DNA of 64,000 nt from contig JAHWGK010000001.1 of the NCBI GenBank assembly GCA_020054495.1, positions 19,048-83,047 on the forward strand, in the 5' to 3' direction. The notes beneath the pieces were generated by a model. That model had not been told where the DNA came from and did no database searches. It worked only from the letters and a program-made list of their open reading frames with translations. Positions within the stretch are counted from its first letter, which is position 1, and each line of letters begins with the position of its first letter. The DNA comes from Thermoplasmata archaeon (GTDB lineage: Archaea; Thermoplasmatota; E2; DHVEG-1). The translations under genes and the position numbers were made by a program. This document shows positions 1-64,000 of the stretch, piece after piece.

Positions 1-1
1 G

Positions 2-226
2 GCTATAAAATATAATGATTTTGTTGTTGCTCAAGGGAAATATTCACCATTGCCAAATGTGAAAAATATTTGTCCTGATGTATTAATGGAATCTAGTAGT
101 CACACTAAGAATAATATTGATGAGGCGAAACAAGTAATGGACAAATTAGGTGGCAAAGTTATTGTCACACCATATTACCCTATGATTTGTTCGACTGAGA
201 TTAAGAAAAAAATTCGAGAGGGGTAG
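2..226 (+). CDS. 3' end of a CDS truncated by the window edge; cytidylyltransferase-like C-terminus (TagD-like?)
   Basis: Frame 2 is open from the window start to TAG 224-226. The tail ...GGKVIVTPYYPMICSTEIKKKIREG resembles the ...VVYLPRTEGISTTKIKEEI tail of glycerol-3-phosphate cytidylyltransferases. Weak, short match. Confidence 0.3.
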   Translation, partial: AIKYNDFVVAQGKYSPLPNVKNICPDVLMESSSHTKNNIDEAKQVMDKLGGKVIVTPYYPMICSTEIKKKIREG

Positions 227-229
227 ATA

Positions 230-1462
230 ATGACGAAAATAAATTTACAATTTTGGAATTTGTGGACTACCTATGCAATTTATTACTTTGGAAAAGTAAA
301 TCTGAGTATAATAATACCAGCGTTATTGATAACATTTAAAGATCTCAACCTGTATAATTTTGGTCTTGTTTCATTGGGATTCATGTTTGCCTATGCTATT
401 GGGCAGTTTTTACATGGGCAAATTTCAGAGAGATTCAATCCATATGTCTATATAACAATGGGGTTATTGTTATCGGGAATAGCGAATCTATTTATGGGTT
501 TTGTTGGAAGCTTTTTTGTAATGTTATTAATGCTAGAAACCTTTGATGGATTCTTCCAATCAATGGGATGGTCTTCGGTTGTAAGAGCCAATGCCTTAAT
601 CCAAAAGAATGACAAAGAGAGAGATCGATCTTCAACAATACTGGGTTGTTCATACCAGATTGGGACCGCAGTAACATCACTCGTCTCAGCATTTGTTGTT
701 GCATGGTGGGGATGGCAGGCAGGTTTCTGGGTGGCCAGTATAATGCTAATAGGTAGAGGTGTAACTCTATACCTAACAAAACCAAAAGTAGACCATAAGC
801 CAAAGCAAACAGTAAAAAAACAAGTCAGAGGGACAATTACGTTTCCAATTGTTATGAGCGGGCTTTCCCTAATGGTACTCAATATGGTGCGATATGGAGT
901 TATGACTTGGTTGTTTGCATACTATATCCTTGAAGGAAGTCACACAATAGCAGAATTTGGCGAAGTCAGCATAAGTAGTTTCTTTGTGTTCATTCCACTT
1001 GCCGGAGTATGTGGAACACTTATCTACAATAAATTCCCTTGGAAAAAGGATATTACAAGTATTATATTCCTTTCACTGATGGGTGTATGTTGGTATATAT
1101 TCCCATTTGCAGATAGCTTTACAGGATCCTTACTTGTTCTAGCAAGTAGTGCGTTCCTCTATGGACCACACGTGTTCCTAGTTTGTACTATACCAACCAG
1201 ATTCAAAGAGAAGGACGTGGTAGCCTCATCAACAGGATTTATTGATGGAATGGGGTACATAGGAACAACAATAATAATGATGGTTGTTCCATATCTTGTG
1301 ATAGAAACACAAGGTAGTTGGAACAATGTCTTCATATTATGGTCATTGATCTCCTTTGCAGCAGCAGCCTTAGTTGCAATAACATACTTTGGGCACTTTA
1401 AAGATATTATTCTTCAGACAAATGAACAACCACTTAAAAAAAAAGAAGGTAAATCTCGTTAA
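230..1462 (+). CDS. MFS transporter, organophosphate:Pi antiporter (GlpT/UhpC-like) family
   Basis: 410 aa and multi-TM. The N-terminal YAIYYFGKVNLSIIIPAL resembles the GlpT-family signature (Y..Y..R.N.S.A.P.L). ATG lies 3 nt after the upstream stop. Confidence 0.7.
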   Translation: MTKINLQFWNLWTTYAIYYFGKVNLSIIIPALLITFKDLNLYNFGLVSLGFMFAYAIGQFLHGQISERFNPYVYITMGLLLSGIANLFMGFVGSFFVMLLMLETFDGFFQSMGWSSVVRANALIQKNDKERDRSSTILGCSYQIGTAVTSLVSAFVVAWWGWQAGFWVASIMLIGRGVTLYLTKPKVDHKPKQTVKKQVRGTITFPIVMSGLSLMVLNMVRYGVMTWLFAYYILEGSHTIAEFGEVSISSFFVFIPLAGVCGTLIYNKFPWKKDITSIIFLSLMGVCWYIFPFADSFTGSLLVLASSAFLYGPHVFLVCTIPTRFKEKDVVASSTGFIDGMGYIGTTIIMMVVPYLVIETQGSWNNVFILWSLISFAAAALVAITYFGHFKDIILQTNEQPLKKKEGKSR

Positions 1463-1486
1463 TCAGAATTCTTAATAGGGATAATA

Positions 1487-2224
1487 ATGAGCATCTTTGA
1501 ATGGGACACCAGAGCTGAAAAATATGACAACTTAGAGTGGACAAACAGAGAGCAATATATGGAAACATTCCTAAAAATGTGTGATTTAAAGTCTGATTTT
1601 AACGCGTGTGATATAGGTACAGGAACTGGAATAATTGCTCAAACATTGGCTCATTATTGCAAAAATGTTGATGCAATTGATTATTCAAAATCGATGCTTA
1701 ATATAGCAAAAAAGAAACGACGAATGGATAATATTAATTATAAACTTATGAATGCAGAAAAACTAGAATTTTCATCAAATTTATTTGATATAGTAACAGC
1801 TAGAATGTGTTTTCATCATATTGCACATCGAGATAAAGCAATAAATGAATGTATAAGAATTCTAAAACCTGGAAAAAAATTTGTTATTTCAGAAGGCATT
1901 CCACCTCCAGGAACCAGGAAGTTTTATACAGAAATGTTCAAGTTAAAAGAAAAAAGAAGAACGTATACTATAGATGATCTAGTAGAATTATTAGAAAACG
2001 GTGGATTAAAAAATCTCGTTATTGAAATACATAAAATGCCATGTGTAAGTATTAACAATTGGTTGGCAAACTCAGGTAAAGATAAAATCACTTGTAAAAA
2101 GATTTATGATATTCATTTAGACTGTGATGATTATGTCAAAAAAGCATATAACATGAAGGTATTAAATGGCGATATTTTCATGGATTGGTTAATTGCAATT
2201 GTTTGTGGCATAAAATCACATTAA
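1487..2224 (+). CDS. class I SAM-dependent methyltransferase
   Basis: Motif I DIGTGTGIIAQ, post-I DAIDYS, and ILKPGKKFVISE. Confidence 0.8.
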   Translation: MSIFEWDTRAEKYDNLEWTNREQYMETFLKMCDLKSDFNACDIGTGTGIIAQTLAHYCKNVDAIDYSKSMLNIAKKKRRMDNINYKLMNAEKLEFSSNLFDIVTARMCFHHIAHRDKAINECIRILKPGKKFVISEGIPPPGTRKFYTEMFKLKEKRRTYTIDDLVELLENGGLKNLVIEIHKMPCVSINNWLANSGKDKITCKKIYDIHLDCDDYVKKAYNMKVLNGDIFMDWLIAIVCGIKSH

Positions 2225-2289
2225 TCTCAAATAAAAACTTTTAAAACATTTTACTATCTAGCTTAATTAACTAAATTTGAGAGATTCAA

Positions 2290-2637
2290 ATGAGGGAAGA
2301 AGAAAAAGCTGTCGAAGCACTTCGGAACGTAAAACTTAGAAAGAGTGCTGTCCCTCTTTTCATAACAAAAACCTTAGTTAATATTAGTAATATATTGCCA
2401 AATTGGATGAATAAAAAAAATTTAAAAACATTATTAAAAATATATGAAAAAAAAGGTTGTAAGTTTGTTCATATTGCTATACCTAATCATTTCTTTACAA
2501 ATTTATCAACACTAGAATTTTATGGGGAAATTTCAAAGTTCCTAAAAAAACAGAAGAATATTTGGAATATAGATATGGCAAAGATTGGAGAATCCCCAAA
2601 AGAGATTATATATCTACCAAAGATGACCACTCAATAG
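2290..2637 (+). CDS. hypothetical protein
   Basis: 115-aa ORF in the operon orientation; no recognisable motif. Confidence 0.4.
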   Translation: MREEEKAVEALRNVKLRKSAVPLFITKTLVNISNILPNWMNKKNLKTLLKIYEKKGCKFVHIAIPNHFFTNLSTLEFYGEISKFLKKQKNIWNIDMAKIGESPKEIIYLPKMTTQ

Positions 2638-2707
2638 TTAAAGATTAAAGACAAATTCAAATAACAGAAAACGCCAAGATGAATGGCTCGATCTGGAGGA
2701 AAATATA

Positions 2708-3877
2708 TTGAAAGAGATAGGCATACTAGAAGTTCATTGCCATGTTAAATTTCTTCATACGACAATGAAGATTTGCAAGACAAAAGATACAAATGTTACA
2801 GTATTCACAACAAAATATCTGTTTTCAAGACTAGAGAATTACTTAGAGAATAAAGAGGATTATAATGTTGTATTAAAAAAGGATAATGAAGGGTTGAATT
2901 CCTTCTTAAAACGAGTTGAAAAAATTTGTAATGAAAAAATTGATTTATTACTTATCAATACACTGCAGGTAAGCTGTTTCTACTTACCACGTTTTTTTGG
3001 ATTTCATCCAAGATCTAAAACAATCATGACGGTACATACTGCAAATGCCTGGCTTAAACCAAAACCAGTATTCAAGCTCAGAAAATTGATCAGAACTATA
3101 GATACAAATTTAAGTTCTTTTATAGTGAGTAAAATTATACTTCCAAGATTCGATGCGATAAATGTTATTTATCCACCAATTAAGGATTATATTTTGGAAG
3201 AAACAAATTATAATAAAAAAATATTTACTTTGCCTTTCAATTTTTTTGATGAAACTAGAGAAGTTGATAAAAAGGAAAACAAAAAAATACAATTCGTTAT
3301 ACCTGGACAGATAGAAGAGCATAGAAGAGAATACAAAGTAATAATTGATGCATTTGAAAAACTCTTTAACAATTTTAATGAAAAAATCGATCTATATCTT
3401 TTAGGATACCCTGTAGGAAATTATGGAAAACAAATTTTAAAAAGATGCAAAAGAATGAAAAAGAAAGGATATAATATATTTACCTTTGATACTTTTGTTC
3501 CAGAAGGAGAATATAATGAAATTATATTAAAGAGCGACTTTATTATTTCTCCAATTAAGATTAAAACTAGAGGCATGGGAGAAATACAGGAAATATATGG
3601 CGTGACAAAGGGAAGTGCTGTTGTATTTGAAGCAATTCAATATGCCAAACCCTTAGTCGTACCATATAAATTTAATATAATCAAGGAATTGAAAAGTTCT
3701 ACTTTAAAATATCACGATTCAAATGATCTAGCAAAAATACTAATTGAATTTATAGACGACAGAAAAAAATTACTGGATTTTAAAACTGCAGCTCTTAAAA
3801 ATTCAAAATGTTTCTCTTTAGACATTTTGCAGGAATACTTTGTTAAAGAGATATTAGATAAAGTAGATGAATTATAA
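2708..3877 (+). CDS. putative GT-B glycosyltransferase
   Basis: TTG start 9 nt after GGAGGA. The C-terminal half has a GT4-like acceptor/donor region (...GSAVVFEAIQYAKPLVVPY...). Context supports the call. Confidence 0.5.
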   Translation: MKEIGILEVHCHVKFLHTTMKICKTKDTNVTVFTTKYLFSRLENYLENKEDYNVVLKKDNEGLNSFLKRVEKICNEKIDLLLINTLQVSCFYLPRFFGFHPRSKTIMTVHTANAWLKPKPVFKLRKLIRTIDTNLSSFIVSKIILPRFDAINVIYPPIKDYILEETNYNKKIFTLPFNFFDETREVDKKENKKIQFVIPGQIEEHRREYKVIIDAFEKLFNNFNEKIDLYLLGYPVGNYGKQILKRCKRMKKKGYNIFTFDTFVPEGEYNEIILKSDFIISPIKIKTRGMGEIQEIYGVTKGSAVVFEAIQYAKPLVVPYKFNIIKELKSSTLKYHDSNDLAKILIEFIDDRKKLLDFKTAALKNSKCFSLDILQEYFVKEILDKVDEL

Positions 3878-3899
3878 TAAATCGTTGGAGGAAAAGTAA

Positions 3900-4838
3900 T
3901 TGTCAAATCTTGTCAAAACATTAACCAAACGTTCTTTAAAGATATTGAAAAAGGATGGTTTTAGAGGTTTAATAACATCGAGGAAGAATTATTATGAATC
4001 TTATCCTCCAATAAGACACCATTTTTATTATTGGCTATATTCAAAATTAAAATTAAAAAGAACTATAGTTCGCGAAATTCAAGGATCAAAAATGTTTCTA
4101 AATTTGGATGATTTTGGGCTTTCAAAATATCTCTTTTTAAACGGAATACGTGAACCAGAATGCACAAGAATTTTTAAACAACAGTTAAAAGAAGGAATGG
4201 TAATTGCTGATATTGGAGCAAATATCGGATATTACGCCCTGATGGAAGCAAATATAATTGGTGATAAAGGAAAGATTTATGCAATTGAACCATTTCCGTC
4301 GAACTATAATCTCTTATTAGAAAATATAAAACTCAATTCGTATGGTAACATAATTGAGCCATACAACTTAGCTATTAGTAATAAATCAGGCAAAGAAAAA
4401 CTCTATATTTCTGAAAGACACAACTGTTGCAATATGATGGAATCTAATAATTTAGATCATGTTGAAGTTCAAACAGAAACATTAGATAATTTTATGATTA
4501 ATAAACAACTTTTTGACTACATTAGGATGGATATTGAAGGATTTGAATATTATGTCCTAAATGGCATGAAAGAAACTTTAAAAAAATGCAAATGTAAGAT
4601 GTTTATAGAAGTTCATCCATATCAAATGTACGAGAAAGGATTAGATTATAAGAAACCCTTGAAAATGCTCTTTTCCCTTGGATTTCATCCAACATATATA
4701 ATAAAGGAACATGGTCCTTTGAAAGAGGAAGCATTTGAATATAAGAAACCAGTAGAATCATTCTTTTCATATCTAGAAGAATTAGAACTATCACCCCCAA
4801 AAAATACACATGGTTTTGGCTTATTTTTAGAAAAGTAA
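3900..4838 (+). CDS. FkbM-family methyltransferase
   Basis: DIGANIGYYAL, IYAIEPFP and the late MFIEVHP block are typical of Methyltransf_21/FkbM. TTG start after GGAGGA. Confidence 0.75.
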   Translation: MSNLVKTLTKRSLKILKKDGFRGLITSRKNYYESYPPIRHHFYYWLYSKLKLKRTIVREIQGSKMFLNLDDFGLSKYLFLNGIREPECTRIFKQQLKEGMVIADIGANIGYYALMEANIIGDKGKIYAIEPFPSNYNLLLENIKLNSYGNIIEPYNLAISNKSGKEKLYISERHNCCNMMESNNLDHVEVQTETLDNFMINKQLFDYIRMDIEGFEYYVLNGMKETLKKCKCKMFIEVHPYQMYEKGLDYKKPLKMLFSLGFHPTYIIKEHGPLKEEAFEYKKPVESFFSYLEELELSPPKNTHGFGLFLEK

Positions 4839-4949
4839 TTTATCTACAGATTAACTTAATTTAGAGATAAGTAAAAATACTTAAGAAGAGTGCATTATTA
4901 CGAAAAAACCAGATTCATAATTAATTAGAGGAAATATGGAGATTATTTA

Positions 4950-6248
4950 ATGAAAATAAGTGTTTTTGCTTTAGGAAGAACAGGTTTACCTCTTTCTCTT
5001 ATCTGCGCAGACTGTGGATTTGATGTCATTGGAATAGATATCAATGACGAACTAGTTAATCAACTTAAAAATGGAAAACTTCCTTTTTATGAACCTGAAA
5101 TGAAAGAGTTACTTGATAAATATCTAAATAAAAGATTTATACCAATCAGTAAAGTGACTGAAGATGTAAAAAAATCTGAATATTTTATAATAGCAATTGG
5201 TACAAAATTTAATAGATATCCGGAAAAAGCATCTTTAACAAATCTGTATTCAGTAATAGACGAAATAAAAAACTCTGGAATAAAAAATAAAACCATTATT
5301 TTGCGTGTCACTCTTCCACTTGGAACAACTGATAAAATTAAACAAATACTTGAAAAAGATGGTTTTAAAGAAGGAAGAGATTTTTATCTAGCCTTTGTAC
5401 CAGAGAGGTTAATGGAGGGAAAAGCAATCAAAGAGGAAAGAAACCTTCCAAAAATTATTGGATGCTATAGTGATGAAAGCTTTGAAAAAGTTAAATACTT
5501 CTTTGAAAAAATAGGGGGAGAAATCGTTCGTGTTTCTAATCCTAAAACCGCTGAGTCTATAAAATTAATAGATAACTCGTGGAGAAACATGCGTTTTGCT
5601 TTTGCTAATGAAATAGCCCTTTTATCAGAGGCAAATGGAATAAATGCCATTGAAGCACTTAACGCAGCAAATAGAGGTTACGAAAGAAATAATATACCAT
5701 TTCCAGGTCCAGTTAGCGGTTATTGTCTAGGTAAAGATCCATATTTATTGGAAACTGCCTTTGATAAGGTTATCGTTAGAGGATTTAACTCTGTATGGTT
5801 TTATGCAAGGCGTGCAAATGACTGGCTAAGTAAAAAGATTGTAAAGGAAGCAAAAGGTAAAAACGTGCTAGTAGCTGGACTTTCATTTAAAAAAGATATA
5901 GATGACTATAGAAATAGTCATTCAATTGATATTGTGGATCTACTACTTGCAGAGGATTTTACAGTGATGGTAACAGATCCATATCTTGATAATGGGCCAT
6001 ATACCCGTTTACCTTTATATCTTGATAAGGCTGTTAAAAAAGTGAAATTAAAAGATGGATTAAAAAAAGTGGATACAATTATTTTTACTACAGCACACGA
6101 AGAGTATAAAAATTTAGATATCAAAGAGCTTTTAAGTAATGTAAAGAAGGGCGTAAAAATAGTAGATCTTTGGAACATATTTCAAGGGAAATTAGAAGAT
6201 TGTAAAGAAGTTATATATGTAGGGCTTGGCAGAGGAGATTTAAAATGA
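4950..6248 (+). CDS. nucleotide-sugar 6-dehydrogenase (UDP-glucose/GDP-mannose dehydrogenase family, WecC/Ugd-like)
   Basis: Three-domain layout: N-terminal Rossmann, central ...AFANEIALLSEANGI..., catalytic-region GYCLGKDP, and C-terminal LAGLSFKKDIDDYRNS. Confidence 0.85.
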   Translation: MKISVFALGRTGLPLSLICADCGFDVIGIDINDELVNQLKNGKLPFYEPEMKELLDKYLNKRFIPISKVTEDVKKSEYFIIAIGTKFNRYPEKASLTNLYSVIDEIKNSGIKNKTIILRVTLPLGTTDKIKQILEKDGFKEGRDFYLAFVPERLMEGKAIKEERNLPKIIGCYSDESFEKVKYFFEKIGGEIVRVSNPKTAESIKLIDNSWRNMRFAFANEIALLSEANGINAIEALNAANRGYERNNIPFPGPVSGYCLGKDPYLLETAFDKVIVRGFNSVWFYARRANDWLSKKIVKEAKGKNVLVAGLSFKKDIDDYRNSHSIDIVDLLLAEDFTVMVTDPYLDNGPYTRLPLYLDKAVKKVKLKDGLKKVDTIIFTTAHEEYKNLDIKELLSNVKKGVKIVDLWNIFQGKLEDCKEVIYVGLGRGDLK

Positions 6249-7198
6249 AAGTGGTTGTTACTGGTGCCGCTGGTTTCTTAGGTAGTTTTCTATCCGAAGA
6301 ACTTTTATCCAAGGAACATGAAGTAATAGGTATTGACAATTTCTTCCGAGGAAAAAAAGAGTATCTCCCAAAGCATATTAATTTTAAATTTCATGAAATA
6401 GATCTAGTTAAGCAGCCAAAAGATTTTTGTAAAATAATTGAAGAAGAAGAGCCTCAGTTATTATTTCATTATGCCGCCATTAATGGTACGAAATATTTCT
6501 ATGATATCCCTTATCAAGTAATCAATAACAATATTGTAATGACCCAAAATGTCCTCAATGCCTGTAAGAATTCAAAAGTAAAAAAAATAATTTATGCATC
6601 GAGCTCAGAAACTTACGGTGAACCTTTAGAAATTCCAACACCCGAAACTCATCCAATTTTATTAAATATTAATACAAATAGAGATAGTTATGCATCATCA
6701 AAAGCAATTTGTGATTTTTATGTTAAATTATTTGCTAAAGAAAACAATATCGATTTTCTAATTCTAAGGATCTTTAATACATATGGACCCCATATGGATA
6801 CATCTGAATATGGTCAAGTTATTCCAGAATTTATTAACAAAATGTTTAACGATGAAAAATTTACAATAATTGGTAATGGAGAACACACACGAAGTTTTTG
6901 TTACGTATCAGACCATACAAGGCTAGTAAGAAAACTTGCAGAGACTGTTTCAAATCAGGTTGTAAACATTGGGAATGACAAAGAAACGCGCATTATAGAT
7001 CTAGCAGAAATGATGCACAAAATGGAAAATAAAGAATTTAATCCAGAATTTTTACTAGAACGAGAATATGATCATAAAAGAAGATGCCCCGATATCTCAA
7101 AACTTAAAAAATTAATAAACGATTACCCAAAAGTAACTTTAGAAGAAGGATTAAAAAGGACAATTAAATGTTATAGCAAAAATATCCAGAGTTGCTAA
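6245..7198 (+). CDS. extended-SDR NAD-dependent epimerase/dehydratase (UDP-glucuronate decarboxylase-like)
   Basis: VVTGAAGFLGSFL, YASSSETYG, YASSKAICD (YxxxK). 4-nt overlap with the upstream dehydrogenase. Confidence 0.85.
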   Translation: MKVVVTGAAGFLGSFLSEELLSKEHEVIGIDNFFRGKKEYLPKHINFKFHEIDLVKQPKDFCKIIEEEEPQLLFHYAAINGTKYFYDIPYQVINNNIVMTQNVLNACKNSKVKKIIYASSSETYGEPLEIPTPETHPILLNINTNRDSYASSKAICDFYVKLFAKENNIDFLILRIFNTYGPHMDTSEYGQVIPEFINKMFNDEKFTIIGNGEHTRSFCYVSDHTRLVRKLAETVSNQVVNIGNDKETRIIDLAEMMHKMENKEFNPEFLLEREYDHKRRCPDISKLKKLINDYPKVTLEEGLKRTIKCYSKNIQSC

Positions 7199-7199
7199 A

Positions 7200-8852
7200 A
7201 TGACAACATATTTTACAAGTGCTAAACAGAAAAAAGTGCTTGATATTTCTAAAAAAATTCTCGAATTTCTTCATCTAAAACTTATAATTTATCAAATTTT
7301 TATAACTATTTTCCAAGAAATTGCATTAAAACGACTAAGAAAAATCGTTCAAAAGTCTAATGTTAATATTAAAAGCTCTACAGGAAAAAAAATTTTCTTG
7401 TACACTGTCGGAAGATATGGCATCCTGGGTTATACCGAAGCGGGAATTGCAAAATCTTTACAGATGCGAGGAAATAACGTAAAAATGCTAATATGTGGTG
7501 GTGCAATGAATATGTGTACTACCCATTTTACGATCACACAACCATTTAATCCTTGGATTTGCAAGAATTGCATTAGTTTTTCAAAAAAATTTTTTAAAAC
7601 AATAAATCTGCCCTTTTCTACATATAATGATTACTTAGAAAAAAAGGATATTGAAAATGCAGAAAAAAAAGTAAATGAATTGTCTGTAGAACAATGTGAA
7701 AAAATTGTATACAAAGATATAAGAGTTGGGTTTCATGCCAAAATCTCAGCTGAAAGATATTTCATGGGAGATATACCTCCAAAAAATAAGTATGAAAAAA
7801 TATTAAGATTAGAGTTGATAAATGCCATCATCTCAACAGACGTTGCTGAAAAAATTTATGAAAATGAAAAGCCAGACGTTTTTATTACATCTCAAGGAAT
7901 ATATAGCTCTTGGGGGGCCTTTACAGATTTTTTCACCAATAAAAAAATAAGAGTAAATATTTGGGCCAGTGGTGAAGGCGATACAATAACATTTGATAGA
8001 CATAAATCCCAAGAATATTACAGAGAGTATTATGAAGAAATAAGAAAAAAACAACAATTAAATCCTGAAGAAGAAAAGGAGATTGAAGAGTTCTTTAATA
8101 GAAGAACACATGGAAAAGAAGGTCAAGTGACTTACTATAATTTTGGAGAGATTACTAAAGAAGAACTGGAGGACAAATTCCAATTCAAAAAATACGATAA
8201 AACCTATGTAATTTTCCCTAATGTTCCCTGGGATGCAGCGGTACTTGCAGCGAATACAGCATTTACAGATGTATATGAATGGATCCTATGTACTATTGAG
8301 CTGTTTAAAGAAAAACAGAACTTACAGCTAATAATAAAAATACATCCATCAGAAATAAGATTCATGGAATCTAAAAGAACCCTACTTGATTATATAAAAA
8401 ATACATATCCTACACTTCCAGAAAATATAAAAATAATAACAGGTGACACTACAATAAGTCCATACTCCTTATTTCCATTTATAGATGTTGGAATAGTATA
8501 TGTTGGGACAATTGGATTAGAAATGGCAGTAAATAACATACCTGTAGTAGTTGCAGGTGACGCCCACTACAACAGAAAAGGTTTCACTTACGATGCTTTA
8601 ACTAAAGAAGAATATTCGAAAATCTTAAATAGAGACTTAGAACCAATATCAAATCAACAAAATTTAGCAAAAGTATATTCTTATTTCCATTTTATTAAAA
8701 AATTCATCCCAAAGTCATTTATCAAAGCAAATAGTTTTTTGGATATAAGGTGGAATATTGATTCGCTTGAAGGTTTTAATCCAGGTAAAGATAAATATCT
8801 CGATCATATTTGCAACTACATTGAAAACAACGGTGTTTTCCAAAATTGGTAA
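7200..8852 (+). CDS. capsule-synthesis-like GT-B protein with HP motif (candidate CMP-ulosonic acid transferase)
   Basis: 550 aa. ...VIFPNVPWDAAV... then LQLIIKIHPSE and a ...VGIVYVGTIGLEMAVNNIPVVV... layout, reminiscent of KpsC/KpsS-type (Capsule_synth) proteins. Not verified by search. Confidence 0.45.
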   Translation: MTTYFTSAKQKKVLDISKKILEFLHLKLIIYQIFITIFQEIALKRLRKIVQKSNVNIKSSTGKKIFLYTVGRYGILGYTEAGIAKSLQMRGNNVKMLICGGAMNMCTTHFTITQPFNPWICKNCISFSKKFFKTINLPFSTYNDYLEKKDIENAEKKVNELSVEQCEKIVYKDIRVGFHAKISAERYFMGDIPPKNKYEKILRLELINAIISTDVAEKIYENEKPDVFITSQGIYSSWGAFTDFFTNKKIRVNIWASGEGDTITFDRHKSQEYYREYYEEIRKKQQLNPEEEKEIEEFFNRRTHGKEGQVTYYNFGEITKEELEDKFQFKKYDKTYVIFPNVPWDAAVLAANTAFTDVYEWILCTIELFKEKQNLQLIIKIHPSEIRFMESKRTLLDYIKNTYPTLPENIKIITGDTTISPYSLFPFIDVGIVYVGTIGLEMAVNNIPVVVAGDAHYNRKGFTYDALTKEEYSKILNRDLEPISNQQNLAKVYSYFHFIKKFIPKSFIKANSFLDIRWNIDSLEGFNPGKDKYLDHICNYIENNGVFQNW

Positions 8853-8961
8853 ATTGGAATATCTTAAATTAATAAAAAAAATTAAAGGCAACAAAGTTTT
8901 TAAAAGAATTATTATACTTAACAATTACAAAAAGACAATCGTTCTTTAAGAGGGACTATAA

Positions 8962-9936
8962 ATGGACTTATTAAAAGATAAAGTAATATTACTAACAGGT
9001 GGAACAGGATCTTTTGGCAATAAATTTACTGATATAGTTTTAAAGGAACACAATCCTAATGCGATAAGGATTTTTTCAAGAGGAGAAAAAAAACAATTAG
9101 ATATGGCCAATAGATTCAAAGATGATAGATTAAGGTTTTTTATAGGAGATGTTAGAGATAAAGATAGACTACATCGAGCAATGAATGATGTTGATATAGT
9201 TGTTCATGCTGCTGCTTTAAAACAGGTCCCTGCTTGTGAATATAATCCTATTGAGGCAGTGAGAACAAATATAGATGGAGGCATCAATGTGATTGATGCT
9301 GCAATTGATAACGGAATAGAACGCGTAATAGCCATCAGTACCGACAAAGCAGTTCATCCAGTAAATTTGTATGGCGCAACTAAAATGACAGCTGAAAAAC
9401 TTTTCATTCAAGGTAATTCCTACGCGGGTAAAGCTAATACAATGTTTAGTTGTGTTAGATATGGAAACGTTATCGGTAGTCGAGGTAGCGTAATTCCCCT
9501 TTTCTTGGAACAAAAAAAGACAGGGGCAATTACAATAACACATGAAGAAATGACACGTTTTTGGATAAGACTTGAAGATGGAGTTAGATTTGTTACAAAA
9601 TGTGTTAATAGAATGAAAGGTGGCGAAATCTTTGTTCCAAAAATTCCAAGTATGAAAATTATTGACCTCGCGGATGCAATAGCACCCGGTGTAAAAAGAA
9701 AGATTATTGGAATTAGACCTGGAGAAAAAATCCATGAGATATTAATAACAGAAGATGAAGCTAAACATAGCAGGGAATTTAATGATAGTTTCGTCATAGA
9801 ACCTGAGCACCCATTCTGGGAAGAAGATAACTTGGCAGGAGGAAAACAACTTCCAGAGGGATTTAGATATACAAGTGCAAATAATGAAAAATGGATAACT
9901 AAAGGCGAAATAAAGAAAATTATTAAGGAATTATAA
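8962..9936 (+). CDS. pseB: UDP-N-acetylglucosamine 4,6-dehydratase (inverting), PseB/FlaA1
   Basis: Near-colinear with Helicobacter/Campylobacter PseB: LLTGGTGSFGNKF, RFFIGDVRD, HAAALKQVPACEYNP, STDKAVHPVNLYGATK, RYGNVIGSRGSVIP, MTRFWI, GGEIFVPKIPSMK. Confidence 0.92.
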   Translation: MDLLKDKVILLTGGTGSFGNKFTDIVLKEHNPNAIRIFSRGEKKQLDMANRFKDDRLRFFIGDVRDKDRLHRAMNDVDIVVHAAALKQVPACEYNPIEAVRTNIDGGINVIDAAIDNGIERVIAISTDKAVHPVNLYGATKMTAEKLFIQGNSYAGKANTMFSCVRYGNVIGSRGSVIPLFLEQKKTGAITITHEEMTRFWIRLEDGVRFVTKCVNRMKGGEIFVPKIPSMKIIDLADAIAPGVKRKIIGIRPGEKIHEILITEDEAKHSREFNDSFVIEPEHPFWEEDNLAGGKQLPEGFRYTSANNEKWITKGEIKKIIKEL

Positions 9937-11132
9937 TGTCTGAAAAGTTAGCCTTACATGGTGGACCTCCCATTAGAAAAGAATTTTTACCATATGGACG
10001 TCAATGGATAAATGATGACGACATAAAGGCAGTTACTGATGTTTTGAAAACTGATTGGATAACACAAGGTCCCAAAGTAGTCGAATTTGAAAAAAAGGTT
10101 GCGGATTACAGTAATACAAAGTATGCCGTTGCTTTTTCATCGGGCACAGCAGCACTACATGCAGCCGCATATGTTGCAGGAATTACAAATGGAGATGAAG
10201 TTATTACCACCCCTATTACTTTTGCAGCAGATGGAAACTGTGTATTATTTACTGGAGGGACAGTTAAATTTGCTGATATCAAAAAAGATACCTATAATAT
10301 TGACCCAAAGAAAATAAAAGAACAAATCACAAAAAAAACAAAGGCATTAATACCTGTAGATTACACAGGACAACCCTGTGATATTAATGAAATAAATGAA
10401 ATCGCAGAAAAAAATAATCTTACAGTAATAGAAGATGCATCTCATGCAATAGGAGCAGAATATAAAAATAAAAAAGTGGGAGGATTAACGGATTTAACAG
10501 TATTCAGCTTCCATCCTGTGAAAACAATCACAACTGGGGAGGGAGGAATGGCTCTTACTAATAATGAAGAGTTATATGAAAAACTGCAAATTTTCAGAAC
10601 ACATGGAATTACTAGGGATACTAAGAAACTACAAAAGAACGAAGGAGCGTGGTATTACGAAATGCAAACTCTTGGATATAATTACAGAATCACTGATTTT
10701 CAATGTGCACTAGGAATAAGTCAGCTTAAAAAAATTGATAATTTTATCAAAAAAAGAAGAGATATCGCCACCAAATATAATGAAGCATTCGAAAGCTTGG
10801 ACGAAATAATAACACCATATGAAAAAAAGGATGTTAAATCCACATATCACATCTATATGATACAACTGGATCTAGGAGATTTAAAGGCCAATAGAAAAAC
10901 AATATTTGACGCATTTAGAGCAGAAAACATTGGTGTACATGTACATTATATACCTCTTCATCTACAACCGTATTATAGGGAGAGATTTGGATATAAAAAA
11001 GGTGACTTTCCCATTGCTGAAGCATATTATAATAAAGCATTAACATTACCCTTGTTTCCCAAAATGAAAGATGAAGATGTGAATGATGTAATTGAGGCCG
11101 TAGAAAAAGTAATTAGCTATTATCAAAAATAG
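9936..11132 (+). CDS. pseC: UDP-4-amino-4,6-dideoxy-N-acetyl-beta-L-altrosamine transaminase, PseC (DegT family)
   Basis: DegT/DnrJ fold motifs, FSFHPVKTITTGEGG (PLP lysine region), YNYRITDFQCALGISQL. Start overlaps the pseB stop. Confidence 0.88.
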   Translation: MSEKLALHGGPPIRKEFLPYGRQWINDDDIKAVTDVLKTDWITQGPKVVEFEKKVADYSNTKYAVAFSSGTAALHAAAYVAGITNGDEVITTPITFAADGNCVLFTGGTVKFADIKKDTYNIDPKKIKEQITKKTKALIPVDYTGQPCDINEINEIAEKNNLTVIEDASHAIGAEYKNKKVGGLTDLTVFSFHPVKTITTGEGGMALTNNEELYEKLQIFRTHGITRDTKKLQKNEGAWYYEMQTLGYNYRITDFQCALGISQLKKIDNFIKKRRDIATKYNEAFESLDEIITPYEKKDVKSTYHIYMIQLDLGDLKANRKTIFDAFRAENIGVHVHYIPLHLQPYYRERFGYKKGDFPIAEAYYNKALTLPLFPKMKDEDVNDVIEAVEKVISYYQK

Positions 11133-11141
11133 GTTATATTA

Positions 11142-11816
11142 ATGAAATCTATCGCTATAATTCCAGCAAGAGGCGGAAGTAAAGCAATTCCGAGGAAGAA
11201 TATAATTGAATTGGGCGGTAAACCACTAATAGCATATGTGATAGAAGCTGCGTTAAAGGTAAAAAAATTAGATCGAGTAATAGTTTCAACTGAAGACATG
11301 AAAATAGCAGAAATTGCAAAAAAATATGGAGCAGAATTACCATTTTTAAGACCGAAAGAACTAGCAAAAGATGAAACACCTACTTTACCAGTCTTACAGC
11401 ATGCCGTAAGAGTTCTTGAAGAAAAAGAGGATTACAAGCCAGATATAGTTGTTTTATTGTATGCTACATTTCCACTGCTTCAAGCTGAAAAAATATCTGA
11501 AGCAATACGGATGATTAAAGACGAAGGTTTCGATTCAGTTATTAGTGTAACTAAAGATAAAGGACATTACTGGGTAGAAGAAGATAATAATTATATTAGA
11601 TTGTATCCAAAAATCATTGAAAACAGACAGCTTGTTCAACCATTGTTTAAAGAAAATGGAGCGATTTATGCATGTAAAAGAGGTCTGCTCATGGAAAAAA
11701 ATGAAATTGTTAGTGGAAATATTGGATTTTTAATAATGAAAAAAGAGGAATCGGTTGATATCGACGAACAAATGGATTTTGAATTTGCTGAGTTCCTTTT
11801 AACAAAAAAAATATAA
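11142..11816 (+). CDS. pseF: CMP-nonulosonic acid synthetase (pseudaminic acid cytidylyltransferase-like)
   Basis: IAIIPARGGSKAIPRKNI motif of the CMP-NeuAc synthetase family. Position in the pse operon. Confidence 0.75.
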   Translation: MKSIAIIPARGGSKAIPRKNIIELGGKPLIAYVIEAALKVKKLDRVIVSTEDMKIAEIAKKYGAELPFLRPKELAKDETPTLPVLQHAVRVLEEKEDYKPDIVVLLYATFPLLQAEKISEAIRMIKDEGFDSVISVTKDKGHYWVEEDNNYIRLYPKIIENRQLVQPLFKENGAIYACKRGLLMEKNEIVSGNIGFLIMKKEESVDIDEQMDFEFAEFLLTKKI

Positions 11817-11904
11817 GCAATATTTACATATTAATGCTTAATTAAAATATTATCAACAAATATAGGAGAGACGGTTCTCAAATATTTAAACGGGAGAGAT
11901 TTGA

Positions 11905-13110
11905 TTGAGATACTGCAAGAAATGCATTATGCCGGATACTAGACCCGAACAAGTATTTGATAATGATGGTATTTGTGATGCATGTAACTCCTCAGAAAAG
12001 AAACACAGAGACATTGACTGGCAGCAAAGGAGAAAGGAATTTGAGAAAATTTTAGATCGTTATCGTTGCAAGGACGGAAGCTGGTGGGATTGTATAGTTC
12101 CTGTTAGTGGAGGAAAAGATAGTTGTTATCAAGCAGTTCAGATGAAATATGAATATGAGATGAATCCTCTACTTGTTAATTTTATTCCTTGTGAGATGAC
12201 TGAGGTGGGTTTAAAGAACATACTGTGGTTGAGAGACCAAGGTTTTGACATGATTCAGGTTGGGGGGAACAGAAAAATCTACAAACAAATGGTTCGAAAA
12301 GGTTTCTTTGATTTAGGCGATTGTTGTTGGCCTGAACATATTGGTATTTTCACAGCACCTGCCAGAGTTGCGGTGCAATATAATGTTCCGTTGCTTATAT
12401 GGGGAGAAAACTCTCAATTTGAATATGGCGGACCAGCTTCAAAAAGAGAAAACAACTATCTAGATCGTAATTGGTTGGAACAATTTCAGATGCTAGGTTA
12501 TCGTATTTCTGATCTGTATCATGAAGGATATAACAAAAAGGATCTATTGACTTGGGAATATCCATCAGATGAAGAACTTAAAGAAGTGGGAGTAACAGGT
12601 TTGTTCCTAGGATATTACAAAAAATGGGATACCTATGAACATGCACAAAAAATGATAAAGATGGGTTGGAATGTCAATCCTGGTGGAGGTCCTGTTGAAG
12701 GATCATATTATAATTTTGAGAATTTAGATTGCAAATGGATTACTGGATTGCATGATTATCTTAAATTCCTAAAATATGGCTATGGGCGAGCTACTGACGA
12801 ACTTTGTATTGAGATTAGAGCCGGACGTATTGATCGCGAAGAGGCAATCCGAATAGTGCGAAACTTAGAAGGGAAAATACCCAGAAAATATCTCAAAGAT
12901 TTCTTAGATTTTATTGACTGCACTGAGGAAGAATTTTTTAAGACTTTAGATCGATTTACAAATCGGAAAATATTCCTTACTGATGAGAATGGTAATTTCA
13001 TAAAAGATGAAAATGGAGATGTTATCAAGAAAGATTATGGTTATGATGAAAGTGAGGGTTTTGCCTTGGAACATGGGGAGGATGCAAAAAAAATTGATTA
13101 CAGTTATTGA
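11905..13110 (+). CDS. N-acetyl sugar amidotransferase (PP-loop; WbpG/WbuX/AglX/PseA-like)
   Basis: N-terminal Cys knuckle MRYCKKCIMPDTRP...GICDACN and PP-loop VPVSGGKDSCY. Confidence 0.85.
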   Translation: MRYCKKCIMPDTRPEQVFDNDGICDACNSSEKKHRDIDWQQRRKEFEKILDRYRCKDGSWWDCIVPVSGGKDSCYQAVQMKYEYEMNPLLVNFIPCEMTEVGLKNILWLRDQGFDMIQVGGNRKIYKQMVRKGFFDLGDCCWPEHIGIFTAPARVAVQYNVPLLIWGENSQFEYGGPASKRENNYLDRNWLEQFQMLGYRISDLYHEGYNKKDLLTWEYPSDEELKEVGVTGLFLGYYKKWDTYEHAQKMIKMGWNVNPGGGPVEGSYYNFENLDCKWITGLHDYLKFLKYGYGRATDELCIEIRAGRIDREEAIRIVRNLEGKIPRKYLKDFLDFIDCTEEEFFKTLDRFTNRKIFLTDENGNFIKDENGDVIKKDYGYDESEGFALEHGEDAKKIDYSY

Positions 13111-13705
13111 TGTTAATATAGGTAATGTAAACAGTGTTAGTAAAGCTTTGAACTATCTGAAAGTAGACCATAAAGTCACAAATAATCTAGATGATATTTT
13201 AGAATCAGATAAAATAATTTTTCCAGGGGTTGGAAGTTTTTATGAAGCATCAAAAAGAATCAAAGCCTCTGGGATAAAAGATGTTTTAAAAAAAAGAGTT
13301 CTTGAAGATAAAATTCCCATTTTAGGAATATGTCTTGGCATGCAACTTTTAGCAACTACTGGAGAAGAAGTAAAAAAATCAGAAGGACTAGATTTGATTA
13401 AGGGGAAAGTTGCTATACACCGTGCATCAAAAGAGGGTTTACGTCTACCGCATATTGGATGGAACGATGTAACTTTCAAAGATTTCAAATTATTTGACTC
13501 TATTAAAAATGGATCATGTTTCTATTTTGTACATAGTTACGAAATGATTCCATCTGAAGAAGTAAAAGTTGCATACACTAATTACGGAGTCGATTATGTT
13601 GCAGCTATCCAAAAAGATAATATTTTAGGTGTTCAATTCCATCCTGAAAAAAGCCAGCATGTTGGTTTAAGATTATTAAAAAACTATTGTGAGGGGAAAT
13701 TTTAA
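13082..13705 (+). CDS. glutamine amidotransferase subunit, HisH paralog (WbuY/AglY-like)
   Basis: ITVIDVNIGNVNSV, GICLGMQ (nucleophile Cys), HSY, QFHPEKS. I chose ATG 13082 rather than the tracked 13007. Confidence 0.85.
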   Translation: MQKKLITVIDVNIGNVNSVSKALNYLKVDHKVTNNLDDILESDKIIFPGVGSFYEASKRIKASGIKDVLKKRVLEDKIPILGICLGMQLLATTGEEVKKSEGLDLIKGKVAIHRASKEGLRLPHIGWNDVTFKDFKLFDSIKNGSCFYFVHSYEMIPSEEVKVAYTNYGVDYVAAIQKDNILGVQFHPEKSQHVGLRLLKNYCEGKF

Positions 13706-14481
13706 TGCTACGATACAGGGTTATTCCACTTGTTCTTCTCGATGGATATTCGGTTGTAAAAACCATTCAGTTTGATATTCGTCGTAATCAGGGAAATCCT
13801 ATTGTAGTATCAAGAATTTATAACAGTAGAAACGTGGATGAACTAATGCTACTTGATATTGATGCTTCAAAAGAAGACAGAGGAATAGATTTACATACTG
13901 TTGACGCTGCATCCTCTGAATGTTTTATGCCTTTGACAGTAGGTGGAGGACTTAAAACCTGCGAAGATATAACTAAAGCACTAAAAGCTGGAGCAGATAA
14001 AATTTCTCTAAATACCATTATATTTGACAAACCCGAGTTTCTAAAAGAAGCCGTTTCTGTTTTTGGCAGTCAATGTATTGTTGCCTCAATTGATATCAAA
14101 AAAAATGAAATTGGCGAATGGGAGCTATTTTCACATTCAAATAGAAACGTCAATATGAGTTTAGATGAAATGCTGGATTTTCTGATAAAATCAGATGTGG
14201 GAGAAATACTAGTTAATAGTGTTGATTTAGATGGTACAATGAGTGGTTATGATCTGGATTTAATTGAACATGTATCTTCTGCAACAAATATTCCAGTTAT
14301 TGCAGCAGGTGGAGCATCTGGTCCAAATGATTGTAGTAGAGCAATAACAACAGGGGCATCTGCTGTATCAGCTGCGAGTATATTTCATTTCACAAGTTAT
14401 ACTCCAAGAACATGTAAAGAAGATATGGATAAACATGGAATACCAACAAGACTATTAGATATTGAAGACACAAAATTCTAA
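13705..14481 (+). CDS. cyclase-like subunit, HisF paralog (WbuZ/AglZ-like)
   Basis: RVIPLVLLDG..VVKT, LLDIDAS, PLTVGGG, PVIAAGGASG. Start overlaps the HisH-like stop. Confidence 0.85.
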   Translation: MLRYRVIPLVLLDGYSVVKTIQFDIRRNQGNPIVVSRIYNSRNVDELMLLDIDASKEDRGIDLHTVDAASSECFMPLTVGGGLKTCEDITKALKAGADKISLNTIIFDKPEFLKEAVSVFGSQCIVASIDIKKNEIGEWELFSHSNRNVNMSLDEMLDFLIKSDVGEILVNSVDLDGTMSGYDLDLIEHVSSATNIPVIAAGGASGPNDCSRAITTGASAVSAASIFHFTSYTPRTCKEDMDKHGIPTRLLDIEDTKF

Positions 14482-14513
14482 ATTAAAATATCAAATATCG
14501 GAGTAAGATCTGT

Positions 14514-15509
14514 ATGAGAATTGCTTTTAGAGTTGATGCTTCCAGAGAAATTGGAATCGGGCATCTAATGAGATGTCTTGCTTTATCAGAGGAATTACAA
14601 AAACAGGGTCATAAATGTTACATTTTATCAGAAACAAGCAAGGAAATAATAACTAATAAAATAAGTGAGTTCCAAGTTGAATTTTATAAGATAAATGAAT
14701 TAGCCGATGCGATTAAAATTTCAAAAGAAAACTGTATTGATTGGATTATTACAGATTGTTATAGTTTAAACTCAGAATATATTAAAAAATTAAAGGAGAC
14801 CTTCAAAGTTTTATCAATAGATGATAATGCTTTGATACATTATTATTCAGATGCAATAGTCAATCAAAATATCGGTGCAGATAAACTTGATTATTCAGCG
14901 GAGGAATATACTAGATTTTTCCTTGGATCTAAATATGTAATGATGAGAAATGAGCTGTTAAAAAGAAATGAGAAAAAAGAGAAAGACAAAGTTAAAAAAA
15001 TATTAATAACACTAGGAGGCGCAGATAAAGATAATTTTACATTAGAAATTTTAAAGATATTAAAAACAATAGATGAAAATGTCGAAGTTATAGCTGTTAT
15101 TGGTCCTTTTAACCCTTTTTACAATGTTCTCAAAGAATACGTAAACAAATCCAATTTAATGGTTAATTTAATTAAATCCCCTGAAAAAATGACAGACATT
15201 TATCTAGAGTCAGACATAGCTATTAGCGCAGGTGGAACATCTTGTTATGAACTTGCGTATTATGGCATTCCAAATCTAATTATAACTATTGCTGAAAATC
15301 AATTAAACATTGCAAAAGAGCTCGATAGACAAGGAATTAGCATATATCTTGGTGACCAGAAAGATGTAACAAGTGAAAAAATCAAAGAGAAGGTTAAAGA
15401 ATTAATAAACAATCATTCTTTAAGAAAAAGTATGAGCCAAAATGGAAGGAATCTGGTAGATGGACTGGGTAAAAAAAGAATTGTGGATTTTATGGAGAGT
15501 TATAATTGA
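14514..15509 (+). CDS. pseG: UDP-2,4-diacetamido-2,4,6-trideoxy-beta-L-altropyranose hydrolase, PseG
   Basis: MRIAFRVDASREIGIGHLMRCLALSEEL is the typical PseG N-terminus. GT-B-like C-terminal half (ITLGGADKDN, ISAGGTSCYE). Confidence 0.8.
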   Translation: MRIAFRVDASREIGIGHLMRCLALSEELQKQGHKCYILSETSKEIITNKISEFQVEFYKINELADAIKISKENCIDWIITDCYSLNSEYIKKLKETFKVLSIDDNALIHYYSDAIVNQNIGADKLDYSAEEYTRFFLGSKYVMMRNELLKRNEKKEKDKVKKILITLGGADKDNFTLEILKILKTIDENVEVIAVIGPFNPFYNVLKEYVNKSNLMVNLIKSPEKMTDIYLESDIAISAGGTSCYELAYYGIPNLIITIAENQLNIAKELDRQGISIYLGDQKDVTSEKIKEKVKELINNHSLRKSMSQNGRNLVDGLGKKRIVDFMESYN

Positions 15510-16543
15510 AGAAAGAAGTAAAAATCGGAAATAAAACAGTTGGAGATGGATACTCAACTTATATTATTGCAGAAATTGGAGCAAATCATAATTGTAATAT
15601 GAAAATTGCAAAAGAGCTAATCGATAAAGCAGCAGATGCACACGTTGATTCAGTTAAATTTCAAACATATAAAGCAGAAAAGCTTTATTCAAAAAAGGCA
15701 CCTCAGTTTTCAAAGGACGATATGAAACCATTTGACCTGATAAAATCAGTTGAGTTGCCAAGGAAATGGCATAAAGAACTATTTGAATATGCTGTTGAAA
15801 AAAATTTACATTTTATATCAAGCCCGTTTGATTTTGAAGCAGTTGATTTATTAAACGAAATTGGAGTTCCAGCATTTAAAATAGCTTCATTTGAAATCAC
15901 AGATCTTGAATTGTTGAAATATACAGCTGAAAAAAAGAAACCGATTATTCTATCAACAGGGATGGCAGATTTTGAGGAGATAAACGAGGCTTTAGAAGCA
16001 ATTATATCTACAGGAAATGATGATATTATTTTACTTCACTGTAACTCAATGTATCCTGCCCCCATTGAAATAGTTAATCTAAATGCAATACAGACGATGT
16101 CTCAAGAATTTAAGATACCTGTAGGTTTTTCCGATCATACTCTTGGAATTCATATACCTGTTGCAGCAGTTGCAAAAGGAGCGAAGTTAATAGAAAAACA
16201 TTTTACACTAGATAGGGCAATGAGCGGGCCTGATCATAGTTTTGCAATTGAACCACATGATCTTAAACAAATGGTTCAAAATATTAGGGATATTGAAAAG
16301 GCATTAGGAAATGGGAAAAAAGTTTTATCAAAAGCTGAAAAAGAGATGTATGAAAAAGGGAGAAGAAGCCTTATTGCTTCCCAGGATATTCCAAAAGGAA
16401 CAAAAATTACAAGAGAAATGATTATTATTAAACGGCCGGGTTATGGTATCAAACCAAAATTCTTAAACGATATAGTGGGAAAAATAGCTAAAAGAGACGT
16501 CGAGGAAGACCAATGGATCACATGGGAGGATATCAAAAAATAA
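15506..16543 (+). CDS. pseI: pseudaminic acid synthase, PseI (NeuB family with C-terminal SAF domain)
   Basis: YIIAEIGANHN, VDSVKFQTY, FKIASFE, GFSDHT, IEKHFTLDR, plus a SAF-like tail RRSLIASQDIPKGTKITREMIIIKRPGYGI. Confidence 0.9.
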   Translation: MKKEVKIGNKTVGDGYSTYIIAEIGANHNCNMKIAKELIDKAADAHVDSVKFQTYKAEKLYSKKAPQFSKDDMKPFDLIKSVELPRKWHKELFEYAVEKNLHFISSPFDFEAVDLLNEIGVPAFKIASFEITDLELLKYTAEKKKPIILSTGMADFEEINEALEAIISTGNDDIILLHCNSMYPAPIEIVNLNAIQTMSQEFKIPVGFSDHTLGIHIPVAAVAKGAKLIEKHFTLDRAMSGPDHSFAIEPHDLKQMVQNIRDIEKALGNGKKVLSKAEKEMYEKGRRSLIASQDIPKGTKITREMIIIKRPGYGIKPKFLNDIVGKIAKRDVEEDQWITWEDIKK

Positions 16544-16568
16544 ATATCAAATGTTTTAGGTTTTTAAA

Positions 16569-17105
16569 ATGAATATTGAATTTGTAAATATACTAGATGT
16601 AGATGAAGAAGCAATTGAACTTGTTAGAAATTGGAGGAACAGCAAGAAAGTAAGCCAATACATGTTTACTAATCATCATATAAACAAAGAAGAACATCAA
16701 AGATGGATAGAAAAACTAAAAACCAGCGATACTGGAAAGGCATGGGTAATTAAATACGATGGGAAACCAATAGGACTTGTGCAACTGTCAAACATTGACT
16801 ATATTAATAAAACAACAGAGTGGGGTTTTTACATAGCAGATGATTCAGTGAGGGGAAAAGGTATTGGAGCTACTTCTTTGTATAAATTAATTGAATTTAT
16901 ATTCGATGAAATGAAGTTTGAAAAGATGAGAACAATGGTGCTTGAAAACAACCCCGTCGCATTGGAACTTTATAAAAAATTTGGTTTTAAGAAAGAAGGA
17001 GAACTTGAAGAAAAACTCGAAAGAAATGAAAAACAGATAGATGTTTTGTTAATGAGCCTTCATAAGGACGAATGGGAAAACGTTAAACCAAATTTAAATC
17101 TGTAA
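16569..17105 (+). CDS. pseH: GNAT N-acetyltransferase, PseH-like
   Basis: ELVRNWRNSKKVSQYMFTNHHINKEEHQRWIEKL (PseH-type N-terminus) and GNAT core RGKGIG...LYKKFGF. Confidence 0.7.
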   Translation: MNIEFVNILDVDEEAIELVRNWRNSKKVSQYMFTNHHINKEEHQRWIEKLKTSDTGKAWVIKYDGKPIGLVQLSNIDYINKTTEWGFYIADDSVRGKGIGATSLYKLIEFIFDEMKFEKMRTMVLENNPVALELYKKFGFKKEGELEEKLERNEKQIDVLLMSLHKDEWENVKPNLNL

Positions 17106-17111
17106 AGGATT

Positions 17112-18704
17112 ATGTTTAAGAACCATTCGTTAATAAGACATACTCGAAAAACGGTTGATGAAATGTCGCTTGGAAGATATAACGAGAAAATTAAAACCAT
17201 CGATGGCCTTCGAAAAATAATTGGAAAACCTCCACGGAAAAAAAAGGTAATAATGTGTCATGGAACATTTGACATAGTTCATCCAGGACATATACGACAG
17301 CTTGCTTATGCTAAGGAAAAAGCAGATATCCTTGTTGCAAGTGTAACTGCAGATAAATATGTTGCCAAGGGAGAAGAAAAACCATTTGTTCCAGAAGAAT
17401 TACGTGCTAAAAACCTTGCAGCATTAGAACTAGTTGATTATGTAATAATAGATTACCACCAAAAGCCAATAGATAATATATTGAAAATAAAACCTGATCT
17501 ATTCATAAAAGGATTCGAATATGCAAAGGACGGCATACATCCAAAAACAAAAGAGGAAATAAAAGCAGTAAGCTCTTATGGCGGTGAAATAATTTTCAGC
17601 CCAGGAGATATCGTTTATTCATCTACACATCTTTTAACAGTTCATCGACCTAAGATAGCCCTTGATAAAATACTTGCCTATATGGATGTAGAAAACGTTG
17701 GCTTCAATGACATTCTGAATGTTCTAAAGAAGTTTAAAAACACCAAGGTACATGTTATTGGAGATACCATTGTTGATAAATACTCATATTGCACAGTTCT
17801 CGGTCCAACTACCAAAACACCTACTTTTAGCATAAAACTAGACTCCTCTGAAATGTTTTTAGGTGGAGCAGGAATAGTTGCAAAACACCTAAAAAATCTT
17901 GGGGCGGATGTTACATTCACGACATTACTAGGAAATGATGACCTAAAAGATTTCGTAATTAAGGATATTAAAAAATGGAACATAAAAACAAATGCAATTA
18001 TAGATAATACTAAACCTACCACTTTAAAAGAAAGATTCTGGGCAGATGGATACAAACTTTTACAAGTTGATACTGTGGATAATAGTATAGTATCCAATAA
18101 AATTCTAAAAGAAATGTGCAATCATATAAAACAAGACAAACATGATATATATGTTTTCAGTGATTTCAGACACGGCATCTTCAACAAAGAGACAATTAAA
18201 ACAATAATCGATAGCACAGATCCAAAAACAATAAAAGTTGCAGATAGTCAGGTAAGTAACAGATGGGGAAATATATTAGAGTTCAGTGGAGTAAATATTA
18301 TTTTCCCAAATGAAAAAGAGGCGAGATTTGCTCTTGGTGATCAAGATTTGGGAATTAGACCTCTTGCAGCACAGCTTTATAGAAAATCCAAGGCAAAATA
18401 TCTAGTATTAAAATTAGGGGAAAAAGGCATTCTGATTTATAGAAAACCCCGAGCACCTACCAAGCCAAGAGATTTCATATTTATTGACAGTTTTGTAGAA
18501 GAATTAAAAGATGCACTTGGTGCAGGAGATGCACTACTTGCTACAACATCTCTTGCATACAAATGCTCAAAAGATATTTTTATAAGTGCGATTCTTGGGA
18601 ATGCTGCGGCGGCTGTTGCATGTGAAAAAGAAGGAAATCATCCAGTATCAATAAAAGAAATAGAACAAAAGATAGAAAGCATTAGTAACAACAAATTTGA
18701 ATAA
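17112..18704 (+). CDS. bifunctional nucleotidyltransferase (N-terminal, HxGH) / PfkB sugar kinase (C-terminal); HldE-like with inverted domain order
   Basis: N-terminal CHGTFDIVHPGHI (cytidylyltransferase-fold HxGH). C-terminal ribokinase-family motifs GGAGIVAKHL and DALGAGDALLA. Confidence 0.75.
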   Translation: MFKNHSLIRHTRKTVDEMSLGRYNEKIKTIDGLRKIIGKPPRKKKVIMCHGTFDIVHPGHIRQLAYAKEKADILVASVTADKYVAKGEEKPFVPEELRAKNLAALELVDYVIIDYHQKPIDNILKIKPDLFIKGFEYAKDGIHPKTKEEIKAVSSYGGEIIFSPGDIVYSSTHLLTVHRPKIALDKILAYMDVENVGFNDILNVLKKFKNTKVHVIGDTIVDKYSYCTVLGPTTKTPTFSIKLDSSEMFLGGAGIVAKHLKNLGADVTFTTLLGNDDLKDFVIKDIKKWNIKTNAIIDNTKPTTLKERFWADGYKLLQVDTVDNSIVSNKILKEMCNHIKQDKHDIYVFSDFRHGIFNKETIKTIIDSTDPKTIKVADSQVSNRWGNILEFSGVNIIFPNEKEARFALGDQDLGIRPLAAQLYRKSKAKYLVLKLGEKGILIYRKPRAPTKPRDFIFIDSFVEELKDALGAGDALLATTSLAYKCSKDIFISAILGNAAAAVACEKEGNHPVSIKEIEQKIESISNNKFE

Positions 18705-18779
18705 GGTTTATTCTTAGAAAAAGTATTAAATAAACAGTAGATTACGAGAGTGGAGAAAAATACAAGGAGAAAAAAGATT

Positions 18780-19472
18780 ATGCCAATTTTTTTAGATTCA
18801 AGTATAACTTCTGAGATAAAAAAATTCCATAAAATGGGAATCATAAGAGGGATTACAACAAATCCAACTATAATGTTCAAAGATGGTGTTACTGGCGGAA
18901 TGGATGGAATTAAAGAGAGATCTAAAGAAATAGCTGATATTGTAAAACCTTATCCCGTATCAGTCGAGGTTATGACAAACGATCGAGATGGGATGATACA
19001 GCAAGCCAAGGAATTTTCAAAATGGGCTACAAATATTAATATAAAAATTACAGCACATGGTCCTAACGGCGAACTAGTCAATTTTGAAGTTGTCCACGAG
19101 CTTGAAAAAGTCCATAACATAAGGGTAAATACTACTGCAATGATGAGCGCACAACAATGTTTCTTAGCCGCCCTTGCGGGATCTACTTATGTTTCAATTT
19201 TTGGTGGAAGAGTAAACAATATGGGCTATAACTGCTGTGATGAAATACAAAAATTAAGAACTGCAATTGATGACTTTGATCTTAAATCAAAAATTATTGT
19301 AGGCTCAACCCGTGAAGTTTTAAACACCATCGAATGGTTAAATGCAGGTGCTCATATTGTAACAATTGCCCCTAAATTATTGGAGGGGATGATTGTTCAT
19401 CCTTACACTAAAGAAACTGTTCAAATGTTTTTATCTGATGCTGGAAAAATCAAATCAATGCTAAATAAATAA
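18780..19472 (+). CDS. transaldolase / fructose-6-phosphate aldolase family (type 3B, TalC/FSA-like)
   Basis: MPIFLDSS...GITTNPTI, INIKITA (Schiff-base Lys region), YVSIFGGR. ATG 18780 follows AGGAG; the tracked GTG 18750 was rejected. Confidence 0.85.
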   Translation: MPIFLDSSITSEIKKFHKMGIIRGITTNPTIMFKDGVTGGMDGIKERSKEIADIVKPYPVSVEVMTNDRDGMIQQAKEFSKWATNINIKITAHGPNGELVNFEVVHELEKVHNIRVNTTAMMSAQQCFLAALAGSTYVSIFGGRVNNMGYNCCDEIQKLRTAIDDFDLKSKIIVGSTREVLNTIEWLNAGAHIVTIAPKLLEGMIVHPYTKETVQMFLSDAGKIKSMLNK

Positions 19473-19518
19473 AACTTGGAAAAAATTCAAATCCTTGTAT
19501 TTTTACCGATGGGATGTG

Positions 19519-20061
19519 ATGAGCATTAAAAATAAGGCAGTGTTTCTTGATAGAGACGGCGTAATCAATGAAGTAGTATTTCATAATAGTGAAAAGCCAT
19601 CATCACCATGGAATTTCAATGAATTTAAGCTTATAAAAGGAGTGAAAGAACCATTGGAAGCCCTAGCAAAAATAGGATATTTACTTTTTGTAATATCAAA
19701 TCAACCTGATATATCACGAGGGTTTGTTGAAAAAGGAACGACTGAGAAAATAAGCCGGATAATCTATGATAAATACCCTGTTAAAGAGATTATAGTTTGT
19801 CCTCATGATGATCATCATAATTGTAACTGCCGTAAACCCAAACCTGGGATGATTTTAGAACTATCAAAAAAATATGATGTTGATTTAAAAAAATCGTTTT
19901 TAATTGGTGATAACTGGAAAGATACTGAAGCAGGGGAAAAAGCTGGATGTACAACTATTTTATTGGATAAAACTTATAATAAATCTGTTGAGTCTGATTA
20001 TAGAACAGAAAATCTAAACACAGCTGTAAAGTTGATAAAATCTATTCATAATAAAAATTAA
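19519..20061 (+). CDS. gmhB: D-glycero-D-manno-heptose 1,7-bisphosphate phosphatase-like HAD (GmhB)
   Basis: AVFLDRDGVINE, ISNQPDISRG, zinc-site CPHDDHHNCNCRKPKPGM, IGDNWKDTEAG. Confidence 0.85.
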   Translation: MSIKNKAVFLDRDGVINEVVFHNSEKPSSPWNFNEFKLIKGVKEPLEALAKIGYLLFVISNQPDISRGFVEKGTTEKISRIIYDKYPVKEIIVCPHDDHHNCNCRKPKPGMILELSKKYDVDLKKSFLIGDNWKDTEAGEKAGCTTILLDKTYNKSVESDYRTENLNTAVKLIKSIHNKN

Positions 20062-20184
20062 ATCTGTTTATTAATTTTATTTAAAAAAATATTTCGATAA
20101 AATAATTTTAATGAATTCTAAAAACCATAGAAATTATTAAAAAATATCTTTATATAGAGGATATTCAAATTATGGAGTTAAATA

Positions 20185-20979
20185 ATGTTAAAGAGAGATG
20201 AAAAAGAAGTTAAACCACCGATTTTTGTTCTTGGTTGTCAGCGTTCCGGTACAACCTTACTTAGAAGAATTCTGGATTCACATCCGAACATTGTTTGTCC
20301 ACCGGAATCAGTTTTTCTTGAAGAGCTATCAAAGGTCTATGAAACAGAGAGGTCAATTGCTGGTTTAGAATCTATGGGATTTAGTGAAGAAGATATATTA
20401 GAACAAATGCGTATGTTTACAACGTTTTTCTTTGAAGGATATGCAAAATCCAAGAGTAAACCACGATGGGCAGATAAAACATGCCCTTATCTAAATCACG
20501 TTAATACCATTGACTCTGTGTTTAAACAAGAAGTAGTATACATTGGAATAGTGCGACATGGTCTGGATGTTGCATATTCATTATGTGATCTTAATATGGG
20601 AGTTCTGAAACCATATATTGCAGATGGAACTGATAAAAAAATTGCGGCAATTCAATTCTGGAAAGACCAAAACATGAAACTACTGGATTTCAGAGATAAG
20701 GTTAAAGATCGTTTTTATCTTGTTAAATATGAAGATCTTACCACCAAACCAGAATCTATACTACCTGCCATTTTTAAGTTCCTTGACGAGCCGTGGGACA
20801 ATAAAATTTTAAATTATAACGATTTCGAACATGACCCAGGATTTGAAGATCCAAAGATAGCAAACTATGATAAGATACAACCTAACTTTGGTAACTATAA
20901 AAAATGGCCTATTAGCACCCAAAGGCGTTTATATCAAACAGCTCTTATGATGTTCAAACGCCTAGGTTATACCATATAG
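20185..20979 (+). CDS. PAPS-dependent sulfotransferase
   Basis: 5'-PSB loop PIFVLGCQRSGTTLLRRIL and a 3'-PB-like VRHGLDVAYS. Confidence 0.8.
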   Translation: MLKRDEKEVKPPIFVLGCQRSGTTLLRRILDSHPNIVCPPESVFLEELSKVYETERSIAGLESMGFSEEDILEQMRMFTTFFFEGYAKSKSKPRWADKTCPYLNHVNTIDSVFKQEVVYIGIVRHGLDVAYSLCDLNMGVLKPYIADGTDKKIAAIQFWKDQNMKLLDFRDKVKDRFYLVKYEDLTTKPESILPAIFKFLDEPWDNKILNYNDFEHDPGFEDPKIANYDKIQPNFGNYKKWPISTQRRLYQTALMMFKRLGYTI

Positions 20980-20989
20980 AAGGGAGAAT

Positions 20990-21658
20990 ATGGAAATAGA
21001 TTTCTTTGAAGCATCTACAAGAGCACCATCTGAAAGAACAGAATTATGTAAAGATGTATCACATGACATGTTTTCAGATGATTACATAAATTTTGGTTAT
21101 GATTATTTTGATAATAAGGATTATTTTGTTGGATATCATGGATACAAATACGATGGGCGATTCAAAGAAACTGCTGAAAAAATTGTTGAACATTACGGAC
21201 TTGAAAAAGGATCAAAAGTTTTAGAGTTAGGTTGCGCAAAAGGTTACTTGTTAATAGAATTTCATAAATTGAAGATGGATGTTTATGGTGTAGATATAAG
21301 CAAATACGCTGTTGATAATGCACATTCAGATATCAAAGATAGATTAAAGATTGGAAGACTTGCGGATATGAATTTTAAGGAAAATTATTTTGATTTAGTA
21401 CTAAGTAAAGAATTATTACCACATCTTAAAATGGATGAATTGCTTCAAGTTTTAAAAGAAACAAAACGGATCTCAAAAGATAACATTTTTCATATGATTC
21501 AATGTGGTCGTAATGAAAAAGAACTTGAATTAATGAAAAAATGGGATCATACTCATCAAATTCTTATGACACCAACAAAATGGGTTGAATTTTTTAATCA
21601 AAATAACTATAACTGTGATTATCAGTTTAAGGTGTTAGCAATACAGGAGGGGGTATAA
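20990..21658 (+). CDS. class I SAM-dependent methyltransferase
   Basis: VLELGCAKGYL motif I, VYGVDIS post-I, FDLVLSKELL. Confidence 0.75.
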   Translation: MEIDFFEASTRAPSERTELCKDVSHDMFSDDYINFGYDYFDNKDYFVGYHGYKYDGRFKETAEKIVEHYGLEKGSKVLELGCAKGYLLIEFHKLKMDVYGVDISKYAVDNAHSDIKDRLKIGRLADMNFKENYFDLVLSKELLPHLKMDELLQVLKETKRISKDNIFHMIQCGRNEKELELMKKWDHTHQILMTPTKWVEFFNQNNYNCDYQFKVLAIQEGV

Positions 21659-22644
21659 TAAAAAATATTCTTGTAACAGGCGGAGCAGGATATGTTGGAA
21701 GTATATTAGTTCCAAAGTTGCTAAATAAAAACTATTATGTAACAGTTCTTGACAAAATGTGGTTTGGTAGTGAAGGGATAGATTATCTAAAAAACAAAAA
21801 TCTCAAAATTATAAAAGGAGATACTAGGGACAAAGAACTTGTAAATAAAATAACCCAAGATATCGACACTGTAATTCATCTGGCAGCTGTTTCAAATGAT
21901 CCCTGTTCAGAACTTGATCATAATTTGACAAAAGAAGTAAATTATGAAGCAACTGTGAATCTTGCTAAAACATCGAAAAAAAATGGTGTTAAAAGATTTA
22001 TTAACATTTCAACAGCAAGTGTCTATGGAATAAAAGATGACCCAAATGTAACTGAAGATCTTTCACTTGAACCATTAACAATTTATTCCAAAACAAAAGC
22101 AGATGCTGAACAAAAAGTGAAAGAATGCAATGATGAAAATTTTACAGCAGTTAATCTTAGACCATCAACTGCATGTGGATATTCTCCCAGGATGAGACTT
22201 GATCTTGTTGTTAATATTTTAACATCTCATGCAATAATGAATAAGAAAATACTAGTTTTTGGCGGTACACAAAAAAGACCAAATATACATGTTCAAGATA
22301 TTGCAGATTTATATGTCATGATGGTTGAATACCCTAAGGAAAAAATTGCTGGTGAAGCATTCAACATAGCTTTTGAAAACCATACAGTTTTGGGACTAGC
22401 TGAAACGATTAGAAACATTATCGGTAAAGATGTTGAAATCGAAGTTCAACCAACAAATGACCCTCGATCCTATCATGTATCATCAGAGAAAATCACAAAA
22501 ATGACAGGCTATAAACCAAAGAAAACAATAAAAGATGCAGTTCTTGGAATTAAAGATGCTTTTGAGCAGAATAAAATCCAGGATTGGAAAGATATTAACT
22601 ATTATAATGTAAAGAAGATGAAAGCTATTCAAGAGCTGTTATAA
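21658..22644 (+). CDS. NAD-dependent epimerase/dehydratase (extended SDR); proposed ATA start
   Basis: The Rossmann motif KNILVTGGAGYVGS is encoded at 21661-21702, upstream of the first canonical in-frame start (TTG 21718). GGAGG 21646-21650 precedes ATA 21658. Also YSKTKADAE (YxxxK). Confidence 0.8.
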   Translation: MKNILVTGGAGYVGSILVPKLLNKNYYVTVLDKMWFGSEGIDYLKNKNLKIIKGDTRDKELVNKITQDIDTVIHLAAVSNDPCSELDHNLTKEVNYEATVNLAKTSKKNGVKRFINISTASVYGIKDDPNVTEDLSLEPLTIYSKTKADAEQKVKECNDENFTAVNLRPSTACGYSPRMRLDLVVNILTSHAIMNKKILVFGGTQKRPNIHVQDIADLYVMMVEYPKEKIAGEAFNIAFENHTVLGLAETIRNIIGKDVEIEVQPTNDPRSYHVSSEKITKMTGYKPKKTIKDAVLGIKDAFEQNKIQDWKDINYYNVKKMKAIQELL

Positions 22645-23744
22645 TGAAGGTCCCATTTATTGGTTTAAAAAAGCAGCATGAAACAATAAAACAGGAAATC
22701 CTTGACGCAGTTGGAAAAGTAATTGATGATTCGTACTTTATTCTTGGTGAGGATGTTAAAGAATTCGAAAATAATTTTTCTAAATACTGCGGTGTAAATT
22801 ATGCAGTTGGAATTAATTCTGGAACAGATGCTTTGATTCTAGCTATGAAATCACTAAATATAGGTAAAGGTGATGAAGTTATTACTGCTCCAAATTCTTT
22901 TCTTTCTACAGCCTCAAGTATTATTGCAATAGGTGGAAAACCTGTTTTTGTTGATGTCAGAGAAGATATGAACATTAATCCGAGGTTGATAAAAGATGCT
23001 ATTACAGAGAATACAAAGGCAATTATTCCAGTTCATCTAACTGGTAGATCTGCTGATATGAAACCAATTCTAGAAATTGCAAAGGATAATAATTTATATG
23101 TTATCGAAGACGCAGCACAAGCAGTAGGTGCAGAGTATCATGGTAAAAAAGTGGGATCATTTGGACACGTAAATTGCTTTAGTCTACATCCTTTGAAAAT
23201 TCTAAATGCATGTGGAGATGGAGGAGCTGTAACTACTGATAATCAAGAGATTTATACTAAACTTATTCAGTTAAGAAATATAGGTTTGAAAAATCGTGAT
23301 GAGTCAGAATTATGGGGTTATAATAGTAGACTTGACACCATGCAAGCAGCTATTCTAAATATAAAAATGAAATATCTTGATAATTGGATTAAAAAAAGAA
23401 GGGGAAATGCAAAATACTATAATGAAGAACTAGAAAATTATGTGAAAATCCCGGCAGAAAAACCTTTTGAAAAATGTGTATATCAAACATATACAATTCA
23501 AGCAGAAAATAGAGATGATCTAAGGCAATATCTAGCAGATAACGGTATTGATACTAAAATTCACTATCCAATTCCAATTCATCTTCAAAAAGCTGCTGAA
23601 AAACTTGGCTATAAAAAAGGTTCAATGCCAATGACAGAACATTTAGCAAATTCAATTCTAGCATTACCTTCTCATCAGGATTTAGACCCTGAAGATAGGG
23701 AATATGTTGCTGAAAAAATAAAAGAATTCTATGACAAGAAATAA
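22644..23744 (+). CDS. DegT/DnrJ/EryC1-family sugar aminotransferase (WbpE-like)
   Basis: GINSGTDAL, FSLHPLKILNACGDGG, YNSRLDTMQAAIL. Confidence 0.9.
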   Translation: MKVPFIGLKKQHETIKQEILDAVGKVIDDSYFILGEDVKEFENNFSKYCGVNYAVGINSGTDALILAMKSLNIGKGDEVITAPNSFLSTASSIIAIGGKPVFVDVREDMNINPRLIKDAITENTKAIIPVHLTGRSADMKPILEIAKDNNLYVIEDAAQAVGAEYHGKKVGSFGHVNCFSLHPLKILNACGDGGAVTTDNQEIYTKLIQLRNIGLKNRDESELWGYNSRLDTMQAAILNIKMKYLDNWIKKRRGNAKYYNEELENYVKIPAEKPFEKCVYQTYTIQAENRDDLRQYLADNGIDTKIHYPIPIHLQKAAEKLGYKKGSMPMTEHLANSILALPSHQDLDPEDREYVAEKIKEFYDKK

Positions 23745-23784
23745 ACAAGGATTTTAATTTAATATTTTATAAGGGCGGATAGAG

Positions 23785-24699
23785 ATGAGATACATAATTA
23801 TTGGATATGGAAATATTGGGAAAAAAAGACACAATATTTTAGGAAAAAAGTGTGTTGCAACAGTAGATCCTTATGTCGATGATGCTGATTATAAAGACTA
23901 TCAGGATGTTCCTTTGAATCAATTTGATGCAGCTGTTCTTTCTATTCCACCAGATATAAAAATGGATCTAGTTAAGTATCTCTTGTCAAACAAAAAACAT
24001 GTTCTTGCGGAGAAACCCCTTCGGTTTAGAGATAAAAAAGAACTAGATGAAATACGATCTCTTGCTAAAAAGAACAACGTTATTTGGTATACTTCCTACA
24101 ATCATCGTTTTGAGCCGCTTATTTTAAAGTTAAAAGAAATTATGGAGAATGATGGTATTGGTGATTTCTATTTTGGTAAATTTACATATGGTTTTGGAAC
24201 TGCACAAAATAACGTTGGTACATGGCGCGATATAGATCTTGGAGTAATAGAAGAAGTTGGATGTCATTTGATTAATATGGTTCCATATTTGTTTAATAAG
24301 TACCCGGAACCTGAAGGATTCAAAATAATTAATGTTAATAATTTTGAAATTAATTCTATTGATAATTGCTGGTTTTCATACCTAGAAAACCATCTAATGT
24401 TTCATTGCACCTGGGATGCCTGGAAGAATGTATTTGAAATAGAGTTATTTGGAAGTAAGGGTTCGCTTCACTTGTATGGTTTACGAAAATGGGGAGAAAG
24501 CAAGTTGTATCATCGCTTAAGAGTCTTTCCAAGTGGTGTTCCAAAAGAAAAAGTGTTTACTTCTTCTGGCCCTGATGTAACATGGGAAAAAGACGTCGAA
24601 TTTTTTGAAGGAAGTATATCAAAGGGAAAAACATCATATGATGATGATTTATACATGTTAAACTCAATGAATACACTGTCTCAACAATTAGGTATTTAA
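23785..24699 (+). CDS. Gfo/Idh/MocA-family oxidoreductase (WbpB-like)
   Basis: MRYIIIGYGNIGKKRH Rossmann start and LAEKPL motif. Confidence 0.8.
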   Translation: MRYIIIGYGNIGKKRHNILGKKCVATVDPYVDDADYKDYQDVPLNQFDAAVLSIPPDIKMDLVKYLLSNKKHVLAEKPLRFRDKKELDEIRSLAKKNNVIWYTSYNHRFEPLILKLKEIMENDGIGDFYFGKFTYGFGTAQNNVGTWRDIDLGVIEEVGCHLINMVPYLFNKYPEPEGFKIINVNNFEINSIDNCWFSYLENHLMFHCTWDAWKNVFEIELFGSKGSLHLYGLRKWGESKLYHRLRVFPSGVPKEKVFTSSGPDVTWEKDVEFFEGSISKGKTSYDDDLYMLNSMNTLSQQLGI

Positions 24700-24713
24700 A
24701 AGAAGGTGAAATC

Positions 24714-26033
24714 ATGAAAAATGAAAACATCGCAGGTTTCATAGGTTTAACACATTTAGGAGCGGTCTCAATTGTTAGCTGGGCGTCGAAATTTGATCAA
24801 GTAATAGGTTTTGATACCAATGAAAAACTGGTGAACTTATTTTCATCCGGAAAAGCACCATTTCCGGAACCAGAACTCCAAGAACTTTTAGATAGAAATA
24901 AGAAAAACATGACTTTTACAACTGATTTTAGCAAGTTATCAGAATGTTATAGCGTCTTCATTAGTCATGATATTGTAACCGATGAAAAAAATAGGAGTAA
25001 CTATGATACTTTCTATGCTCTAATCGATGAAGCAATACCACACTTTCCACAGAAGATAATTATTGTTCTGATGAGTCAGGTTTCTGTTGGTACAAGTCGG
25101 AAACTTAAAGAGTATATTAAAGAGAAAAGACCTGATTTAAATTTTAATCTTGTATACTTTGTTGATACATTAATCATTGGTAGAGCATTGGATCGTTTTC
25201 TAAATCCTGAGAGAATTATGATTGGGACTGAAACAGGGACAGATGAAATATTTGATAAATATCTTATTTTAAAAAGACAGCTGAATTCTTTTAACGCTCC
25301 TGTTTTAATTATGAGATACGAAAGTGCCGAGATGACTAAGATTTGTATTAATTTCTATCTCTTCAACTCAGTTATATATGCTAACATTGTCGCTGATCTA
25401 TGCGAAGCATATCATGCTGATATGAATGAAATAATCCCTGCTTTAAGGCTTGATAAAAGAATTGGCCAATATTCATATATTAGACCAAGTCTAGGCGTAA
25501 CTGGTGGACATCTTGAAAGAGATATAAGAACTATTGAAAAAATGCAGAGAGAAGCAGGGCTTAAAACCGATTTCATTGAAAGATTAATGGACATAAATGA
25601 AGAAAGATACAGATGGGTTGAAGAAAAAGTAAAAAAACATTTATACCCAAAAGTAAAAAATCCAAAAATATGCATCTGGGGACTTGCCTATAAGAAAGAC
25701 ACGGAATCTTTAAAAAATTCTATTGCTCCAAAAATAATCAATGATCTACCAGATAATATTATTTTCAGCGCATATGATCCATTGGTTAAAACATTTGAAG
25801 GTACAAAGAAAGTTGAATTACACAAAGATAGATATGATGCTGTTAAAGGTGCTAGCTGTTTGATTGTCCTTACAGATCCTGATGAATTTAAAGAATTAGA
25901 TGTAAAAAAGATTAAAGAATCCATGGATAATCCGTTAATTCTCGATTGTGTAAATCTTTATTCTGATTATAAAAAAGAGATGAAAGATTTCAATTATATA
26001 GCTGTTGGGCGAATGGAGAATACCAATAAATAA
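24714..26033 (+). CDS. nucleotide-sugar dehydrogenase (WbpA/WecC-like)
   Basis: Family layout with FIGLTHLG N-terminus, central SAEMTKICINFY, GVTGGHLERD, and C-terminal WGLAYKKDTESLKNS. Confidence 0.8.
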   Translation: MKNENIAGFIGLTHLGAVSIVSWASKFDQVIGFDTNEKLVNLFSSGKAPFPEPELQELLDRNKKNMTFTTDFSKLSECYSVFISHDIVTDEKNRSNYDTFYALIDEAIPHFPQKIIIVLMSQVSVGTSRKLKEYIKEKRPDLNFNLVYFVDTLIIGRALDRFLNPERIMIGTETGTDEIFDKYLILKRQLNSFNAPVLIMRYESAEMTKICINFYLFNSVIYANIVADLCEAYHADMNEIIPALRLDKRIGQYSYIRPSLGVTGGHLERDIRTIEKMQREAGLKTDFIERLMDINEERYRWVEEKVKKHLYPKVKNPKICIWGLAYKKDTESLKNSIAPKIINDLPDNIIFSAYDPLVKTFEGTKKVELHKDRYDAVKGASCLIVLTDPDEFKELDVKKIKESMDNPLILDCVNLYSDYKKEMKDFNYIAVGRMENTNK

Positions 26034-26090
26034 TATAATTTTGATAACCTTCATATAACTAAAGATAAAGACAAAAGTTGGAGTGGTGCT

Positions 26091-27098
26091 TTGGAGAGAA
26101 AGTCAATTAAACAAGAATTTCGAAATTGTTATGAGCAAGATAGAAACCAAGTGAAAATTCCTTTTTGGATAACTCGCTGGGAAACCTCAAAGGAGATGCA
26201 AGATTTTCAAGGTGTTGAAGATCTTGTAAGATGGTTTGAATGGGCAGCTTTCCCAAAACCACATTATTTTTCAGAGGGGGAAATCTCTCCACTTGTTAAA
26301 AAATCTCAATCATATCATCAAAAGTTAATTGACCAACTATCCTTAGATATAAATGTGAAAGAATATGAGGTAAACAGTGTCTATAACGCTCAAGATTACC
26401 TCTTCCAGAACCTTTATCCTGTTCCAAATAGAATGAAAATACATCGAATTTTAGATTTTGGAGCAGGGTACGGTAGACAAGCCAATTTATGGACTCAACT
26501 CAAAAAAGATATTGTATATGTTGGAATGGATGCAATAGAATTACCTTACTGTTTGCAACATCTGTATTATAGTTATCTTGATTTACCACTTCATGAGTAT
26601 GTTATAGAGAGAGGAAATTTTAAAATAAAAGATAAACCAGGGATTTATCATCTTCCAACTTGGAGATACGATTTGTTACCTGATAATTTTTTTGATTTGA
26701 TAATCTGTGTACAAGTGTTGCATGAGTTAAATGAAATACTACTTAAAAATATGATAAAGAGTTTTCACAGGGTTCTACGACCAGGTGGCATGTTATACAT
26801 TCGTGATCATGATTTGGCATATACGCCGGGTAACAGGGTGGATCTGAAAGAATATTTGCCCAAAAATGGATTTGCACTTGAATTTAGACCACACATAGTT
26901 GATCGTGAAGAACTACATGGAATCCCCCAAATATGGCGAAAAATAGATAGGAAAACTATTGAAAGCCAAAAACCTGATAAATTAACCTTAAAATCACTAT
27001 TAAATAAAACAATTGAAACACAACCAAAAATCGGTAAAAGAATAACAGATATTTATTATAAATTCAAATATTTTAAAAAAGAAAACAACAATAATTAA
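26091..27098 (+). CDS. SAM-dependent methyltransferase (divergent)
   Basis: ILDFGAGYGRQA motif I, VGMDA, LRPGGMLYIRD. TTG start. Confidence 0.65.
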   Translation: MERKSIKQEFRNCYEQDRNQVKIPFWITRWETSKEMQDFQGVEDLVRWFEWAAFPKPHYFSEGEISPLVKKSQSYHQKLIDQLSLDINVKEYEVNSVYNAQDYLFQNLYPVPNRMKIHRILDFGAGYGRQANLWTQLKKDIVYVGMDAIELPYCLQHLYYSYLDLPLHEYVIERGNFKIKDKPGIYHLPTWRYDLLPDNFFDLIICVQVLHELNEILLKNMIKSFHRVLRPGGMLYIRDHDLAYTPGNRVDLKEYLPKNGFALEFRPHIVDREELHGIPQIWRKIDRKTIESQKPDKLTLKSLLNKTIETQPKIGKRITDIYYKFKYFKKENNNN

Positions 27099-27103
27099 AA
27101 AAT

Positions 27104-28321
27104 TCATTTTTTAACATTTTTTAAGATAGACTCATAAAAACTGTCAACTCTATTAATGTGATTATCAATCAACCATTTTTCTCTGAATTTTAAGACATTT
27201 TTTTTAAGATCGTTATAATCGTAATTATCTATTAATTTTTTTAAGTTATCAATATCATTATTGCTAACTCCAAAACCAATATTATTTTTCTCAATAATCT
27301 GTGTTAAATATTCCAAACGGTCACTAATAATCAAGGGTAAACCTGCCTCAAAGAAATTATATTGACGGTAACTCCTAGCAGCAATCTTCATAGCTTCAGG
27401 TGTACAGTGATTCATCAATTCAGTTGGTCTTATTATCGCTCCAAAGTCATACTGGGCAATTTCATTCTGAACTTGATTAAAAGGTACAGCACCGTGTAAA
27501 TGGAAATATTTTTCCTTTCGATTCATTTCGGCATACTTTTGATAAACATTCCAAACTGTACTATATGGTACAAGATAGATGTGGAAGTGTATCTTTTGTT
27601 TAAAAAACCTCTTCAACATATCAGGGATAAAAGTTGATTGCATTCCAGAACCAATATTCACAAGATGATATTCGCCATCCTCCGAGGAGAGCTTTTTGGT
27701 CTTATCCTTTACAAAAAAATCTTCATTACAATAATCAAAGTAATTTAACAAAGGACATGTAATTTTGTAATTGTGTTTTTTATAGTAATCAACTTCAAAA
27801 TCAGGACCCCTATAAATAATGCCATTCACATTTTCAAAACAATATTTATCTTTTTCATATTGCTCCTTTGAAAGATTCTCAATGCCCCACATTATTGGAC
27901 CATTATGAAGATCCATAACCACAGGTTTATCAGTATTTTTTAGAGTAAAAAAGGTTAATTCATCAGAACTACAACAATTGTATAAATCTGCCTTTATTTT
28001 TCGAAAAAGAGTCTGAAATCTTACACGATAACTAAGTTTTTCAAAAAATGGACCAAGAGCATTATCCGTCATCAAAACCTTGAACGTATGTACAATTGGT
28101 GAATCGTCACCTGATTGAGCGAAACCAAAATTTTTTAAATCTAAAAGAGGAGGCTGGTAACATATGATTTCATCAAAAACATTTTTAAAGATAGCTAAAT
28201 TTTTTTTGTCAAAATTACGGCATAAAAGAATTATCTTGAATTTCTTCGTTTTTTTCAAAGCGTATGCTTGATTATACATCCTTGGATATGGATTATGCCT
28301 CAAGAACATAATGGTTTTCAT
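27104..28321 (-). CDS. putative GT-B glycosyltransferase
   Basis: C-terminal FFEAGLPLIISD resembles the GT4 E..AGLPVI.. region. Start moved to ATG 28321 (after GGAAAGAGG). Confidence 0.5.
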   Translation of the reverse strand: MKTIMFLRHNPYPRMYNQAYALKKTKKFKIILLCRNFDKKNLAIFKNVFDEIICYQPPLLDLKNFGFAQSGDDSPIVHTFKVLMTDNALGPFFEKLSYRVRFQTLFRKIKADLYNCCSSDELTFFTLKNTDKPVVMDLHNGPIMWGIENLSKEQYEKDKYCFENVNGIIYRGPDFEVDYYKKHNYKITCPLLNYFDYCNEDFFVKDKTKKLSSEDGEYHLVNIGSGMQSTFIPDMLKRFFKQKIHFHIYLVPYSTVWNVYQKYAEMNRKEKYFHLHGAVPFNQVQNEIAQYDFGAIIRPTELMNHCTPEAMKIAARSYRQYNFFEAGLPLIISDRLEYLTQIIEKNNIGFGVSNNDIDNLKKLIDNYDYNDLKKNVLKFREKWLIDNHINRVDSFYESILKNVKK

Positions 28322-28451
28322 TTGCCTCTTTCCGATTGTAAACATGAATTCTTATAATATTTTTTCCAAAATAGTTGCTTTAGACTTAAAATATCAAAAA
28401 ACATTGAATAAGAGTGCAGTAATTAGTATAAAAATGCAAAGTTCAAATTAG

Positions 28452-29750
28452 CTAACTTTCGAATCCAAGAATTATATCTACTGCCTTTCGAGTTGCACCA
28501 TCTTTTGTTCTAGACAAATATTTATTAAAATTATTAACAAAAATTTTACGGTCTTTTTCAGGGTTTGACTTAAACTTCATTATCCATTTTTTAAGTTCAA
28601 TTGTATCTTTTGCTTGAGGTGAAAAACCAACCATCGCATAATCATCAACTAGATTTTTTAAATTTACATCTTTGTACAAAATTGTAGGTTTTCCAACTGA
28701 AAGAGCATCAAGTACTGCAGATCCTCGGCCCATATAAATTACTATATCGGAAATTGAAGATAGACTCATAGCTTGAGATTGATCAATAGTCCATCTTTTT
28801 TTATCATATTTATTAAGAAGGCTTTTAAGATGTTTAAGATCTTGTCTTGGATGCGGTTTAACAATCAAAAAAGAATCTGGAAAAGAAATTACAGTATCCA
28901 CAATTTCATGAAACGTAGCACTTAAGGTCTCTTTTGTAAAACTAGAAGCGGTCGGTCTAACTGTAAACAATAAAAAAATGGTTTTTTTAGAATCGTATAC
29001 TTTTTTCTTGGAACCATGCCTATCCCAATTATCTAGGATAAATTGAATCCACCAGTCATCATATCTTGGAATTCCAACCGCATGTGTTTTGTTTTTGTAT
29101 GTTTTGTTTCTTTTGTTTAGTAATTGTGTCATTTCTTTTGTGTTACATAGGATATCGTCTGCAAAACGTGTTGGAGTCTTTTGAGAATCTGATTTTTTTG
29201 ATATTGGAATATTATAGATGCAGGTTGCATGCGGGAATATTACTTCTCTAGCTCCCATTTTTCGTGCTATATCTACAATACGTTTTCTTGTACCTTTATC
29301 TTGAGATTCATCTTTGAGTAAAACATCAGGTTTGATTTTGTTCATCATTTTTTTATTTGGTGGGAATATTCTGAAAAAATATTCAAATATATGGTTTTCT
29401 TGAAATATCGTTAATTTTGATCGAATAGTTTTGTTAAATATTCTCATAAATATGTTAAAAATTCTTTTATGAACTGGTTTAAGAAAATCTTTTGTTTCAT
29501 ACCAGTTATCTACACAATTTAAAAGTAGATTCTTTAGGAATGTGTTTTCCTTTAGTATTGCATTTGAGTCTAAATGATTAAACAAAACGGATTGAGTAAT
29601 TTCAGGATAATTATTTTTTATATATTGACAAATAGGTAAGATCCAGTCTATTTCCCCCCAGGAGGTATCAATCAAAATTAGAATGTTTTTGACATTTCTG
29701 TGTTTTTCAGGATCTTTTTCCTTTGAATTGTACAATTTTTTAACACCCAA
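28452..29750 (-). CDS. GT-B-like transferase with HP motif (TagF/capsule-synthesis/sialyltransferase-like)
   Basis: FLIVKPHPRQD followed by SDIVIYMGRGSAVLDALSVGKPTILY. This layout is shared by CDP-glycerol glycerophosphotransferases and CMP-sugar transferases. Confidence 0.45.
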   Translation of the reverse strand: MGVKKLYNSKEKDPEKHRNVKNILILIDTSWGEIDWILPICQYIKNNYPEITQSVLFNHLDSNAILKENTFLKNLLLNCVDNWYETKDFLKPVHKRIFNIFMRIFNKTIRSKLTIFQENHIFEYFFRIFPPNKKMMNKIKPDVLLKDESQDKGTRKRIVDIARKMGAREVIFPHATCIYNIPISKKSDSQKTPTRFADDILCNTKEMTQLLNKRNKTYKNKTHAVGIPRYDDWWIQFILDNWDRHGSKKKVYDSKKTIFLLFTVRPTASSFTKETLSATFHEIVDTVISFPDSFLIVKPHPRQDLKHLKSLLNKYDKKRWTIDQSQAMSLSSISDIVIYMGRGSAVLDALSVGKPTILYKDVNLKNLVDDYAMVGFSPQAKDTIELKKWIMKFKSNPEKDRKIFVNNFNKYLSRTKDGATRKAVDIILGFES

Positions 29751-29916
29751 GGTAATATTAGATTTTGATGATGAATGGGTTCTTATTCAAAAGTGTTTTT
29801 GCTTACATTATTTTAGCGAATAATGATTTTATCAAGTACGAGTACTGTACGATATTATAATAACACAAGATTTTTGTATAAGTTACTGTTCACATACTGT
29901 AATTAAAGGTGATATT

Positions 29917-30963
29917 CTGCCAAAAAATGGTTATAATTCCGTAACACTACCAGATGCCTTAGTAAAAGATATAGACAATTTTGTAGATCAGAGTAATAAA
30001 TTGATTTCAAGCAGAAGTGAAGCGCTAAAATTAGCATGGATAGAGTATAAAGATAAACATATAGAAAATGTATTAGATAAATCTGTAAGAAAAGATACTT
30101 CCAAAGTGAAAATTGGCAATAAAGCTGTGGGGGATGGTGAACCTGTTTTTTTCATAGCAGAGATTGGCATTAATCATAATGGAGACATTGAAATAGCGAA
30201 AAAACTAATTGATATTGCAGTTGAAACGGGTTGTGATGCTGTTAAATTTCAAAAAAGAACAGTTGATATTGTTTATTCAAAAAAAGAGTTAGAAAGGCCA
30301 AGAGAAAACCCATTTGGTACGACTAACGGGGATCTTAAAAGAGGATTAGAATTCGGCGAGAAGGAATTTAGTGTAATTGATAAGTATTGTAAACAAAAAA
30401 ACATACTTTGGTTTGCATCCTGTTGGGACGAAAAAAGTGTAGATTTTATAGATCAGTTTAACCCACCATGCTATAAAATTGCATCTGCATGTTTGACAGA
30501 TGATAATTTATTAAAACATACAAAAGCCAAAGGTAAACCAATTATGTTATCAACTGGTCTTAGTACAATTGATGAAATCAAACATGCAGTCGATATTCTA
30601 GGAACAAAGGGTCTTATTATTTTACATTGCACATCAACATATCCTTCAGCACTAGATGAATTAAATTTAAAAGTAATACAGAATTTTAAAAAGAGGTTTA
30701 ATTGTCCAATTGGCTATAGTGGCCATGAAGTTGGTGTAACACCTAGTCTAATGGCGGCTGTAATGGGATCATGTGTAATTGAAAGACATATTACCCTAGA
30801 TAGGGCTATGTGGGGTAGTGATCAAGCTGCAAGTCTAGAACCTAATGGTATTAGAAGACTTGTAAGGGATATTGGACAAATATCTATTGTCAACAGTGAT
30901 GGAATAAAAAAAGTTTATGAGAGTGAATTACCGATTAAATCTAAGTTAAGGCGAGTTGGATGA
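29917..30963 (+). CDS. NeuB-family (sugar + PEP) synthase lacking the SAF domain, with an in-frame N-terminal ribbon-helix-helix-like segment
   Basis: NeuB core VFFIAEIGINHNGD, CDAVKFQKR, YKIASAC, GYSGHE, IERHITLDR. Upstream in the same frame: NSVTLPDALVKDIDNFVDQSNKLISSRSEALKLAWIEY. The 5' end is uncertain (CTG 29917, ATT 29914, TTG 30001 or GTG 30106). Confidence 0.75.
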   Translation: MPKNGYNSVTLPDALVKDIDNFVDQSNKLISSRSEALKLAWIEYKDKHIENVLDKSVRKDTSKVKIGNKAVGDGEPVFFIAEIGINHNGDIEIAKKLIDIAVETGCDAVKFQKRTVDIVYSKKELERPRENPFGTTNGDLKRGLEFGEKEFSVIDKYCKQKNILWFASCWDEKSVDFIDQFNPPCYKIASACLTDDNLLKHTKAKGKPIMLSTGLSTIDEIKHAVDILGTKGLIILHCTSTYPSALDELNLKVIQNFKKRFNCPIGYSGHEVGVTPSLMAAVMGSCVIERHITLDRAMWGSDQAASLEPNGIRRLVRDIGQISIVNSDGIKKVYESELPIKSKLRRVG

Positions 30964-31550
30964 AAAAAAAAATTGAAGAAATAATACAGGCGAATATAGA
31001 TACAACTACTAAACTATTGAAATCTGATTTGGAAAAAATCGAAGAAACAGTAAGTATTATAACTAAAGCTTTAAAGAATGGAAATAAGCTATTAATTTTT
31101 GGAAATGGTGGCAGCGCAGCCGATGCTCAGCATATCGCGGCTGAGTTTATCAACAAATTCAGATTTGATAGAGATCCTTTACCAGCAATTGCATTAACAA
31201 CAGATTCGTCCATATTAACTTGTATATCAAATGACTCTAGTTTTAGTCATATTTTTGAAAAACAAATAAAGGCTTTAGGAAACAAAGGCGACATCGCCCT
31301 AGCAATAACCACCAGTGATTCAATTTTAGAAGAAAATGCTCATTCATCAAATATTGGATTTGCACTTGCTGCATCTAGAGAAAAAGGAATAACAACTATC
31401 GGATTTGTTAGTGAGAAAAGTAAAACTATTTTAGATTACCTTGATCATTATATTAAAATTCCTTCATCGGATACGCCTAGAATTCAGGAGGCGCACATCT
31501 TAGTTGGTCATATTATTTGTGAACTTGTTGAACAGGAAATATTTCATTAA
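30960..31550 (+). CDS. gmhA: SIS-domain phosphoheptose isomerase (GmhA-like)
   Basis: LLIFGNGGSAADAQHIAAEF, LTTDSS, DIALAITTS, QEAHILVGHIIC. ATGA overlap with the upstream stop. Confidence 0.85.
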   Translation: MKKKIEEIIQANIDTTTKLLKSDLEKIEETVSIITKALKNGNKLLIFGNGGSAADAQHIAAEFINKFRFDRDPLPAIALTTDSSILTCISNDSSFSHIFEKQIKALGNKGDIALAITTSDSILEENAHSSNIGFALAASREKGITTIGFVSEKSKTILDYLDHYIKIPSSDTPRIQEAHILVGHIICELVEQEIFH

Positions 31551-31568
31551 ATATCTAGGTAGAAAAAT

Positions 31569-32135
31569 ATGATTAGTAAAAAAATAGCCGAGCCGATATT
31601 AATTCATGGGAGTAATTTCAGATTAGAGAGTTTTAATGATAAATATGTTACAGAAGAATATGTGAGTTGGTTAAGAGATAAAGAAATTGCAGAAGTAATC
31701 ATTAGTGCTAACCCAAATGTTACAATAGAAAATGTTCAAGATTATTGTCAAAAAATGATGGAAAGTAATGACAATTATTTTTTTGCTATTGTTATGAATG
31801 CAAATGATAAACATATAGGTAATCTAAGATTGGGGCCTATTGATTATGATCAACGAAGTTGTAGATATGGAATGATGATTGGTAATAAGGATTATCATAA
31901 CAAAGGAGTTGGATCAGAAGTAGTTAAGTTAGCCTTAGATTTTTGTTTTCAAACTCTAGGCATGCATAAAGTCTTTTTAGATGTTTTAGAGCATAATAAA
32001 CCTGCGATTAAAATCTATGAAAAGAATGGTTTTGAAACTGAAGGAATACAACGTGACCAATTTTACAAAGATAGTAAATATTACGACGTTAGAATAATGG
32101 GTATTATTAATCCAAAGGAGAGAAATACCAAATGA
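31569..32135 (+). CDS. GNAT-family N-acetyltransferase
   Basis: HNKGVGSEVV...IKIYEKNGFETEG GNAT core. Confidence 0.8.
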   Translation: MISKKIAEPILIHGSNFRLESFNDKYVTEEYVSWLRDKEIAEVIISANPNVTIENVQDYCQKMMESNDNYFFAIVMNANDKHIGNLRLGPIDYDQRSCRYGMMIGNKDYHNKGVGSEVVKLALDFCFQTLGMHKVFLDVLEHNKPAIKIYEKNGFETEGIQRDQFYKDSKYYDVRIMGIINPKERNTK

Positions 32136-32818
32136 GCCGGCATATAGCAATGATACCAGCGCGGATGGGGAGTGTTGGTTTCAAACATAAAAACAGGAAG
32201 TTTTTTGATTGTACTGCAGATTTTCTTGATGATGTTAAATGGTTTGATAGAGTAATTGTTTCAACAGATGACCCAGTTGTAAAAGAATACTCAGAAAAAA
32301 GGGGATACGACGTTCACATTCGTCCAGAAGAGTTAGCAGGCCCTGTAGTTTCAATTAAACAAGTTTTTGAAAGTGTAATAGAAGACATGAGCATCGAAAA
32401 AGATGATATTCTTTGGTTGTTCTACTTACCAATTCTGTATAAGAGTCATGCTGATTTTGAAGAATCTAAAAAAATAATTGAAAAACCTGATGTGAAAAGT
32501 CTTTGTTCTTTTATCAAAGCTGAGACTCATCCATATGTTTGTTGGAATTACGACTCTGATAAAAAAACTTTAACACAGTATATAGAAAACGATTGTTTTA
32601 GAAGGCAGGATCAGCCACTGGCATGGGAGCACCACCATTATCTTTATTGTTTCAAAGCAGAGGAGATATCTAAGCTCGATAATGAAATGATAAATAGCAA
32701 AACATATCCTGTTTTTTTAGACGAGGAAACGGCTGAGAATTTGCTTGAGATGGATGCACCTTCAGATTATGAAAAATGGAAAAAGAAATTTGGAGAAAAA
32801 GGAGTGATTAAAAAATGA
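32132..32818 (+). CDS. divergent acylneuraminate (CMP-ulosonic acid) cytidylyltransferase family protein
   Basis: IAMIPARMGSVGFKHKNRKF is a degenerate version of IPARGGSKGIPRKN. The size fits the family. Confidence 0.65.
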   Translation: MSRHIAMIPARMGSVGFKHKNRKFFDCTADFLDDVKWFDRVIVSTDDPVVKEYSEKRGYDVHIRPEELAGPVVSIKQVFESVIEDMSIEKDDILWLFYLPILYKSHADFEESKKIIEKPDVKSLCSFIKAETHPYVCWNYDSDKKTLTQYIENDCFRRQDQPLAWEHHHYLYCFKAEEISKLDNEMINSKTYPVFLDEETAENLLEMDAPSDYEKWKKKFGEKGVIKK

Positions 32819-34170
32819 GCGTAACAGTAAATATTAAAAAACCTGTTATTAAAAAATCAGATGAAATATACGCACGAGCAGAAAAAATAATACCTTCAGG
32901 AACACAAACTTTTAGTAAAGGTACAAATCAGTTTGTAAGAGGATTTGCGCCCAAATATATTGCAAAAGGTAAAGGATGTTATACATGGGATGTTGATGGG
33001 AACAAATATCTAGATATGATAATGGCATGTCATGCAAAAATTCTTGGTTATGCAGATCCAGATGTAAATCAAGCTGTAAAGGACCAACTTGACATAGGAA
33101 CCACATACAGTCTCCCACATGAATTAGAAGTAGATGTTACAGAGAAATTAATAGATGCAATACCCTGCGCAGAAGCTGCTCGTTTTGGAAAAAACGGAGC
33201 AGATGCAACATCTATTTGTGTCAGAGTTGCAAGAGCCAATACTAATCGTGACCATATCGCATACTGTGGCTACCATGGCTGGCATGACTGGTATATTGCA
33301 AATACAGACCTAAATTCAGGCATACCATATTTCAACCAGGAACTGGCACATTCTTTTGCATATAATCAGATAGAAACACTTGAGAACATATTCAATGAAT
33401 ATCCAGATGATATAGCAGTAGTAATAATGGAAGCACTTACAATACTTGAGCCAAAAGACAACTTCCTCCACAAAGTCAAAAAACTAACACATGACCATGG
33501 AGCGCTTCTAGCATTTGATGAGGTTATGACAGGGTTTAGATTCTCATTTGGAGGAGCACAAGAGCTAACTGGTGTAACACCAGATATTGCAGCCTTTGCA
33601 AAAGCAATCTCAAATGGCATACCGCTTTCTGCAATAGTCGGTAAAAAAGATTATATGTTCTGCCTTGACAAAACATTTTTCTCATTTACATATGGCGGGG
33701 ACTGTGTAGGACTTGCCGCAGCAAATGCATGCATTCCAAAGCTTAAGAGAGAAAAGGTATCAGAACACCTTCACAAAGTCGGAAAAGTATTAAAAGATGG
33801 ATACAACAAACTTGCAGAGCAACACGGTCTTGCAGATTACACCAATTGTATGGGATATCCCTGCAGAACAGTTATATCATTTGACGGGCAGGGAACATAT
33901 GATTCCCTTGAAATGAAATCATTCTTCCAACAAGAGATGATAAGACGAGGAGTTCTCTGGGCTGCATATCATGCACTAACCTGGTCACATAAACTGGAAG
34001 ATATCGAATACACACTAGCCTGCTATGACGAAGCACTTGCAGAATTCAAGAAAATTGTTGATAAAGGTGACAAAATCAAATATCACCTAGAAGGCCCACC
34101 AGTAGAACCAGTCTTCAGAAAAGTTGCAGATTTTATGTCATATACAATGAAAGATAAAAAGGTAAATTAG
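32815..34170 (+). CDS. class III PLP aminotransferase (glutamate-1-semialdehyde aminomutase-like)
   Basis: FGKNGADAT, FDEVMTGFRF, DIAAFAKAISNG (PLP Lys). Confidence 0.85.
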   Translation: MSVTVNIKKPVIKKSDEIYARAEKIIPSGTQTFSKGTNQFVRGFAPKYIAKGKGCYTWDVDGNKYLDMIMACHAKILGYADPDVNQAVKDQLDIGTTYSLPHELEVDVTEKLIDAIPCAEAARFGKNGADATSICVRVARANTNRDHIAYCGYHGWHDWYIANTDLNSGIPYFNQELAHSFAYNQIETLENIFNEYPDDIAVVIMEALTILEPKDNFLHKVKKLTHDHGALLAFDEVMTGFRFSFGGAQELTGVTPDIAAFAKAISNGIPLSAIVGKKDYMFCLDKTFFSFTYGGDCVGLAAANACIPKLKREKVSEHLHKVGKVLKDGYNKLAEQHGLADYTNCMGYPCRTVISFDGQGTYDSLEMKSFFQQEMIRRGVLWAAYHALTWSHKLEDIEYTLACYDEALAEFKKIVDKGDKIKYHLEGPPVEPVFRKVADFMSYTMKDKKVN

Positions 34171-34173
34171 CCA

Positions 34174-35016
34174 ATGAAGAAAATAGGAATCGTACAGGGG
34201 AGATTATCACCACCGGTAGATAATCAAATACAAGCGTTTCCAATATATACATGGAAAGATGAGTTTCCAATATATGAACAACTTGGGCTTTCCTGTATCG
34301 ATTGGTTATTCAAATATGAAACAGTTGCAGGTAACCCCTTAAGCTCTGATTCTGGGATTGAACAGATTAAAGAACTATGTCACAAGCACAATGTCAAGAT
34401 AAACGCAGTTTTATCTGATTATTTCATGGTTAAAAAACTGTTTGGCGAAGAAGCAGATGAATCGATTAAAACCCTGTATTTTTTAATTGACCAATGTAAC
34501 AAATGTGGCATACCAAACATTGTTCTTCCTTTTGTGGATAATGCTGCTATAAAAGCAGAAGAGGATAAAAAACAAATAGTCGAAAATCTAACAGAACATA
34601 TACGATATGCTAACAAGAAAAATATCAATATCATAATAGAAGGGAGTTTGGAACCTGTTGTGTTTAGAGATTTTATAATATCTTTCAAACCTCTTAATAT
34701 GAAAATTAACTATGACATGGGTAACAGCACTGGTCTTGGTTATAATCCTAGAGAAGAAATAAGATTATTAGGAGAGTTTTTCGGAAGTGTTCATATCAAA
34801 GATAAAATAAAAAGTGGCGGAACTGTACCACTAGGTACTGGTAATGTAGATTTCGAAACAGTTTTTAATGAGCTTAAAAATATTGATTATTCTGGAAATT
34901 TTGTTTTAGAAACAGCACGCCAGGATTTAGAAGAGACTAAATTTATAAATGATAGAGTAGAAACAATAAAAAATTATATTAATTTCGTAAAACCATATCT
35001 AGAGGGATTTGAATGA
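34174..35016 (+). CDS. xylose-isomerase-like TIM-barrel sugar(-phosphate) isomerase/epimerase
   Basis: 280 aa. Pattern ...IIIEGS..., NYDMGN, VHIKD, FVLE is typical of the AP_endonuc_2 fold. Confidence 0.65.
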   Translation: MKKIGIVQGRLSPPVDNQIQAFPIYTWKDEFPIYEQLGLSCIDWLFKYETVAGNPLSSDSGIEQIKELCHKHNVKINAVLSDYFMVKKLFGEEADESIKTLYFLIDQCNKCGIPNIVLPFVDNAAIKAEEDKKQIVENLTEHIRYANKKNINIIIEGSLEPVVFRDFIISFKPLNMKINYDMGNSTGLGYNPREEIRLLGEFFGSVHIKDKIKSGGTVPLGTGNVDFETVFNELKNIDYSGNFVLETARQDLEETKFINDRVETIKNYINFVKPYLEGFE

Positions 35017-35828
35017 GATTTAGTTTAAAAAATCAGATAGTTGTAATAACAGGTGGCGGTGGTTTCCTAGGTGGTAAGCATGCCGAAGCAATAGCAGAAA
35101 TAGAAGGCATTCCGATCCTGATAGACATTGATGAAGAAAGTGCGAAGGCTAAAGCAAAATCAATTGAGGAAGAATATGGCAGTGCAGCATTAGGTTACAA
35201 AGTAGATATTACATCTACCGAAGAAATTGAAACGCTTGCAGATGATCTTTTAAAAAGATTTGATAAAATTGATGTATTAATCAATAATGCAGCCATGAAT
35301 CCTCAGATGGATTATAAAACAGAGAAAGAAGAAACACGTTTAGAAAACTTCTCTCTTGAACGCTGGAATGATGAAGTTTCTGTTGGACTCACGGGTGCTT
35401 TTATTTGTAGTAAAATTATTGGTCCACATATGGCAAAAAGAGGTAAAGGTGTAATTTTGAATATTGCCTCTGACCTTGGACTTATAGCTCCAGATCAAAG
35501 AATATATCGGAAAAAAAACCTTTCAGACGACAAGCAGCCTGTTAAACCTGTTACTTACACTGTGGTAAAACATGGTCTTATAGGTTTAACACGTTACTTA
35601 GCAACTTATTGGTGTGATAAAGGAGTTCGTGTCAATGCTTTATGTCCAGGCGGAATATACAATAATCAACCTGAAGATTTCGTAGAAAAGCTTACGAATC
35701 TTATACCTCTCGGGAGAATGGCCAATCCCGACGATTACAAGGGAGCCATTCAGTTTATGTGTAGTGATGCCTCTATTTATATGACTGGTTCAATTGTTGT
35801 AATAGATGGCGGACGTACCTGCTGGTAA
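35013..35828 (+). CDS. short-chain dehydrogenase/reductase
   Basis: VITGGGGFLGG, NNAA, YTVVKHG (YxxxK), NALCPGG. Confidence 0.85.
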   Translation: MRFSLKNQIVVITGGGGFLGGKHAEAIAEIEGIPILIDIDEESAKAKAKSIEEEYGSAALGYKVDITSTEEIETLADDLLKRFDKIDVLINNAAMNPQMDYKTEKEETRLENFSLERWNDEVSVGLTGAFICSKIIGPHMAKRGKGVILNIASDLGLIAPDQRIYRKKNLSDDKQPVKPVTYTVVKHGLIGLTRYLATYWCDKGVRVNALCPGGIYNNQPEDFVEKLTNLIPLGRMANPDDYKGAIQFMCSDASIYMTGSIVVIDGGRTCW

Positions 35829-35884
35829 AAAGGATTAATTTTTATAGTTAAACATATAAAGACAAGATATTTTCCTATATCTCT

Positions 35885-36346
35885 ATGTATTCTAAGATAA
35901 AACTACTAGCATTAGATTTTGATGGGGTTATGACTGATAACAAGGTTATTGTGGATGAAAACGGTAAGGAATCAGTTGTTTGCAATAGAAGCGATGGAAT
36001 GGGTATAGAGAAAATAAAAAAGAGAGATATAGAAGTAATTGTTATTTCCAAAGAACAAAATAATGTTGTAAGAGCACGTTGTGATAAACTAAGGATTCCA
36101 TGTGTTCATGGTATAGATGACAAGTTATCAATTTTAAAAAAAGAAATAGAAAAAAGAAATCTAACTCCCGAAGAAGTTTGTTTTGTCGGAAATGATGTTA
36201 ACGATATTGAATGCATTAAATATGTTGGGATGGGTGTCGCTGTAAACAATGCTTATCCCGAGGTTAAAAAAATAGCAAAAATGGTTACAGAAAAAACCGG
36301 TGGTGAAGGAGCAGTAAGGGAAGTAATTGACAAAATATTATCCTAG
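35885..36346 (+). CDS. HAD-IIIA KdsC-family ulosonate-phosphate phosphatase
   Basis: LLALDFDGVMTDN, NRSDGMGI, VGNDVNDIE. The 153-aa size is typical of KdsC/KDN-9-P phosphatases. Confidence 0.8.
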   Translation: MYSKIKLLALDFDGVMTDNKVIVDENGKESVVCNRSDGMGIEKIKKRDIEVIVISKEQNNVVRARCDKLRIPCVHGIDDKLSILKKEIEKRNLTPEEVCFVGNDVNDIECIKYVGMGVAVNNAYPEVKKIAKMVTEKTGGEGAVREVIDKILS

Positions 36347-36356
36347 TTTTCCAGCT

Positions 36357-38003
36357 TTACTTTTCTTCTTTGTTTTTTAACTCAGATTTTACATAGCCCA
36401 TCATTTTTTTAGGATGAAAAAGGTCTATGAAAAAATGAAAATCATCTTTTTTAAACTCCCTTAACGCAAATAATACTGCCATATAAATTGCCAGTCCAAC
36501 TAGTGAAAAACTGATTAAATGATACCAGCGGAATAATACAATAAATGACTTAAGATAATATAGAGTTCCTCCCATAACTATGCCCGCTATGATATGTCTT
36601 ATAGTATGGCTTTGTAGGATTTTGATTCCTGTAAATCTTTTTGCTGCAAGTCTTGTACCGAAGAAATATATCAAAGCTGAAATAGCTGTTGCGGTTGCAG
36701 CTCCTGTTGGTCCATTAATGGATATCACATATGAGCTGATTCTAATATTTGAAAGTAAACCATTTTCTGGAATAATCAAATAATTTAAAATTATGTTTGT
36801 ACCACATAACATTACTCCAATTAATGCTTGTATCTTTGGTTTGTTTATACCAAGAACAAGATTTGCATAAGGAAGAGATATTCCATAAATAAAAACCCAT
36901 ATTAACAAGGTCATCAAAACGGGTGCTGCTGGTAAAAAAGCAGTATCTAGAACTATTTCGATAATTCGCGAGGCAAATAAAAGGACTACAACTATCGGAG
37001 GAATCAAAACCATCGAAATGTATCTTTCTGCTAAACGAACCGCTTTTTTAATTTCCCCGAAATTATTAGAAGCATGATACTTTGAAATTGTTGGAAAGAG
37101 AACAGTGCCAACAGCCATCGCCAAAATTGTTATAAGACCGGTTATACGTTGAACTGTGAAATAATAACCAACCTCTACAGATGTCCAAAAAAATCCTATC
37201 ATAACTTTATCAATATTTGTAGAAATAATAGCAATAACTGATGAAAATGCGACAGGAACGGCAAAGGAAAAATAGCTCTTAAATAAAATCCAATTAGGTT
37301 TTTTCAAAGGGTACTTTCTAAAAAGCCAAAATCCTACAAAAAATGTTGCCATCATGCCAAAGACATAGGTCATTGCCAAAGAACCAACTGCATGATCTGC
37401 AATGAATTTTTGGAGCGGTTGAATAAATTCCGGCCAATCAAACGCAGGGGTAACACTATAAAATTTACCTGCGACAAAAAATCCAGTAACCCCTGCCAAG
37501 GCTACAATGATTAAAAGAGGGGTTTTAACGATGGTTTCTAACATTTCCGCGATTTGTTTCTTTGCAATTTCTCGCCTACCAACAAAAGTATTAATCGGTA
37601 TAGATTTTAATAACGAAAAAATGGTGTAAATAAGCATGATGAAGAAAACAGATTCTGTTGTTGCATCTGTAAAACCTTCGTTAAAGATATATTTCGAAAT
37701 AAAATAAGTACCAATAAGAAGTATTAACATCAAACTCGTAAGAAATATTTTAATTACTACAAATGTACCGATACAAGTACCTAAATCTTGTCCTTCTGAT
37801 ACCCTTTTGATATGTGCTTGAGAAAAACCTAGATCAGTTACAGCATTAAACAAAGCAATAAATGATAATGCAAATCCAATAATACCAAGAGCGGCTGGTG
37901 CAGCTTGTCCCCATAGCTTTGCCAGTACAAAAAATCCAATAATGGCTAGAGTTTTGATAATAAAATTTGTTGACACAATCAGAAAAGATTTCCTGGCAAT
38001 CAT
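36357..38003 (-). CDS. MOP-superfamily polysaccharide/oligosaccharide flippase (Wzx-like)
   Basis: 548 aa, about 14 predicted TM helices, typical polysaccharide-biosynthesis-protein layout. Confidence 0.8.
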   Translation of the reverse strand: MIARKSFLIVSTNFIIKTLAIIGFFVLAKLWGQAAPAALGIIGFALSFIALFNAVTDLGFSQAHIKRVSEGQDLGTCIGTFVVIKIFLTSLMLILLIGTYFISKYIFNEGFTDATTESVFFIMLIYTIFSLLKSIPINTFVGRREIAKKQIAEMLETIVKTPLLIIVALAGVTGFFVAGKFYSVTPAFDWPEFIQPLQKFIADHAVGSLAMTYVFGMMATFFVGFWLFRKYPLKKPNWILFKSYFSFAVPVAFSSVIAIISTNIDKVMIGFFWTSVEVGYYFTVQRITGLITILAMAVGTVLFPTISKYHASNNFGEIKKAVRLAERYISMVLIPPIVVVLLFASRIIEIVLDTAFLPAAPVLMTLLIWVFIYGISLPYANLVLGINKPKIQALIGVMLCGTNIILNYLIIPENGLLSNIRISSYVISINGPTGAATATAISALIYFFGTRLAAKRFTGIKILQSHTIRHIIAGIVMGGTLYYLKSFIVLFRWYHLISFSLVGLAIYMAVLFALREFKKDDFHFFIDLFHPKKMMGYVKSELKNKEEK

Positions 38004-38054
38004 GATAGGATGGTTAACAAAAAAGACGTATATAAATGATTAACAAATTAAAAA

Positions 38055-39260
38055 TTATAATATCTTACTTTTAGGCATTATTTCACCGTTGACGACTGCT
38101 CCTGGTCCAATAAAACAATTATCTCCAAGGATGGCTCCTACATTTATCATTGAATTTATGCCGGTTTGAACATTGTCTCCAGTAATAATGCCAAGTTTTC
38201 TTCTCCTTGTATTAATCTTATTTCCATTTTGAATAACCCAAATATTTTTCTTATCGAGACGTAAGTTTGCTACTTTTGAACCAGCTCCAAGGTTGCAATT
38301 TTGACCTATGATTGAATCTCCAACATAGTTCTGATGTGGAATATTACTGTTATCCAAAATAATTGAATTTTTCACTTCACAAGCATTTCCAATATGACAG
38401 TTGTTTCCAATTGATGTGTAAGGTCTTATGTAACAGTTTGGACCTATTTTGCAGTTATCTCCAATTACAACTGGTCCTTCTAAGTAACTCCCGCTCTTTA
38501 TTGTGGTATTTTTTCCAACAATAACTTTTCCTTTAATTGTAATATTTTTTTCAACAGTTTGTTCTGTCTTGTTGTCTATTTTCTTTAAAATTTCTTCATT
38601 TGCATCAAGTAAATGCCAGGGGTAAACAACGTCTCTCCATTCTTTGAGAAAAATTCCTTCAAACGCTCCATCTTCAGCCATCATATTTATTGAATCAGTT
38701 ATTTCATATTCCCCTCTAAGAGATTTTTTAGTTTTTTTGATATAATTAAAGATTTTTTTATTGAAATGATATATACCTGCATTAATATCATTTGAGAAAG
38801 GGTCTTGCATTTTTTCAAAGATTTTAACAATTTTGTTTCCTTTTATTTTAACGATTCCGTATTCTTCCGCATTTTGAATTTTATAGAGCCCCATGCTATT
38901 TTCTTTTTCTACAATTTTTTTTATATCTTGTTTACCAAAAATTGTATCTCCAGATAGCACTAGAAAATTATCAACAAATTTTTCAGCTGTCCCAATTGCA
39001 TGTGCAGTTCCTAAAGGTTCTCCTTGGCTAATATATTCGATTTTAACATTCCAATTTTTCCCATTTTTAAAATAATTTCTCACCATTTCGCTTTTGTAGC
39101 TAACAATAAAAATGAACTCTTTTATTCCCGCATCAATTGCATTTATTAAATTCCATTCTAAAATTGGCTTGTTTGCAATTGGAATCATAACTTTTGGGCG
39201 AGTGAAAGTTAGCGGATGCATCCGTTTTCCTTCACCAGCTGCAAGGATTACACATTTCAT
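38055..39260 (-). CDS. archaeal-type bifunctional sugar-1-phosphate nucleotidyltransferase / left-handed beta-helix acyltransferase (GlmU-like), copy 1
   Basis: VILAAGEGKRMHPLT..PKVM, GTAHAI, then hexapeptide repeats (IGDNCKIGPNCYI...). Confidence 0.8.
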   Translation of the reverse strand: MKCVILAAGEGKRMHPLTFTRPKVMIPIANKPILEWNLINAIDAGIKEFIFIVSYKSEMVRNYFKNGKNWNVKIEYISQGEPLGTAHAIGTAEKFVDNFLVLSGDTIFGKQDIKKIVEKENSMGLYKIQNAEEYGIVKIKGNKIVKIFEKMQDPFSNDINAGIYHFNKKIFNYIKKTKKSLRGEYEITDSINMMAEDGAFEGIFLKEWRDVVYPWHLLDANEEILKKIDNKTEQTVEKNITIKGKVIVGKNTTIKSGSYLEGPVVIGDNCKIGPNCYIRPYTSIGNNCHIGNACEVKNSIILDNSNIPHQNYVGDSIIGQNCNLGAGSKVANLRLDKKNIWVIQNGNKINTRRRKLGIITGDNVQTGINSMINVGAILGDNCFIGPGAVVNGEIMPKSKIL

Positions 39261-39274
39261 TTTTTCATTTTCTC

Positions 39275-41089
39275 CTATTCAACGGTGACTGATTTTGCAA
39301 GATTACGAGGTTTGTCAATTGAACATTCCCTTAAGTTTGCGACATGATAAGCAAGAAGTTGTAAAATAACAGTTATTGGAACACATGAAAGGAGACCTGA
39401 ATTTGATGGAAATGGTAAAACAAAATCAGCATGTTTATCTATTTCAGTATCACTATCCTCAGCAATAGCAATTACCTGAGGGCCTCTTGCTTTTACTTCG
39501 CCAATATTTGCTATCATTTTAGCATAAGTAGAATCTTTTGTAACTATCACTACAACAGGAGTAGTTTTTGTAAGTAAAGCAAAAGGACCATGTTTCAGTT
39601 CACCAGCCGCAAAACCTTCAGCATGAATATATGATATTTCCTTAAGTTTAAGAGCTCCTTCCAATGATAGAGGGTAGTTTAAACCTCGTCCAATGAAAAA
39701 AACTGAATTTGCATTCTTTAATTTGGATGCTATTCCAGATATTTTTTTACTTTGATTCAATATCTGTCTAACATTTCTTGGTAGCTCTTTAAGTTGGAGA
39801 ATATATTTGTACAATTCATCTGCTCCAATCTTGTTTTTTATTATTGAAATTTTTAATGCTAACAAGAAAAGAACGAGAATTTGAGATGTGAATGTTTTTG
39901 TTGCAGCAACACCAATTTCGGGACCAGATTGAGTTAGAATATATGCATCTGAAATCCTTGTTGCAGTGCTTCCAACAACATTTGTTACAACAAGAGTTTT
40001 ACATCCTGAGTTTTTAGCTTCTTTGAGTGCAGCAAGTGTGTCTAAAGTTTCACCTGATTGAGTAACAGCTATTACAAGGGAGGACTCATTTCTTGTACCA
40101 AAATAGCGATATTCAGAGGAAAGCTCAACGTTAACAGGGATTCCTGTTAATTTTTCTACTAAATATTTACCTATAAGACCAGCGTAGTAAGAAGTTCCAC
40201 ATGCAATAATATTAATTGAATTTATTCCATTTTTTAGAAGATTTTCGACTTTTTCGTTAAATTCTATTGTTCTATAGATTTCTGAAATTCGTCCTCTTAT
40301 TACATGATGAACTGTTTCAGGCTGATCATAAATCTCTTTAAGCATAAAATGTGGAAAACCAGATTTTTCTGCGTCTTTTAAATCCCATTTAATTAAATTT
40401 TCCTTTCTTTCAATTGGTATGTTTTTTTCATCAAATATTCTTATTTCTTTATTTGAAATAATACAAAGCTCTCCATCATTAAGGTAAACCACTCTATTTG
40501 TATATTTTAAAAAAGCAGTGACGTCAGACGCTAAATAGTTTTCATTATCTCCTACACCTATTACAAGTGGGCTATCTTTTCTTGCGCCAACAATTTTGTC
40601 AGGCTCATCAGTACAAGTTACAACAATTGCATAGTATCCTTCAACTTTTTTTAATGCAGAAAATACCGCTTTTTCTAAATTTCCCGTATAATTATCTTCT
40701 ATTAATTGAGCAATAACTTCTGTGTCGGTTTGTGATAAAAATTTATATCCCTTCTTTTTTAAATTGTCTCTTAATTTTGTGAAGTTTTCGATGATTCCGT
40801 TGTGGACAACTGCAATTTTTTTATTTGATGAAAGATGAGGATGAGCGTTTTCTTTTGTAACTCCTCCGTGAGTTGCCCAACGGGTATGTCCTATCCCAAT
40901 TGTTCCTTTAAAATCTGGGAGATTTTTTTTAATTTCATCTATTTCTCCAATATCTTTAAAGAGCTGTTGTTTTTTATCAATAATAGCAATTCCTGCCGAA
41001 TCATAACCTCTATATTCTAACCTTTTTAGACTATCGACTAAGATTTCTTTTGCATCTCTAAATCCTATGTATCCTATTATTCCGCACAA
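39275..41089 (-). CDS. glmS: glutamine--fructose-6-phosphate aminotransferase (isomerizing)
   Basis: MCGIIGY N-terminal nucleophile, HTRWATHG, two SIS domains, C-terminal PRNLAKSVTVE. Confidence 0.95.
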   Translation of the reverse strand: MCGIIGYIGFRDAKEILVDSLKRLEYRGYDSAGIAIIDKKQQLFKDIGEIDEIKKNLPDFKGTIGIGHTRWATHGGVTKENAHPHLSSNKKIAVVHNGIIENFTKLRDNLKKKGYKFLSQTDTEVIAQLIEDNYTGNLEKAVFSALKKVEGYYAIVVTCTDEPDKIVGARKDSPLVIGVGDNENYLASDVTAFLKYTNRVVYLNDGELCIISNKEIRIFDEKNIPIERKENLIKWDLKDAEKSGFPHFMLKEIYDQPETVHHVIRGRISEIYRTIEFNEKVENLLKNGINSINIIACGTSYYAGLIGKYLVEKLTGIPVNVELSSEYRYFGTRNESSLVIAVTQSGETLDTLAALKEAKNSGCKTLVVTNVVGSTATRISDAYILTQSGPEIGVAATKTFTSQILVLFLLALKISIIKNKIGADELYKYILQLKELPRNVRQILNQSKKISGIASKLKNANSVFFIGRGLNYPLSLEGALKLKEISYIHAEGFAAGELKHGPFALLTKTTPVVVIVTKDSTYAKMIANIGEVKARGPQVIAIAEDSDTEIDKHADFVLPFPSNSGLLSCVPITVILQLLAYHVANLRECSIDKPRNLAKSVTVE

Positions 41090-41090
41090 A

Positions 41091-42275
41091 TTACATCACT
41101 TTACTTGAACTTCCTACTTTTTTACTTAATCTATTCATAGGTTCTATTTTGCATTTTCTACCAATAATTACTCCAGGGTCAACAACAACGTTAGATCCAA
41201 TTGTGCAATCTTCGCCAATCATTGCACCAATATTTTTTAACTTCTTATACTCGCCTTCAATTTCAAGTGTGTTACTACCAGATATGCTTGAAAAATTGTT
41301 ATCAATAATAGTACCTTTTGCAATAATTGAATTTTTTATAGAAGAGTTTGAACCAATATGTGTATCATTCATGATCACACTATTCCTAATCTCAGAAAAA
41401 GGATTAATGACAGAATTATCCCCAATTGTTGTTGATGGAAAAATACAAGCATTTGGTCCAATTTCACAACCTTCCCCAATTACAACAGGCCCAACAATAT
41501 AACACCCAGAATAAATAGTTGTGTCTTTACCAATTGAAACGTCGCCTTTTATTGTAACGCCTTTTTCGATAACGCCTCCTTTTGAAGAAGGAGCACTATT
41601 AATTAACGACTCATTAACTTTAATTAAATCCCAAGGATATACAATATCCATCCATTCATTTGCAATAATTGTATCAATTATTTCTCCCTGATCTACGATT
41701 GATTGAATAACTGAAGAAAGATCATAAACACCATCAGAGGCTAATCCTTCAATTTGTTCAAAAATTGTTTTTGGAAGTTTATAGATCCCGGTTGATATAA
41801 ACTTACCAATTTCTTCTTTTGGTTTTTCAACTATTTCTTTAAGTTTATTTTTTTCAATAATAACAACACCATATTTAGATGGCTGAGGATTTTCTTTGAT
41901 TAATATTGAATATTTTGAGTTATCCTTAATTAAATTTGAAATACTTTTTTGATCAATTATATTGTCCCCTGATAAAACAATGAATGATTCTTTTATCTGT
42001 TTTTTAGATTGTAGTAAAGCATGAGCAGTGCCTAATTGTTTATCTTGTTCAACGTATGTTATTTTGACTCCTTTATAGTTTTTGAAGTATTCCATTATAA
42101 CTTCTTTTTTGTAACCAACAACAATTATAATTTCAGAAATCCCACTTTTTTTTACAGAATCAACTACATATTCAAGTATTGGCTTGTTTGCAACAAGTAA
42201 CATTACCTTTGGTAAAGTCTCTGTAAAAGGTCTTAATCTTTTTCCTTCGCCTGCGGCTAATATTACAGCTTTCAT
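41091..42275 (-). CDS. archaeal-type bifunctional GlmU-like enzyme, copy 2
   Basis: VILAAGEGKRLRPFT..PKVM, GTAHAL, C-terminal hexapeptide repeats. Confidence 0.8.
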   Translation of the reverse strand: MKAVILAAGEGKRLRPFTETLPKVMLLVANKPILEYVVDSVKKSGISEIIIVVGYKKEVIMEYFKNYKGVKITYVEQDKQLGTAHALLQSKKQIKESFIVLSGDNIIDQKSISNLIKDNSKYSILIKENPQPSKYGVVIIEKNKLKEIVEKPKEEIGKFISTGIYKLPKTIFEQIEGLASDGVYDLSSVIQSIVDQGEIIDTIIANEWMDIVYPWDLIKVNESLINSAPSSKGGVIEKGVTIKGDVSIGKDTTIYSGCYIVGPVVIGEGCEIGPNACIFPSTTIGDNSVINPFSEIRNSVIMNDTHIGSNSSIKNSIIAKGTIIDNNFSSISGSNTLEIEGEYKKLKNIGAMIGEDCTIGSNVVVDPGVIIGRKCKIEPMNRLSKKVGSSSKVM

Positions 42276-42357
42276 TCAAATCGCCTTTAGGTGTAAGCTT
42301 AATTCGCATATTTTACATTTACTAACATAATTTTGAATTAATGCCATAAAATATAAA

Positions 42358-43122
42358 ATGATTCTTTTTCTTATACATAAAAATCTTGAGGTAATAATAT
42401 TGGCTAAGAAATACGTTATATTCAAAGATGATGACATAGGAAAAGATTTTGAAGGATTTAAAAAATGGATAGATGTTGTGTTGGAAAACAAAGCAAAAGC
42501 AGCCATTGGTGTCATTGGAAGGTATTTGAAAAATCAAGAATTAAGGAAATATCTAAATTCACTTGATGAAAAGCAAATAGAAATATTTTGCCATGGATAT
42601 TACCATAGTCATCTTCCATATATCTATAATAAACTTCTTAGAAGAAAGACTCTTTCAAAAACAGAATTTAATAAAGATTTTGGAAAACAAAACCTATCTC
42701 TTAAAAAATATAGACTTCTAGAAAGTAAATATTTGAAAATAAAATCAATTGCTTTAGGCCCACAAGGAAATATTTGGAATGAATTTATAATAGACGCAGC
42801 TTTAAAAAACGATTTTAAATTAATGTTTTCTTGGGATAAAGCAAAACATAAATTGTTGACCATTCCATTAACTGACAATTTTAAACAAAATTCATTAGAT
42901 GAATTTATCAGTGCCTATAAGAAAAACAAAGAAAATTCTATTTACACTTTGCAGTTTCATCATGCAAATCTATCTGAAACGCAATTCGATCTTATGGCAG
43001 AGGTTATTGATTTTTTAAAAAATGATGAAGATAGAGTTTTTGTAACACCATTTGAACTTTTGAAAATAAGTAAAAGTGATAAAACTATTTTTGATTTAAT
43101 GGCTCCTGAAAATGTGAGATAA
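42358..43122 (+). CDS. putative NodB/DUF2334-like polysaccharide deacetylase
   Basis: FKDDDIG (TFDDG-like) and CHGYYHSH (H..xH-like). Weak. Confidence 0.35.
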   Translation: MILFLIHKNLEVIILAKKYVIFKDDDIGKDFEGFKKWIDVVLENKAKAAIGVIGRYLKNQELRKYLNSLDEKQIEIFCHGYYHSHLPYIYNKLLRRKTLSKTEFNKDFGKQNLSLKKYRLLESKYLKIKSIALGPQGNIWNEFIIDAALKNDFKLMFSWDKAKHKLLTIPLTDNFKQNSLDEFISAYKKNKENSIYTLQFHHANLSETQFDLMAEVIDFLKNDEDRVFVTPFELLKISKSDKTIFDLMAPENVR

Positions 43123-43154
43123 ATAAAATTCCTTTCTTTACATTATTTTTAACA

Positions 43155-44012
43155 TTAATTGATAAATAAAATTGAATACTTGCAGCTTTCCGCCATTTTT
43201 CTTTTAATGTTTTTTACAGGAAGACCCAATATACCTTTTTTCTTTTGTCCTCTGCCTACTATTACAAGATTTGGATTAATGCTTTCTGCAGCTTTAGTTG
43301 TTTCTTTTTGCAAGCTACCTTTTATTAATTTTATGTTTACTCCTTTGTTTTTCATTTCCTCAACAAAGTTTTGTCCTTTAAAAATCAAGTCTCTTTCTGA
43401 TTTTTTATCAGATCTTATACAATTTTCATCTACTTGCACGCAATCTTCAACATCTACAACATATAGCATGTGCAAATCCCAGCCGAGAGTTTCTGAAAGT
43501 TTTAAACTTATTTCTGGAACTTTTTTGTTGGGAGCCAGATTAGAACAAACTGCAAGAATTGATTTACCTTTGCTTTCAGCTTCTACCCAAACAGGTATAT
43601 TTATATCATCTAAAAGACGATAATTAAGGATACATCCTTTTTCAAAACCCATCAATATTAAATCGTAATTGTATTTATCGATTTCACTTTTTACAATGAT
43701 ACTAAATTCCCCTTCAACTATTTTTTCTTCAAAAGAAATATTTTTGTTTTTAAAGAAGTACTTTGCATCATCAAAAATAATGTTGTATGCTGCAAGTTTT
43801 TGTTTTCTAACTATCTCATTTTTTGTTTCTGCTATTTCATAAAGAGTTCGGTAGGAATTAGAACGTCTGTCTGTTTGATTTAATGTTTTTTCTTCTATTA
43901 TGTAAATGAGGTTTATGGTACTTTTATATTTTTCAGCAAGGAAAACTCCTCTTTGCAGAACTTGCTTGTTGTAAAACTCTGAAGAAATTGGTATTATTAC
44001 ATTTTTAAACAT
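43155..44012 (-). CDS. tandem universal stress protein (UspA) domains
   Basis: Two Usp-like halves; the second ends LVIVGRGQKKKGILG...ESCKYSILFI. Confidence 0.7.
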   Translation of the reverse strand: MFKNVIIPISSEFYNKQVLQRGVFLAEKYKSTINLIYIIEEKTLNQTDRRSNSYRTLYEIAETKNEIVRKQKLAAYNIIFDDAKYFFKNKNISFEEKIVEGEFSIIVKSEIDKYNYDLILMGFEKGCILNYRLLDDINIPVWVEAESKGKSILAVCSNLAPNKKVPEISLKLSETLGWDLHMLYVVDVEDCVQVDENCIRSDKKSERDLIFKGQNFVEEMKNKGVNIKLIKGSLQKETTKAAESINPNLVIVGRGQKKKGILGLPVKNIKRKMAESCKYSILFIN

Positions 44013-44029
44013 ATTCCCCGCCTTATTCC

Positions 44030-45463
44030 TTAGATATTATGTAATCCCAATACTCCAATCCAATATCCTACTGCAACCAGAAATACAATTACTATACAAA
44101 TAATATTTGCTAAAACACCAGCCTTAAATAAATCCTTTGTTGAAAAATAACCTGATGAATACGTTATTGCATTACCTGGAGTTGCTATAACAAGCATAAA
44201 CGCAAGTCCACCGCTTAAAGCGATAATCATTGATGAAAGTAAAGGACTTATTCCTATTGCTGGTGCCAATGCTATACCAATTGGCAATAAAATTGCAACA
44301 GCTCCAATATTTGACATAACCTCTGTCAGCAATATAGTTATAATTATCATTACAAGAATCACTAAATAAAGATTAGAGCCTGCTAAACTGAATATTTGAT
44401 CAGCTATCCATTGTCCAGCTCCGGTTTTTTGAATGCCAATTCCTAAAGTAATTGCTCCTCCATAAAGTAAAATAATACCCCAAGGGACTCGCTTTTCTAC
44501 ATCTTTCCAAGTAATAACGCCTGTTAAAAACAATAGGATACTTCCAAGTATTGAAATGACTGCAAGTCCAAAATATTGATATGATGAGAAGAAAATCCAA
44601 AGTAAGATTGTTATTATCAGTATAATTAAAACTAGGAATTCGTTTTTCTTCATTTTTCCTGTGATACTGACTTGATTTTTAATTTCTTTTCTTGCTGCAG
44701 AAATGTCCTTTATTTCAATTGGAAAAGAAAACTGTAGGACAAGCCAGACTAAAGGTAATGCAATGATTACAACAGGCATAGAATACTTCATCCAATCAAA
44801 AAAAGTTACATCTATTCCAATATCTGAGAGAATGCCAATGGTTAGAGGATTACGAGCCCCACCTATTAGAGTTCCTAAACTACCAATTGAACACCCAAAT
44901 GCAACGCTTAACATACTAATCTTTCCAAAATTACTCTGTTTTGGGACTATTTTCATGGCAATTAGAATTGATACGACAATTGGTAAAAAAAGTGCAGCGA
45001 CACCGTGCTCGGGCATAACAAATGATAAAAATGCACAAGATGTCATGATTCCAAATGTAAAGAAACGTGGGCTTTTCTCGAATTTGCTTAAAAACTTTAA
45101 AGCAATACGTCGGTGGAGGCCATGTTTTTCGATTGCACCAGCAAGAATAAATGCACCTATTAAGAAAAATACTGCCTGATTTCCAAATGAAGAAAAGACA
45201 TCATTTGGAGGTATAACATGTAACAAGGGCTGAATTATCATTATTAAAAGACCAGTTACAGCTAGTGGTATTGCTTCAGTTATCCACAAAATTGCAGCCA
45301 TAATTAAAATTCCTATCATAACTTGGCCATCATGAGTTAAACCGCTTGGATTTGGGGAAAAATAAAATATTGCTACAATTAAAAAGGCTAGTAAAATAAA
45401 AAAAATGTCTTTATGACTCTGGATTTTAAGTTTACTTTTAAAATAATTATTATCGTCTTTCAT
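44030..45463 (-). CDS. DASS/SLC13-family Na+-coupled anion symporter (candidate sulfate importer)
   Basis: 477 aa polytopic protein. Repeated hairpin-type motifs (SFVMPEHG.., VMSNIGAVA) typical of DASS. Sits in the sat/cysC operon. Confidence 0.75.
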   Translation of the reverse strand: MKDDNNYFKSKLKIQSHKDIFFILLAFLIVAIFYFSPNPSGLTHDGQVMIGILIMAAILWITEAIPLAVTGLLIMIIQPLLHVIPPNDVFSSFGNQAVFFLIGAFILAGAIEKHGLHRRIALKFLSKFEKSPRFFTFGIMTSCAFLSFVMPEHGVAALFLPIVVSILIAMKIVPKQSNFGKISMLSVAFGCSIGSLGTLIGGARNPLTIGILSDIGIDVTFFDWMKYSMPVVIIALPLVWLVLQFSFPIEIKDISAARKEIKNQVSITGKMKKNEFLVLIILIITILLWIFFSSYQYFGLAVISILGSILLFLTGVITWKDVEKRVPWGIILLYGGAITLGIGIQKTGAGQWIADQIFSLAGSNLYLVILVMIIITILLTEVMSNIGAVAILLPIGIALAPAIGISPLLSSMIIALSGGLAFMLVIATPGNAITYSSGYFSTKDLFKAGVLANIICIVIVFLVAVGYWIGVLGLHNI

Positions 45464-46044
45464 GTTCTTCTATTTCGGTATAATCGATTATCTATTGCTT
45501 CCATCATTTTATCAAAGATTTCCCTAGATATACCCAAGAAATCCACTATTTTACTAATATTTCCCTTTGGATTTAATAGTATATCATTATAGCTGACCAA
45601 TAAAACATCAATATCTTCTCTTTCAATGATGTGGTTTTTTACCAGTTCATTTAATTTAACAAAGGTTTCACGGGTTTCTTCGCGATTATCGTCTTTTTTC
45701 CCAATCATTTTTTCCATTGAATCAAGTATTTCTTCAATGTTTCTCTCGGAGTAAATGATTTTATATTTCCCAGGAGGAAGATATCGAAGACCATAAGCTG
45801 TAATCTTAATGAATTTTCCTTTGTATTTCTCCATTGGAAAGGATCCATCAATGAGTTTATTTATTATCTTCCCACCTTCAAGCTCATAATAACCTTTCGG
45901 GTTGTTTTGGTCAGGCAGCCGTGAACCATTAAAAGAAGTTGGGATATCACCAGCACTTAAAATTTGCATCATCATGGATGTTCCAGAACGCTCTAAACCT
46001 GATATAATGTAGTTTATATCTTCATCTAATTTCATCTCACTCAC
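45460..46044 (-). CDS. small sulfotransferase-family protein
   Basis: IISGLERSGTSMMMQIL (5'-PSB P-loop-like), IIYSERNIEEILDS (3'-PB-like). 4-nt overlap with the transporter start. Confidence 0.6.
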   Translation of the reverse strand: MSEMKLDEDINYIISGLERSGTSMMMQILSAGDIPTSFNGSRLPDQNNPKGYYELEGGKIINKLIDGSFPMEKYKGKFIKITAYGLRYLPPGKYKIIYSERNIEEILDSMEKMIGKKDDNREETRETFVKLNELVKNHIIEREDIDVLLVSYNDILLNPKGNISKIVDFLGISREIFDKMMEAIDNRLYRNRRT

Positions 46045-46045
46045 T

Positions 46046-46657
46046 CTACCCTTTTATGAGACCTAGTTCTTTTAATTTTTTCATAACTTTTTCTGCACTT
46101 TCTTCTACAGTTTCTTTATCAGTGTCAACTATTAGTTCTGGATTTTCTGGTTCTTCATAAGGAGCATTAATTCCTGTGAAATCTTTTATTATTCCTTCCC
46201 TTGCTTTTTTATATAAACCTTTAGGATCTCGCTTTTCACATGTTTCAAGAGAGGCTCTACAAAATATTTCGACAAATCTTCCATCTCCAACCAGTTCTCT
46301 GCAGAAATTTCTATATTTTCTGTACGGAGAAATAAAAGCAGTTATAGCAATCACGCCAGCATCTGCAAAAAGATTGGCAACTTCAGATATTCTTCTAATA
46401 TTTTCGTTCCTATCCTCAGGCGAAAAACCAAGATTTTTATTAAGTCCCTGGCGAATATTATCTCCATCGAGCACATACGTAAGTTTTCCTATAGAATGTA
46501 AGTTGTATGCAACTTCATTTGCAACTGTTGATTTTCCGCTACCAGATAGCCCTGTAAACCATAGGACTGCTCCCTTCTGTTTTAAAAGCACTTCTCTTTC
46601 TTCTTTTGTTACTTTATGTTCATGCCATGTTACATTTGTTGCTTTTTTTTCTACCAT
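46046..46657 (-). CDS. cysC: adenylyl-sulfate (APS) kinase
   Basis: VLWFTGLSGSGKSTVA, LDGDNIR, ITAFISPYR, KGLYKKAR. Confidence 0.95.
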   Translation of the reverse strand: MVEKKATNVTWHEHKVTKEEREVLLKQKGAVLWFTGLSGSGKSTVANEVAYNLHSIGKLTYVLDGDNIRQGLNKNLGFSPEDRNENIRRISEVANLFADAGVIAITAFISPYRKYRNFCRELVGDGRFVEIFCRASLETCEKRDPKGLYKKAREGIIKDFTGINAPYEEPENPELIVDTDKETVEESAEKVMKKLKELGLIKG

Positions 46658-46676
46658 TTTTTATCACCTTCTAATT

Positions 46677-47651
46677 TCACATTTTTAAAAATTCTAAAAT
46701 TTCTTGGACAAAAGAATCAGTTTGTCCTTTTGGTACAATTGCTCCAAAAACTTCTTTTTTTCCTCCACATTTAAAACCAAGAGATTTTCCCTTCACTATC
46801 AAAGGTTCTGCATTTTTCTTACTTCTCACATAAATTTGATCTCTATCACCAAAAAAACCTGTATTGATAACAACAGTATTTTTCTCAGAAGTCCATGCAA
46901 CTTTTCTTGTTAATGTAGAGATTATATTGTATGATGTGTTAATTTTTTTAAGAATTATCCCATCTATTTCGTTATCGGGCATATTTAGTTGTTTTTCAAG
47001 CTCTTGATTTAATTTATTGAAGTTATCATTCCATTTCTGATTATTCAATATATAATCAGCTGTTCCATTTTCAATTAAAAGACGTGGAGCTTCCTCAACC
47101 GCTTCCTTATCTCCTAATTTATAGTTTGAATCCAAAAGATAAGCCATTTTTAACAAATCATCAAAATTTAGACCGTTTTCATTGCAAAAATCTGTGATAA
47201 TTCTGTAAAATTCCTGATTGTTTTTTATTTTCTGTTCATGATCTCCGATGATTCCAAGCAATCCATATAAATTTATTTTGTTACCTAGAAAATCATTTAC
47301 TATCCAACTTGCAGAAGGATATTTGTCAGGGTTCCCGCCCTTTATTACAGGGTTATTATGAAATACTTGTTCCACAACTTTACCCAAATGATGGTCAAAA
47401 ATCATTACTTGTGCATTTTTTGCAAGTCTTAAGATGTTGTCTTCAGGAAGAGACATGTCTGCAACTATTACAAAATCATATTTTGAATAATTTTCAAGTT
47501 CTTCTTCGGTGAGATAGTAGTTGCCAAGCTGGGGTGTTTTGTTAGTGATGTCTTTATCTGAAAGTTGTTCCAGTAAAAGGCGAGCGGAACATATGCCATC
47601 AGTATCCCAATGATGAATCAATAGGCCTTTCCCTTTTAATTTTTCAAACAT
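46677..47651 (-). CDS. DHH/DHHA1 phosphoesterase (candidate 3'-phosphoadenosine-5'-phosphate phosphatase)
   Basis: IHHWDTDGICSA (DxD), IFDHHLG (DHH), C-terminal GGKKEVFGA (DHHA1-like). The function is contextual. Confidence 0.7.
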   Translation of the reverse strand: MFEKLKGKGLLIHHWDTDGICSARLLLEQLSDKDITNKTPQLGNYYLTEEELENYSKYDFVIVADMSLPEDNILRLAKNAQVMIFDHHLGKVVEQVFHNNPVIKGGNPDKYPSASWIVNDFLGNKINLYGLLGIIGDHEQKIKNNQEFYRIITDFCNENGLNFDDLLKMAYLLDSNYKLGDKEAVEEAPRLLIENGTADYILNNQKWNDNFNKLNQELEKQLNMPDNEIDGIILKKINTSYNIISTLTRKVAWTSEKNTVVINTGFFGDRDQIYVRSKKNAEPLIVKGKSLGFKCGGKKEVFGAIVPKGQTDSFVQEILEFLKM

Positions 47652-47666
47652 GTTAATCTTTCCTTT

Positions 47667-48818
47667 TTATTCAACAAATGGATTTTTAAATTTAAGAATC
47701 ATTTCTGCTACTTCTTTTCTCATCATGTCTTCAGGGGGAATTTCTCCGTTTCTTAGCAATTCTCTTATTTTTTTACCACTGAAATTGATATGATCTTTTG
47801 GGTCATGAGGACAAATCTTATCATTTACAACACTACCGCATTTTGTACATCTTGAAAAAGATCTGAAGAAAACTGGAATAATATGTAAATCTGGAAATTC
47901 TGAGAAAATATCATGTGCATCATAAGGGCCATAATAATTTCCAACTCCTGCATGATCTCTACCTACAATGAAGTGGGTGCAGCCGAAATTTTTCCGCATT
48001 ATAGCATGATGTATTGCCTCTCTTGGTCCAGCATATTTCATAGAAGTTCTTAAAATGGACATTACTGCACGATCTTTGAGATAATAGTGTTTCATCAGTG
48101 CTTCATATGACGATAGTATCACATCATCTCTGAAATCTCCACTTTTTTTCTTTCCAATGATTGGATTAATAAATAGACCATCGACAAAAGTTAGAGCTGT
48201 TTTTTGAACATATTCATGGCCTATATGGGGTGGATTACGCGTTTGAAAAGCAACAATTTCTCTCCATCCTTTTTCTTTGAATAAAATACGTGTTTCTTTT
48301 GGTGTAAGATTATATTGATCATATTCCCTTGTTTTACTTGCAATAAGTGAAATTTTTCCACCAATTAGATTTTGTTTCATATTGTATACATTAGCAACCC
48401 CCGGGTGATTTGTATCTTGTGTTCGATAGATTGCTTGTGCTAATGTTTTTTTATCATATGTATAAATTTCATCAACATTTAATAATGCACGTACACCATT
48501 TTCTTTATTTGTAAGAATAACAGAATCTCCTGCTTTTATTCCATTTAAGTCGTTTTTATCAAAATCCAACAGTATGGGAATTGCCCATGGTGTATCATCA
48601 GCTAATCTTTTTTCTGCAACTACATTTTCAAGATCGTTGTTACATAAAAATCCTTCTAATGGTGAAAATACTCCGTGGGCAATGTTTAGAATATCTTCTG
48701 AAAGGTTTGTATTTATTTCAAGTTTTGAAAGACCGTTAGTGCCTAATGACTCTTTTTTAACACGCCTATTTATTAATTTTCCACCGTGTGGTTTTGGCAT
48801 TATTTTCACCTCAGTCAA
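47667..48818 (-). CDS. sat: sulfate adenylyltransferase (ATP sulfurylase)
   Basis: FQTRNPPHIGHEY, GRDHAGVGNYYGPYDAH, and a C-terminal Cys cluster. Confidence 0.95.
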   Translation of the reverse strand: MTEVKIMPKPHGGKLINRRVKKESLGTNGLSKLEINTNLSEDILNIAHGVFSPLEGFLCNNDLENVVAEKRLADDTPWAIPILLDFDKNDLNGIKAGDSVILTNKENGVRALLNVDEIYTYDKKTLAQAIYRTQDTNHPGVANVYNMKQNLIGGKISLIASKTREYDQYNLTPKETRILFKEKGWREIVAFQTRNPPHIGHEYVQKTALTFVDGLFINPIIGKKKSGDFRDDVILSSYEALMKHYYLKDRAVMSILRTSMKYAGPREAIHHAIMRKNFGCTHFIVGRDHAGVGNYYGPYDAHDIFSEFPDLHIIPVFFRSFSRCTKCGSVVNDKICPHDPKDHINFSGKKIRELLRNGEIPPEDMMRKEVAEMILKFKNPFVE

Positions 48819-49044
48819 TATAGCCTAGTGCTCGAAGTCTATCTTTAACTCTTTTTTCGTCTTCTTTTGTAAAAACCTCGTCCTCTTCTTCGTCCATACC
48901 TGATATAACCTCTCTAAGCACATAGGTTACATATGAAGAGAGAGATGTGAATCCTGTTCCTTTTATTCTTTTTTTAATTTTTTCTGCTAGAGGGGTTGGT
49001 ATTGATACTGTTGTAAATTTTTTATCTTCTTTATCTTCTTTCAT
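48811..49044 (-). CDS. CopG/ribbon-helix-helix family transcriptional regulator
   Basis: KFTTVSIPTPLAEKIKKRIKGTGFTSLSSYVTYVLREVI (strand-helix-helix). 8-nt overlap with the sat start. Confidence 0.75.
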   Translation of the reverse strand: MKEDKEDKKFTTVSIPTPLAEKIKKRIKGTGFTSLSSYVTYVLREVISGMDEEEDEVFTKEDEKRVKDRLRALGYID

Positions 49045-49077
49045 AGTTTATACCTCATCATATATAATTATATTTCA

Positions 49078-49117
49078 TTATATATCACTATATTTAGTTA
49101 TATATCATTGTGATATA
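49078..49117. promoter_or_regulatory. repeat/palindrome cluster upstream of the RHH-sat operon (candidate operator and/or TATA region)
   Basis: TTATATATCA at 49078-49087 and 49098-49107 (20-nt phasing). Perfect palindrome TATATCA-ttg-TGATATA at 49101-49117, 34-73 nt upstream of the RHH start codon. Confidence 0.3.
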
Positions 49118-49212
49118 AATACTTTACGAATTTTGAGGCTTTGCACATAAGATTTAGATACTGTTATGTTTTAAACCTATACAAGCAAATAAAAAAAAGA
49201 GAATGAATTTGG

Positions 49213-49674
49213 CTACTGTAAACCTAGAATGTATCTAAACACTGGAAAGGCATTGGGGAATTTTTCTAATATTATTTGTACAAAGTTGAATTGTGGAGCA
49301 TTAATTTGACGAGGGGAGCCATAGCTTACAGTAAAAGACCATTCATCATTCATTTGGTCTTCTCCATTAGTATCTATTGCCCTAATCCTCAAAAAATACT
49401 TATTTCCCTTTTTCAAATCTCCATAATCTTGAGGAAGATTTTCATATGCTATTTGTGTTTGACTTCCATGATAGAGGGCAATTGTTACAATAAGCTCACC
49501 ATTTACGTACAGATCCCTTATATCATATAATATATGCTCTAAAGTTTGTTCCATGAACCAGATCTCGTACATTACACGGTCACCGCTGTTTGTATCTCTC
49601 TCCCCCCCTGCCCATGTTAGATCAATAGCTTCTGGGCTGGAGTCTACTTTATTAGATAAGAAAGTTTTATAAAC
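49213..49674 (-). pseudogene. 5'-truncated FN3/Ig-like-domain surface protein remnant (tracked ORF 49213..49572)
   Basis: The domain sequence continues in frame upstream of the tracked ATG (KVDSSPEAIDLTWAGGERDTNSGDRV-MYEIWF...) up to a stop at 49675-49677. There is no start codon or signal peptide. Confidence 0.4.
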
Positions 49675-49713
49675 TTATATTCTAACTATTATTAAATAGA
49701 AGGATTAAAAAAT

Positions 49714-51090
49714 ATGAAAAAAACCATTATTAAGAAAAAAGGATTGATTTTGATAATTGGAGTGATTTTCGTTTTGGTATCTATTCAACAGATGGGTATA
49801 TTCTATACGGAGTCAGTATCTTCTATATCTACAATTGCAACAATTAATGATACCTCATCTCCAATTGTTGGTAGTTTTTCCGATTCTCACTTTTCATCAG
49901 TTAATCCTATCTATGGTGAACGTCCTTTATTATTAATTCTAATTGAATTTAGAGATCAACCTCATTCCCCTGATCATGACATCGAGCATTATAATGAATT
50001 GTTATGGGGTGAAGAAAATAATTTACAGGATTACTTTAATGAAGTTTCATATGGAAAATTTACATATGTAAAAGCAGGAATTTTAGGATGGTATAAGTCA
50101 ACTTGTAGTATTAACTTATATAGACTCAATTTTCATTATTATACAAATATTATAGCAAGACAAGGTTTTAAAAAAGCTGCTCAGGATCAGAGTTTTAATT
50201 TTGTTCAATATGATAAAAATGGTGATCAAATAATAACACCTGATGAGCTTTCTATTTTTGTAGTTGTCACTAATTCAAATAAAAAATTAACTTATGCGTA
50301 TACCAAAAGGATTGACAATAAATTAAAGATGTTTGATCAAGTAAAAACATGGGATGGTGTTTTTTTAAAATTAAGATATTGTGGAGTTCCAGAAGATTGG
50401 CATATGCGTATTTATGCTCATGAACTTGGACATACACTTGATCTTCCAGATCTTTACGATCTGCATTTTATCCCCACTGGAAATTCAAATGGAATTGGTA
50501 ACTACTGTGTAATGAATCCACATCCTGAGCCAAATGATCCTGTACATTTTTGTGCTTGGTCAAAAATAAAACTAGGGTGGATAGACCCTGTTGTTATCTC
50601 CGAGGACGGATATTATGAAATCCACGACATAGAAAGACACCCAGAGGCATATATAATTCGAAATCCAACACATTCAACCTCTGAATATTTTTTAGTTGAA
50701 AATCGTCAAAGAATAGGATTTGATGAACAAATACCTGATACAGGAATTGTAATATATCACATAGATGAATCCAGGCTAAGTAGGTATTATGGGGGGAAAA
50801 AAATCGTCTTGTTAGGTGACAACAAGGATGAAACACATAAATTAGTAGATCTTGAGTGTGCTGATAGTCCCTCATCACATTTTATCAATGCTGATGATTT
50901 AGATACAGGAAAAAATTTTGGAGATGGCTATGATCTATGGGATAAAAATGAATATGTTTTTCATGATGATTCTATTCCTTGTAATTCCCGTTGGTATGAT
51001 GGTATTAAGAGTGGAATATCTATAGAAGTTTTATCAGAGTCAAATAATACTATGGGAGTTTATTTTTCAATAAATGGGTATAGTCCATAA
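49714..51090 (+). CDS. secreted M6-like (immune inhibitor A-type) zinc metalloprotease
   Basis: N-terminal signal/TM MKKTIIKKKGLILIIGVIFVLVSI. HELGHTLDLPDLYD (HExxH..DLY). Confidence 0.75.
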   Translation: MKKTIIKKKGLILIIGVIFVLVSIQQMGIFYTESVSSISTIATINDTSSPIVGSFSDSHFSSVNPIYGERPLLLILIEFRDQPHSPDHDIEHYNELLWGEENNLQDYFNEVSYGKFTYVKAGILGWYKSTCSINLYRLNFHYYTNIIARQGFKKAAQDQSFNFVQYDKNGDQIITPDELSIFVVVTNSNKKLTYAYTKRIDNKLKMFDQVKTWDGVFLKLRYCGVPEDWHMRIYAHELGHTLDLPDLYDLHFIPTGNSNGIGNYCVMNPHPEPNDPVHFCAWSKIKLGWIDPVVISEDGYYEIHDIERHPEAYIIRNPTHSTSEYFLVENRQRIGFDEQIPDTGIVIYHIDESRLSRYYGGKKIVLLGDNKDETHKLVDLECADSPSSHFINADDLDTGKNFGDGYDLWDKNEYVFHDDSIPCNSRWYDGIKSGISIEVLSESNNTMGVYFSINGYSP

Positions 51091-51152
51091 GAAAATACAA
51101 TAAAAAAAGTAATAATAGAGACGCTATTACTCTTTTGTTAATAGGTGTAAAA

Positions 51153-51989
51153 TTGAAAACAAAAGATGTGAAAATAGCAGTTCTAAGAATAGAAGGAACA
51201 AACTGTGAACAAGAATCCTACGATGCTTTCAAAAGACTTGGAGCAAATCCAGAGTTTGTACATTTAAAACAACTTTTGAATATTGACTGTAATAAAGATG
51301 AAAAACGCGATGTTTTTGATTATCAATGCCTGATGATTCCTGGAGGTTTTTCTGCTGGCGATTATATTAGAGGTGGCGCTATTTTTGCTGCAAGAATCAA
51401 AAGTAAGCTAGATAAAGATCTAGTAGAGTATGTAAAGCAAGAATATCCTGTACTAGGTGTATGTAATGGTTTTCAAGTGCTAATAGAGCTTGGTTTTTTA
51501 CCTGGAATTGAAAAAATTGTTACTCCAGTTCCAGACGCTTGCTTAAGTATAAATGATTCTAATAGATTTGAATGCCGACCAACTTTACTTAAACATGAAA
51601 ATAATGGAAAATGTGTATTTACCTCAAAAATCCCAAAAAATGATATTAGATTAATTCCTACTGCTAACGCTGAGGGGAAATTGTTATTTCCTCTTAATAA
51701 ACAAGAGGATTATCTAAAAAAATTAGAAAAAAATGACCAAATTGTTTTTCGTTATGTCGATCCTGATGGAAATTATTCAGGGCATCCATGGAACCCTAAT
51801 GGCTCGATATCTAATATTGCAGGTATTTGTAATTACATTGGAAATGTTTTTGGCATGATGCCGCATCCTGAGAGAACGTTTTATCGGCATCAGCATCCTG
51901 ATTGGACAGAAACTGGAATAAATGATGACTTAGGTGATGGTAAGGCTGTGTTTGAATCTGTTTTAGATTATATTTGTAAAAGGTTCTAG
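51153..51989 (+). CDS. purQ: phosphoribosylformylglycinamidine synthase I (glutaminase subunit)
   Basis: VKIAVLRIEGTNCEQE, GGFSAGDY, GVCNGFQ, MMPHPER. TTG 51153 follows AGGTG; the tracked start was 51135. Confidence 0.85.
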   Translation: MKTKDVKIAVLRIEGTNCEQESYDAFKRLGANPEFVHLKQLLNIDCNKDEKRDVFDYQCLMIPGGFSAGDYIRGGAIFAARIKSKLDKDLVEYVKQEYPVLGVCNGFQVLIELGFLPGIEKIVTPVPDACLSINDSNRFECRPTLLKHENNGKCVFTSKIPKNDIRLIPTANAEGKLLFPLNKQEDYLKKLEKNDQIVFRYVDPDGNYSGHPWNPNGSISNIAGICNYIGNVFGMMPHPERTFYRHQHPDWTETGINDDLGDGKAVFESVLDYICKRF

Positions 51990-51990
51990 T

Positions 51991-52401
51991 ATGCCAAAAG
52001 TTGCAACTTGTTTGTTGATTAATGATGAGGGAAAACTGCTTATTTTGAAGAGGAGTGAAAAAGTTAGAACATATAAGGGTTTATGGGGTGGCATTACAGG
52101 TTACATTGAGGAAAATGAAACGCCTTATGAAACAGCTATTAAGGAGATAAAAGAGGAAGTTGGGATTAAAAAAGAAGATGTTAGTCTTATTAAAACATTA
52201 GATCCTATTGAATTTACAGATTTTTATAGAAGAGAGCAATACGATTGGATAATATTTCCATTTATATTTAAGGTTAATAAAAAGGGTAAAATAAATATAG
52301 ACTGGGAGCATTTAGAATATTGGTGGATACTGCCTTCAGAAATTGAAAAATACGATACGGTTCCACTTTTAAAAGACATCGTGTCTAAGTTATTTATGTA
52401 A
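51991..52401 (+). CDS. NUDIX hydrolase
   Basis: Nudix box GGITGYIEENETPYETAIKEIKEEVGI. Confidence 0.85.
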   Translation: MPKVATCLLINDEGKLLILKRSEKVRTYKGLWGGITGYIEENETPYETAIKEIKEEVGIKKEDVSLIKTLDPIEFTDFYRREQYDWIIFPFIFKVNKKGKINIDWEHLEYWWILPSEIEKYDTVPLLKDIVSKLFM

Positions 52402-52408
52402 GAGTTTC

Positions 52409-52471
52409 GGATGGGGAAGTCGTGGAGGTGGTGAGGAGAGATAGGAAAAAATTAGGATAACTCCCCCATCC
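52409..52471. other. GC-rich inverted repeat in a convergent intergenic region (hairpin; terminator or small RNA?)
   Basis: GGATGGGG (52409-52416) pairs with CCCCATCC (52464-52471) around a purine-rich 47-nt loop. It stands out from the AT-rich flanks. Confidence 0.25.
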
Positions 52472-52622
52472 TATACATTATAATAGTTTTGTTAGTATAT
52501 AAAACTTTTTATATAAATTATCGATAATTGTCGATAAAAAATGCTATATGTTACAGGTTGTTATAAAACATAACAAAAATTCGGAAAAACGTAAAAAAAA
52601 TTTCAATGGTTATTGTCCCTTC

Positions 52623-53516
52623 TTACCTATAAACTAGAATTACCGGAAGTAAAAATGCAAGTAAACCTATAAAAATCGCAATTAATGTAAATTTTCGATA
52701 AAGTTTCAGATGCGGTTTCTTCTTTATAATTAAATGTATAGATGCACTAAGGAGCATGGTATCAGTTACAAAAACCAGAGCAAGATAGTAATAATTTAGG
52801 TAATAAATCTCAAATGTTTCCATGAAAAACGGAAGAAAACTCAAAGCAATTGCAATTATATAAAAGAATGCTGCAAGGATGTTTGACTTTCGGGAACCAA
52901 TATATTTTGGAAATGATTTGACGCCTTTTTCCTTGTCTCCTTGAAAATCCATCACATCTTTCATGATTTCTCGTCCGGACCCAGCAAGAAATGCAATAAG
53001 TGCAATGACATAAATTGCAGGATGAATTTCAAATTGGAGTGTGCTGCCTTCAATTACTGCAACCCCTCCAAAAATAAATGGAATTGCCATGATATAAGCT
53101 ATATAGAAATTTCCAATCAACTTTATCTTTTTCATTTTTGTATCATATAAAATAGCAAGGAGGGCTGTAATCAAGGCAATTATGAAACAAGCCAAATTTA
53201 CAAAATATGAACAAATAATTCCGAGAGGGAAAAATATGAAAAACAAGTACAGCGCTGATTTTGGAGACAAATCTCCACGAACTAGTGGCCTGTCTTCTCT
53301 TTTGTTTCTCTTATCTATTTCTAAATCACAGTAATCATTCAAGGCAAATGTACTTGCCTCAAGAAATAAAGCAGTAAAAAAAGTAAGTATGAACTTATCA
53401 AAGGAGGGCAATCCCTGTCCTTTTAGTGCTATTAATGAACCAATTAGTATTGCTATAGCAATCATTACCCCATGCTCTAGTCGCATGAGCTCCCAGATTG
53501 CTTTGATTTTTTTCAT
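52623..53516 (-). CDS. UbiA-family prenyltransferase, digeranylgeranylglyceryl phosphate synthase-like
   Basis: WELMRLEHGVM, NDYCDLEIDKRN (NDxxDxxxD), second Asp-rich region KDVMDFQGD. About 8 TM helices. Confidence 0.75.
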   Translation of the reverse strand: MKKIKAIWELMRLEHGVMIAIAILIGSLIALKGQGLPSFDKFILTFFTALFLEASTFALNDYCDLEIDKRNKREDRPLVRGDLSPKSALYLFFIFFPLGIICSYFVNLACFIIALITALLAILYDTKMKKIKLIGNFYIAYIMAIPFIFGGVAVIEGSTLQFEIHPAIYVIALIAFLAGSGREIMKDVMDFQGDKEKGVKSFPKYIGSRKSNILAAFFYIIAIALSFLPFFMETFEIYYLNYYYLALVFVTDTMLLSASIHLIIKKKPHLKLYRKFTLIAIFIGLLAFLLPVILVYR

Positions 53517-53638
53517 AACTCTCTGGAATAAAACTGTTTATTAAATCTTTTTGATAAGAAATCATGTTTGTTATTTTTATAAAAAGTTTTTACAACATAT
53601 ATTTAATTACATTTTTATTTTGGAATAGGTGGTTTGAG

Positions 53639-54322
53639 ATGGAATATAAAATATCAGGAAATAATTTACAGCTGGTAACTATTCAAATAAACCCTCAGGA
53701 AAAAATCTTTGCTGAAGCAGGATCAATGGTTTACATGAGTGGAAATGTAAACATGGAGGCAAAAATAAGAGGGGGGCTTATGAAAGGAATAGGCAGGAAA
53801 TTTATGGGAGAAACAGCCTTTTTAGCAGAATACACCTCTCAAGGTGGAACTGGTATGGTTTCATTTGGCGGGAAAACACCAGGAACAATAAAGACTTTAG
53901 ATATTACACCTGGCAAAGATTTTTTTGCACAAAAAGATGCTTTTTTAGTTGCGGAAGATACAATTGAAATGAGTGTAGCATTTCAGAAAAAACTTGGATC
54001 TGGTTTATTTGGCGGTGAGGGATTTATAATTCAAAAATATTCTGGAGAAGGAAAAATGTGGATCCATGCAAGTGGAGATTTTATTGAATTTGATCTTCAA
54101 CCAGATCAGACTTTGAAAGTTGATACAGGAAGTGTTGTTGGTTGGGACACAACTATCACATATGATATTGAAAGGGTGAAAGGTGTTAAGACAATGTTCT
54201 TTGGTGGGGAAGGGATATTTTTAACTAAATTAAGAGGTCCTGGAAAAATAATAATTCAATCTCTTAATGTAAGAGAGCTAGCATTAGCATTAATGCCTTA
54301 TATGCCAAGAAATACTTCATAA
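53639..54322 (+). CDS. AIM24/TIGR00266-family protein
   Basis: MEYKISGNNLQLVTIQINP...AEAGSMVYMSG...GEGF family pattern. ATG 53639 follows AGGTGG. Confidence 0.7.
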   Translation: MEYKISGNNLQLVTIQINPQEKIFAEAGSMVYMSGNVNMEAKIRGGLMKGIGRKFMGETAFLAEYTSQGGTGMVSFGGKTPGTIKTLDITPGKDFFAQKDAFLVAEDTIEMSVAFQKKLGSGLFGGEGFIIQKYSGEGKMWIHASGDFIEFDLQPDQTLKVDTGSVVGWDTTITYDIERVKGVKTMFFGGEGIFLTKLRGPGKIIIQSLNVRELALALMPYMPRNTS

Positions 54323-54344
54323 ACCGAATAGTTGAGATGAAAAG

Positions 54345-54617
54345 ATGATTAAAGGAGCAATAGCTGCTATTATTGGCGCAGTTGTAGTCGCACTAATTGT
54401 TTTAGGCATTATTCTTTTATTTTTTACAGAATTAATAGTTTGGTTAGCTGCTCTTTTTTTTGCATGGATTTTCATAGGAGCTCTAATTGTATTTCTTATT
54501 GCTTTCATTATTGCATTTATCACTTTTTTTGCTTTTTTTTATTACCTAGCTGAGAAAAAACCAGAAATAAAACCAGGCGAGTATAAATTAGAAAAAGAGA
54601 AAGGTAAACACGAATAA
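54345..54617 (+). CDS. small membrane protein (3 TM) with a Lys/Glu-rich tail
   Basis: 90-aa hydrophobic ORF; the antisense ORF 54317..54523 is judged a shadow. Confidence 0.5.
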   Translation: MIKGAIAAIIGAVVVALIVLGIILLFFTELIVWLAALFFAWIFIGALIVFLIAFIIAFITFFAFFYYLAEKKPEIKPGEYKLEKEKGKHE

Positions 54618-54644
54618 AATTTTATTTCATCAAATTCTTTTTTC

Positions 54645-55679
54645 TTATTTTTGTGGTTCGATGATTATTTTTATAGAATTTTTTGCCTGAGCTGCAAGTT
54701 TGAATCCCTCAGATGCGCTTCCAAGAGGGAATCTATGAGTAATCATATCTGTTACTACCATTTTTTTTGTTCTAATAATCTCTATTGCTTCTTCAAGATC
54801 TCTTGGTGCTCCAGCATATGTTGAAACCATTTTGACTTGCTTGTTCCATAAATCAAATAATGGAAATGGTATATCTACGCCAGGTTCTGTTGGTGCAAAA
54901 AAGAGAATTGTACCTCCAGCTTGAACTGATTCTATTGCTTGTTTTACAGCAGAGGGGACACCTGCACATAATATGACAATGTCTGCAAATTTTCCATCAT
55001 TATGTTTTTTTATTTCTTCAGCTACATTTTCTTTTGCATTAATTACGATATCTGCACCCATTTTTTTCGCAGTTTTTAATCTAAAATCGTCAATATCGGT
55101 AGCAAATATCTTACTTGCACCCATTGCTTTAGCTAGTTTAATGTTTAGGAGGCCTGCAACGCCGCTTCCAATGACGAGAACGCTTTGATTTGACTTCATT
55201 TCCACTATTCTCATACCTCTAACAACACAGGCCAGTGGTTCAATGAATGCTCCTTCTTCGTAAGACATTTCCTTTGGTAGAACAAATGCACCACGGTCTA
55301 CGTTAATCTCTGGAACTCTTAGACATTCTGCAAAACCTCCAGGGTAGAAATTTGTGGAATGCAATGTTTTACAAAGAGTATGTTGATCGTTTTCACAAAA
55401 ACTACAGGTATTACAAGGAACATGATGTGAGACGAAAACTCTATCTCCAACTTTGAATTCTTTTACGTTTTTTCCTACTTTAATAATATCTCCTGCTATT
55501 TCATGACCAAGTACTCTTGGAGCTTTTTTTAGGCGGTACCATTCCATCACATCACTGCCACATATACCGCATGCCTTGACTTTTACAAGGAGTTCATTAT
55601 CATCTATTTCAGGTATCGGCATTTCTTCCATTCGTACATCGTTATTGCTGTAATACATTGCAACGCGCATTTTTTCCAT
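54645..55679 (-). CDS. zinc-dependent medium-chain alcohol/threonine/sorbitol dehydrogenase
   Basis: CGICGSD, GHEIAGDI, structural-zinc CNTCSFC, GSGVAGL. Confidence 0.85.
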   Translation of the reverse strand: MEKMRVAMYYSNNDVRMEEMPIPEIDDNELLVKVKACGICGSDVMEWYRLKKAPRVLGHEIAGDIIKVGKNVKEFKVGDRVFVSHHVPCNTCSFCENDQHTLCKTLHSTNFYPGGFAECLRVPEINVDRGAFVLPKEMSYEEGAFIEPLACVVRGMRIVEMKSNQSVLVIGSGVAGLLNIKLAKAMGASKIFATDIDDFRLKTAKKMGADIVINAKENVAEEIKKHNDGKFADIVILCAGVPSAVKQAIESVQAGGTILFFAPTEPGVDIPFPLFDLWNKQVKMVSTYAGAPRDLEEAIEIIRTKKMVVTDMITHRFPLGSASEGFKLAAQAKNSIKIIIEPQK

Positions 55680-55771
55680 ATTTTAAACCAATCTCTGTTA
55701 TTGATAGGTCTTTAAAAGAGTTTATGACAAAAAATAAAACAAAAAAAATAATCACTATGTAAATTTCTCAC

Positions 55772-56200
55772 TCAAAATATTTCATTGGCAAATGCATCAA
55801 GTTTTTTCTCATAACCTTCTTCCAATGGGCCCTTCATACCATTTACCTTAATTCTAACGCCATCTGGAACTTTAGTCATACCTTTAGGCTGAAGTAGATT
55901 GTTAATGATTTGATGAGTTTTAGCTTTAGGATCCATGTGGGTCACCATAGTAGTGTATTTTGCTTCTTCTTGTGAAATCTCCAAATTGTTTAGGAATTTT
56001 TTCATTTTTCTAGGGGGACGACCTATGTGAGTTGGACTGCTAAAAATATATAGATCTGCTGAAGGTATGGAGTCTGGGTTTATTTCACGTATAGAAGAAG
56101 TTTCTACTGAATGACCTTTCTTCGTAATTGCCTCCGTCAAGTATTCAACACATTTTTTCCCATTTCCATATTTTGACTCATATGCAATATATACTTTCAT
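55772..56200 (-). CDS. flavodoxin-like protein
   Basis: MKVYIAYESKYGNGKK N-terminus and the size. Start moved to ATG 56200. Confidence 0.65.
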   Translation of the reverse strand: MKVYIAYESKYGNGKKCVEYLTEAITKKGHSVETSSIREINPDSIPSADLYIFSSPTHIGRPPRKMKKFLNNLEISQEEAKYTTMVTHMDPKAKTHQIINNLLQPKGMTKVPDGVRIKVNGMKGPLEEGYEKKLDAFANEIF

Positions 56201-56269
56201 TATAGTTCCCCTAAACTTTAAATAATTAGCCATATAAAAAGTCAATCTTTCAAGTAATAGTCAAAAAAT

Positions 56270-57184
56270 TTACATTGATCTAAGTCGTCTGACCCTTTCG
56301 TCTATTGGCGGGTGTGTAGCCCAAATAGATCCCCGATCTGATGCTGATCTTTTAAATGGGTTTGCAATATAGAGAGGAGCAACAGTTTTTGATCCTTTAG
56401 GTTTTCCCTTAGGGTGATCTCCTTTAATTCTCTCCAATGCTTTTGCAAGTCCTTCAGGGTTTCTAGTTAAATAAGCGCCATTAGAATCGGCAAGATATTC
56501 TCTTTTTCTAGAGATTGCAAGATATGTGAGCCTTGAAAAAATCGGAGCTAAAATAACAAGAAGAATTGCTATAACGATGAGAATTGCATTACCTTCGCCT
56601 TTTCTACCTCTTCCAGCTCCGCCCCAGAAAAGTGAGTAGAATAAAATTTCAGATATTAAAGCAATCGCACCAACTACGGCTATTGTAACAGTCATTATGA
56701 GAATATCATTATTTTTAATATGGCTCATTTCATGTGCCATTACGCCTTCTAGTTCATCCGGTTTTAACTTTCGAAGTGCCCCTGTTGTAGCGCAAATAAC
56801 TGCATTTTCTGGTTTTTTTCCAGTTGCAAATGCGTTTATATTGTCAGAATCTTGAACATAAACCTTTGGCATAGGTATTCCTGCCGCAATTGCCATCTCA
56901 TCAACTTTGTGGATCAGTAATTTTTCTTCGCGAATGTTAGGATTTGCTGGTCTTGCTTTTGCTGCTGAAAGCACTGTTTGAACTGAGATAGAATACGTGA
57001 TTGCAATGTATCCAATTGCAATTGGAAGGCCAAAGGCTAGTGAGATGAAAATGTTTCCATTAAAAAGGATGTATCCTATTGCAAAGACAACACCTAAGAA
57101 CAAAATAGCCATAAAAGTACATATGACTATTGTTAAGCGTTTGTTTCTTCTAATATGATCTTCTACAAGTAATCGTTTTTCCAT
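56270..57184 (-). CDS. htpX: M48 zinc metalloprotease HtpX
   Basis: HEMSHIKNND, TM pairs, C-terminal THPPIDERV. Confidence 0.9.
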   Translation of the reverse strand: MEKRLLVEDHIRRNKRLTIVICTFMAILFLGVVFAIGYILFNGNIFISLAFGLPIAIGYIAITYSISVQTVLSAAKARPANPNIREEKLLIHKVDEMAIAAGIPMPKVYVQDSDNINAFATGKKPENAVICATTGALRKLKPDELEGVMAHEMSHIKNNDILIMTVTIAVVGAIALISEILFYSLFWGGAGRGRKGEGNAILIVIAILLVILAPIFSRLTYLAISRKREYLADSNGAYLTRNPEGLAKALERIKGDHPKGKPKGSKTVAPLYIANPFKRSASDRGSIWATHPPIDERVRRLRSM

Positions 57185-57206
57185 AATACCAAACGTTTAA
57201 ATTTTT

Positions 57207-57764
57207 TTAGAATTTTACTTTTGGCAGTTCTTTAGCAGCTTCAGGTATCTGTAGCATTTCTCTTGTCTTTCGTCCCATTCTCTTGGCAAACCAAACTCCA
57301 GGGAATGTTTCAATTGTATTATTAAACGCAAGTACAGAATCATTGAAGTGCTGTCTTGAATAAGCAATTTTATTTTCAGTATTTGTGAGTTCATCCTGCA
57401 AGTTCAAGAAATTCTGATTAGCTTTTAGATCTGGATAATTCTCAGAAACAGCAAAAAGTGATTTTAGTGCACCTGTTAGCACATTATCAGCATCTATATT
57501 TTCTTGTGGAGATTTTGCACTCATAAGTGCAGAACGAGCTTTTGTAACGTTTTCAAGAACTTCCTTTTCGTGTTTCATATAACCTTTGACAGTTTCCATA
57601 AGGTTTGGTATTAGCTCTGCTCTTCGTCTTAATTGAACATCAATTTGTGCCCAGGAGTTATCAATTCTATTTTCAGTTCTTATTATTTTGTTGTAAAATC
57701 CCCAATATATTAGTAAGAAAAATACAATGAGTATTACTATTATTATACCTATCCATAATAACAT
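57207..57764 (-). CDS. lemA: LemA family protein
   Basis: N-terminal TM, then the conserved LemA core (SWAQIDVQLRRRAELIPNL..., ENYPDLKAN). Confidence 0.9.
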   Translation of the reverse strand: MLLWIGIIIVILIVFFLLIYWGFYNKIIRTENRIDNSWAQIDVQLRRRAELIPNLMETVKGYMKHEKEVLENVTKARSALMSAKSPQENIDADNVLTGALKSLFAVSENYPDLKANQNFLNLQDELTNTENKIAYSRQHFNDSVLAFNNTIETFPGVWFAKRMGRKTREMLQIPEAAKELPKVKF

Positions 57765-57897
57765 GTTTTTTGCCTCCGATTTCCTTTTTGGTGGTTAATG
57801 TTATCTTTTATATAAAGCTATCGCGTCTAAATACATAAGGTAAGTTAATCGCATTATTTATAAGTAAGACAACTATTTTTATTTTGAGGATGTTGGG

Positions 57898-58590
57898 CTG
57901 AAAAAACAGTTTGTAATATTTGCAATAACGTTTGTTTTGATATCTTTATGTTTTAGCGGATGTTTTAGTGAAAATAAAAGCAGTGACGAAGATAACGAGT
58001 TAGATAGATTTATTGGGGCCTGGTATGGATGGATATTAAATAAATCCAACAGGGAAATTTGGACTTTTTGTCAAAATAGATCAATAAAAATTGATGATTC
58101 TTGGGGGATTGAATGGGGTACTTATAGTTTAGATGGTAGTGATCTTAAAATAAAAAAACCCTTAAGTGGTTTTCCCGGTGAATATTCAACGATGTGGTAT
58201 ACTTATAAGTTTTCAGAAGATGGTAATCATTTTACATTCAAAATGTTTAGTGATGAAATTGATGGAGAATTTTATAAAAATTCGATATTTTTAGATGAAG
58301 AGGCTAGTAAACTTATTGGAAAATGGTCAAATCAAACAATCCATTGGAAAAATTCTAACGAGGCTTGGACTTATTATTGGAATTGCACTTTTTATACTAA
58401 TGGATCAATCTTAGTTGAACATAATTGGTATTATATGGATATTGATGAAATAAAATGGGATAAAAGTTGGTATTTCTATTTCATAGAGGATGAAGGTTAT
58501 TTATGCCGAGGTACTTTTTGTAGTAATTATAGTTTTACAGATGATGACAAAATTCTGAATTGGGATTTGAATTACACAAGAATTGAATGA
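57898..58590 (+). CDS. putative lipoprotein, sequon-rich; proposed CTG start
   Basis: The upstream in-frame extension gives (M)KKQFVIFAITFVLISLCFSGC, a complete signal peptide with a lipobox-like Cys. GAGGA lies 7 nt upstream of CTG 57898. The tracked TTG 57937 would cut the h-region. Confidence 0.55.
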   Translation: MKKQFVIFAITFVLISLCFSGCFSENKSSDEDNELDRFIGAWYGWILNKSNREIWTFCQNRSIKIDDSWGIEWGTYSLDGSDLKIKKPLSGFPGEYSTMWYTYKFSEDGNHFTFKMFSDEIDGEFYKNSIFLDEEASKLIGKWSNQTIHWKNSNEAWTYYWNCTFYTNGSILVEHNWYYMDIDEIKWDKSWYFYFIEDEGYLCRGTFCSNYSFTDDDKILNWDLNYTRIE

Positions 58591-58615
58591 TCTTTTTCCG
58601 TTGTTTTTCTACTTT

Positions 58616-59401
58616 TTATTTTTTATTTGATTTGAATAGGTCGTATGCTTCCTTTGGAGTGTATTTTTTGTGAACAACAGCATTTACTGCTTTGATCATA
58701 CTTACTGGATCGCTACTTTGAAAAATATTCCTACCCATATCTACTCCAATAGCTCCTGCCTGTATTGCATCATGTGCCATTTGTAATGCATCTTTTTCCG
58801 GAATCTTTTTGCCGCCTGCTATTACAATTGGGACAGGGCATGTTTCAACAATTTTTTCAAAATCTTTACAGAAATATGTTTTAACAATGCTTGCTCCTAA
58901 TTCTGCCGCCATTCTTGAGGCTAGCGATAAGTATCGCGCATCTTTGCCGAGTCCCTTACCAACCGCAGTAACCGCAAGTACTGGAATGCCGTAACGATTC
59001 GCTTCATCAATAACCTGTGTGAATGCAAGTAAAGTATCTCTTTCAAAAGGTTGACCTACAAGTATTGAAAAAGCAACAGCAGAAACATTGAGTCGAATAG
59101 CATCCTCCAATGATACAACAATGCCTTCGTGAAGTAGATTTGTCTCATTGAGAATGCTAGTACCCCCAGATACCCTCAAACAAACAGGAATGTCTGTTTC
59201 AGGTGGAATATAGTTCCTCAACCCGCCTCTTGTTGGCATAATTACATCAGCATATGGAAGAAGTGGCTTAACCATTTCATCAAGTTTTTCTAGACCTGTT
59301 GTCGGGCCCATAAAGTATCCATGGTCCACTGCAAGCATAACTGTACGTCCATCTTTTGGTTTAATTATTTTTGAAAGTCGATTTTTCATTCCCCAATCCA
59401 T
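58616..59401 (-). CDS. class I aldolase, FbaB/DhnA / ADH-synthase (AroA')-like
   Basis: MLAVDHGYFMGP, VKTYF (Schiff-base Lys region), GVDMGRNIFQ. ATG 59401 follows GGAGG. Confidence 0.8.
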   Translation of the reverse strand: MDWGMKNRLSKIIKPKDGRTVMLAVDHGYFMGPTTGLEKLDEMVKPLLPYADVIMPTRGGLRNYIPPETDIPVCLRVSGGTSILNETNLLHEGIVVSLEDAIRLNVSAVAFSILVGQPFERDTLLAFTQVIDEANRYGIPVLAVTAVGKGLGKDARYLSLASRMAAELGASIVKTYFCKDFEKIVETCPVPIVIAGGKKIPEKDALQMAHDAIQAGAIGVDMGRNIFQSSDPVSMIKAVNAVVHKKYTPKEAYDLFKSNKK

Positions 59402-59527
59402 AAATAAATCGCCTCCGGCTTTTCTAGGATAATAAGCAATGCTTATATAAGTTATTTCTAAAGAATGTGGCAAATATTTTAATTAGATGTTGTATTACCT
59501 ATTTTGTATTATAGGGAGGCATAAAAT

Positions 59528-60976
59528 ATGTCAGTTATTGAAAATTTTGAACCAAAACTGGTATGGAAACATTTTGATGAAATAAGAAAAATACCTCATT
59601 GTTCTAAACATGAGGAAAAAATAAGAGAATATATTCTTAATTTTGCAAAAAATAGTAATATAAAATCAAAAACTGATAAATCAGGTAATGTTGTCCTTTC
59701 AAAACCTGCAAGCTCAGGAATGGAAAGTATACCTACTGTTATACTGCAGGGTCATATGGATATGGTTTGTGAAAAAAACAGTGATGTGACCCATGATTTT
59801 TTAAAAGACCCGATAAAACTCAAACTAGAAGGAGACATTCTTACAGCTGATGGCACAACTCTTGGAGCAGATAACGGTATCGGCCTTGCAATTAGCCTAG
59901 CAATACTAGAGGATAACACATTGAAACATGGACCCATTGAAGCATTATTTACTGTCGATGAGGAAACAGGACTTACTGGTGCTTTTGCAATGGAATCAAA
60001 CATGTTAACTGGAAAAATATTGTTAAATCTCGATAGTGAGGATTTTGGTGTTATAACCGTTGGATGTGCGGGTGGAGGAGATTCACAGATACAGCTTCCA
60101 TTAAAAACCCAACCAATAAATGGAACCATGGAAAGTGTTACAATTAAAGTCTCAGGATTGCGTGGTGGACACTCAGGAGTAGATATCCGTGAACAACGAG
60201 GTAATGCTGTTAAACTTTTGACACGTATGCTTTGGAAAGCTAAAGATAATCACAAGTTCTATATAACAGATATAAAAGGAGGGGATAAACACAATGCTAT
60301 TCCGCGAGAGGCATATGCAAAAATCTCTATTGATAAATCAGAAAAAAACAAATTTATCTCCATTCTTAAGTCAGAAGAAAAAAACATACTTCAGGAAATT
60401 AAACCAATTGATCCGAAATTTAAATTAGAAGTAGAAGACATTGAAAAACTTCATACAACATTATCTGATGACTCACAAAGTAAACTATTGAACCTATTAC
60501 ATGGTCTTCCTCATGGTGTAGATAAAATGAGCTATGACATACCAGATCTTGTGGAAACATCAACAAATCTTGCAACAATTGCAATTAACGAAAATGATGC
60601 AGTAATAGGCTTAAGTACAAGAAGCTCGATAAAAACTTCTTTGCAAGATTTCCGTGACCGTATAAGTGCAGTTGCAGCACTTTCAGGAGCAAAAGTAACT
60701 GAGGACGCACCGTATCCTGGATGGAAACCAAATCTTGATTCAAATATACTTAAATTATCTAAGAAAATCTTCAAAGACATTTACGGCAAGGAACCAACCG
60801 TTGAAGCAATACATGCTGGACTTGAATGTGGAATCATTGGAGAGAAATTCCCAGGTATGGACATGATATCCATTGGACCCACCATTAAATACCCACACTC
60901 ACCAGAAGAACAAGTACACGTCAGCACAGTTGAAAAATTCTACAGATACGTGTTAAAATTATTAGAAAACGTATAA
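59528..60976 (+). CDS. pepD: aminoacyl-histidine dipeptidase (M20C, PepD)
   Basis: LQGHMDMV, GADNGIG, TVDEETGLTGA, HAGLECG. Confidence 0.9.
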   Translation: MSVIENFEPKLVWKHFDEIRKIPHCSKHEEKIREYILNFAKNSNIKSKTDKSGNVVLSKPASSGMESIPTVILQGHMDMVCEKNSDVTHDFLKDPIKLKLEGDILTADGTTLGADNGIGLAISLAILEDNTLKHGPIEALFTVDEETGLTGAFAMESNMLTGKILLNLDSEDFGVITVGCAGGGDSQIQLPLKTQPINGTMESVTIKVSGLRGGHSGVDIREQRGNAVKLLTRMLWKAKDNHKFYITDIKGGDKHNAIPREAYAKISIDKSEKNKFISILKSEEKNILQEIKPIDPKFKLEVEDIEKLHTTLSDDSQSKLLNLLHGLPHGVDKMSYDIPDLVETSTNLATIAINENDAVIGLSTRSSIKTSLQDFRDRISAVAALSGAKVTEDAPYPGWKPNLDSNILKLSKKIFKDIYGKEPTVEAIHAGLECGIIGEKFPGMDMISIGPTIKYPHSPEEQVHVSTVEKFYRYVLKLLENV

Positions 60977-61208
60977 TAGGAAAAGAAAAAAAATCTTTTC
61001 TTATTCAATTTTTCTATTATTTTTTGGCAAGGGTTGTCAAAAATGCATCATAAATTTATTTTATAAGGATGAGTTTTGATTATAAACAAATATATATAAT
61101 ATAAAAAACAAATAATAATTAGACGAATAAAATAAGATGATTATATGTGTTTTGATGCATCTTAGGTATTAACACCTAAAAAATTATTAATAGGTAGATG
61201 CAGTAGAA

Positions 61209-61865
61209 ATGTTATCAAAAAAGGATGTTTTATCTCTAGAAAAAAGAAGGAAAATTTATCATTTTATTTTAAAATATCCTGGTTTACACATACGTGAGCT
61301 TTCAAGAGATTTGAATATTTCATTTAGTACCTTGAATCATCATCTTAACTATCTTAAAAAACAAGGTTTACTACTTGCAAAATCTGATGGTAGATATACT
61401 CGTTATTATGTTACAGGAAAGGTAGGTTCAACAGATAAAAAATTGCTGAATCTAATGAGACATACGGTCCCTCGGAACATTATCTTATTATTGTTGATAT
61501 ACCCGTTAAGGAATTTTTCTCAAATAGAGATTGTAAGATTTGCTAAAACTTGGAAGAAGCATTGGACGAAAATAGGATTCCATTTAAACAAACATCCGAC
61601 TACTATATCCTATCATCTAGACAAACTATTGAAAATGAATATCATTGAAAGTTACTCAAGTGGCAATGAAATTAGATGCAAGTTAAAAGATATAGTTGTC
61701 ATCTATAGTTTTCTAATTACCTATGAAAAAAGTTTTTCTGGTCCAGTTATTAGCTCTGTTTTAAAATGGATGTCGGAATGGGCAGATGAGAAATATGATA
61801 AGGACAGTATGAATGACTTTCTTGAATACTTATATGAAATATTTCCGCATCCATATCATGTCTGA
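61209..61865 (+). CDS. tandem winged-helix (ArsR/TrmB-like) transcriptional regulator
   Basis: Two wHTH-like units: IYHFILKYPGLHIRELSRDLNISFSTLNHHLNYLKKQGLL and ...KHPTTISYHLDKLLKMNII. Confidence 0.6.
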   Translation: MLSKKDVLSLEKRRKIYHFILKYPGLHIRELSRDLNISFSTLNHHLNYLKKQGLLLAKSDGRYTRYYVTGKVGSTDKKLLNLMRHTVPRNIILLLLIYPLRNFSQIEIVRFAKTWKKHWTKIGFHLNKHPTTISYHLDKLLKMNIIESYSSGNEIRCKLKDIVVIYSFLITYEKSFSGPVISSVLKWMSEWADEKYDKDSMNDFLEYLYEIFPHPYHV

Positions 61866-61886
61866 TTTTTTATTAACTTCTTTTTT

Positions 61887-61923
61887 AAATCCTAGAATAT
61901 AATTTGGTTGCAGGATTTTTGCT
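61887..61923 (+). terminator. hairpin plus T-run after the regulator gene
   Basis: AAATCCT (61887-61893) pairs with AGGATTT (61912-61918) and runs into TTTTT. Confidence 0.3.
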
Positions 61924-61984
61924 CTAAAAAGTTTATGTATAATTAAAAGAGATTGTTAATATAATAATTGAAGGGATTACGAAA

Positions 61985-63748
61985 ATGAAAAATAGACTGT
62001 TAGGAAAAAGTATAGCCTTATCTACAATCCTCTTATTTTTAGGGACAAGTATTGTTCCAGGTATACATGGAACTAATGAAGAAGTAAATTCTGTAAATTA
62101 TGAATCCAGTGGGCAAAAACTAGGCTCAATAATAAATGATAGTGTTCTAGACTTGCAATACATCTACAACTTAACAGAGAATCTTAGCAATATAATTTTT
62201 ACAGAATATGATGAATCAACAGGAGAGATAGCGAAAGGAAGAGCTTTTGGGACTAAGGGAGAGCACAAGGCAGCAGAGATACTATATGAAAATATGACAA
62301 AGCTTGGACTTTACACTTGGAAAGAACCTATTGAAAATATCCCAGAGTATCCATATGTAGCTAGTAACATTGAGATATCAGAAAGAAGTTTAACAGTTAT
62401 AAATAAAATTACCCACTCAGTAAAACCTGTTACTGATTATTATATATCTCCAAGGGGAAACTTAACATATTTTAATATTTATTTAGATGAACTAAAAGGT
62501 AAAAAACCATTACTTGGATCTATTTTAACTAAATTAATTACTTCGTTAATTATCCCTATTAAGGGAAGTTTTGACCGGAAATATAATCTCTATGATTTTG
62601 ACCGTTTGACTCACAATTTTTCATATAAAAGTTTAAAAGTCATAAGAGTTCCATCAAATTATTCATTAGCAATGGATCTCGTTCGCTATATCAAAAATGA
62701 TGATCCATTTGTTTTTATTCAACGGGATCATGGATTTAGTACTTGGCCTTCAGGTGAAAAGACCGATTTTAAGGGATTTTTATATAAAACAATTTTTAAA
62801 ATCATGGAGGTTTTTCATGGCCCTACTGAGCCACTTATATGGACTTTATTTCACCCCAATTGTAAGGGAATAATAAAGGTTGATTCAAACAACGATACCT
62901 ATAATATGGGACCTAGTTATGCTTTTCTTCCGGTTATAAAGGTAAATAGAACAATTGGAGAAGAAATATACAATAATCCTGAAAATTATAGCATTGATTT
63001 TTTTATCAATCAAAGGTGGAATCAGTCTGTAGAAAGCTATAATGTTATCGGACAACTTAATGGGACCAATCCAGATGAAACAATCATTGTTTGTTCTCTG
63101 TATGATAGCTGGTGGTGCCAGGGTACAGGAGATGCTGCTATTGCAATGTCGATGGTCCTTGGACTTGCTAAATACTTTAAGGATCACAATATCGTCCCAA
63201 GATGCAATGTGAAATTTATTGGTTTTTGTGGAGAGGAATATGGTCTAAGAGGAGCATATCATTATGAGGCGACTCATCGAAAAGAAAATATTTCATTTGT
63301 TATTGACTTAAACCAGCTTGGTTTTACTCCCTTAATACCTGAGAATCTTAAATTTCAGATCTGGACGAATAATAAAACGTTAAACGCGACCTTAGGAGAA
63401 TTTGCTGAAGAGACTAACTATACAAAAAGAACTGGAATAGGTTTTCAGATGAGATATAATTTTGATGCAGGACCGAGTAATGTTCATGCTTTTTGCTATA
63501 ATGTTACCCAAGGGAAAAGAATATGCAATACATTATTAATTTTAAAAACAGGATATGAAGTTCCAGGACCACAATGGCTCAATCATCATAGAGATGGTCT
63601 GAAACATACAGAGGGAGACGCTATCAAATATTTTAATTGGACTGATACAAGCATATCTGGTGAAATGATTTGGAATGTTACGGAATATTTCACTGTCGAT
63701 AATCCATTCAATATTCTAACGGATTACTTATATAAAAGACAATTTTAG
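61985..63748 (+). CDS. secreted M28-family aminopeptidase, N-glycosylation sequon-rich
   Basis: Signal peptide MKNRLLGKSIALSTILLFLGTSIV. M28 motifs NVIGQL, WWCQGTGDAA, GFCGEEYGLRGAYHY. I count 19 N-x-S/T sequons. Confidence 0.75.
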   Translation: MKNRLLGKSIALSTILLFLGTSIVPGIHGTNEEVNSVNYESSGQKLGSIINDSVLDLQYIYNLTENLSNIIFTEYDESTGEIAKGRAFGTKGEHKAAEILYENMTKLGLYTWKEPIENIPEYPYVASNIEISERSLTVINKITHSVKPVTDYYISPRGNLTYFNIYLDELKGKKPLLGSILTKLITSLIIPIKGSFDRKYNLYDFDRLTHNFSYKSLKVIRVPSNYSLAMDLVRYIKNDDPFVFIQRDHGFSTWPSGEKTDFKGFLYKTIFKIMEVFHGPTEPLIWTLFHPNCKGIIKVDSNNDTYNMGPSYAFLPVIKVNRTIGEEIYNNPENYSIDFFINQRWNQSVESYNVIGQLNGTNPDETIIVCSLYDSWWCQGTGDAAIAMSMVLGLAKYFKDHNIVPRCNVKFIGFCGEEYGLRGAYHYEATHRKENISFVIDLNQLGFTPLIPENLKFQIWTNNKTLNATLGEFAEETNYTKRTGIGFQMRYNFDAGPSNVHAFCYNVTQGKRICNTLLILKTGYEVPGPQWLNHHRDGLKHTEGDAIKYFNWTDTSISGEMIWNVTEYFTVDNPFNILTDYLYKRQF

Positions 63749-63867
63749 ATAAATACAGTCTAATTGTTCTAGAATATGATAAATTACAAAAATACTTTTT
63801 TAATTGTTTTTGGTATTAATTGTAAAGAAATATTTATTAGTAATTAACTCAAATAAATATCTTTAGA

Positions 63868-64000
63868 ATGAATAAACTATGTTTTAGATTTAAAATAAAA
63901 ATCTTCCTAATAGTTTTTTGTTTATTATTTAGTTCTATTGTTGTATCAGGTTTTAGATATGAGACTTTGATAATAAAAAAATCAGTTTATGAGTATTCTT
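63868..64000 (+). CDS. 5' end of a CDS running off the window (signal/TM-bearing protein)
   Basis: ATG 63868 gives MNKLCFRFKIKIFLIVFCLLFSSIVVSG..., open to the window end. Confidence 0.35.
   Translation, partial: MNKLCFRFKIKIFLIVFCLLFSSIVVSGFRYETLIIKKSVYEYS

What the first reader, a model, noticed from the sequence alone, without database searches (positions are those of the whole stretch)
29827..30963. Ribbon-helix-helix DNA-binding module in frame with a SAF-less NeuB-type synthase (possible regulator-enzyme fusion)
The tracked ORF (TTG 30001) starts in the middle of a textbook RHH signature. The same frame is open back to 29827. It reads ...NSVTLPDALVKDIDNFVDQSNKLISSRSEALKLAWIEYKDKH: a beta-strand, helix A, and the SRSEA-type N-cap of helix B, as in the NikR/CopG/Arc families. 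About 15 codons later, with no stop, the NeuB core begins (VKIGNKAVGDGEPVFFIAEIGINHNGD; compare PseI at 15506, MKKEVKIGNKTVGDGYSTYIIAEIGANHN). The protein ends at 30963 just after the TIM-barrel motifs, roughly 60 aa short of PseI. It therefore lacks the C-terminal SAF domain that PseI keeps. Total length from CTG 29917 (348 aa) roughly equals a normal NeuB, as if an N-terminal RHH had replaced the C-terminal SAF. Enzyme-RHH fusions are known (PutA), but I know of none for the NeuB family. Such a fusion could make the first enzyme of the operon its own repressor.
Basis: partly seen in the sequence, partly recalled or inferred. Interest (0 to 1): 0.8.

Follow-up and report, generated by a model that had tools for sequence, protein, structure and literature searches.

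The report
DNA-binding domain fused to archaeal sugar synthase
An archaeal enzyme that makes a sialic-acid-like sugar carries a small DNA-binding domain at its front end, and conserved matching DNA sites sit on its own promoter, so the enzyme most likely also switches its own operon off.

Summary
The frame of the tracked ORF (TTG 30001) is open back to 29827. The real gene is 29917-30963 and encodes 348 aa: a ribbon-helix-helix (RHH) domain (residues 1-47), a variable linker (48-62) and a NeuB-type TIM barrel with no SAF domain.

At least 13 metagenomic loci keep the two parts in one frame. The RHH part is under purifying selection (dN/dS about 0.1-0.25). The start aligns with ATG, GTG or TTG in the other loci, always 3-6 nt after a GGTGA Shine-Dalgarno. 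Only this window has CTG there.

The RHH assignment rests on three results. Standalone archaeal relatives pass Pfam RHH_1. A profile hits the NikR RHH domain (E = 9e-5). An AlphaFold model (pLDDT 91) has only RHH proteins among its top structural matches, though those E-values are not significant.

New here: a near-palindromic 7-mer, TAC(A/T)GTA, is about 80-fold enriched upstream of the fused genes. It sits at fixed positions: a pair 11 bp apart upstream of the TATA box, and one site between the TATA box and the Shine-Dalgarno. The three non-fused loci examined (two near-identical) lack both the RHH and the motif.

Best reading: a PutA-like trigger enzyme that represses its own eight-gene sugar operon in a Thermoplasmatota archaeon. 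DNA binding is inferred, not shown. SAF-less NeuB is already known, and the RHH did not replace the SAF domain.

The parts
29917..30963 (+). Full coding sequence of the RHH-NeuB fusion (348 aa plus stop). The start codon here is CTG.
   Evidence: Open frame. Full-length orthologues of 342-351 aa, plus P0001 at 334 aa with an internal deletion. The start position aligns with ATG/GTG/TTG after GGTGA in 12 other loci.
29917..30057 (+). Ribbon-helix-helix domain, residues 1-47: strand about 8-12 (SVTLP), helix A 13-25, SSRSE turn, helix B from 33.
   Evidence: Profile hits to NikR, EndoAI and HicB3 RHH domains. Standalone relatives are Pfam RHH_1. AF2 pLDDT 90.8, and Foldseek top hits are all RHH proteins. 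dN/dS 0.08-0.25.
30058..30102 (+). Flexible interdomain linker, residues 48-62.
   Evidence: Variable in sequence and length among orthologues. pLDDT below 50 for residues 50-58. dN/dS near or above 1. No conserved internal start.
30103..30960 (+). NeuB-type TIM-barrel synthase domain without SAF. The catalytic Glu and metal-binding His residues are kept (E82, H270, E289, H291 in the 348-aa numbering).
   Evidence: Pfam NeuB 256.9 bits, no SAF. Best solved relative is the 290-aa SAF-less 6ncs, E 3e-44. H270, E289 and H291 are invariant and E82 nearly invariant in 40 relatives. pLDDT above 90.
29908..29913 (+). Shine-Dalgarno GGTGAT, 3 nt before the start codon.
   Evidence: GGTG(A/G) at -9 to -11 in 11 of 13 fused loci.
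29884..29901 (+). Proximal candidate operator: TACTGTT-caca-TACTGTA, two 7-mers 11 bp apart, at -33 and -22 from the start, between the TATA-like box and the Shine-Dalgarno.
   Evidence: A TACWGTA 7-mer at -20 to -26 in 10 of 13 fused loci. One-mismatch match to the 18-bp dyad pattern, the best in 64 kb.
29832..29849 (+). Distal candidate operator: TCAAGTA-cgag-TACTGTA, two 7-mers 11 bp apart, at -85 and -74.
   Evidence: A distal TACWGTA site 59-94 bp upstream of the start in 10 of 13 fused loci. A second exact 7-mer 11 bp away occurs in four of them, for example TACAGTACATGTACTGTA in L025. Second-best dyad match in the window, 2 mismatches.
29871..29882 (+). Candidate archaeal TATA box (TTTTTGTATAAG). 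An alternative is TATTATAATAA at 29853-29863.
   Evidence: MAFFT aligns it with the conserved TATTTAAA/TATATATA block at -41 to -46 in the orthologues. This is an inference; no transcription start site data exist.
30960..36346 (+). Rest of the presumed operon: SIS_2 isomerase (30960-31550), GNAT (31569-32135), cytidylyltransferase (32132-32818), class-III aminotransferase (32815-34170), xylose-isomerase-like TIM barrel (34174-35016), SDR (35013-35828), HAD phosphatase (35885-36346).
   Evidence: ORFs on the same strand, overlapping or closely spaced. Pfam assignments.

Best explanation
The gene 29917-30963 encodes a bifunctional 'trigger enzyme' of a Thermoplasmatota archaeon. An N-terminal CopG/NikR-type ribbon-helix-helix domain is tethered by a flexible linker of about 15 residues to a catalytically intact, SAF-less NeuB-type synthase that condenses PEP with a sugar. 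Shown: the fusion, its conservation, the RHH fold assignment, the intact active-site residues, and the conserved promoter motif. Inferred: the protein dimerises through the RHH beta-ribbon, and each RHH dimer reads one near-palindromic TAC(A/T)GTA element. Two elements 11 bp apart, upstream of the TATA box, form a distal operator. One element (two in this window) between the TATA box and the Shine-Dalgarno covers the predicted transcription start. Occupancy would block TBP/TFB/RNA polymerase and so repress the protein's own eight-gene ulosonic-acid operon. The distal and proximal sites are 52 or 61-63 bp apart, which is 5 or 6 helical turns. This suggests cooperative binding or looping through oligomerisation of the enzyme domain. 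Substrate or product bound in the barrel may modulate DNA binding; this is the most speculative step.
For: Fusion and start. Eleven full-length database orthologues exist, and the fused loci fetched have one uninterrupted frame. The start aligns with ATG (8 loci), GTG (1) or TTG (2) after GGTGA. No internal start is conserved. dN/dS is 0.08-0.25 for the RHH, 0.09-0.11 for NeuB, and about 1 or more for the linker.

RHH fold. A profile of the domain finds standalone archaeal proteins of 44-90 aa. Four of these pass Pfam RHH_1, and NCBI names some 'ribbon-helix-helix domain-containing protein [Archaeoglobus]'. The widened profile hits NikR 2bj1 at E 9.3e-5, then EndoAI, HicB3 and E. coli NikR. 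hhalign against E. coli NikR gives 1.8e-4. The AF2 model has pLDDT 90.8, and its top Foldseek matches are ParD2, MazE, HicB, NikR and the CopG-DNA complex, at TM 0.63-0.71 and rmsd 1.1-1.7 A.

Operator. TACWGTA occurs 24 times in 1,762 bp upstream of fused genes and 6 times in the other 35.7 kb of the same loci, an 81-fold enrichment. Positions are fixed at -20/-22, with TATA-like boxes at -41 to -46 and distal sites mostly at -81 to -94, while the rest of the intergenic DNA is diverged. In the 64-kb window the 18-bp dyad matches with 2 or fewer mismatches only at 29832 and 29884.

Specificity. Three non-fused loci were examined. L030 and L031 have identical upstream DNA and encode P0012 (79% identical over its aligned part). 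L032 encodes P0015 (76%). None has an upstream RHH or the motif. L019 keeps a close RHH (dN 0.17) and the motif although its NeuB part is distant (dN 0.45). This is the only RHH of this subfamily in the window.

Sensor hint. P0121/L022 is an RHH fused to a NeuB-like domain that has lost both metal-binding histidines, H215 to A and H236 to R (ligand roles from PMC11339185).

Precedent. PutA carries an N-terminal RHH and is an autogenous repressor (PMC5293562).
Against: No experiment exists; DNA binding and repression are inferred from co-occurrence. Only three non-fused control loci (two distinct sequences) could be examined. The window's own sequence does not reach Pfam's RHH_1 cut-off (13.6 against 20.5 bits). 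Foldseek E-values are not significant for so short a domain. The start codon in this window is CTG, and UUG-to-CUG switches are very rare (1 of 2,468; PMC5622118), so this allele may make little or no RHH-bearing protein. L022 has no motif nearby, L028 lacks the proximal site, and L026 has a one-mismatch proximal site. The TATA box in this window is degenerate. The transcription start site is unknown.
Confidence: 0.65

Rival explanations
1. The RHH is only a dimerisation or stability module for an enzyme that lacks the dimer-stabilising SAF domain. It does not bind DNA, and some other regulator uses the upstream motif.
For: RHH is an obligate dimer fold. The SAF domain is thought to stabilise the NeuB dimer (PMC8208679). 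DNA binding has not been tested.
Against: Hundreds of SAF-less relatives do without any extra domain, and so does the solved 6ncs. The nearest relatives of the domain are standalone CopG-type proteins. The motif is a 7-bp near-palindrome with 11-bp spacing, which is what RHH dimers typically read (own knowledge of the Arc and CopG operators). It travels with the RHH, not with the enzyme subtype.
Confidence: 0.12
2. In this particular genome the RHH is no longer made. The TTG-to-CTG change at 29917 killed the start, translation begins at TTG 30001 or GTG 30106, and the upstream codons are a recent relic. The family-level function stays as in the best explanation.
For: Only the window (and the identical Logan contig L001) has CTG. 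The 97%-identical L023 has TTG, and all other loci have ATG, GTG or TTG. CUG starts are very rare in prokaryotes (PMC5622118). Against L023 the RHH shows 2 non-synonymous and 0 synonymous changes. Gene callers chose TTG 30001.
Against: The 58 upstream codons are intact in a 32% GC genome. The Shine-Dalgarno and both operators are intact. Neither TTG 30001 nor GTG 30106 has a Shine-Dalgarno. Starting at 30001 would give a protein with a useless half RHH. Two substitutions are too few to show relaxed selection. CTG preceded by a strong Shine-Dalgarno can initiate at low level (own knowledge).
Confidence: 0.15
3. The single frame is an artefact: an assembly or sequencing error, or a missed stop or frameshift, joins a small regulator gene to the enzyme gene.
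For: None beyond the non-canonical start codon. All data come from metagenome assemblies.
Against: Independent assemblies from JGI, ENA, NCBI and Logan all show one uninterrupted frame, with linkers of different sequence but compatible length.
Confidence: 0.02

Closest known systems
Trifunctional PutA (proline utilisation A) of Escherichia coli and other proteobacteria
   Same: An N-terminal RHH DNA-binding domain is fused to a metabolic enzyme, and the protein is the autogenous repressor of its own operon (PMC5293562). It is the model example of a trigger enzyme.
   Different: The enzyme is different (flavin PRODH/P5CDH against a PEP-condensing NeuB barrel). PutA is bacterial and catabolic; this protein is archaeal and sits in a biosynthetic glycan pathway. 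The PutA switch works through membrane binding after flavin reduction, and nothing similar is evident here. There is no sequence relationship beyond the RHH fold.
NikR (nickel-responsive regulator), e.g. Pyrococcus horikoshii 2bj1
   Same: It is the best solved-structure match of the RHH profile (E 9.3e-5). Its N-terminal RHH is followed by a C-terminal ligand-binding and oligomerisation domain that controls binding to a two-part operator.
   Different: The NikR C-terminal domain is a small ACT-like metal sensor, not an enzyme. NikR operators are two half-sites about 16 bp apart (own knowledge), whereas here 7-mers lie 11 bp apart and a second site lies 5-6 helical turns away.
SAF-less NeuB-family synthases (about 288 aa; PDB 6ncs; the 'ENV' group of PMC8208679)
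   Same: The enzyme part is 68-79% identical to hundreds of such proteins. It has the same conserved catalytic residues and C-terminal KLRR tail, and the same neighbours (SIS, CTP_transf_3).
   Different: Those proteins have no N-terminal domain. The two distinct sequences checked have no TACWGTA motif upstream.
Standalone archaeal CopG-family RHH proteins (e.g. P0132/P0138 of Archaeoglobus; P0126, P0130, P0133)
   Same: They share the MPKxGF...ITLPDxL..ID......SRSE.IK.A signature over the whole domain, including the N-terminal MPK.
   Different: They are 44-90 aa with no enzyme attached. Their targets are unknown.

Membership tests
Ribbon-helix-helix (CopG/Arc/MetJ/NikR) superfamily, Pfam RHH_1 PF01402 | Score at or above the curated Pfam cut-off (20.5 bits) | tested here: not met
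   The window segment scores 13.6 bits, E 0.069. Only 1 of 11 fused N-termini lists RHH_1 at E of 1 or less. Four standalone relatives found by the domain profile do pass, at 21.1-26.0 bits.
Ribbon-helix-helix (CopG/Arc/MetJ/NikR) superfamily, Pfam RHH_1 PF01402 | Detectable homology to RHH domains of solved structure | tested here: met
   Profile A5 against PDB: NikR 2bj1 E 9.3e-5 over RHH residues 7-49, then EndoAI, HicB3 and E. coli NikR. hhalign against the E. coli NikR N-terminus gives E 1.8e-4.
Ribbon-helix-helix (CopG/Arc/MetJ/NikR) superfamily, Pfam RHH_1 PF01402 | Strand, helix A, turn with S/T/N cap, helix B topology in about 45 residues | tested here: met
   AF2 pLDDT 90.8, with an extended segment 1-12 and helices 13-25 and 33-52. 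The best Foldseek PDB matches are RHH proteins at rmsd 1.1-1.7 A over 40-46 residues, although the E-values are not significant. The SSRSE cap is invariant or nearly so.
Ribbon-helix-helix (CopG/Arc/MetJ/NikR) superfamily, Pfam RHH_1 PF01402 | Homodimer with a two-stranded antiparallel beta-ribbon inserted in the DNA major groove | not testable with these tools
Indirect support: the promoter carries a conserved 7-bp near-palindrome.
NeuB family (PF03102), nonulosonic/ulosonic acid synthases | NeuB TIM-barrel domain above the Pfam cut-off | tested here: met
   256.9 bits against a 22.1 cut-off, covering profile positions 1-240 of 241.
NeuB family (PF03102), nonulosonic/ulosonic acid synthases | Catalytic Glu residues and the two metal-binding His (E25, E234, H215, H236 of N. 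meningitidis NeuB) | tested here: met
   AEIG, SGH and ERH are conserved. H270, E289 and H291 are invariant and E82 nearly invariant among 40 relatives. The numbering was transferred through the P0121-2wqp alignment. Residue roles come from PMC8208679 and PMC11339185.
NeuB family (PF03102), nonulosonic/ulosonic acid synthases | C-terminal SAF (antifreeze-like) domain with the substrate-binding Arg314 | tested here: not met
   No SAF hit even at E of 1 or less. The protein ends about 20 residues after the barrel. The paralogue at 15506-16543 has a SAF domain.
N-acetylneuraminate synthase (TIGR03569) or pseudaminic acid synthase (TIGR03586) equivalogs | Score at or above the NCBIfam equivalog cut-off | tested here: not met
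   247.9 against 399.65 bits and 203.2 against 340.25 bits. It is a distinct subfamily, and its sugar substrate is unknown.
Trigger enzymes (enzyme that is also a transcription factor, PutA type) | One polypeptide with an intact enzyme domain and a DNA-binding domain | tested here: met
Trigger enzymes (enzyme that is also a transcription factor, PutA type) | Demonstrated sequence-specific DNA binding and control of its own or pathway genes, modulated by the metabolic state | not testable with these tools
   There is only comparative evidence: the operator-like TACWGTA sites co-occur with the RHH.

The most novel reading that the evidence does not exclude
The RHH-NeuB proteins are a previously undescribed family of archaeal sugar-sensing transcription factors. 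The NeuB barrel acts as both enzyme and ligand sensor. Substrate or product occupancy changes oligomerisation and so changes cooperative, looped binding to TACWGTA operators that bracket the TATA box. This would give direct metabolite feedback on cell-surface glycan synthesis. Derivatives such as P0121, which have lost the metal-binding histidines, would be pure regulators evolved from the enzyme.
Probability: 0.35. Interest if true: 0.75.

Novelty: new variant of a known kind. Interest (0 to 1): 0.62.

Why it matters
Almost nothing is known about how archaea regulate the synthesis of sialic-acid-like surface sugars. Trigger enzymes are well documented in bacteria but hardly at all in archaea. 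This case offers a compact, directly testable system: one protein, one 166-bp promoter with a defined 7-bp element, and natural variants. The variants include ATG, TTG and CTG starts, a different NeuB subtype with the same RHH, and a catalytically dead derivative. It also corrects the annotation, because gene callers start this gene at TTG 30001, in the middle of the DNA-binding domain. The family is rare (about a dozen metagenomic sequences), so its impact would be conceptual rather than broad.

Tried and rejected
1. The 63-aa N-terminus alone in the word-indexed protein search found nothing.
2. The narrow profile A3 against PDB gave no RHH hits. Only the widened profile A5 did.
3. A3 against GTDB species genomes found no relative, so no isolate or representative genome with the fusion is known.
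5. In the full-length monomer model the RHH part reaches only pLDDT 60-68.
6. tRNA and Rfam scans of the window found nothing.
7. Literature searches for RHH together with NulO-synthase terms returned no relevant paper. The 'NeuB' hits were names such as Neubauer.
8. Toxin-antitoxin reading (RHH antitoxin with the GNAT at 31569): rejected. The RHH is fused to the enzyme, the GNAT lies two genes away inside a sugar pathway, and the HicB-like hit covers only the RHH part.
9. The out-of-frame ATG at 29927 gives MVIIP-stop and has no orthologous support.
10. The other TACTGTA copies in the window (2797, 10107, 10421, 28890, 49214, 49327) are single, number what chance predicts (8 found, 6.2 expected), and are not arranged as dyads.
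Full report
1. The observation

Stops TAA TGA lie at 29821-29826, and the frame then runs open to the TGA at 30961-30963. The mechanical ORF list starts at TTG 30001, because there is no in-frame ATG, GTG or TTG between 29827 and 30001. An independent gene call on the identical Logan contig also chose TTG 30001. That start lies inside the conserved string NKLISSRSEALKLAW.

Pfam finds a full NeuB domain (2.3e-76) and no SAF domain. The second NeuB paralogue of the window, at 15506-16543, has both NeuB and SAF. NCBIfam places the protein below the equivalog cut-offs for both N-acetylneuraminate synthase and pseudaminic acid synthase. The N-terminal 63 residues alone give only weak but concordant hits: RHH_1 at 0.069, the RHH part of HicB-like antitoxins at 0.068, and NikR at 0.063.

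2. The fusion is real and conserved

A search of 5.8 billion proteins returned eleven proteins of 334-351 aa, 63-93% identical, that cover the whole 348 aa. Most begin MPKxG(Y/F)xx(V/I)TLPDxLVxDIDxFVxxSNKLISSRSEALKLAW. Hundreds of proteins of about 288 aa, 68-79% identical, lack the extension.

I fetched DNA for 12 fused loci besides the window, from JGI, ENA, NCBI and Logan assemblies. Two of them are cut by contig ends. Every one has a single uninterrupted frame.

The codon aligned with 29917 is ATG in eight loci, GTG in L019, and TTG in L018 and L023. A GGTG(A/G) Shine-Dalgarno lies at -9 to -11 in 11 of the 13 fused loci counting the window. The window has CTG at this position, as does the identical Logan contig L001 (0 mismatches in 6,591 bp). 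L023 is 97% identical in protein and has TTG.

The domain boundary has no conserved internal start and no Shine-Dalgarno. GTG 30106 is GTA or GTT in most orthologues.

Pairwise dN/dS against the window is 0.08-0.25 for the RHH codons, 0.09-0.11 for the NeuB codons, and about 0.4 to above 2 for the 15-residue linker. So the N-terminal segment is a translated domain under selection, joined by a free linker.

3. What the N-terminal domain is

A profile of the eleven N-termini was searched against 1.84 billion representative proteins. It found 17 hits: further fusions, and standalone proteins of 44-120 aa with the same MPKxGF...ITLPD...SRSE signature. Four of the standalone proteins pass Pfam's RHH_1 cut-off, and others hit RHH_1 or RHH_8 just below it. 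NCBI names two of them 'ribbon-helix-helix domain-containing protein [Archaeoglobus]'.

A profile of fusions plus standalone relatives hits the RHH domain of Pyrococcus horikoshii NikR (2bj1) at E 9.3e-5. EndoAI, HicB3 and the E. coli and H. pylori NikR proteins follow. The narrower profile had found none of these.

AlphaFold on that alignment gives pLDDT 90.8, with an extended N-terminal segment and helices 13-25 and 33-52. The best Foldseek PDB matches are all RHH proteins: ParD2, MazE-mt1, HicB, NikR, the CopG-DNA complex, CdbA, PrpA and Arc. TM scores are 0.6-0.7 and rmsd is 1.1-1.7 A. The E-values are not significant for so short a query. The dimer could not be modelled. I regard the RHH assignment as secure.

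4. The enzyme part

H270, E289 and H291 are invariant and E82 nearly invariant across 40 relatives. The numbering was transferred through the alignment. E82 and E289 correspond to the catalytic E25 and E234 of N. meningitidis NeuB, as named in PMC8208679. H270 and H291 correspond to the metal ligands H215 and H236, as named in PMC11339185. The barrel is modelled at pLDDT above 90.

The best solved relative is 6ncs, itself a 290-aa SAF-less enzyme. SAF-less NeuB sequences have also been described in environmental organisms (PMC8208679). The absence of SAF is therefore not new. Because the closest non-fused relatives also lack SAF, the RHH was added to a SAF-less enzyme rather than exchanged for the SAF domain.

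5. Host and context

The window's GlmS is 74-80% identical to those of Thermoplasmatales/Thermoplasmatota archaeon MAGs. GC content is about 32%.

The gene is the first of a same-strand, tightly packed set. After it come an SIS_2 isomerase whose start overlaps the NeuB stop, a GNAT, a cytidylyltransferase, a class-III aminotransferase, a xylose-isomerase-like TIM barrel, an SDR and a HAD phosphatase. This looks like a pathway to a CMP-activated N-acyl-amino ulosonic acid made from a phosphorylated sugar. The product is unknown.

The fused orthologues sit in similar clusters with SIS_2 and CTP_transf_3 neighbours. In most loci they lie directly after a non-coding region of 70-380 bp.

6. The new evidence: operator-like sites

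The intergenic DNA of the fused loci is otherwise diverged, but it shares five blocks:
- a distal pair of 7-mers, TAC(A/T)GTA, 11 bp apart. Examples are TACAGTACATGTACTGTA in L025 and TTACAGTATATATACTGTAA in L020, both perfect palindromes.
- a TATA-like box at -41 to -46.
- a proximal TACTGTA at -20 to -22.
- the GGTGA Shine-Dalgarno.
- the start codon.

The 7-mer occurs 24 times in the 1,762 bp upstream of fused genes and 6 times in the remaining 35.7 kb of the same loci, an 81-fold enrichment. The flanking bases extend it towards RTACWGTAY.

In the window the sites are TCAAGTA-cgag-TACTGTA (29832-29849) and TACTGTT-caca-TACTGTA (29884-29901). These are the only matches to the 18-bp dyad pattern with two or fewer mismatches in 64 kb. 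Single 7-mers elsewhere in the window are at chance level.

The distance from the distal to the proximal site is 52 bp in the window and L023, and 61-63 bp in six other loci. That equals five or six helical turns.

Three non-fused loci were examined. L030 and L031 have identical upstream DNA and encode P0012 (79% identical over its aligned part). L032 encodes P0015 (76%). None has an upstream RHH or the motif.

L019 has a NeuB part that is much more distant (dN 0.45) but an RHH that is close (dN 0.17), and it keeps the motif. No other member of this RHH subfamily is encoded in the window.

A 7-bp near-palindrome repeated at one helical turn is what dimers of RHH proteins such as Arc and CopG read (my own knowledge).

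7. Mechanism

The best-supported model is a PutA-like trigger enzyme. PutA is an N-terminal RHH fused to an enzyme and acts as an autogenous repressor (PMC5293562).

In this model RHH dimers occupy the TACWGTA elements on both sides of the TATA box. The proximal site overlaps the expected transcription start, so the protein represses its own operon. The enzyme domain supplies higher-order oligomerisation and possibly metabolite control.

The fusion, the fold, the intact active site and the conserved motif are shown. Binding, repression, looping and ligand control are inferred.

P0121/L022 hints that the barrel can act as a sensor. It is an RHH fused to a NeuB-like domain in which both metal ligands are replaced (H215 to A, H236 to R) and E25 is replaced by D.

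8. Caveats

The CTG start is unusual. UUG-to-CUG switches were seen once in 2,468 ancestral UUG starts (PMC5622118). This allele may therefore express the fusion poorly, or may be a recent loss of the RHH form. Two non-synonymous and no synonymous differences from L023 in the RHH are too few to decide.

Only two distinct non-fused controls were available. L022 lies in mid-operon without the motif. L028 lacks the proximal site, and L026 has a one-mismatch version. The TATA box in the window is degenerate, with a second candidate at 29853-29863. All sequences come from metagenomes, and none of the 185,579 GTDB species representatives carries the domain.

9. Novelty

RHH-enzyme fusions (PutA) and RHH-sensor fusions (NikR) are known, and so are SAF-less NeuB enzymes. 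I found no paper linking an RHH with a NulO or ulosonic-acid synthase.

This is a new variant of a known kind: an archaeal, biosynthetic RHH trigger enzyme with a defined candidate operator. Interest is moderate to high for archaeal gene regulation and glycobiology. It is limited by the rarity of the family and by the absence of experimental data.

Noticed in passing
window 29917-29919; L023 953-955: The start codon is CTG in the window (and in the identical Logan contig L001) but TTG in the 97%-identical JGI contig L023. All other orthologues have ATG, GTG or TTG. This is a rare UUG-to-CUG switch that may lower or abolish synthesis of the RHH-bearing form in this strain.
   Followed up: partly
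L022 397-1389 (protein P0121, 331 aa): This is an RHH fused to a NeuB-like domain in which both metal-binding histidines and one catalytic glutamate are replaced (H215 to A, H236 to R, E25 to D in N. meningitidis numbering). It is probably a catalytically dead, regulator-only derivative. It lies in mid-operon and has no TACWGTA motif nearby.
   Followed up: partly
L019 718-1770 (364-codon open frame; 351 aa from the GTG start): The RHH is close to the window's (dN 0.17) and the promoter carries the same TACWGTA sites, but the NeuB subfamily is clearly different (dN 0.45). The RHH-plus-operator module seems to have been kept or moved across enzyme subtypes.
   Followed up: partly
window 30960-31550; protein P0074 (486 aa): The SIS_2 gene start overlaps the NeuB stop (ATGA). 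One relative, P0074, is a NeuB-SIS fusion protein. This points to a tight functional pairing of sugar-phosphate isomerase and synthase.
   Followed up: no
window 29917-36346: The eight-gene set (NeuB-like, SIS_2, GNAT, CTP_transf_3, class-III aminotransferase, xylose-isomerase-like TIM barrel, SDR, HAD phosphatase) looks like an undescribed route to a CMP-activated N-acyl-amino ulosonic acid. The synthase is below the NCBIfam cut-offs for both NeuB and PseI.
   Followed up: partly
window 30901-30960 (residues 329-348): The C-terminal tail GDGxKKVYxSExPIxxKLRR is nearly invariant in all SAF-less relatives. It might supply the arginine that the SAF domain (R314) gives in classical NeuB.
   Followed up: no
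window 15506-16543: The same 64-kb glycosylation island holds a second, classical NeuB/PseI-type synthase with a SAF domain. It passes the NCBIfam cut-offs for both NeuB_NnaB (400.1 bits) and PseI (354.4 bits). The organism therefore probably makes at least two different ulosonic acids.
   Followed up: no
window 28452-29750 (-): A divergently transcribed 432-aa protein with weak glycosyl/glycerophosphotransferase similarity shares the 166-bp intergenic region, so the distal operator could also affect its promoter. The divergent arrangement is seen only in the window and L023. Where gene calls are available for the other orthologues, the upstream gene is on the same strand.
   Followed up: partly
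window 29927-29944: An out-of-frame ATG 10 nt after the CTG start opens only a 5-codon ORF (MVIIP-stop). No orthologous support was seen.
   Followed up: yes

Follow-up and report, generated by a model that had tools for sequence, protein, structure and literature searches.

Among described systems, the CMP-Kdn pathway and Kdo8N tailoring come closest to the present locus. The latter occurs in Shewanella, where KdnB/KdnA oxidize and then transaminate the freed terminal alcohol. CMP-Kdn synthesis, known from Bacteroides thetaiotaomicron (proteins Q8A712, Q8A711, and Q8A710; BT1714 is the Kdn-9-P synthase) and Prymnesium parvum, uses no nucleotide-sugar precursor and proceeds from Man-6-P and PEP through Kdn-9-P and Kdn to CMP-Kdn (PMC6200933). 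By its described reactions, it shares with the archaeal operon in our window (the whole 64,000-nucleotide stretch of DNA analyzed) a NeuB-family synthase, which here too would join PEP to a sugar 6-phosphate, a KdsC-type HAD phosphatase, and a CMP-transferase; the minimal cytidylyltransferase (CTP)-HAD-NeuB trio of Nonomuraea looks exactly like such a pathway. The window, however, adds a GmhA-like isomerase, a UlaE-like epimerase, an SDR, a class III aminotransferase (AT3), and a GNAT, and its HAD falls under the KDN-9-P phosphatase model (108 against a cut-off of 180).

The Kdo route (KdsD/KdsA/KdsC/KdsB) likewise combines an SIS isomerase, condensation of PEP with an aldose phosphate, a KdsC-family phosphatase, and CMP activation, but the window synthase belongs to the NeuB family rather than to KdsA, and its isomerase is of the GmhA type rather than KdsD (SIS plus CBS). 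In comparison with Kdo8N tailoring, an SDR stands in for the Fe-alcohol dehydrogenase as putative oxidase, a class III GSAM-like aminotransferase takes the place of the KdnA type, and the amine would subsequently be N-acylated. The vertebrate NANS/NANP/CMAS route shares a phosphorylated aldose substrate, later dephosphorylation, and CMP activation, and CTP-HAD fusions in two loci (L133 and L127) mirror CMAS with its KdsC-like C-terminal domain (PDB 3ewi); but NANS carries a SAF/AFP domain, NANP is another HAD type, and nitrogen derives from UDP-GlcNAc via GNE, whereas in the window it would be introduced by AT3. The Pse/Leg pathways (PseB/C/H/G/I/F; LegB/C/H/G/I/F; PtmA/PtmF) also yield CMP-activated N-acylated ulosonic acids for surface glycans, and PseH, PseF, and PtmA are the nearest named relatives of the window GNAT, CTP, and SDR. 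What sets the operon apart from these pathways is that it encodes neither a 4,6-dehydratase nor a DegT aminotransferase nor a nucleotidase; its synthase is without SAF, and all equivalog thresholds are missed.

Gene content and proposed pathway

Eight co-directional ORFs occupy 30106-36346 of the + strand (coordinates rechecked; Table 1). Four junctions are ATGA overlaps (30960, 32132, 32815, and 35013) and the others are gaps of 18, 3, and 56 nt; translational coupling groups the genes into three blocks, NeuB with SIS, GNAT with CTP and AT3, and TIM barrel with SDR. The earlier note had described an eight-gene operon with these four overlaps and a domain call for each gene; the ORFs were reproduced at its coordinates, the overlaps were present, and all eight calls were reproduced by family-model matches. 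The divergent cytidylyltransferase motif that it quoted, IPARMGSVGFKHKN, is present in the CTP_transf_3 protein.

Table 1. Operon genes and their immediate neighbors in the window
Feature	Coordinates	Strand	Family match or remark
Candidate glycosyltransferase, divergent	28452..29750	-	weak Glyphos_transf, Glycos_transf_1 matches, E about 1e-4
SAF-less NeuB-family synthase	29917..30963	+	catalytic core 30106-30963; PF03102
GmhA-like single-SIS sugar-phosphate (ketose->aldose) isomerase	30960..31550	+	SIS_2
GNAT N-acetyltransferase, PseH-like yet distinct	31569..32135	+	Acetyltransf_3 at 70 bits
Divergent CMP-ulosonate cytidylyltransferase (CTP)	32132..32818	+	CTP_transf_3 at 30 bits
Class III (GSAM-like) PLP aminotransferase (AT3)	32815..34170	+	Aminotran_3 at 161 bits
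Xylose-isomerase-like TIM barrel	34174..35016	+	AP_endonuc_2 at 84 bits
Classical SDR oxidoreductase	35013..35828	+	adh_short_C2 at 150 bits
KdsC-type (C0) HAD sugar-acid phosphate phosphatase	35885..36346	+	KdsC/YrbI subfamily TIGR01670
Wzx/MATE-type flippase, convergent	36357..38003	-	Polysacc_synt_3, Polysacc_synt, MatE

The absence of canonical nucleotide-sugar enzymes was borne out: no 4,6-dehydratase, DegT aminotransferase, or PseG/NeuC homolog was found inside the operon. Such genes sit in a complete Pse cluster upstream (8962-17105; PseB/C/F/G/H/I set, synthase with SAF), and the operon therefore represents a second pathway, as had been proposed. It probably encodes a self-contained route that starts from a sugar phosphate and ends in a CMP-activated amino-ulosonic acid bearing an N-acetyl group, and this route is probably distinct from the pseudaminic acid pathway 13 kb upstream, which draws on UDP-sugars. 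If true, an activated sialic-acid-like sugar would be built on a sugar phosphate and not on a nucleotide sugar, by an apparently uncharacterized route; full-text searches of the searchable literature returned no description of the gene set, in agreement with the proposal that it is new. Every part of the earlier interpretation testable in silico is supported.

We infer the steps, and with them the chemistry (substrate, amine position, and step order), from family membership and comparative genomics. The UlaE-like TIM barrel would epimerize a common ketose phosphate, e.g., fructose-6-P or sedoheptulose-7-P, which the GmhA-like SIS would turn into an uncommon aldose phosphate; hexose-6-P, heptose-7-P, and pentose-5-P are candidates. 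The synthase would condense this with PEP to a 3-deoxy-ulosonic acid bearing a terminal phosphate, which the HAD would strip. The SDR would then oxidize a hydroxyl to a carbonyl, AT3 would aminate this carbonyl, the GNAT would acetylate the resulting amine, CTP would turn the ulosonic acid into a CMP-sugar, and the adjoining transferase-like proteins and flippase would deliver the latter to a surface glycan. By analogy, the SIS/NeuB/HAD/CTP core would follow KdsD/KdsA/KdsC/KdsB and CMP-Kdn logic, and the amination block that of Kdo8N, with oxidation preceding transamination.

That the genes are instead spare or variant pseudaminic acid paralogs (PseI-, PseH-, and PseF-like) diversifying Pse appears extremely unlikely. 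PseH and PseF are indeed the best named matches of the GNAT and CTP, and Pse or Leg clusters often neighbor SAF-less NeuB clusters; but every score is far under the equivalog cut-off, identities to the PseI, PseH, and PseF encoded in the window are 38%, 26%, and 28%, respectively, and the KdsC phosphatase, GmhA-like isomerase, and UlaE-like epimerase have no role in Pse chemistry. Moreover, the Nonomuraea trio has no Pse-type synthase in its 8 kb flanks.

Proposed condensation, dephosphorylation, and precursor supply

The synthase matches PF03102 at 258 bits without a SAF domain and has more than 8000 homologs of about 288 aa. It is not a close relative of characterized NeuB, PseI, or LegI, scoring below both the NeuB and PseI equivalog models (249 against a cut-off of 400 and 205 against 340) and carrying its own clade motifs: KFQKRT, an inserted loop RPRENPFG.TNGDLKRGLEFG, KIASA(C/S)LTD, and a C-terminal KLRRVG. 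It is a member of the SAF-less "environmental" NeuB group (about 285 aa, TIM barrel only, mostly environmental organisms), which was defined phylogenetically with no substrate assigned and no linkage to a phosphatase or isomerase noted (PMC8208679). The closest PDB match, the SAF-less 290-aa protein 6ncs, reaches only about 154 bits and is without the clade's inserted basic loop. Extra basic residues are kept across the clade in KFQKRT, in the inserted loop after strand beta-2, and in the C-terminal KLRR; in human NANS, a loop in the region matching the insert is reported to favor phosphorylated substrate (PMC8208679). The KIAS-x-E motif has C or S in place of its acidic residue, so that catalysis may not match NeuB in every detail.

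The HAD scores 129 bits with the TIGR01670 model (cut-off 107) and misses the KdsC equivalog cut-off (123 against 208); its PDB matches are 3mmz (136 bits), E. coli KdsC (86), and the B. thetaiotaomicron KDN9P phosphatase 3e81 (85). As a C0 HAD with intact DxD and GDxxxD motifs, it belongs to the KdsC family, which agrees with the original assignment. Adjacency of NeuB and HAD is usual: of 51 SAF-less NeuB genes, 38 have a KdsC-like HAD no more than 9 kb away.

For the SIS protein, the phosphoheptose isomerase models give 175 and 155 bits, both under cut-off, and the closest PDB match is B. pseudomallei GmhA (157 bits). The residues which we take to correspond to E65 and H180 of E. coli GmhA are conserved, and the STSG loop holds a 7-aa insertion common only to the window and L005. 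The TIM barrel family profile covers the full length of E. coli UlaE (L-ribulose-5-P 3-epimerase; E = 3e-24); E156, D181, and H207 are invariant and, with a conserved E/Q position, would fit a metal site. On these grounds the protein most resembles a ketose-phosphate 3-epimerase, so it probably acts on the precursor and not on the product. TIM barrel and SDR co-occur in NeuB-anchored loci.

The SIS is the sole GmhA homolog in the window, and the HldE-like/transaldolase/GmhB-like trio at 17112-20061 has no other GmhA partner there; the SIS could therefore serve heptose activation additionally or instead. It is nevertheless very unlikely that the operon is not one pathway at all, with the SIS as the missing GmhA of these ADP-heptose genes of cluster 1 and the remainder unrelated co-transcribed sugar-modifying enzymes. 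The NeuB-SIS adjacency with its 4-nt overlap, an ATGA in the window, is kept in L005 and L091, and each of the five orthologous bacterial clusters of clade C with DNA (L009 and L175-L178) has an SIS gene inside it or close by, whereas HldE was seen in none of them. NeuB-SIS, HAD-SIS (L103), and CTP-HAD fusions also tie the core together.

Under the single-pathway reading, the substrate could specifically be D-glycero-D-manno-heptose-7-P, formed from sedoheptulose-7-P by the GmhA-like isomerase, and the product an amino-ulosonic acid with ten or more carbons, a class for which we know of no biosynthesis. The close alignment of the SIS with a genuine GmhA and its retained residues fit this idea, as do sedoheptulose-7-P-forming enzymes nearby in other genomes: in L008 a NeuB-SIS fusion is followed by transaldolase plus transketolase, and 39 of the 65 loci of clade B carry a split transketolase. 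However, these enzymes also make fructose-6-P and pentose phosphates, transketolase is absent from the window, and the characterized precedent uses Man-6-P; we regard heptose-7-P as a doubtful choice. In its favor, unexplained C10 keto-acid sugars activated with CMP have been reported from Magnetospirillum gryphiswaldense (bioRxiv 10.64898/2026.04.20.719630), and an orthologous cluster occurs in Paramagnetospirillum caucaseum. Yet these C10 species are doubly N-acetylated, and C-methylation could account for their extra carbon. Two B12-radical SAM genes flank the P. caucaseum cluster.

Predicted amination, acylation, and activation

The best named model for the GNAT is PseH (70 bits, cut-off 93), and orthologs hold the same position in L176 (48%), L177, and a JGI contig; in L009, L175, and L178 a formyltransferase substitutes for it, which supports an amine being made and then acylated. 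The CTP protein scores 44 bits with the PseF model (cut-off 206), and the CMP-Neu5Ac synthetase 6ifd matches its residues 3-203 (E = 5e-12). It retains R11, K20, RRQD, and EMDxxxD without the GKPL loop, and belongs to a small subfamily of 112 clusters. In orthologous clusters AT3 always directly follows CTP, and a CTP-AT3 fusion is found in a neighboring cluster of L178; amination may therefore occur on the CMP-sugar, not the free acid.

AT3 best matches PRK06209 (402 bits against 486; hemL, 233 against 527). Its PDB neighbors are GSAM, C-6' aminotransferases, D-phenylglycine aminotransferase, and aminopentol aminotransferase, and the relatives with solved structures act on sugar/polyol aldehyde or ketone carbons. 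Orthologs are 66-71% identical in L175-L178 and 44-57% in about 600 genome loci. The SDR (PRK09186, 172 bits against 255; PtmA, 121 against 350) has mannitol dehydrogenases and FabG among its PDB neighbors, and its orthologs in the clusters of clades A and C are 51-59% identical. The bacterial orthologous clusters encode an additional GFO_IDH_MocA oxidoreductase, of which none was found in the window, and the redox chemistry here may thus be incomplete or different.

Nitrogen might, alternatively, enter before condensation. NtdC and NtdA make kanosamine-6-P, and the animal route leads from ManNAc-6-P to Neu5Ac-9-P; on these precedents it is conceivable, though unlikely, that the SDR and AT3 (in bacteria with the GFO oxidoreductase) make an amino-sugar phosphate that the GNAT acetylates. 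In that case, the NeuB-like enzyme would then yield an N-acetylated amino-ulosonate phosphate, finished by HAD and CTP, and the product could be Neu5Ac-like. Consistent with this, the TIM barrel and SIS clearly come from families acting on sugar phosphates, polyol and ketose dehydrogenases are among the SDR's neighbors, and the clade B order transketolase-AT3-SDR-HAD/NeuB would suit a scheme in which a ketose phosphate is made and aminated at the outset. On the other hand, the coupling and invariable contiguity of GNAT, CTP, and AT3 indicate late steps, clade A clusters have TIM barrel and SDR without a class III aminotransferase, and the GSAM-like relatives aminate mostly aldehydes.

Recurrence and flanking genes

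The neighborhood search proposed in the earlier note revealed a conserved signature. All eight families are present in Paucidesulfovibrio gracilis DSM 16080 (L176), and seven in three other bacteria (P. caucaseum, a Pelagibacter, and a gammaproteobacterial MAG; L175, L177, and L178), two of the three with a formyltransferase for the GNAT. The CTP protein is 49-62% identical across the orthologous bacterial clusters, and the JGI contig keeps the gene order of the window (NeuB-GNAT-CTP-AT3-TIM-(GFO)-SDR). A second cluster type, in about 60 bacterial genomes, comprises a transferase-like gene, CTP, split transketolase, AT3, SDR, HAD, and NeuB. The gene set of the window spans bacteria from several phyla, some of them culturable.

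The synthase frame is open upstream to 29917, and 29917-30105 encodes an in-frame 63-residue N-terminal extension that is present in close relatives (348-351 aa, 81-93% identical). In the syntenic contig L089 the long form begins with TTG, but the window has CTG at this codon, which leaves the start uncertain among 29917 (CTG), 30001 (TTG), and 30106 (GTG). The extension is possibly ribbon-helix-helix-like (RHH_1 at E = 0.069 only; two helices of low confidence in an AF2 model).

On the upstream side, the 28452..29750 product is weakly similar (E = 4e-6) to a conserved protein of ~440 aa encoded after the SDR in L177/L178, and is a weakly indicated candidate for the glycosyltransferase using the operon's product. 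Downstream, the flippase gene ends 10 nt from the HAD stop, and the HAD/flippase arrangement of L089 is syntenic with that of the window.

Operon anatomy and genomic setting

All eight open reading frames of the operon described in the earlier note were recovered on the forward strand, together with the four ATGA overlaps that it had counted (at 30960, 32132, 32815, and 35013); at the remaining three junctions the genes are separated by 18, 3, and 56 nt. Pfam and NCBIfam return the same families as had been proposed for all eight products, and the divergent cytidylyltransferase motif, ARMGSVGFKHKN, is present in CTP, the putative CMP-ulosonate cytidylyltransferase. The operon proteins miss the equivalog-level models for NeuB, PseI, GmhA, PseF, HemL, UlaE, PtmA, PseH, KdsC, and KDN-9-P phosphatase; no operon protein is therefore a routine orthologue of any named enzyme. 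The 56-nt gap ahead of the HAD gene (35829-35884) is AT-rich and carries TTTATA approximately 40 nt upstream of the ATG, which could be an internal archaeal promoter.

Operon genes and other features of the window, with their positions
Feature	Position	Strand	Remark
SAF-less NeuB-type synthase	30106-30963	+	NeuB domain only, no SAF
GmhA-like SIS_2 (SIS)	30960-31550	+	
GNAT	31569-32135	+	PseH is nearest named relative
CTP	32132-32818	+	weak CTP_transf_3 match
AT3	32815-34170	+	class III aminotransferase; nearest model "GSAM" PRK06209
TIM	34174-35016	+	AP_endonuc_2 TIM barrel
SDR	35013-35828	+	classical SDR
HAD	35885-36346	+	above KdsC/YrbI subfamily cut-off
Upstream extension of synthase frame	29917-30105		63 codons
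Insertion in SIS STSG loop	31350-31400		7 aa; residues ~120-135
Complete pseudaminic acid set	8962-17105		upstream; PseB, PseC, PseF, WbuX/HisH/WbuZ, PseG, SAF-containing PseI, PseH
WbuX-type amidotransferase and HisH/HisF-like (WbuZ) genes	11905-14481		inside pseudaminic acid set
True PseH	16569-17105		
HldE-like kinase/adenylyltransferase, transaldolase, GmhB-like HAD	17112-20061		adjacent; HldE-like domain order reversed
Sulfotransferase	20185-20979		
DASS anion symporter	44030-45463		
Adenylyl-sulfate kinase	46046-46657		
Sulfate adenylyltransferase	47667-48818		

Since a complete pseudaminic acid set lies separately upstream, the operon is a second ulosonic-acid gene set and no fragment of the first, in agreement with the claim of a second pathway beside CMP-Pse. 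The operon counterparts of the window's PseI, PseH, and PseF are 38%, 26%, and 28% identical to them. Within the upstream set, the WbuX and HisH/HisF-like genes suggest conversion of pseudaminic acid to an acetamidino derivative. The neighboring HldE-like, transaldolase, and GmhB-like genes probably form an activation set for a nucleotide-heptose (or higher sugar) lacking its own GmhA; since the window has no GmhA homologue other than the operon SIS, this protein may serve both the trio and the operon.

Downstream of the operon are a Wzx-type flippase, two archaeal sugar-1-P nucleotidyltransferase/acetyltransferase genes, and GlmS; two transferase-like ORFs are divergent from it. The sulfate genes of the same island suggest PAPS synthesis for glycan sulfation, and sulfotransferases also lie beside two orthologous clusters, that of Paucidesulfovibrio gracilis (L176) and that of a JGI contig. 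The host is archaeal: among the products of the window are a DGGGP-synthase-type prenyltransferase and a PurQ of archaeal type. The G+C content is approximately 32%, and scans for tRNAs and Rfam families gave no hits.

Family assignment of the enzymes

The synthase matches the NeuB family PF03102 over profile positions 1-240 of 241 (258 bits; cut-off 22.1). Membership of the NeuB or PseI class was judged by equivalog score and by a C-terminal SAF/AFP domain with an Arg314-type residue. The protein falls below both TIGR03569 (N-acetylneuraminate synthase NeuB/NnaB; 249 bits vs 399.65) and TIGR03586 (pseudaminic acid synthase PseI; 205 vs 340.25), has no PF08666 (SAF/AFP) match, and stops approximately 20 residues past the barrel, which bears out its description as a SAF-less, NeuB-like synthase. 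Its family comprises more than 8000 homologues of approximately 288 aa, many of them 65-75% identical across bacterial phyla; the best solved relative, 6ncs, is likewise SAF-less (290 aa). SAF-less "environmental" NeuB branches have already been recognized in a published phylogeny, with no function assigned (PMC8208679).

Alignment with the window's PseI, SpsE, and 6ncs reveals that the synthase clade has KFQKRT where the others have KFQ(T/A)(Y/F), a conserved basic loop inserted after strand beta-2 (RPRENPFG.TNGDLKRGLEFG), C or S at the acidic position of KIAS-x-E, and a basic C-terminal tail (KLRRVG). Such additional basic groups, conserved across the clade, would fit a phosphorylated substrate. 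A loop at the corresponding place in human NANS is said to favor ManNAc-6-P (PMC8208679), and by analogy the basic loop of the clade may reflect a preference for phosphate.

The synthase frame continues upstream into a conserved extension (LPKNGYNSVTLPDALVKDIDNFV..SSRSEALKLAW), which relatives bear within synthase proteins of 348-351 aa; the TTG with which it starts in one comparison locus (L089:4563) is a CTG codon in the window. It bears a weak resemblance to a ribbon-helix-helix DNA-binding motif (RHH_1, Pfam E = 0.069) and has low pLDDT in the model; fusion of a sugar synthase to a domain that binds DNA would, if true, be unusual.

The KdsC/YrbI phosphatases are defined by the cut-off of the C0-type subfamily model TIGR01670, a capless fold of approximately 150-180 aa, and DxD and GDxxxD motifs. 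HAD passes that cut-off (129.4 bits; 106.95), is 153 aa long, and contains LDFDGV and GNDVND, so the proposed KdsC type stands. It is below the two equivalogs whose cut-offs separate the substrate specificities, NF007019 for Kdo-8-P phosphatase KdsC (123 vs 208) and NF058599 for KDN-9-P phosphatase (108 vs 180). Among solved structures, E. coli KdsC (86 bits) and B. thetaiotaomicron KDN-9-P phosphatase BT1713 (85 bits) score nearly equally, and the substrate of HAD is therefore not readable from sequence.

SIS was compared with GmhA by equivalog cut-offs, the catalytic Glu and His, and the STSG(N/K)S phosphate loop. It is below the sedoheptulose-7-P isomerase equivalogs (175 bits vs 276; 155 vs 209); its best solved relative is B. 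pseudomallei GmhA (157 bits), and it keeps the Glu and His aligned with the catalytic residues of E. coli GmhA, which we take to be E65 and H180. The insertion in its STSG phosphate-binding loop was rejected as a subfamily signature, being found among the aligned NeuB-linked SIS proteins only in the window and in locus L005.

For CTP the criteria were the Pfam score, an N-terminal R...K-N motif, RRQD, and an acidic metal motif. It passes PF02348 (30.1 bits; cut-off 22.6), is below the PseF equivalog TIGR03584 (44.5 vs 205.7), and lacks the usual GKPL loop while keeping the Arg, Lys, RRQD, and acidic motifs. AT3 is below HemL (glutamate-1-semialdehyde 2,1-aminomutase, TIGR00713; 233 bits vs 527) and PRK06209 (402 vs 486). 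In each locus examined it is surrounded by glycan genes and not by the tetrapyrrole context expected for HemL. Its nearest solved relatives (GSAM, gentamicin-type C-6' aminotransferases, D-phenylglycine aminotransferase, and aminopentol aminotransferase) aminate aldehydes or ketones. AT3 alone was rejected as a pathway marker, as homologues 42-44% identical to it on haloarchaeal plasmids lie in an unrelated amidohydrolase context.

TIM was assessed against UlaE/SgbU by subfamily cut-off, metal-binding residues, and a ketose-phosphate substrate. As a single sequence it scores 40 bits against those models (cut-offs 200-317); its family profile matches full-length E. coli UlaE, the L-ribulose-5-P 3-epimerase (E = 3e-24), and the family has invariant E, D, and H positions consistent with a metal site. 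TIM most likely epimerizes a ketose phosphate and would hence act before the SIS isomerase. Reading its GSDQ motif as a lost metal-binding His was rejected, the ligand being believed to lie in the conserved IERH motif. SDR is below the PtmA flagellin-modification equivalog NF050062 (121 bits vs 350), and GNAT below the PseH N-acetyltransferase equivalog TIGR03585 (70.3 vs 93.1), on which the window's true PseH scores 139.9 bits.

Linkage of the genes in other genomes

Close relatives of the synthase anchored 51 metagenomic loci, each 4 kb or longer, and partners were counted within 9 kb. A KdsC-like HAD is present in 38 of the 51, an SDR orthologue in 18, a GmhA-like SIS in 16, a CMP-transferase in about 16, and a TIM barrel in 13. 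Gene fusions tie the NeuB, SIS, HAD, and CTP functions together: NeuB-SIS (P0114 from L008), HAD-SIS (L103:3278-4336), and CTP-HAD (L133:1832-3019 and L127:8688-9932), the last with the architecture of vertebrate CMAS. The actinomycete Nonomuraea has a bare CTP-HAD-NeuB trio, and several flagellated bacteria have the NeuB-HAD pair alone. The linkage of synthase relatives to HAD and CTP lends contextual support to a possible role as a Kdn-9-phosphate synthase of the BT1714 type, a class marked by sequence clustering with BT1714 or the P. parvum enzyme and by specificity for Man-6-P.

One SAF-less NeuB subtype (L136, L137, L153, L154, and L166) is accompanied by a TPP-dependent enzyme, TIM, and a GFO_IDH_MocA oxidoreductase or extra SDRs, and a DegT aminotransferase frequently lies close by. 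The first three are the protein families of IolD, IolE, and IolG of inositol catabolism, an analogy that hints at oxidize-dehydrate chemistry on the sugar.

The divergent CTP subfamily is small (112 clusters), and its neighborhoods are the true orthologues of the operon. The neighborhood search suggested in the earlier note shows that the gene signature recurs, P. gracilis DSM 16080 (L176) carrying the eight families in full and, in addition, a GFO_IDH_MocA oxidoreductase, with identities to the window of 68% (AT3), 62% (CTP), 57% (SDR), 52% (NeuB), 49% (HAD), 48% (GNAT), 41% (SIS), and 31% (TIM). Paramagnetospirillum caucaseum (L175; AT3 71%) has HAD-NeuB-TIM-formyltransferase-CTP-AT3-GFO-SDR with SIS nearby; a gammaproteobacterial MAG (L178; AT3 70%) has SIS, HAD, NeuB, TIM, formyltransferase, CTP, AT3, GFO, and SDR; Pelagibacter (L177; AT3 66%) has SIS-NeuB-TIM-GNAT-CTP-AT3-SDR; and a SAR11 single-cell genome (L009; AT3 57%) has SIS-NeuB-SDR-CTP-AT3-TIM-formyltransferase. 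The JGI contig reads NeuB-GNAT-CTP-AT3-TIM-GFO-SDR, in the order of the window. The exchange of GNAT for a formyltransferase in L175, L178, and L009 is what the formation of an amine followed by its N-acylation would predict.

A second cluster type emerged from 65 AT3-anchored genome loci with enough flank to score, in Ignavibacteria, Bacteroidota, Acidobacteriota, Myxococcota, Nitrospirota, Chloroflexota, and a Methylomagnum plasmid. NeuB is found in 61, SDR in 60, a CMP-transferase in 58, a GT-B-like protein in 53, HAD in 49, and a split transketolase in 39. The AT3-SDR-HAD-NeuB combination is therefore widespread and no quirk of the window. In most of these clusters the N- and C-terminal transketolase subunits lie between the CMP-transferase and AT3 (e.g., L171:5083-6893), and might supply a ketose phosphate or lengthen an aldehyde by two carbons. 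With about 600 AT3 relatives in the species-representative genome set, and the cluster spanning marine archaea, SAR11, sulfate reducers, and magnetotactic relatives, the sugar-phosphate route appears to be widespread.

Proposed route, alternatives, and relation to known sugars

In the order that we prefer, every step of which is inferred, TIM would epimerize a ketose phosphate, SIS would isomerize it to an aldose phosphate, the NeuB-like synthase would condense this with PEP, and HAD would remove the phosphate; SDR oxidation, AT3 transamination, GNAT acetylation, and CMP activation by CTP would follow. As far as sequence and gene context reach, they support the sugar-phosphate pathway proposed in the earlier note. 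The translational coupling of GNAT, CTP, and AT3 suggests that these three act late.

Amination by AT3 on the CMP-sugar itself is a possibility, CTP and AT3 being always adjacent and fused in the neighboring NulO-like (Pse/Leg-like) cluster of L178 (L178:18404-20431; a 675-aa CTP_transf_3-class III aminotransferase protein, its aminotransferase sharing 32% identity with AT3 of the operon). It is also possible that nitrogen is added before condensation, on the sugar phosphate, as in kanosamine or animal Neu5Ac-9-P synthesis. Among the lipopolysaccharide genes of Legionella pneumophila serogroup 6, a GSAM-like aminotransferase adjoins a cytidylyltransferase, with no function given (PMC3694923).

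The preferred order accommodates several substrates. From a hexose-6-P such as Man-6-P the product would be a C9 sugar, for which the characterized CMP-Kdn route (Man-6-P + PEP to Kdn-9-P, Kdn, and CMP-Kdn) is a precedent (PMC6200933). Heptose-7-P would give a C10 sugar, a reading favored by the likeness of SIS to GmhA and by the presence of transketolase and transaldolase genes in L008 and the second cluster type; pentose-5-P would give a C8 sugar.

The operon core follows the same logic as the Kdo (KdsD/A/C/B) and CMP-Kdn pathways, its amination block is alike in logic to Kdo8N tailoring, and its predicted end product is similar to Pse, Leg, or Neu5Ac. Its isomerase, oxidase, and aminotransferase families are unlike those of all these systems. 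No description of the gene set was found in the searchable full-text literature, which is congruent with its not being an already characterized pathway. Sialic-acid-like sugars shape the recognition of microbial surfaces by phages, predators, and hosts. To our knowledge, the routes to those that bear nitrogen all start from nucleotide sugars; the cluster suggests a second way, with a sugar-phosphate backbone (as in Kdo and Kdn) and nitrogen from a class III aminotransferase. Since culturable strains (P. gracilis DSM 16080 and P. caucaseum) carry the set, product and pathway are directly testable.

The cluster also offers candidate genes for unassigned CMP-linked keto-acid sugars from untargeted mass spectrometry. 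Magnetospirillum gryphiswaldense is reported in a 2026 preprint to contain CMP-activated keto-acid sugars whose backbone is elongated (C10), with no genes assigned (bioRxiv 10.64898/2026.04.20.719630), to which the orthologous P. caucaseum cluster is only a lead. We think it rather unlikely that the cluster family makes an undescribed amino-ulosonic acid class from a rare aldose phosphate, with a backbone of perhaps at least C10 from heptose-7-P; if true, it would be the missing basis of the unassigned CMP-activated higher-carbon keto-acid sugars detected in Magnetospirillum by mass spectrometry. Two B12-binding radical SAM genes flank the P. caucaseum cluster (L175:4860-6752 and 17052-18614). 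Enzymes of this kind often C-methylate, and these two might alternatively supply the additional backbone carbon of the Magnetospirillum sugars.

Follow-up and report, generated by a model that had tools for sequence, protein, structure and literature searches.

In the Kdo pathway of Gram-negatives (KdsD-KdsA-KdsC-KdsB), an SIS isomerase, a PEP-condensing synthase, the KdsC phosphatase and a CMP-transferase act together, and for the Kdo8N of Shewanella the KdnB oxidase and the KdnA aminotransferase reportedly act on the free ulosonic acid. To our knowledge, all characterised cell-surface 2-keto-3-deoxy sugar acids contain either eight carbons (Kdo) or nine (sialic acids, Kdn, Pse and Leg). The CMP-Kdn pathway of B. 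thetaiotaomicron (BT1714/BT1713) and Prymnesium parvum employs a SAF-less NeuB-family synthase that condenses a sugar phosphate with PEP, followed by a KdsC-family phosphatase (BT1713 in B. thetaiotaomicron) and a CMP-transferase (PMC6200933). The SAF domain is missing from about 30% of bacterial NeuB homologues, for which no function has been settled (PMC8208679). CMP-activated C10 ulosonic acids have been detected by mass spectrometry in Magnetospirillum gryphiswaldense, their pathway not being assigned (SugarBase preprint, 10.64898/2026.04.20.719630).

The window analysed here, 64,000 nucleotides of a Thermoplasmata archaeon (contig JAHWGK010000001.1), contains at 30001-36346 an operon of eight co-directional genes on the forward strand, with four ATGA overlaps and intergenic gaps of at most 56 nt. 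The first two genes encode a SAF-less NeuB-like PEP-condensing synthase (30001-30963; 320 aa, TTG start at 30001) and a predicted GmhA-type sedoheptulose-7-P isomerase (30960-31550). They are followed by a PseH-like GNAT N-acetyltransferase (31569-32135; Pfam Acetyltransf_3/_1; TIGR03585 at 70 bits, below the cut-off) and, with an ATGA overlap, a divergent CMP-ulosonate cytidylyltransferase (32132-32818; PF02348, E=5e-7), which matches the PseF model TIGR03584 over its full length (E=1e-11, below the cut-off). A class III aminotransferase resembling glutamate-1-semialdehyde aminomutase overlaps in the same manner (32815-34170; PF00202, 161 bits; NF004856, 402 bits, below the cut-off). Next lie a xylose-isomerase-like TIM barrel of the sugar(-phosphate) epimerase/isomerase type (34174-35016; PF01261, 84 bits), with weak matches to L-ribulose-5-P 3-epimerase models, and, again through ATGA, an SDR oxidoreductase identified by profile matches as PRK09186/PtmA-like (35013-35828), which is 57-65% identical to the SDRs of bacterial cassettes. 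An analogy with Campylobacter PtmF/PtmA, with PtmF as the SIS isomerase, was dropped, as PtmF is listed as an oxidoreductase (PMC4481668). The last gene encodes a KdsC/YrbI-family ulosonate-phosphate phosphatase (35885-36346) with the DxDGV motif; its score of 129.4 bits against TIGR01670 (cut-off 106.95) bears out the initial annotation, which had placed a KdsC-like phosphatase downstream.

The start of gmhA within the stop codon of the synthase gene, reported earlier, is evident from direct reading of the sequence (ggATGAaaa at the junction; overlap 30960-30963, with ATG at 30960 and TGA at 30961-30963). Such an overlap is not unusual for the window, where seven of the 50 same-strand neighbour pairs overlap by 4 nt, four of them in this operon. 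The GC content of the operon (0.34, window 0.32) gives no sign of recent transfer. Convergent to the operon lies a Wzx-type flippase gene (36357-38003, reverse strand), then archaeal GlmU and GlmS; this flank is also found in the relative CP070724.

The synthase displays a clear NeuB TIM-barrel domain (PF03102, 257.6 bits), whereas the SAF domain (PF08666) is not matched and the protein stops about 20 residues past the NeuB domain; the reading frame stays open upstream of the TTG at 30001. The second NeuB of the window, a PseI-like paralogue at 15506-16543, carries SAF. The synthase misses the equivalog cut-offs of both NeuB (TIGR03569, 249 bits vs 400) and PseI (TIGR03586, 204 vs 340), and its best PDB match is 6ncs, a SAF-less Leptospira protein of 290 aa. 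Homologues with 62-72% identity occur in many bacterial phyla; no Streptomyces names, the genus of the Kdn (teichulosonic acid) cluster with SCO4881, appear among the best 120 homologues of an actinobacterial synthase. The pairing of a SAF-less NeuB domain with a KdsC-family phosphatase, as in phospho-route synthases of the Kdn-9-P synthase type, is found here within a single operon. Absence of SAF, the KdsC-like neighbours and a loop (KFQKR...NP..G.T.G...LEF) common to the window synthase and the Kdn-9-P synthase of Prymnesium argue for a phosphorylated sugar as the probable substrate.

The same loop bears on a nine-carbon product, for which the GmhA-type isomerase or some other enzyme would supply Man-6-P to a synthase acting like Kdn-9-P synthase. 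This is a serious rival but is regarded as unlikely, and so are the later steps that it implies, namely removal of the 9-phosphate by KdsC and tailoring to an amino-Kdn derivative that is CMP-activated. Its appeal lies in the fact that the only characterised SAF-less phospho-route enzymes, BT1714 and the Prymnesium Kdn-9-P synthase, use Man-6-P (PMC6200933), and that the window synthase aligns with the latter over its full length; Kdn, moreover, is the ulosonic acid documented in actinomycete walls, as polymers (PMC11481543). Conversion of fructose-6-P to Man-6-P would also be chemically analogous to the GmhA reaction, the product of GmhA being a manno-configured aldose. However, the identity of the window synthase with the Man-6-P-specific Prymnesium enzyme, 31% over 279 aa, is close to the 29% which that enzyme shares with the SAF-containing PseI-like paralogue of the window, so that orthology to Kdn-9-P synthase is not established.

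The product of gmhA is a single-domain protein of 196 aa (PF13580, SIS_2, 69.9 bits vs a cut-off of 27), whose best NCBIfam matches are phosphoheptose isomerase models and whose best PDB match is the GmhA of B. pseudomallei (2xbl, E=3e-45). The zinc-binding and catalytic residues H58, E62, Q176 and H184 align with their B. pseudomallei counterparts and show conservation throughout the alignment; in N. gonorrhoeae GmhA the corresponding set is H61, E65, Q175 and H183 (PMC5387315). In the phosphate loop (TTSD-SILEENA-HSSN), Ser/Thr are kept with respect to S-T-S-G-x-S, while Gly is replaced by Asp and an insertion of seven residues follows. This insertion was considered as a mark of NeuB-specific neofunctionalisation and rejected, as GmhAs of the same clade from HddA/HddC operons display the same variant loop, Asp and insertion alike. 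The protein falls in a clade with 99* support together with GmhAs of HddC-HddA-GmhA-GmhB operons, members of which are 61-64% identical to it, and not with KdsD/KpsF, a grouping that would have spoken against a heptose isomerase. Its 155 bits against TIGR00441 lie below the equivalog cut-off of 209, which is uninformative for this clade because two operon-validated members score only 157-158 bits. By its sequence, the protein is a canonical GmhA for which isomerase activity is predicted.

The arrangement of heptose genes at 17.1-20.1 kb agrees with the initial annotation. They comprise an HldE-like fusion of an N-terminal nucleotidyltransferase and a C-terminal PfkB kinase (17112-18704, forward strand; 164 bits on TIGR02198 and 97 on TIGR02199, neither reaching the cut-off), a transaldolase additional to the housekeeping copy on contig C33 (18750-19472, forward; PF00923; best PDB matches the transaldolases 3r8r, 1vpx and 3s0c) and a GmhB-like heptose-1,7-bisphosphate phosphatase (19495-20061, forward), with no GmhA. 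The island transaldolase has Phe (SIFGGR) where fructose-6-P aldolase has Tyr, and is a possible source of sedoheptulose-7-P. This arrangement raises the explanation that gmhA is an ordinary NDP-heptose gene, co-regulated by its placement, which serves the module at 17.1-20.1 kb while the synthase uses an unrelated sugar phosphate. The module does lack an isomerase of its own; the genome has a single GmhB, and island modules therefore share enzymes; further heptose genes are present in the genome, including a PfkB on contig C176 (TIGR02198, 318 bits); and genes of glycan islands are frequently shuffled.

A survey of the whole genome weakens this explanation. The GmhA-like protein is the only phosphoheptose isomerase within the window, as had been claimed, whereas genome-wide the claim fails: a second, divergent GmhA-family gene of the SIS2 type (G000:C111:12462-13082) lies 6 kb before the window start and 25 kb from the module at 17.1-20.1 kb. 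It shares a 4-nt overlap with an HddA-like GHMP kinase gene, an HddC-like nucleotidyltransferase gene following, and such an HddA-GmhA-HddC module of the archaeal family's own is seen in three genomes (G000, G183 and G223). A third SIS match is a PHI-like protein on a separate contig. The premise that one isomerase has to serve the distant module thus falls away. In the closest single-contig relative, CP070724, which belongs to the same archaeal family, an orthologous GmhA (62% identical) is kept inside the SAF-less NeuB cluster, and neither a heptose kinase of either type nor NDP-heptose genes were detected there, which further reduces the role of gmhA as a displaced heptose gene to a distinctly improbable one. 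The window GmhA may nevertheless supply the HldE-like module, 11 kb upstream, as well, since that module has no isomerase of its own. Within the archaeal phylum, SAF-less synthases (51-54% identical) were found in only six relatives, of which one has a canonical GmhA, and co-occurrence of the two at this level is uninformative.

Linkage of the two genes was then followed in 80 genome loci with synthase homologues, the sampling of which was seeded on the two proteins, so that the co-occurrence counts are inflated. The synthase has a GmhA nearby in 26 of the 80 loci, in Chloroflexota, CPR, Actinomycetota, Acidobacteriota, Gemmatimonadota and other phyla, and a KdsC-like gene within 10 kb in 70. 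The genes are also found fused: one protein joins NeuB to GmhA, with transaldolase and transketolase next at its locus, and KdsC::GmhA fusions occur at three others. Metagenome operons at two loci have, in this order, transketolase N, transketolase C, transaldolase, GmhA, KdsC and NeuB, then aminotransferase, TIM barrel, SDR and CMP-transferase. The linkage of GmhA with the NeuB-like synthase and KdsC recurs, as adjacency and fusions, in many phyla. In 14 of 18 genomes with a NeuB-adjacent GmhA no HldE-type kinase was detected, and in at least ten of these no HddA either; together with the fusions, the recurrence of linkage in genomes without a detectable heptose kinase is a further point against an ordinary NDP-heptose gene.

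The same comparison cuts both ways for the nine-carbon product. In its favour, no GmhA lies near the synthase in the remaining 54 of the 80 loci, and an Anaerolineaceae cassette contains no isomerase. GmhA is not universal in the cassette, which also counts against a ten-carbon product: seven of the 80 genomes (all MAGs) give no SIS_2 match at E<=1e-12, and in a Planctomycetaceae chromosome record of 7.7 Mb, the synthase of which is 64% identical, the SIS_2 proteins are only divergent ones without the zinc-binding His. Against the nine-carbon product, the NeuB-linked GmhAs are scattered over the GmhA tree in no fewer than 12 places, among those linked to NDP-heptose genes, and no difference in functional residues was found between the two groups; dedicated transketolase and transaldolase genes in the same operon fit sedoheptulose-7-P rather than the abundant fructose-6-P.

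The gene identities, the operon structure, the intact catalytic residues of GmhA and the conserved GmhA/NeuB-like/KdsC-like linkage with its fusions are observed, and a route to a ten-carbon acid may be drawn from them in which the C10 backbone, the sequence of tailoring steps and all substrates and products are predicted. Transaldolase and transketolase would supply sedoheptulose-7-P, which GmhA would convert to D-glycero-D-manno-heptose-7-P. The SAF-less NeuB-like synthase would condense the latter with PEP to 3-deoxy-dec-2-ulosonate 10-phosphate, and the KdsC-type phosphatase would cleave off the terminal phosphate. Oxidation, amination, N-acetylation and epimerisation could then be brought about by the SDR, the class III aminotransferase, the GNAT and the TIM-barrel enzyme, and the divergent cytidylyltransferase would yield a CMP-sugar for the island transferases and flippase. 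This is the preferred reading; the chance that sedoheptulose-7-P is taken in this way through heptose-7-P to a C10 3-deoxy-ulosonate-10-P, and on through dephosphorylation, amination with acetylation and CMP activation, is put at about even. It is likewise an evenly balanced proposition that gmhA (30960-31550) is integral to a conserved 'phospho-route' ulosonic-acid cassette rather than a stray NDP-heptose gene.

The initial annotation had offered heptose-7-P feeding the NeuB-like condensation as a speculation. The fusions, the recurrent adjacency, the transketolase and transaldolase genes and the orphan GmhA lend it substantial comparative support; it is held back by canonical GmhA not being universal among cassette-bearing genomes, archaeal relatives with 51-54%-identical synthases included, and by the NDP-heptose module without its own GmhA only 11 kb away. 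A variant of the route would have heptose-7-P, or another ketose or aldose phosphate, modified before condensation, for example 3-epimerised or aminated by the TIM-barrel enzyme, SDR or aminotransferase, which would give an unpredicted stereoisomer or amino sugar; this is judged very unlikely. TIM-barrel homologues adjoin the synthase in 25 of the 80 loci, and TIM, SDR and GFO/IDH/MocA genes accompany it in 25-30, the TIM barrel resembling ketose-phosphate 3-epimerases. At loci from planctomycetes and Acidobacteria the synthase is accompanied by a ThDP enzyme and by genes for CDP-3,6-dideoxyhexose, without a CMP-transferase, and transfer of the ulosonate to the ThDP enzyme instead of CMP activation in some lineages is given an equally slight chance. 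Modification before condensation would refine the ten-carbon route rather than oppose it.

No pathway for 'deculosonic' acids, or for GmhA together with NeuB, was found described in the literature. That a family of ten-carbon 'deculosonic' acids has its genetic basis in the triad of GmhA, SAF-less NeuB and KdsC, which is present in this archaeon and in many bacterial phyla, is a suggestion as apt to prove right as wrong, and an equal prospect attaches to their being built by Kdo-like logic from sedoheptulose-7-P, with lineage-specific tailoring and CMP activation. If true, the heptose-phosphate route would add a ten-carbon class, with the first candidate genes for such acids, and would reveal a whole class of surface sugars without a characterised pathway or structure. 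For many of the SAF-less NeuB homologues, linkage to GmhA also suggests a concrete substrate. The cassette is found in archaea, CPR bacteria, Chloroflexota, Acidobacteriota, gut Melainabacteria and others, with cultured carriers such as Acidocella aquatica NBRC 112502; its product, whatever the chain length, is therefore likely to be a common unrecognised part of S-layers, flagella or envelopes. Unexplained C10 ulosonic-acid signals are already present in mass spectrometry surveys. By calculation, the predicted C10 phosphate would have an [M-H]- of 377.049, larger by CH2O than Kdn-9-P at 347.0385 (PMC6200933), and the dephosphorylated acid one of 297.083. The only reported C10 ulosonic acid, that of Magnetospirillum, shows that CMP-linked alpha-keto acid sugars of more than nine carbons exist; being a di-N-acetyl sugar of the Pse/Leg type, with a marker fragment that differs from that of Leg by CH2 and not by CHOH, it serves as a precedent rather than a match (10.64898/2026.04.20.719630).

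Among the known systems, the CMP-Kdn pathway resembles the operon in its synthase, phosphatase and CMP-transferase. It differs in that the window operon has a GmhA-type isomerase gene translationally coupled to that of the synthase, and fused to it elsewhere, includes tailoring genes for an aminotransferase, a GNAT, an SDR and a TIM-barrel enzyme, and has heptose-7-P instead of Man-6-P as predicted substrate, the synthases (Prymnesium) being only distantly related. With the NDP-glycero-manno-heptose pathways (GmhA, HddA or HldE, GmhB, HddC) the operon shares the first enzyme, whereas kinase, GmhB and heptose nucleotidyltransferase are absent from it. The Shewanella Kdo8N enzymes are a possible model for the action of the SDR and aminotransferase (with GNAT) after dephosphorylation, although the enzyme families differ, the window having an SDR and a class III aminotransferase. 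The four-step logic of the Kdo pathway recurs in the operon, and the KdsC::GmhA fusions mirror the adjacency of kdsD and kdsC. The isomerase, however, is of the GmhA type, with a zinc site and no CBS domains, and not KdsD (SIS+CBS); the synthase belongs to the NeuB family and not to the KdsA/DAHP-synthase family; and the predicted substrate and product are C7 and C10 as compared to C5 and C8. The operon would follow the pattern of the Kdo pathway, of which it is not a member.

The NeuB-like synthase (30001-30963, + strand, 320 aa; TGA stop 30961-30963) has PF03102 as its sole domain (257 bits), lacks a SAF domain in the domain search, and scores under the NCBIfam cut-offs of both NeuB and PseI. 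It is followed on the + strand by a GmhA-like SIS_2 protein (30960-31550, 196 aa; ATG 30960-30962), whose top family matches are phosphoheptose isomerase models, a GNAT (31569-32135), a divergent CMP-transferase (32132-32818), a class III aminotransferase (32815-34170), a xylose-isomerase-like TIM barrel (34174-35016), an SDR (35013-35828) and a KdsC/YrbI-family phosphatase (35885-36346). The operon (30001-36346) thus comprises eight co-directional genes with ATGA overlaps at four junctions and a widest gap of 56 nt. The ATGA overlap reported in the initial annotation between the synthase and GmhA-like genes is present in the sequence; as 7 of the 50 same-strand neighbour pairs in the window overlap likewise, it is a sign of operon membership and nothing unusual. 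The downstream phosphatase, earlier termed KdsC-like, exceeds its curated family cut-off.

The synthase frame continues open far upstream of the TTG at 30001 (window 29827-30105), giving an open frame of 378 aa; together with the length of its closest homologues (342-351 aa, against 288-301 aa for the others), this probably reflects a real N-terminal extension in the lineage. Divergent from the operon, a 413-aa ORF (27104-28345, − strand) between a methyltransferase and a TagF/GT1-like gene has no Pfam match at E ≤ 0.001. The downstream archaeal GlmU and the relatives of the genome place the organism among Thermoplasmatales-like archaea.

Judged by its sequence, the protein encoded at 30960-31550 is a real GmhA. 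Its closest solved structure is Burkholderia pseudomallei GmhA (E=3e-45), its H58, E62, Q176 and H184 correspond to the zinc and catalytic residues defined in PMC5387315, and the phosphate-binding Ser/Thr is also kept. Its phosphate loop carries a Gly→Asp change and a 7-aa insertion, a variant marking a clade that includes the homologues P0017 and P0022 (61-64% identity), which are encoded in textbook HddC-HddA-GmhA-GmhB operons. Since these operon-validated proteins score only 157-158 bits on TIGR00441, the sub-threshold 155 bits of the window GmhA is not counter-evidence on function. Grouping with KdsD/KpsF, named earlier as an outcome that would refute the heptose link, was not observed.

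Two readings had been offered for this gene: that one isomerase serves a distant heptose module, or that heptose-7-P itself feeds the NeuB-like condensation. The linkage of GmhA to SAF-less NeuB in other genomes bears on the second. A 486-aa NeuB::GmhA fusion (P0190) scores 209 bits on TIGR00441 in its GmhA half, KdsC::GmhA fusions with the canonical STSGNS loop occur at three loci (L020, L024, L079), and a 418-aa CMP-transferase::KdsC fusion is found in a Chloroflexia locus (L071). The same Chloroflexia locus (8676-15114) holds two SAF-less NeuB paralogues (63% and 56% to the synthase) with TIM, GFO/IDH/MocA, SDR and GmhA genes in one cluster. The synthase was used to seed 80 genome loci: 70 of them have a KdsC-like gene no more than 10 kb from it, mostly adjoining, and 26, from at least six phyla, have a GmhA-family gene close by. 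In 80 GmhA-seeded metagenome loci, contexts of this cassette (SAF-less NeuB, KdsC-type phosphatase and tailoring genes; L094, L095, L115, L129, L154, L156, L158, L171, L172) occur about as often as those of the NDP-heptose pathway; all these counts rest on samples that were seeded and include many MAGs. Among the closest GmhA homologues, nine lie on contigs equal in size to those of the closest synthase homologues, and one such pair was confirmed directly (L095).

In the GmhA tree, the GmhAs linked to NeuB fall in 12 or more distinct places, interleaved with heptose-operon GmhAs, and the clade of the window GmhA (99* support, 18 rows) contains both kinds. The GmhA alignment reveals no difference in functional residues between them, which, with the scattered tree positions, argues for recruitment of ordinary GmhAs rather than a neofunctionalised lineage.

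The main rival to a heptose-7-P route is a Kdn-type C9 product, in which fructose-6-P is converted to Man-6-P as the synthase substrate. Characterised SAF-less synthases take Man-6-P, among them the Prymnesium parvum Kdn-9-P synthase, Man-6-P-specific by experiment, whose sequence (PMC6200933 supplement) aligns over its full length with the synthase at 31% identity and has the common loop 'KFQKR…NP..G.T.G…LEF'; Kdn is also the ulosonic acid on record for actinomycete walls (PMC11481543; cluster SCO4873-4882, PMC13011467). However, two metagenome loci (L172, L156) show the order methyltransferase, transketolase N, transketolase C, transaldolase, GmhA, KdsC, SAF-less NeuB, class IV aminotransferase, TIM barrel, methyltransferase, SDR, SDR and CMP-transferase, and in L010 a NeuB::GmhA fusion is followed by transaldolase and transketolase. 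Such pentose-phosphate enzymes beside GmhA are sensible as a source of sedoheptulose-7-P, whereas a dedicated supply of the abundant fructose-6-P makes no sense. Some 30% of the NeuB sequences from bacteria are without SAF, a group whose role was left open by a survey (PMC8208679); the synthase belongs to a very large conserved family that probably takes a phosphorylated substrate, heptose-7-P being the candidate here.

Of the 18 genomes in which GmhA adjoins NeuB, 14 have no HldE-type kinase, and ten or more of these (CPR, Chloroflexota, Actinomycetota) have no convincing HddA either; the HldE-type kinase is present in all 10 Melainabacteria tested. CP070724 (G325), a single-contig Thermoplasmatales genome of the same family as the window, has its GmhA gene (62% identity) in one cluster with those for SAF-less NeuB, GNAT, CMP-transferase, aminotransferase and SDR; the cluster is flanked as in the window by flippase-GlmU-GlmS, and the genome has a heptose kinase of neither type. 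In kinase-less genomes, the adjacent synthase is the sole known fate of heptose-7-P.

The HldE-like module at a distance of 11 kb may likewise draw on the window GmhA. The HldE-like fusion (17112-18704), transaldolase and GmhB-like phosphatase were found at 17.1-20.1 kb as described. In the fusion the nucleotidyltransferase precedes the PfkB kinase, the reverse of E. coli HldE, and both domains score well under equivalog cut-offs. A PfkB elsewhere in the genome (contig C176, 22020-22979) reaches 318 bits on the HldE (heptose-7-P) kinase model, well above the fusion. The whole assembly has one GmhB, two transaldolases (glycan island and contig C33) and one transketolase (contig C193); the island transaldolase carries the Phe of the transaldolase type, not the Tyr of the aldolase type. 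The GmhA is the only phosphoheptose isomerase within the window, as had been stated, but not genome-wide: a second GmhA-family gene, SIS2 (contig C111, 12462-13082), lies 6 kb before the window start. It shares 4 nt with the gene of an HddA-like GHMP kinase, and an HddC-like nucleotidyltransferase gene comes after it (C111, 11464-13837; L002 464-2840; 6-8 kb upstream of the window). SIS2 is 25% identical to the window GmhA, and two zinc-site positions are changed in our alignment (Glu→Asp, Gln→Glu). As the HddA-SIS2 pair is common to the relatives G183 and G223, it is taken as the native NDP-heptose module of the archaeal family. In six Acidobacteriota loci (L025, L033, L061, L062, L066, L083), a SIS2-type gene adjoins the SAF-less synthase in divergent orientation. 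In families f9, f48 and f29 of the organism's own phylum, many GmhA-like matches lie within open frames of ~350 or 500-540 aa, which suggests GmhA fusions in further archaeal lineages.

Not every cassette includes GmhA: it is absent near the synthase in 54 of the 80 genome loci, although 73 of the 80 have a SIS_2 match somewhere in the genome; an Anaerolineaceae cassette has GmhA neither in the locus nor in the genome, and in a Planctomycetaceae 7.7-Mb chromosome record, whose synthase is 64% identical, the SIS_2 proteins are all divergent and without the zinc-binding His. In the Planctomycetaceae lineage, the partners of the synthase are a ThDP enzyme and CDP-3,6-dideoxyhexose genes. In Planctomycetota and Acidobacteriota loci (L070, L082, L075 and others), this 600-aa enzyme is flanked by the SAF-less synthase and KdsC, RfbF-like, RfbG-like and E1-type (Fe-S DegT) CDP-3,6-dideoxyhexose genes lie upstream, and a CMP-transferase is absent; the ulosonate may there go into sugar branching instead of being CMP-activated. 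The synthase-KdsC pair of gut and rumen Gastranaerophilales (Melainabacteria L011, L012/L016 and others) directly follows fliO among flagellar and chemotaxis genes, which hints at flagellin glycosylation with the cassette's sugar.

Homologues of the synthase without SAF (288-301 aa) show 62-72% identity in Melainabacteria, CPR, Chloroflexota, Acidobacteriota, Planctomycetota, Actinomycetota and an Acidocella isolate, the nearest (≤72%) being from Melainabacteria and CPR, whereas those of the organism's own archaeal family reach only 51-54%. This suggests transfer of the cassette between domains, despite the matching GC of operon (0.34) and window (0.32).

Overall, fusions, adjacency, precursor-supply genes and orphan GmhAs favour the feeding of heptose-7-P into the condensation over service to a distant module. 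That the window GmhA works for the NeuB-like operon is considered likely; that the product is a C10 sugar made from heptose-7-P has about an even chance. From the observed gene identities and linkages, substrates, products and step order are proposed on the model of the Kdo and Kdn pathways. GmhA would turn sedoheptulose-7-P into D-glycero-D-manno-heptose-7-P, the SAF-less synthase would join it with PEP to give 3-deoxy-dec-2-ulosonate 10-phosphate, and KdsC would take off the phosphate. The SDR and class III aminotransferase would put in an amino group, one possibility being the terminal position (where Kdo8N carries its own), and the GNAT would acetylate it; the TIM barrel would epimerise or isomerise at some stage, and the cytidylyltransferase would make the CMP-sugar.

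Literature searches returned neither a GmhA-NeuB pathway nor a 'deculosonic' acid, in agreement with the initial annotation, to which no described counterpart of the condensation was known. CMP-activated C10 ulosonic acids with no assigned pathway are reported from Magnetospirillum (2026 preprint, 10.64898/2026.04.20.719630); since CH2 separates that compound from Leg, it serves only as a precedent. The proposed pathway resembles the Kdo and Kdn pathways in its logic and differs from them by the heptose isomerase.
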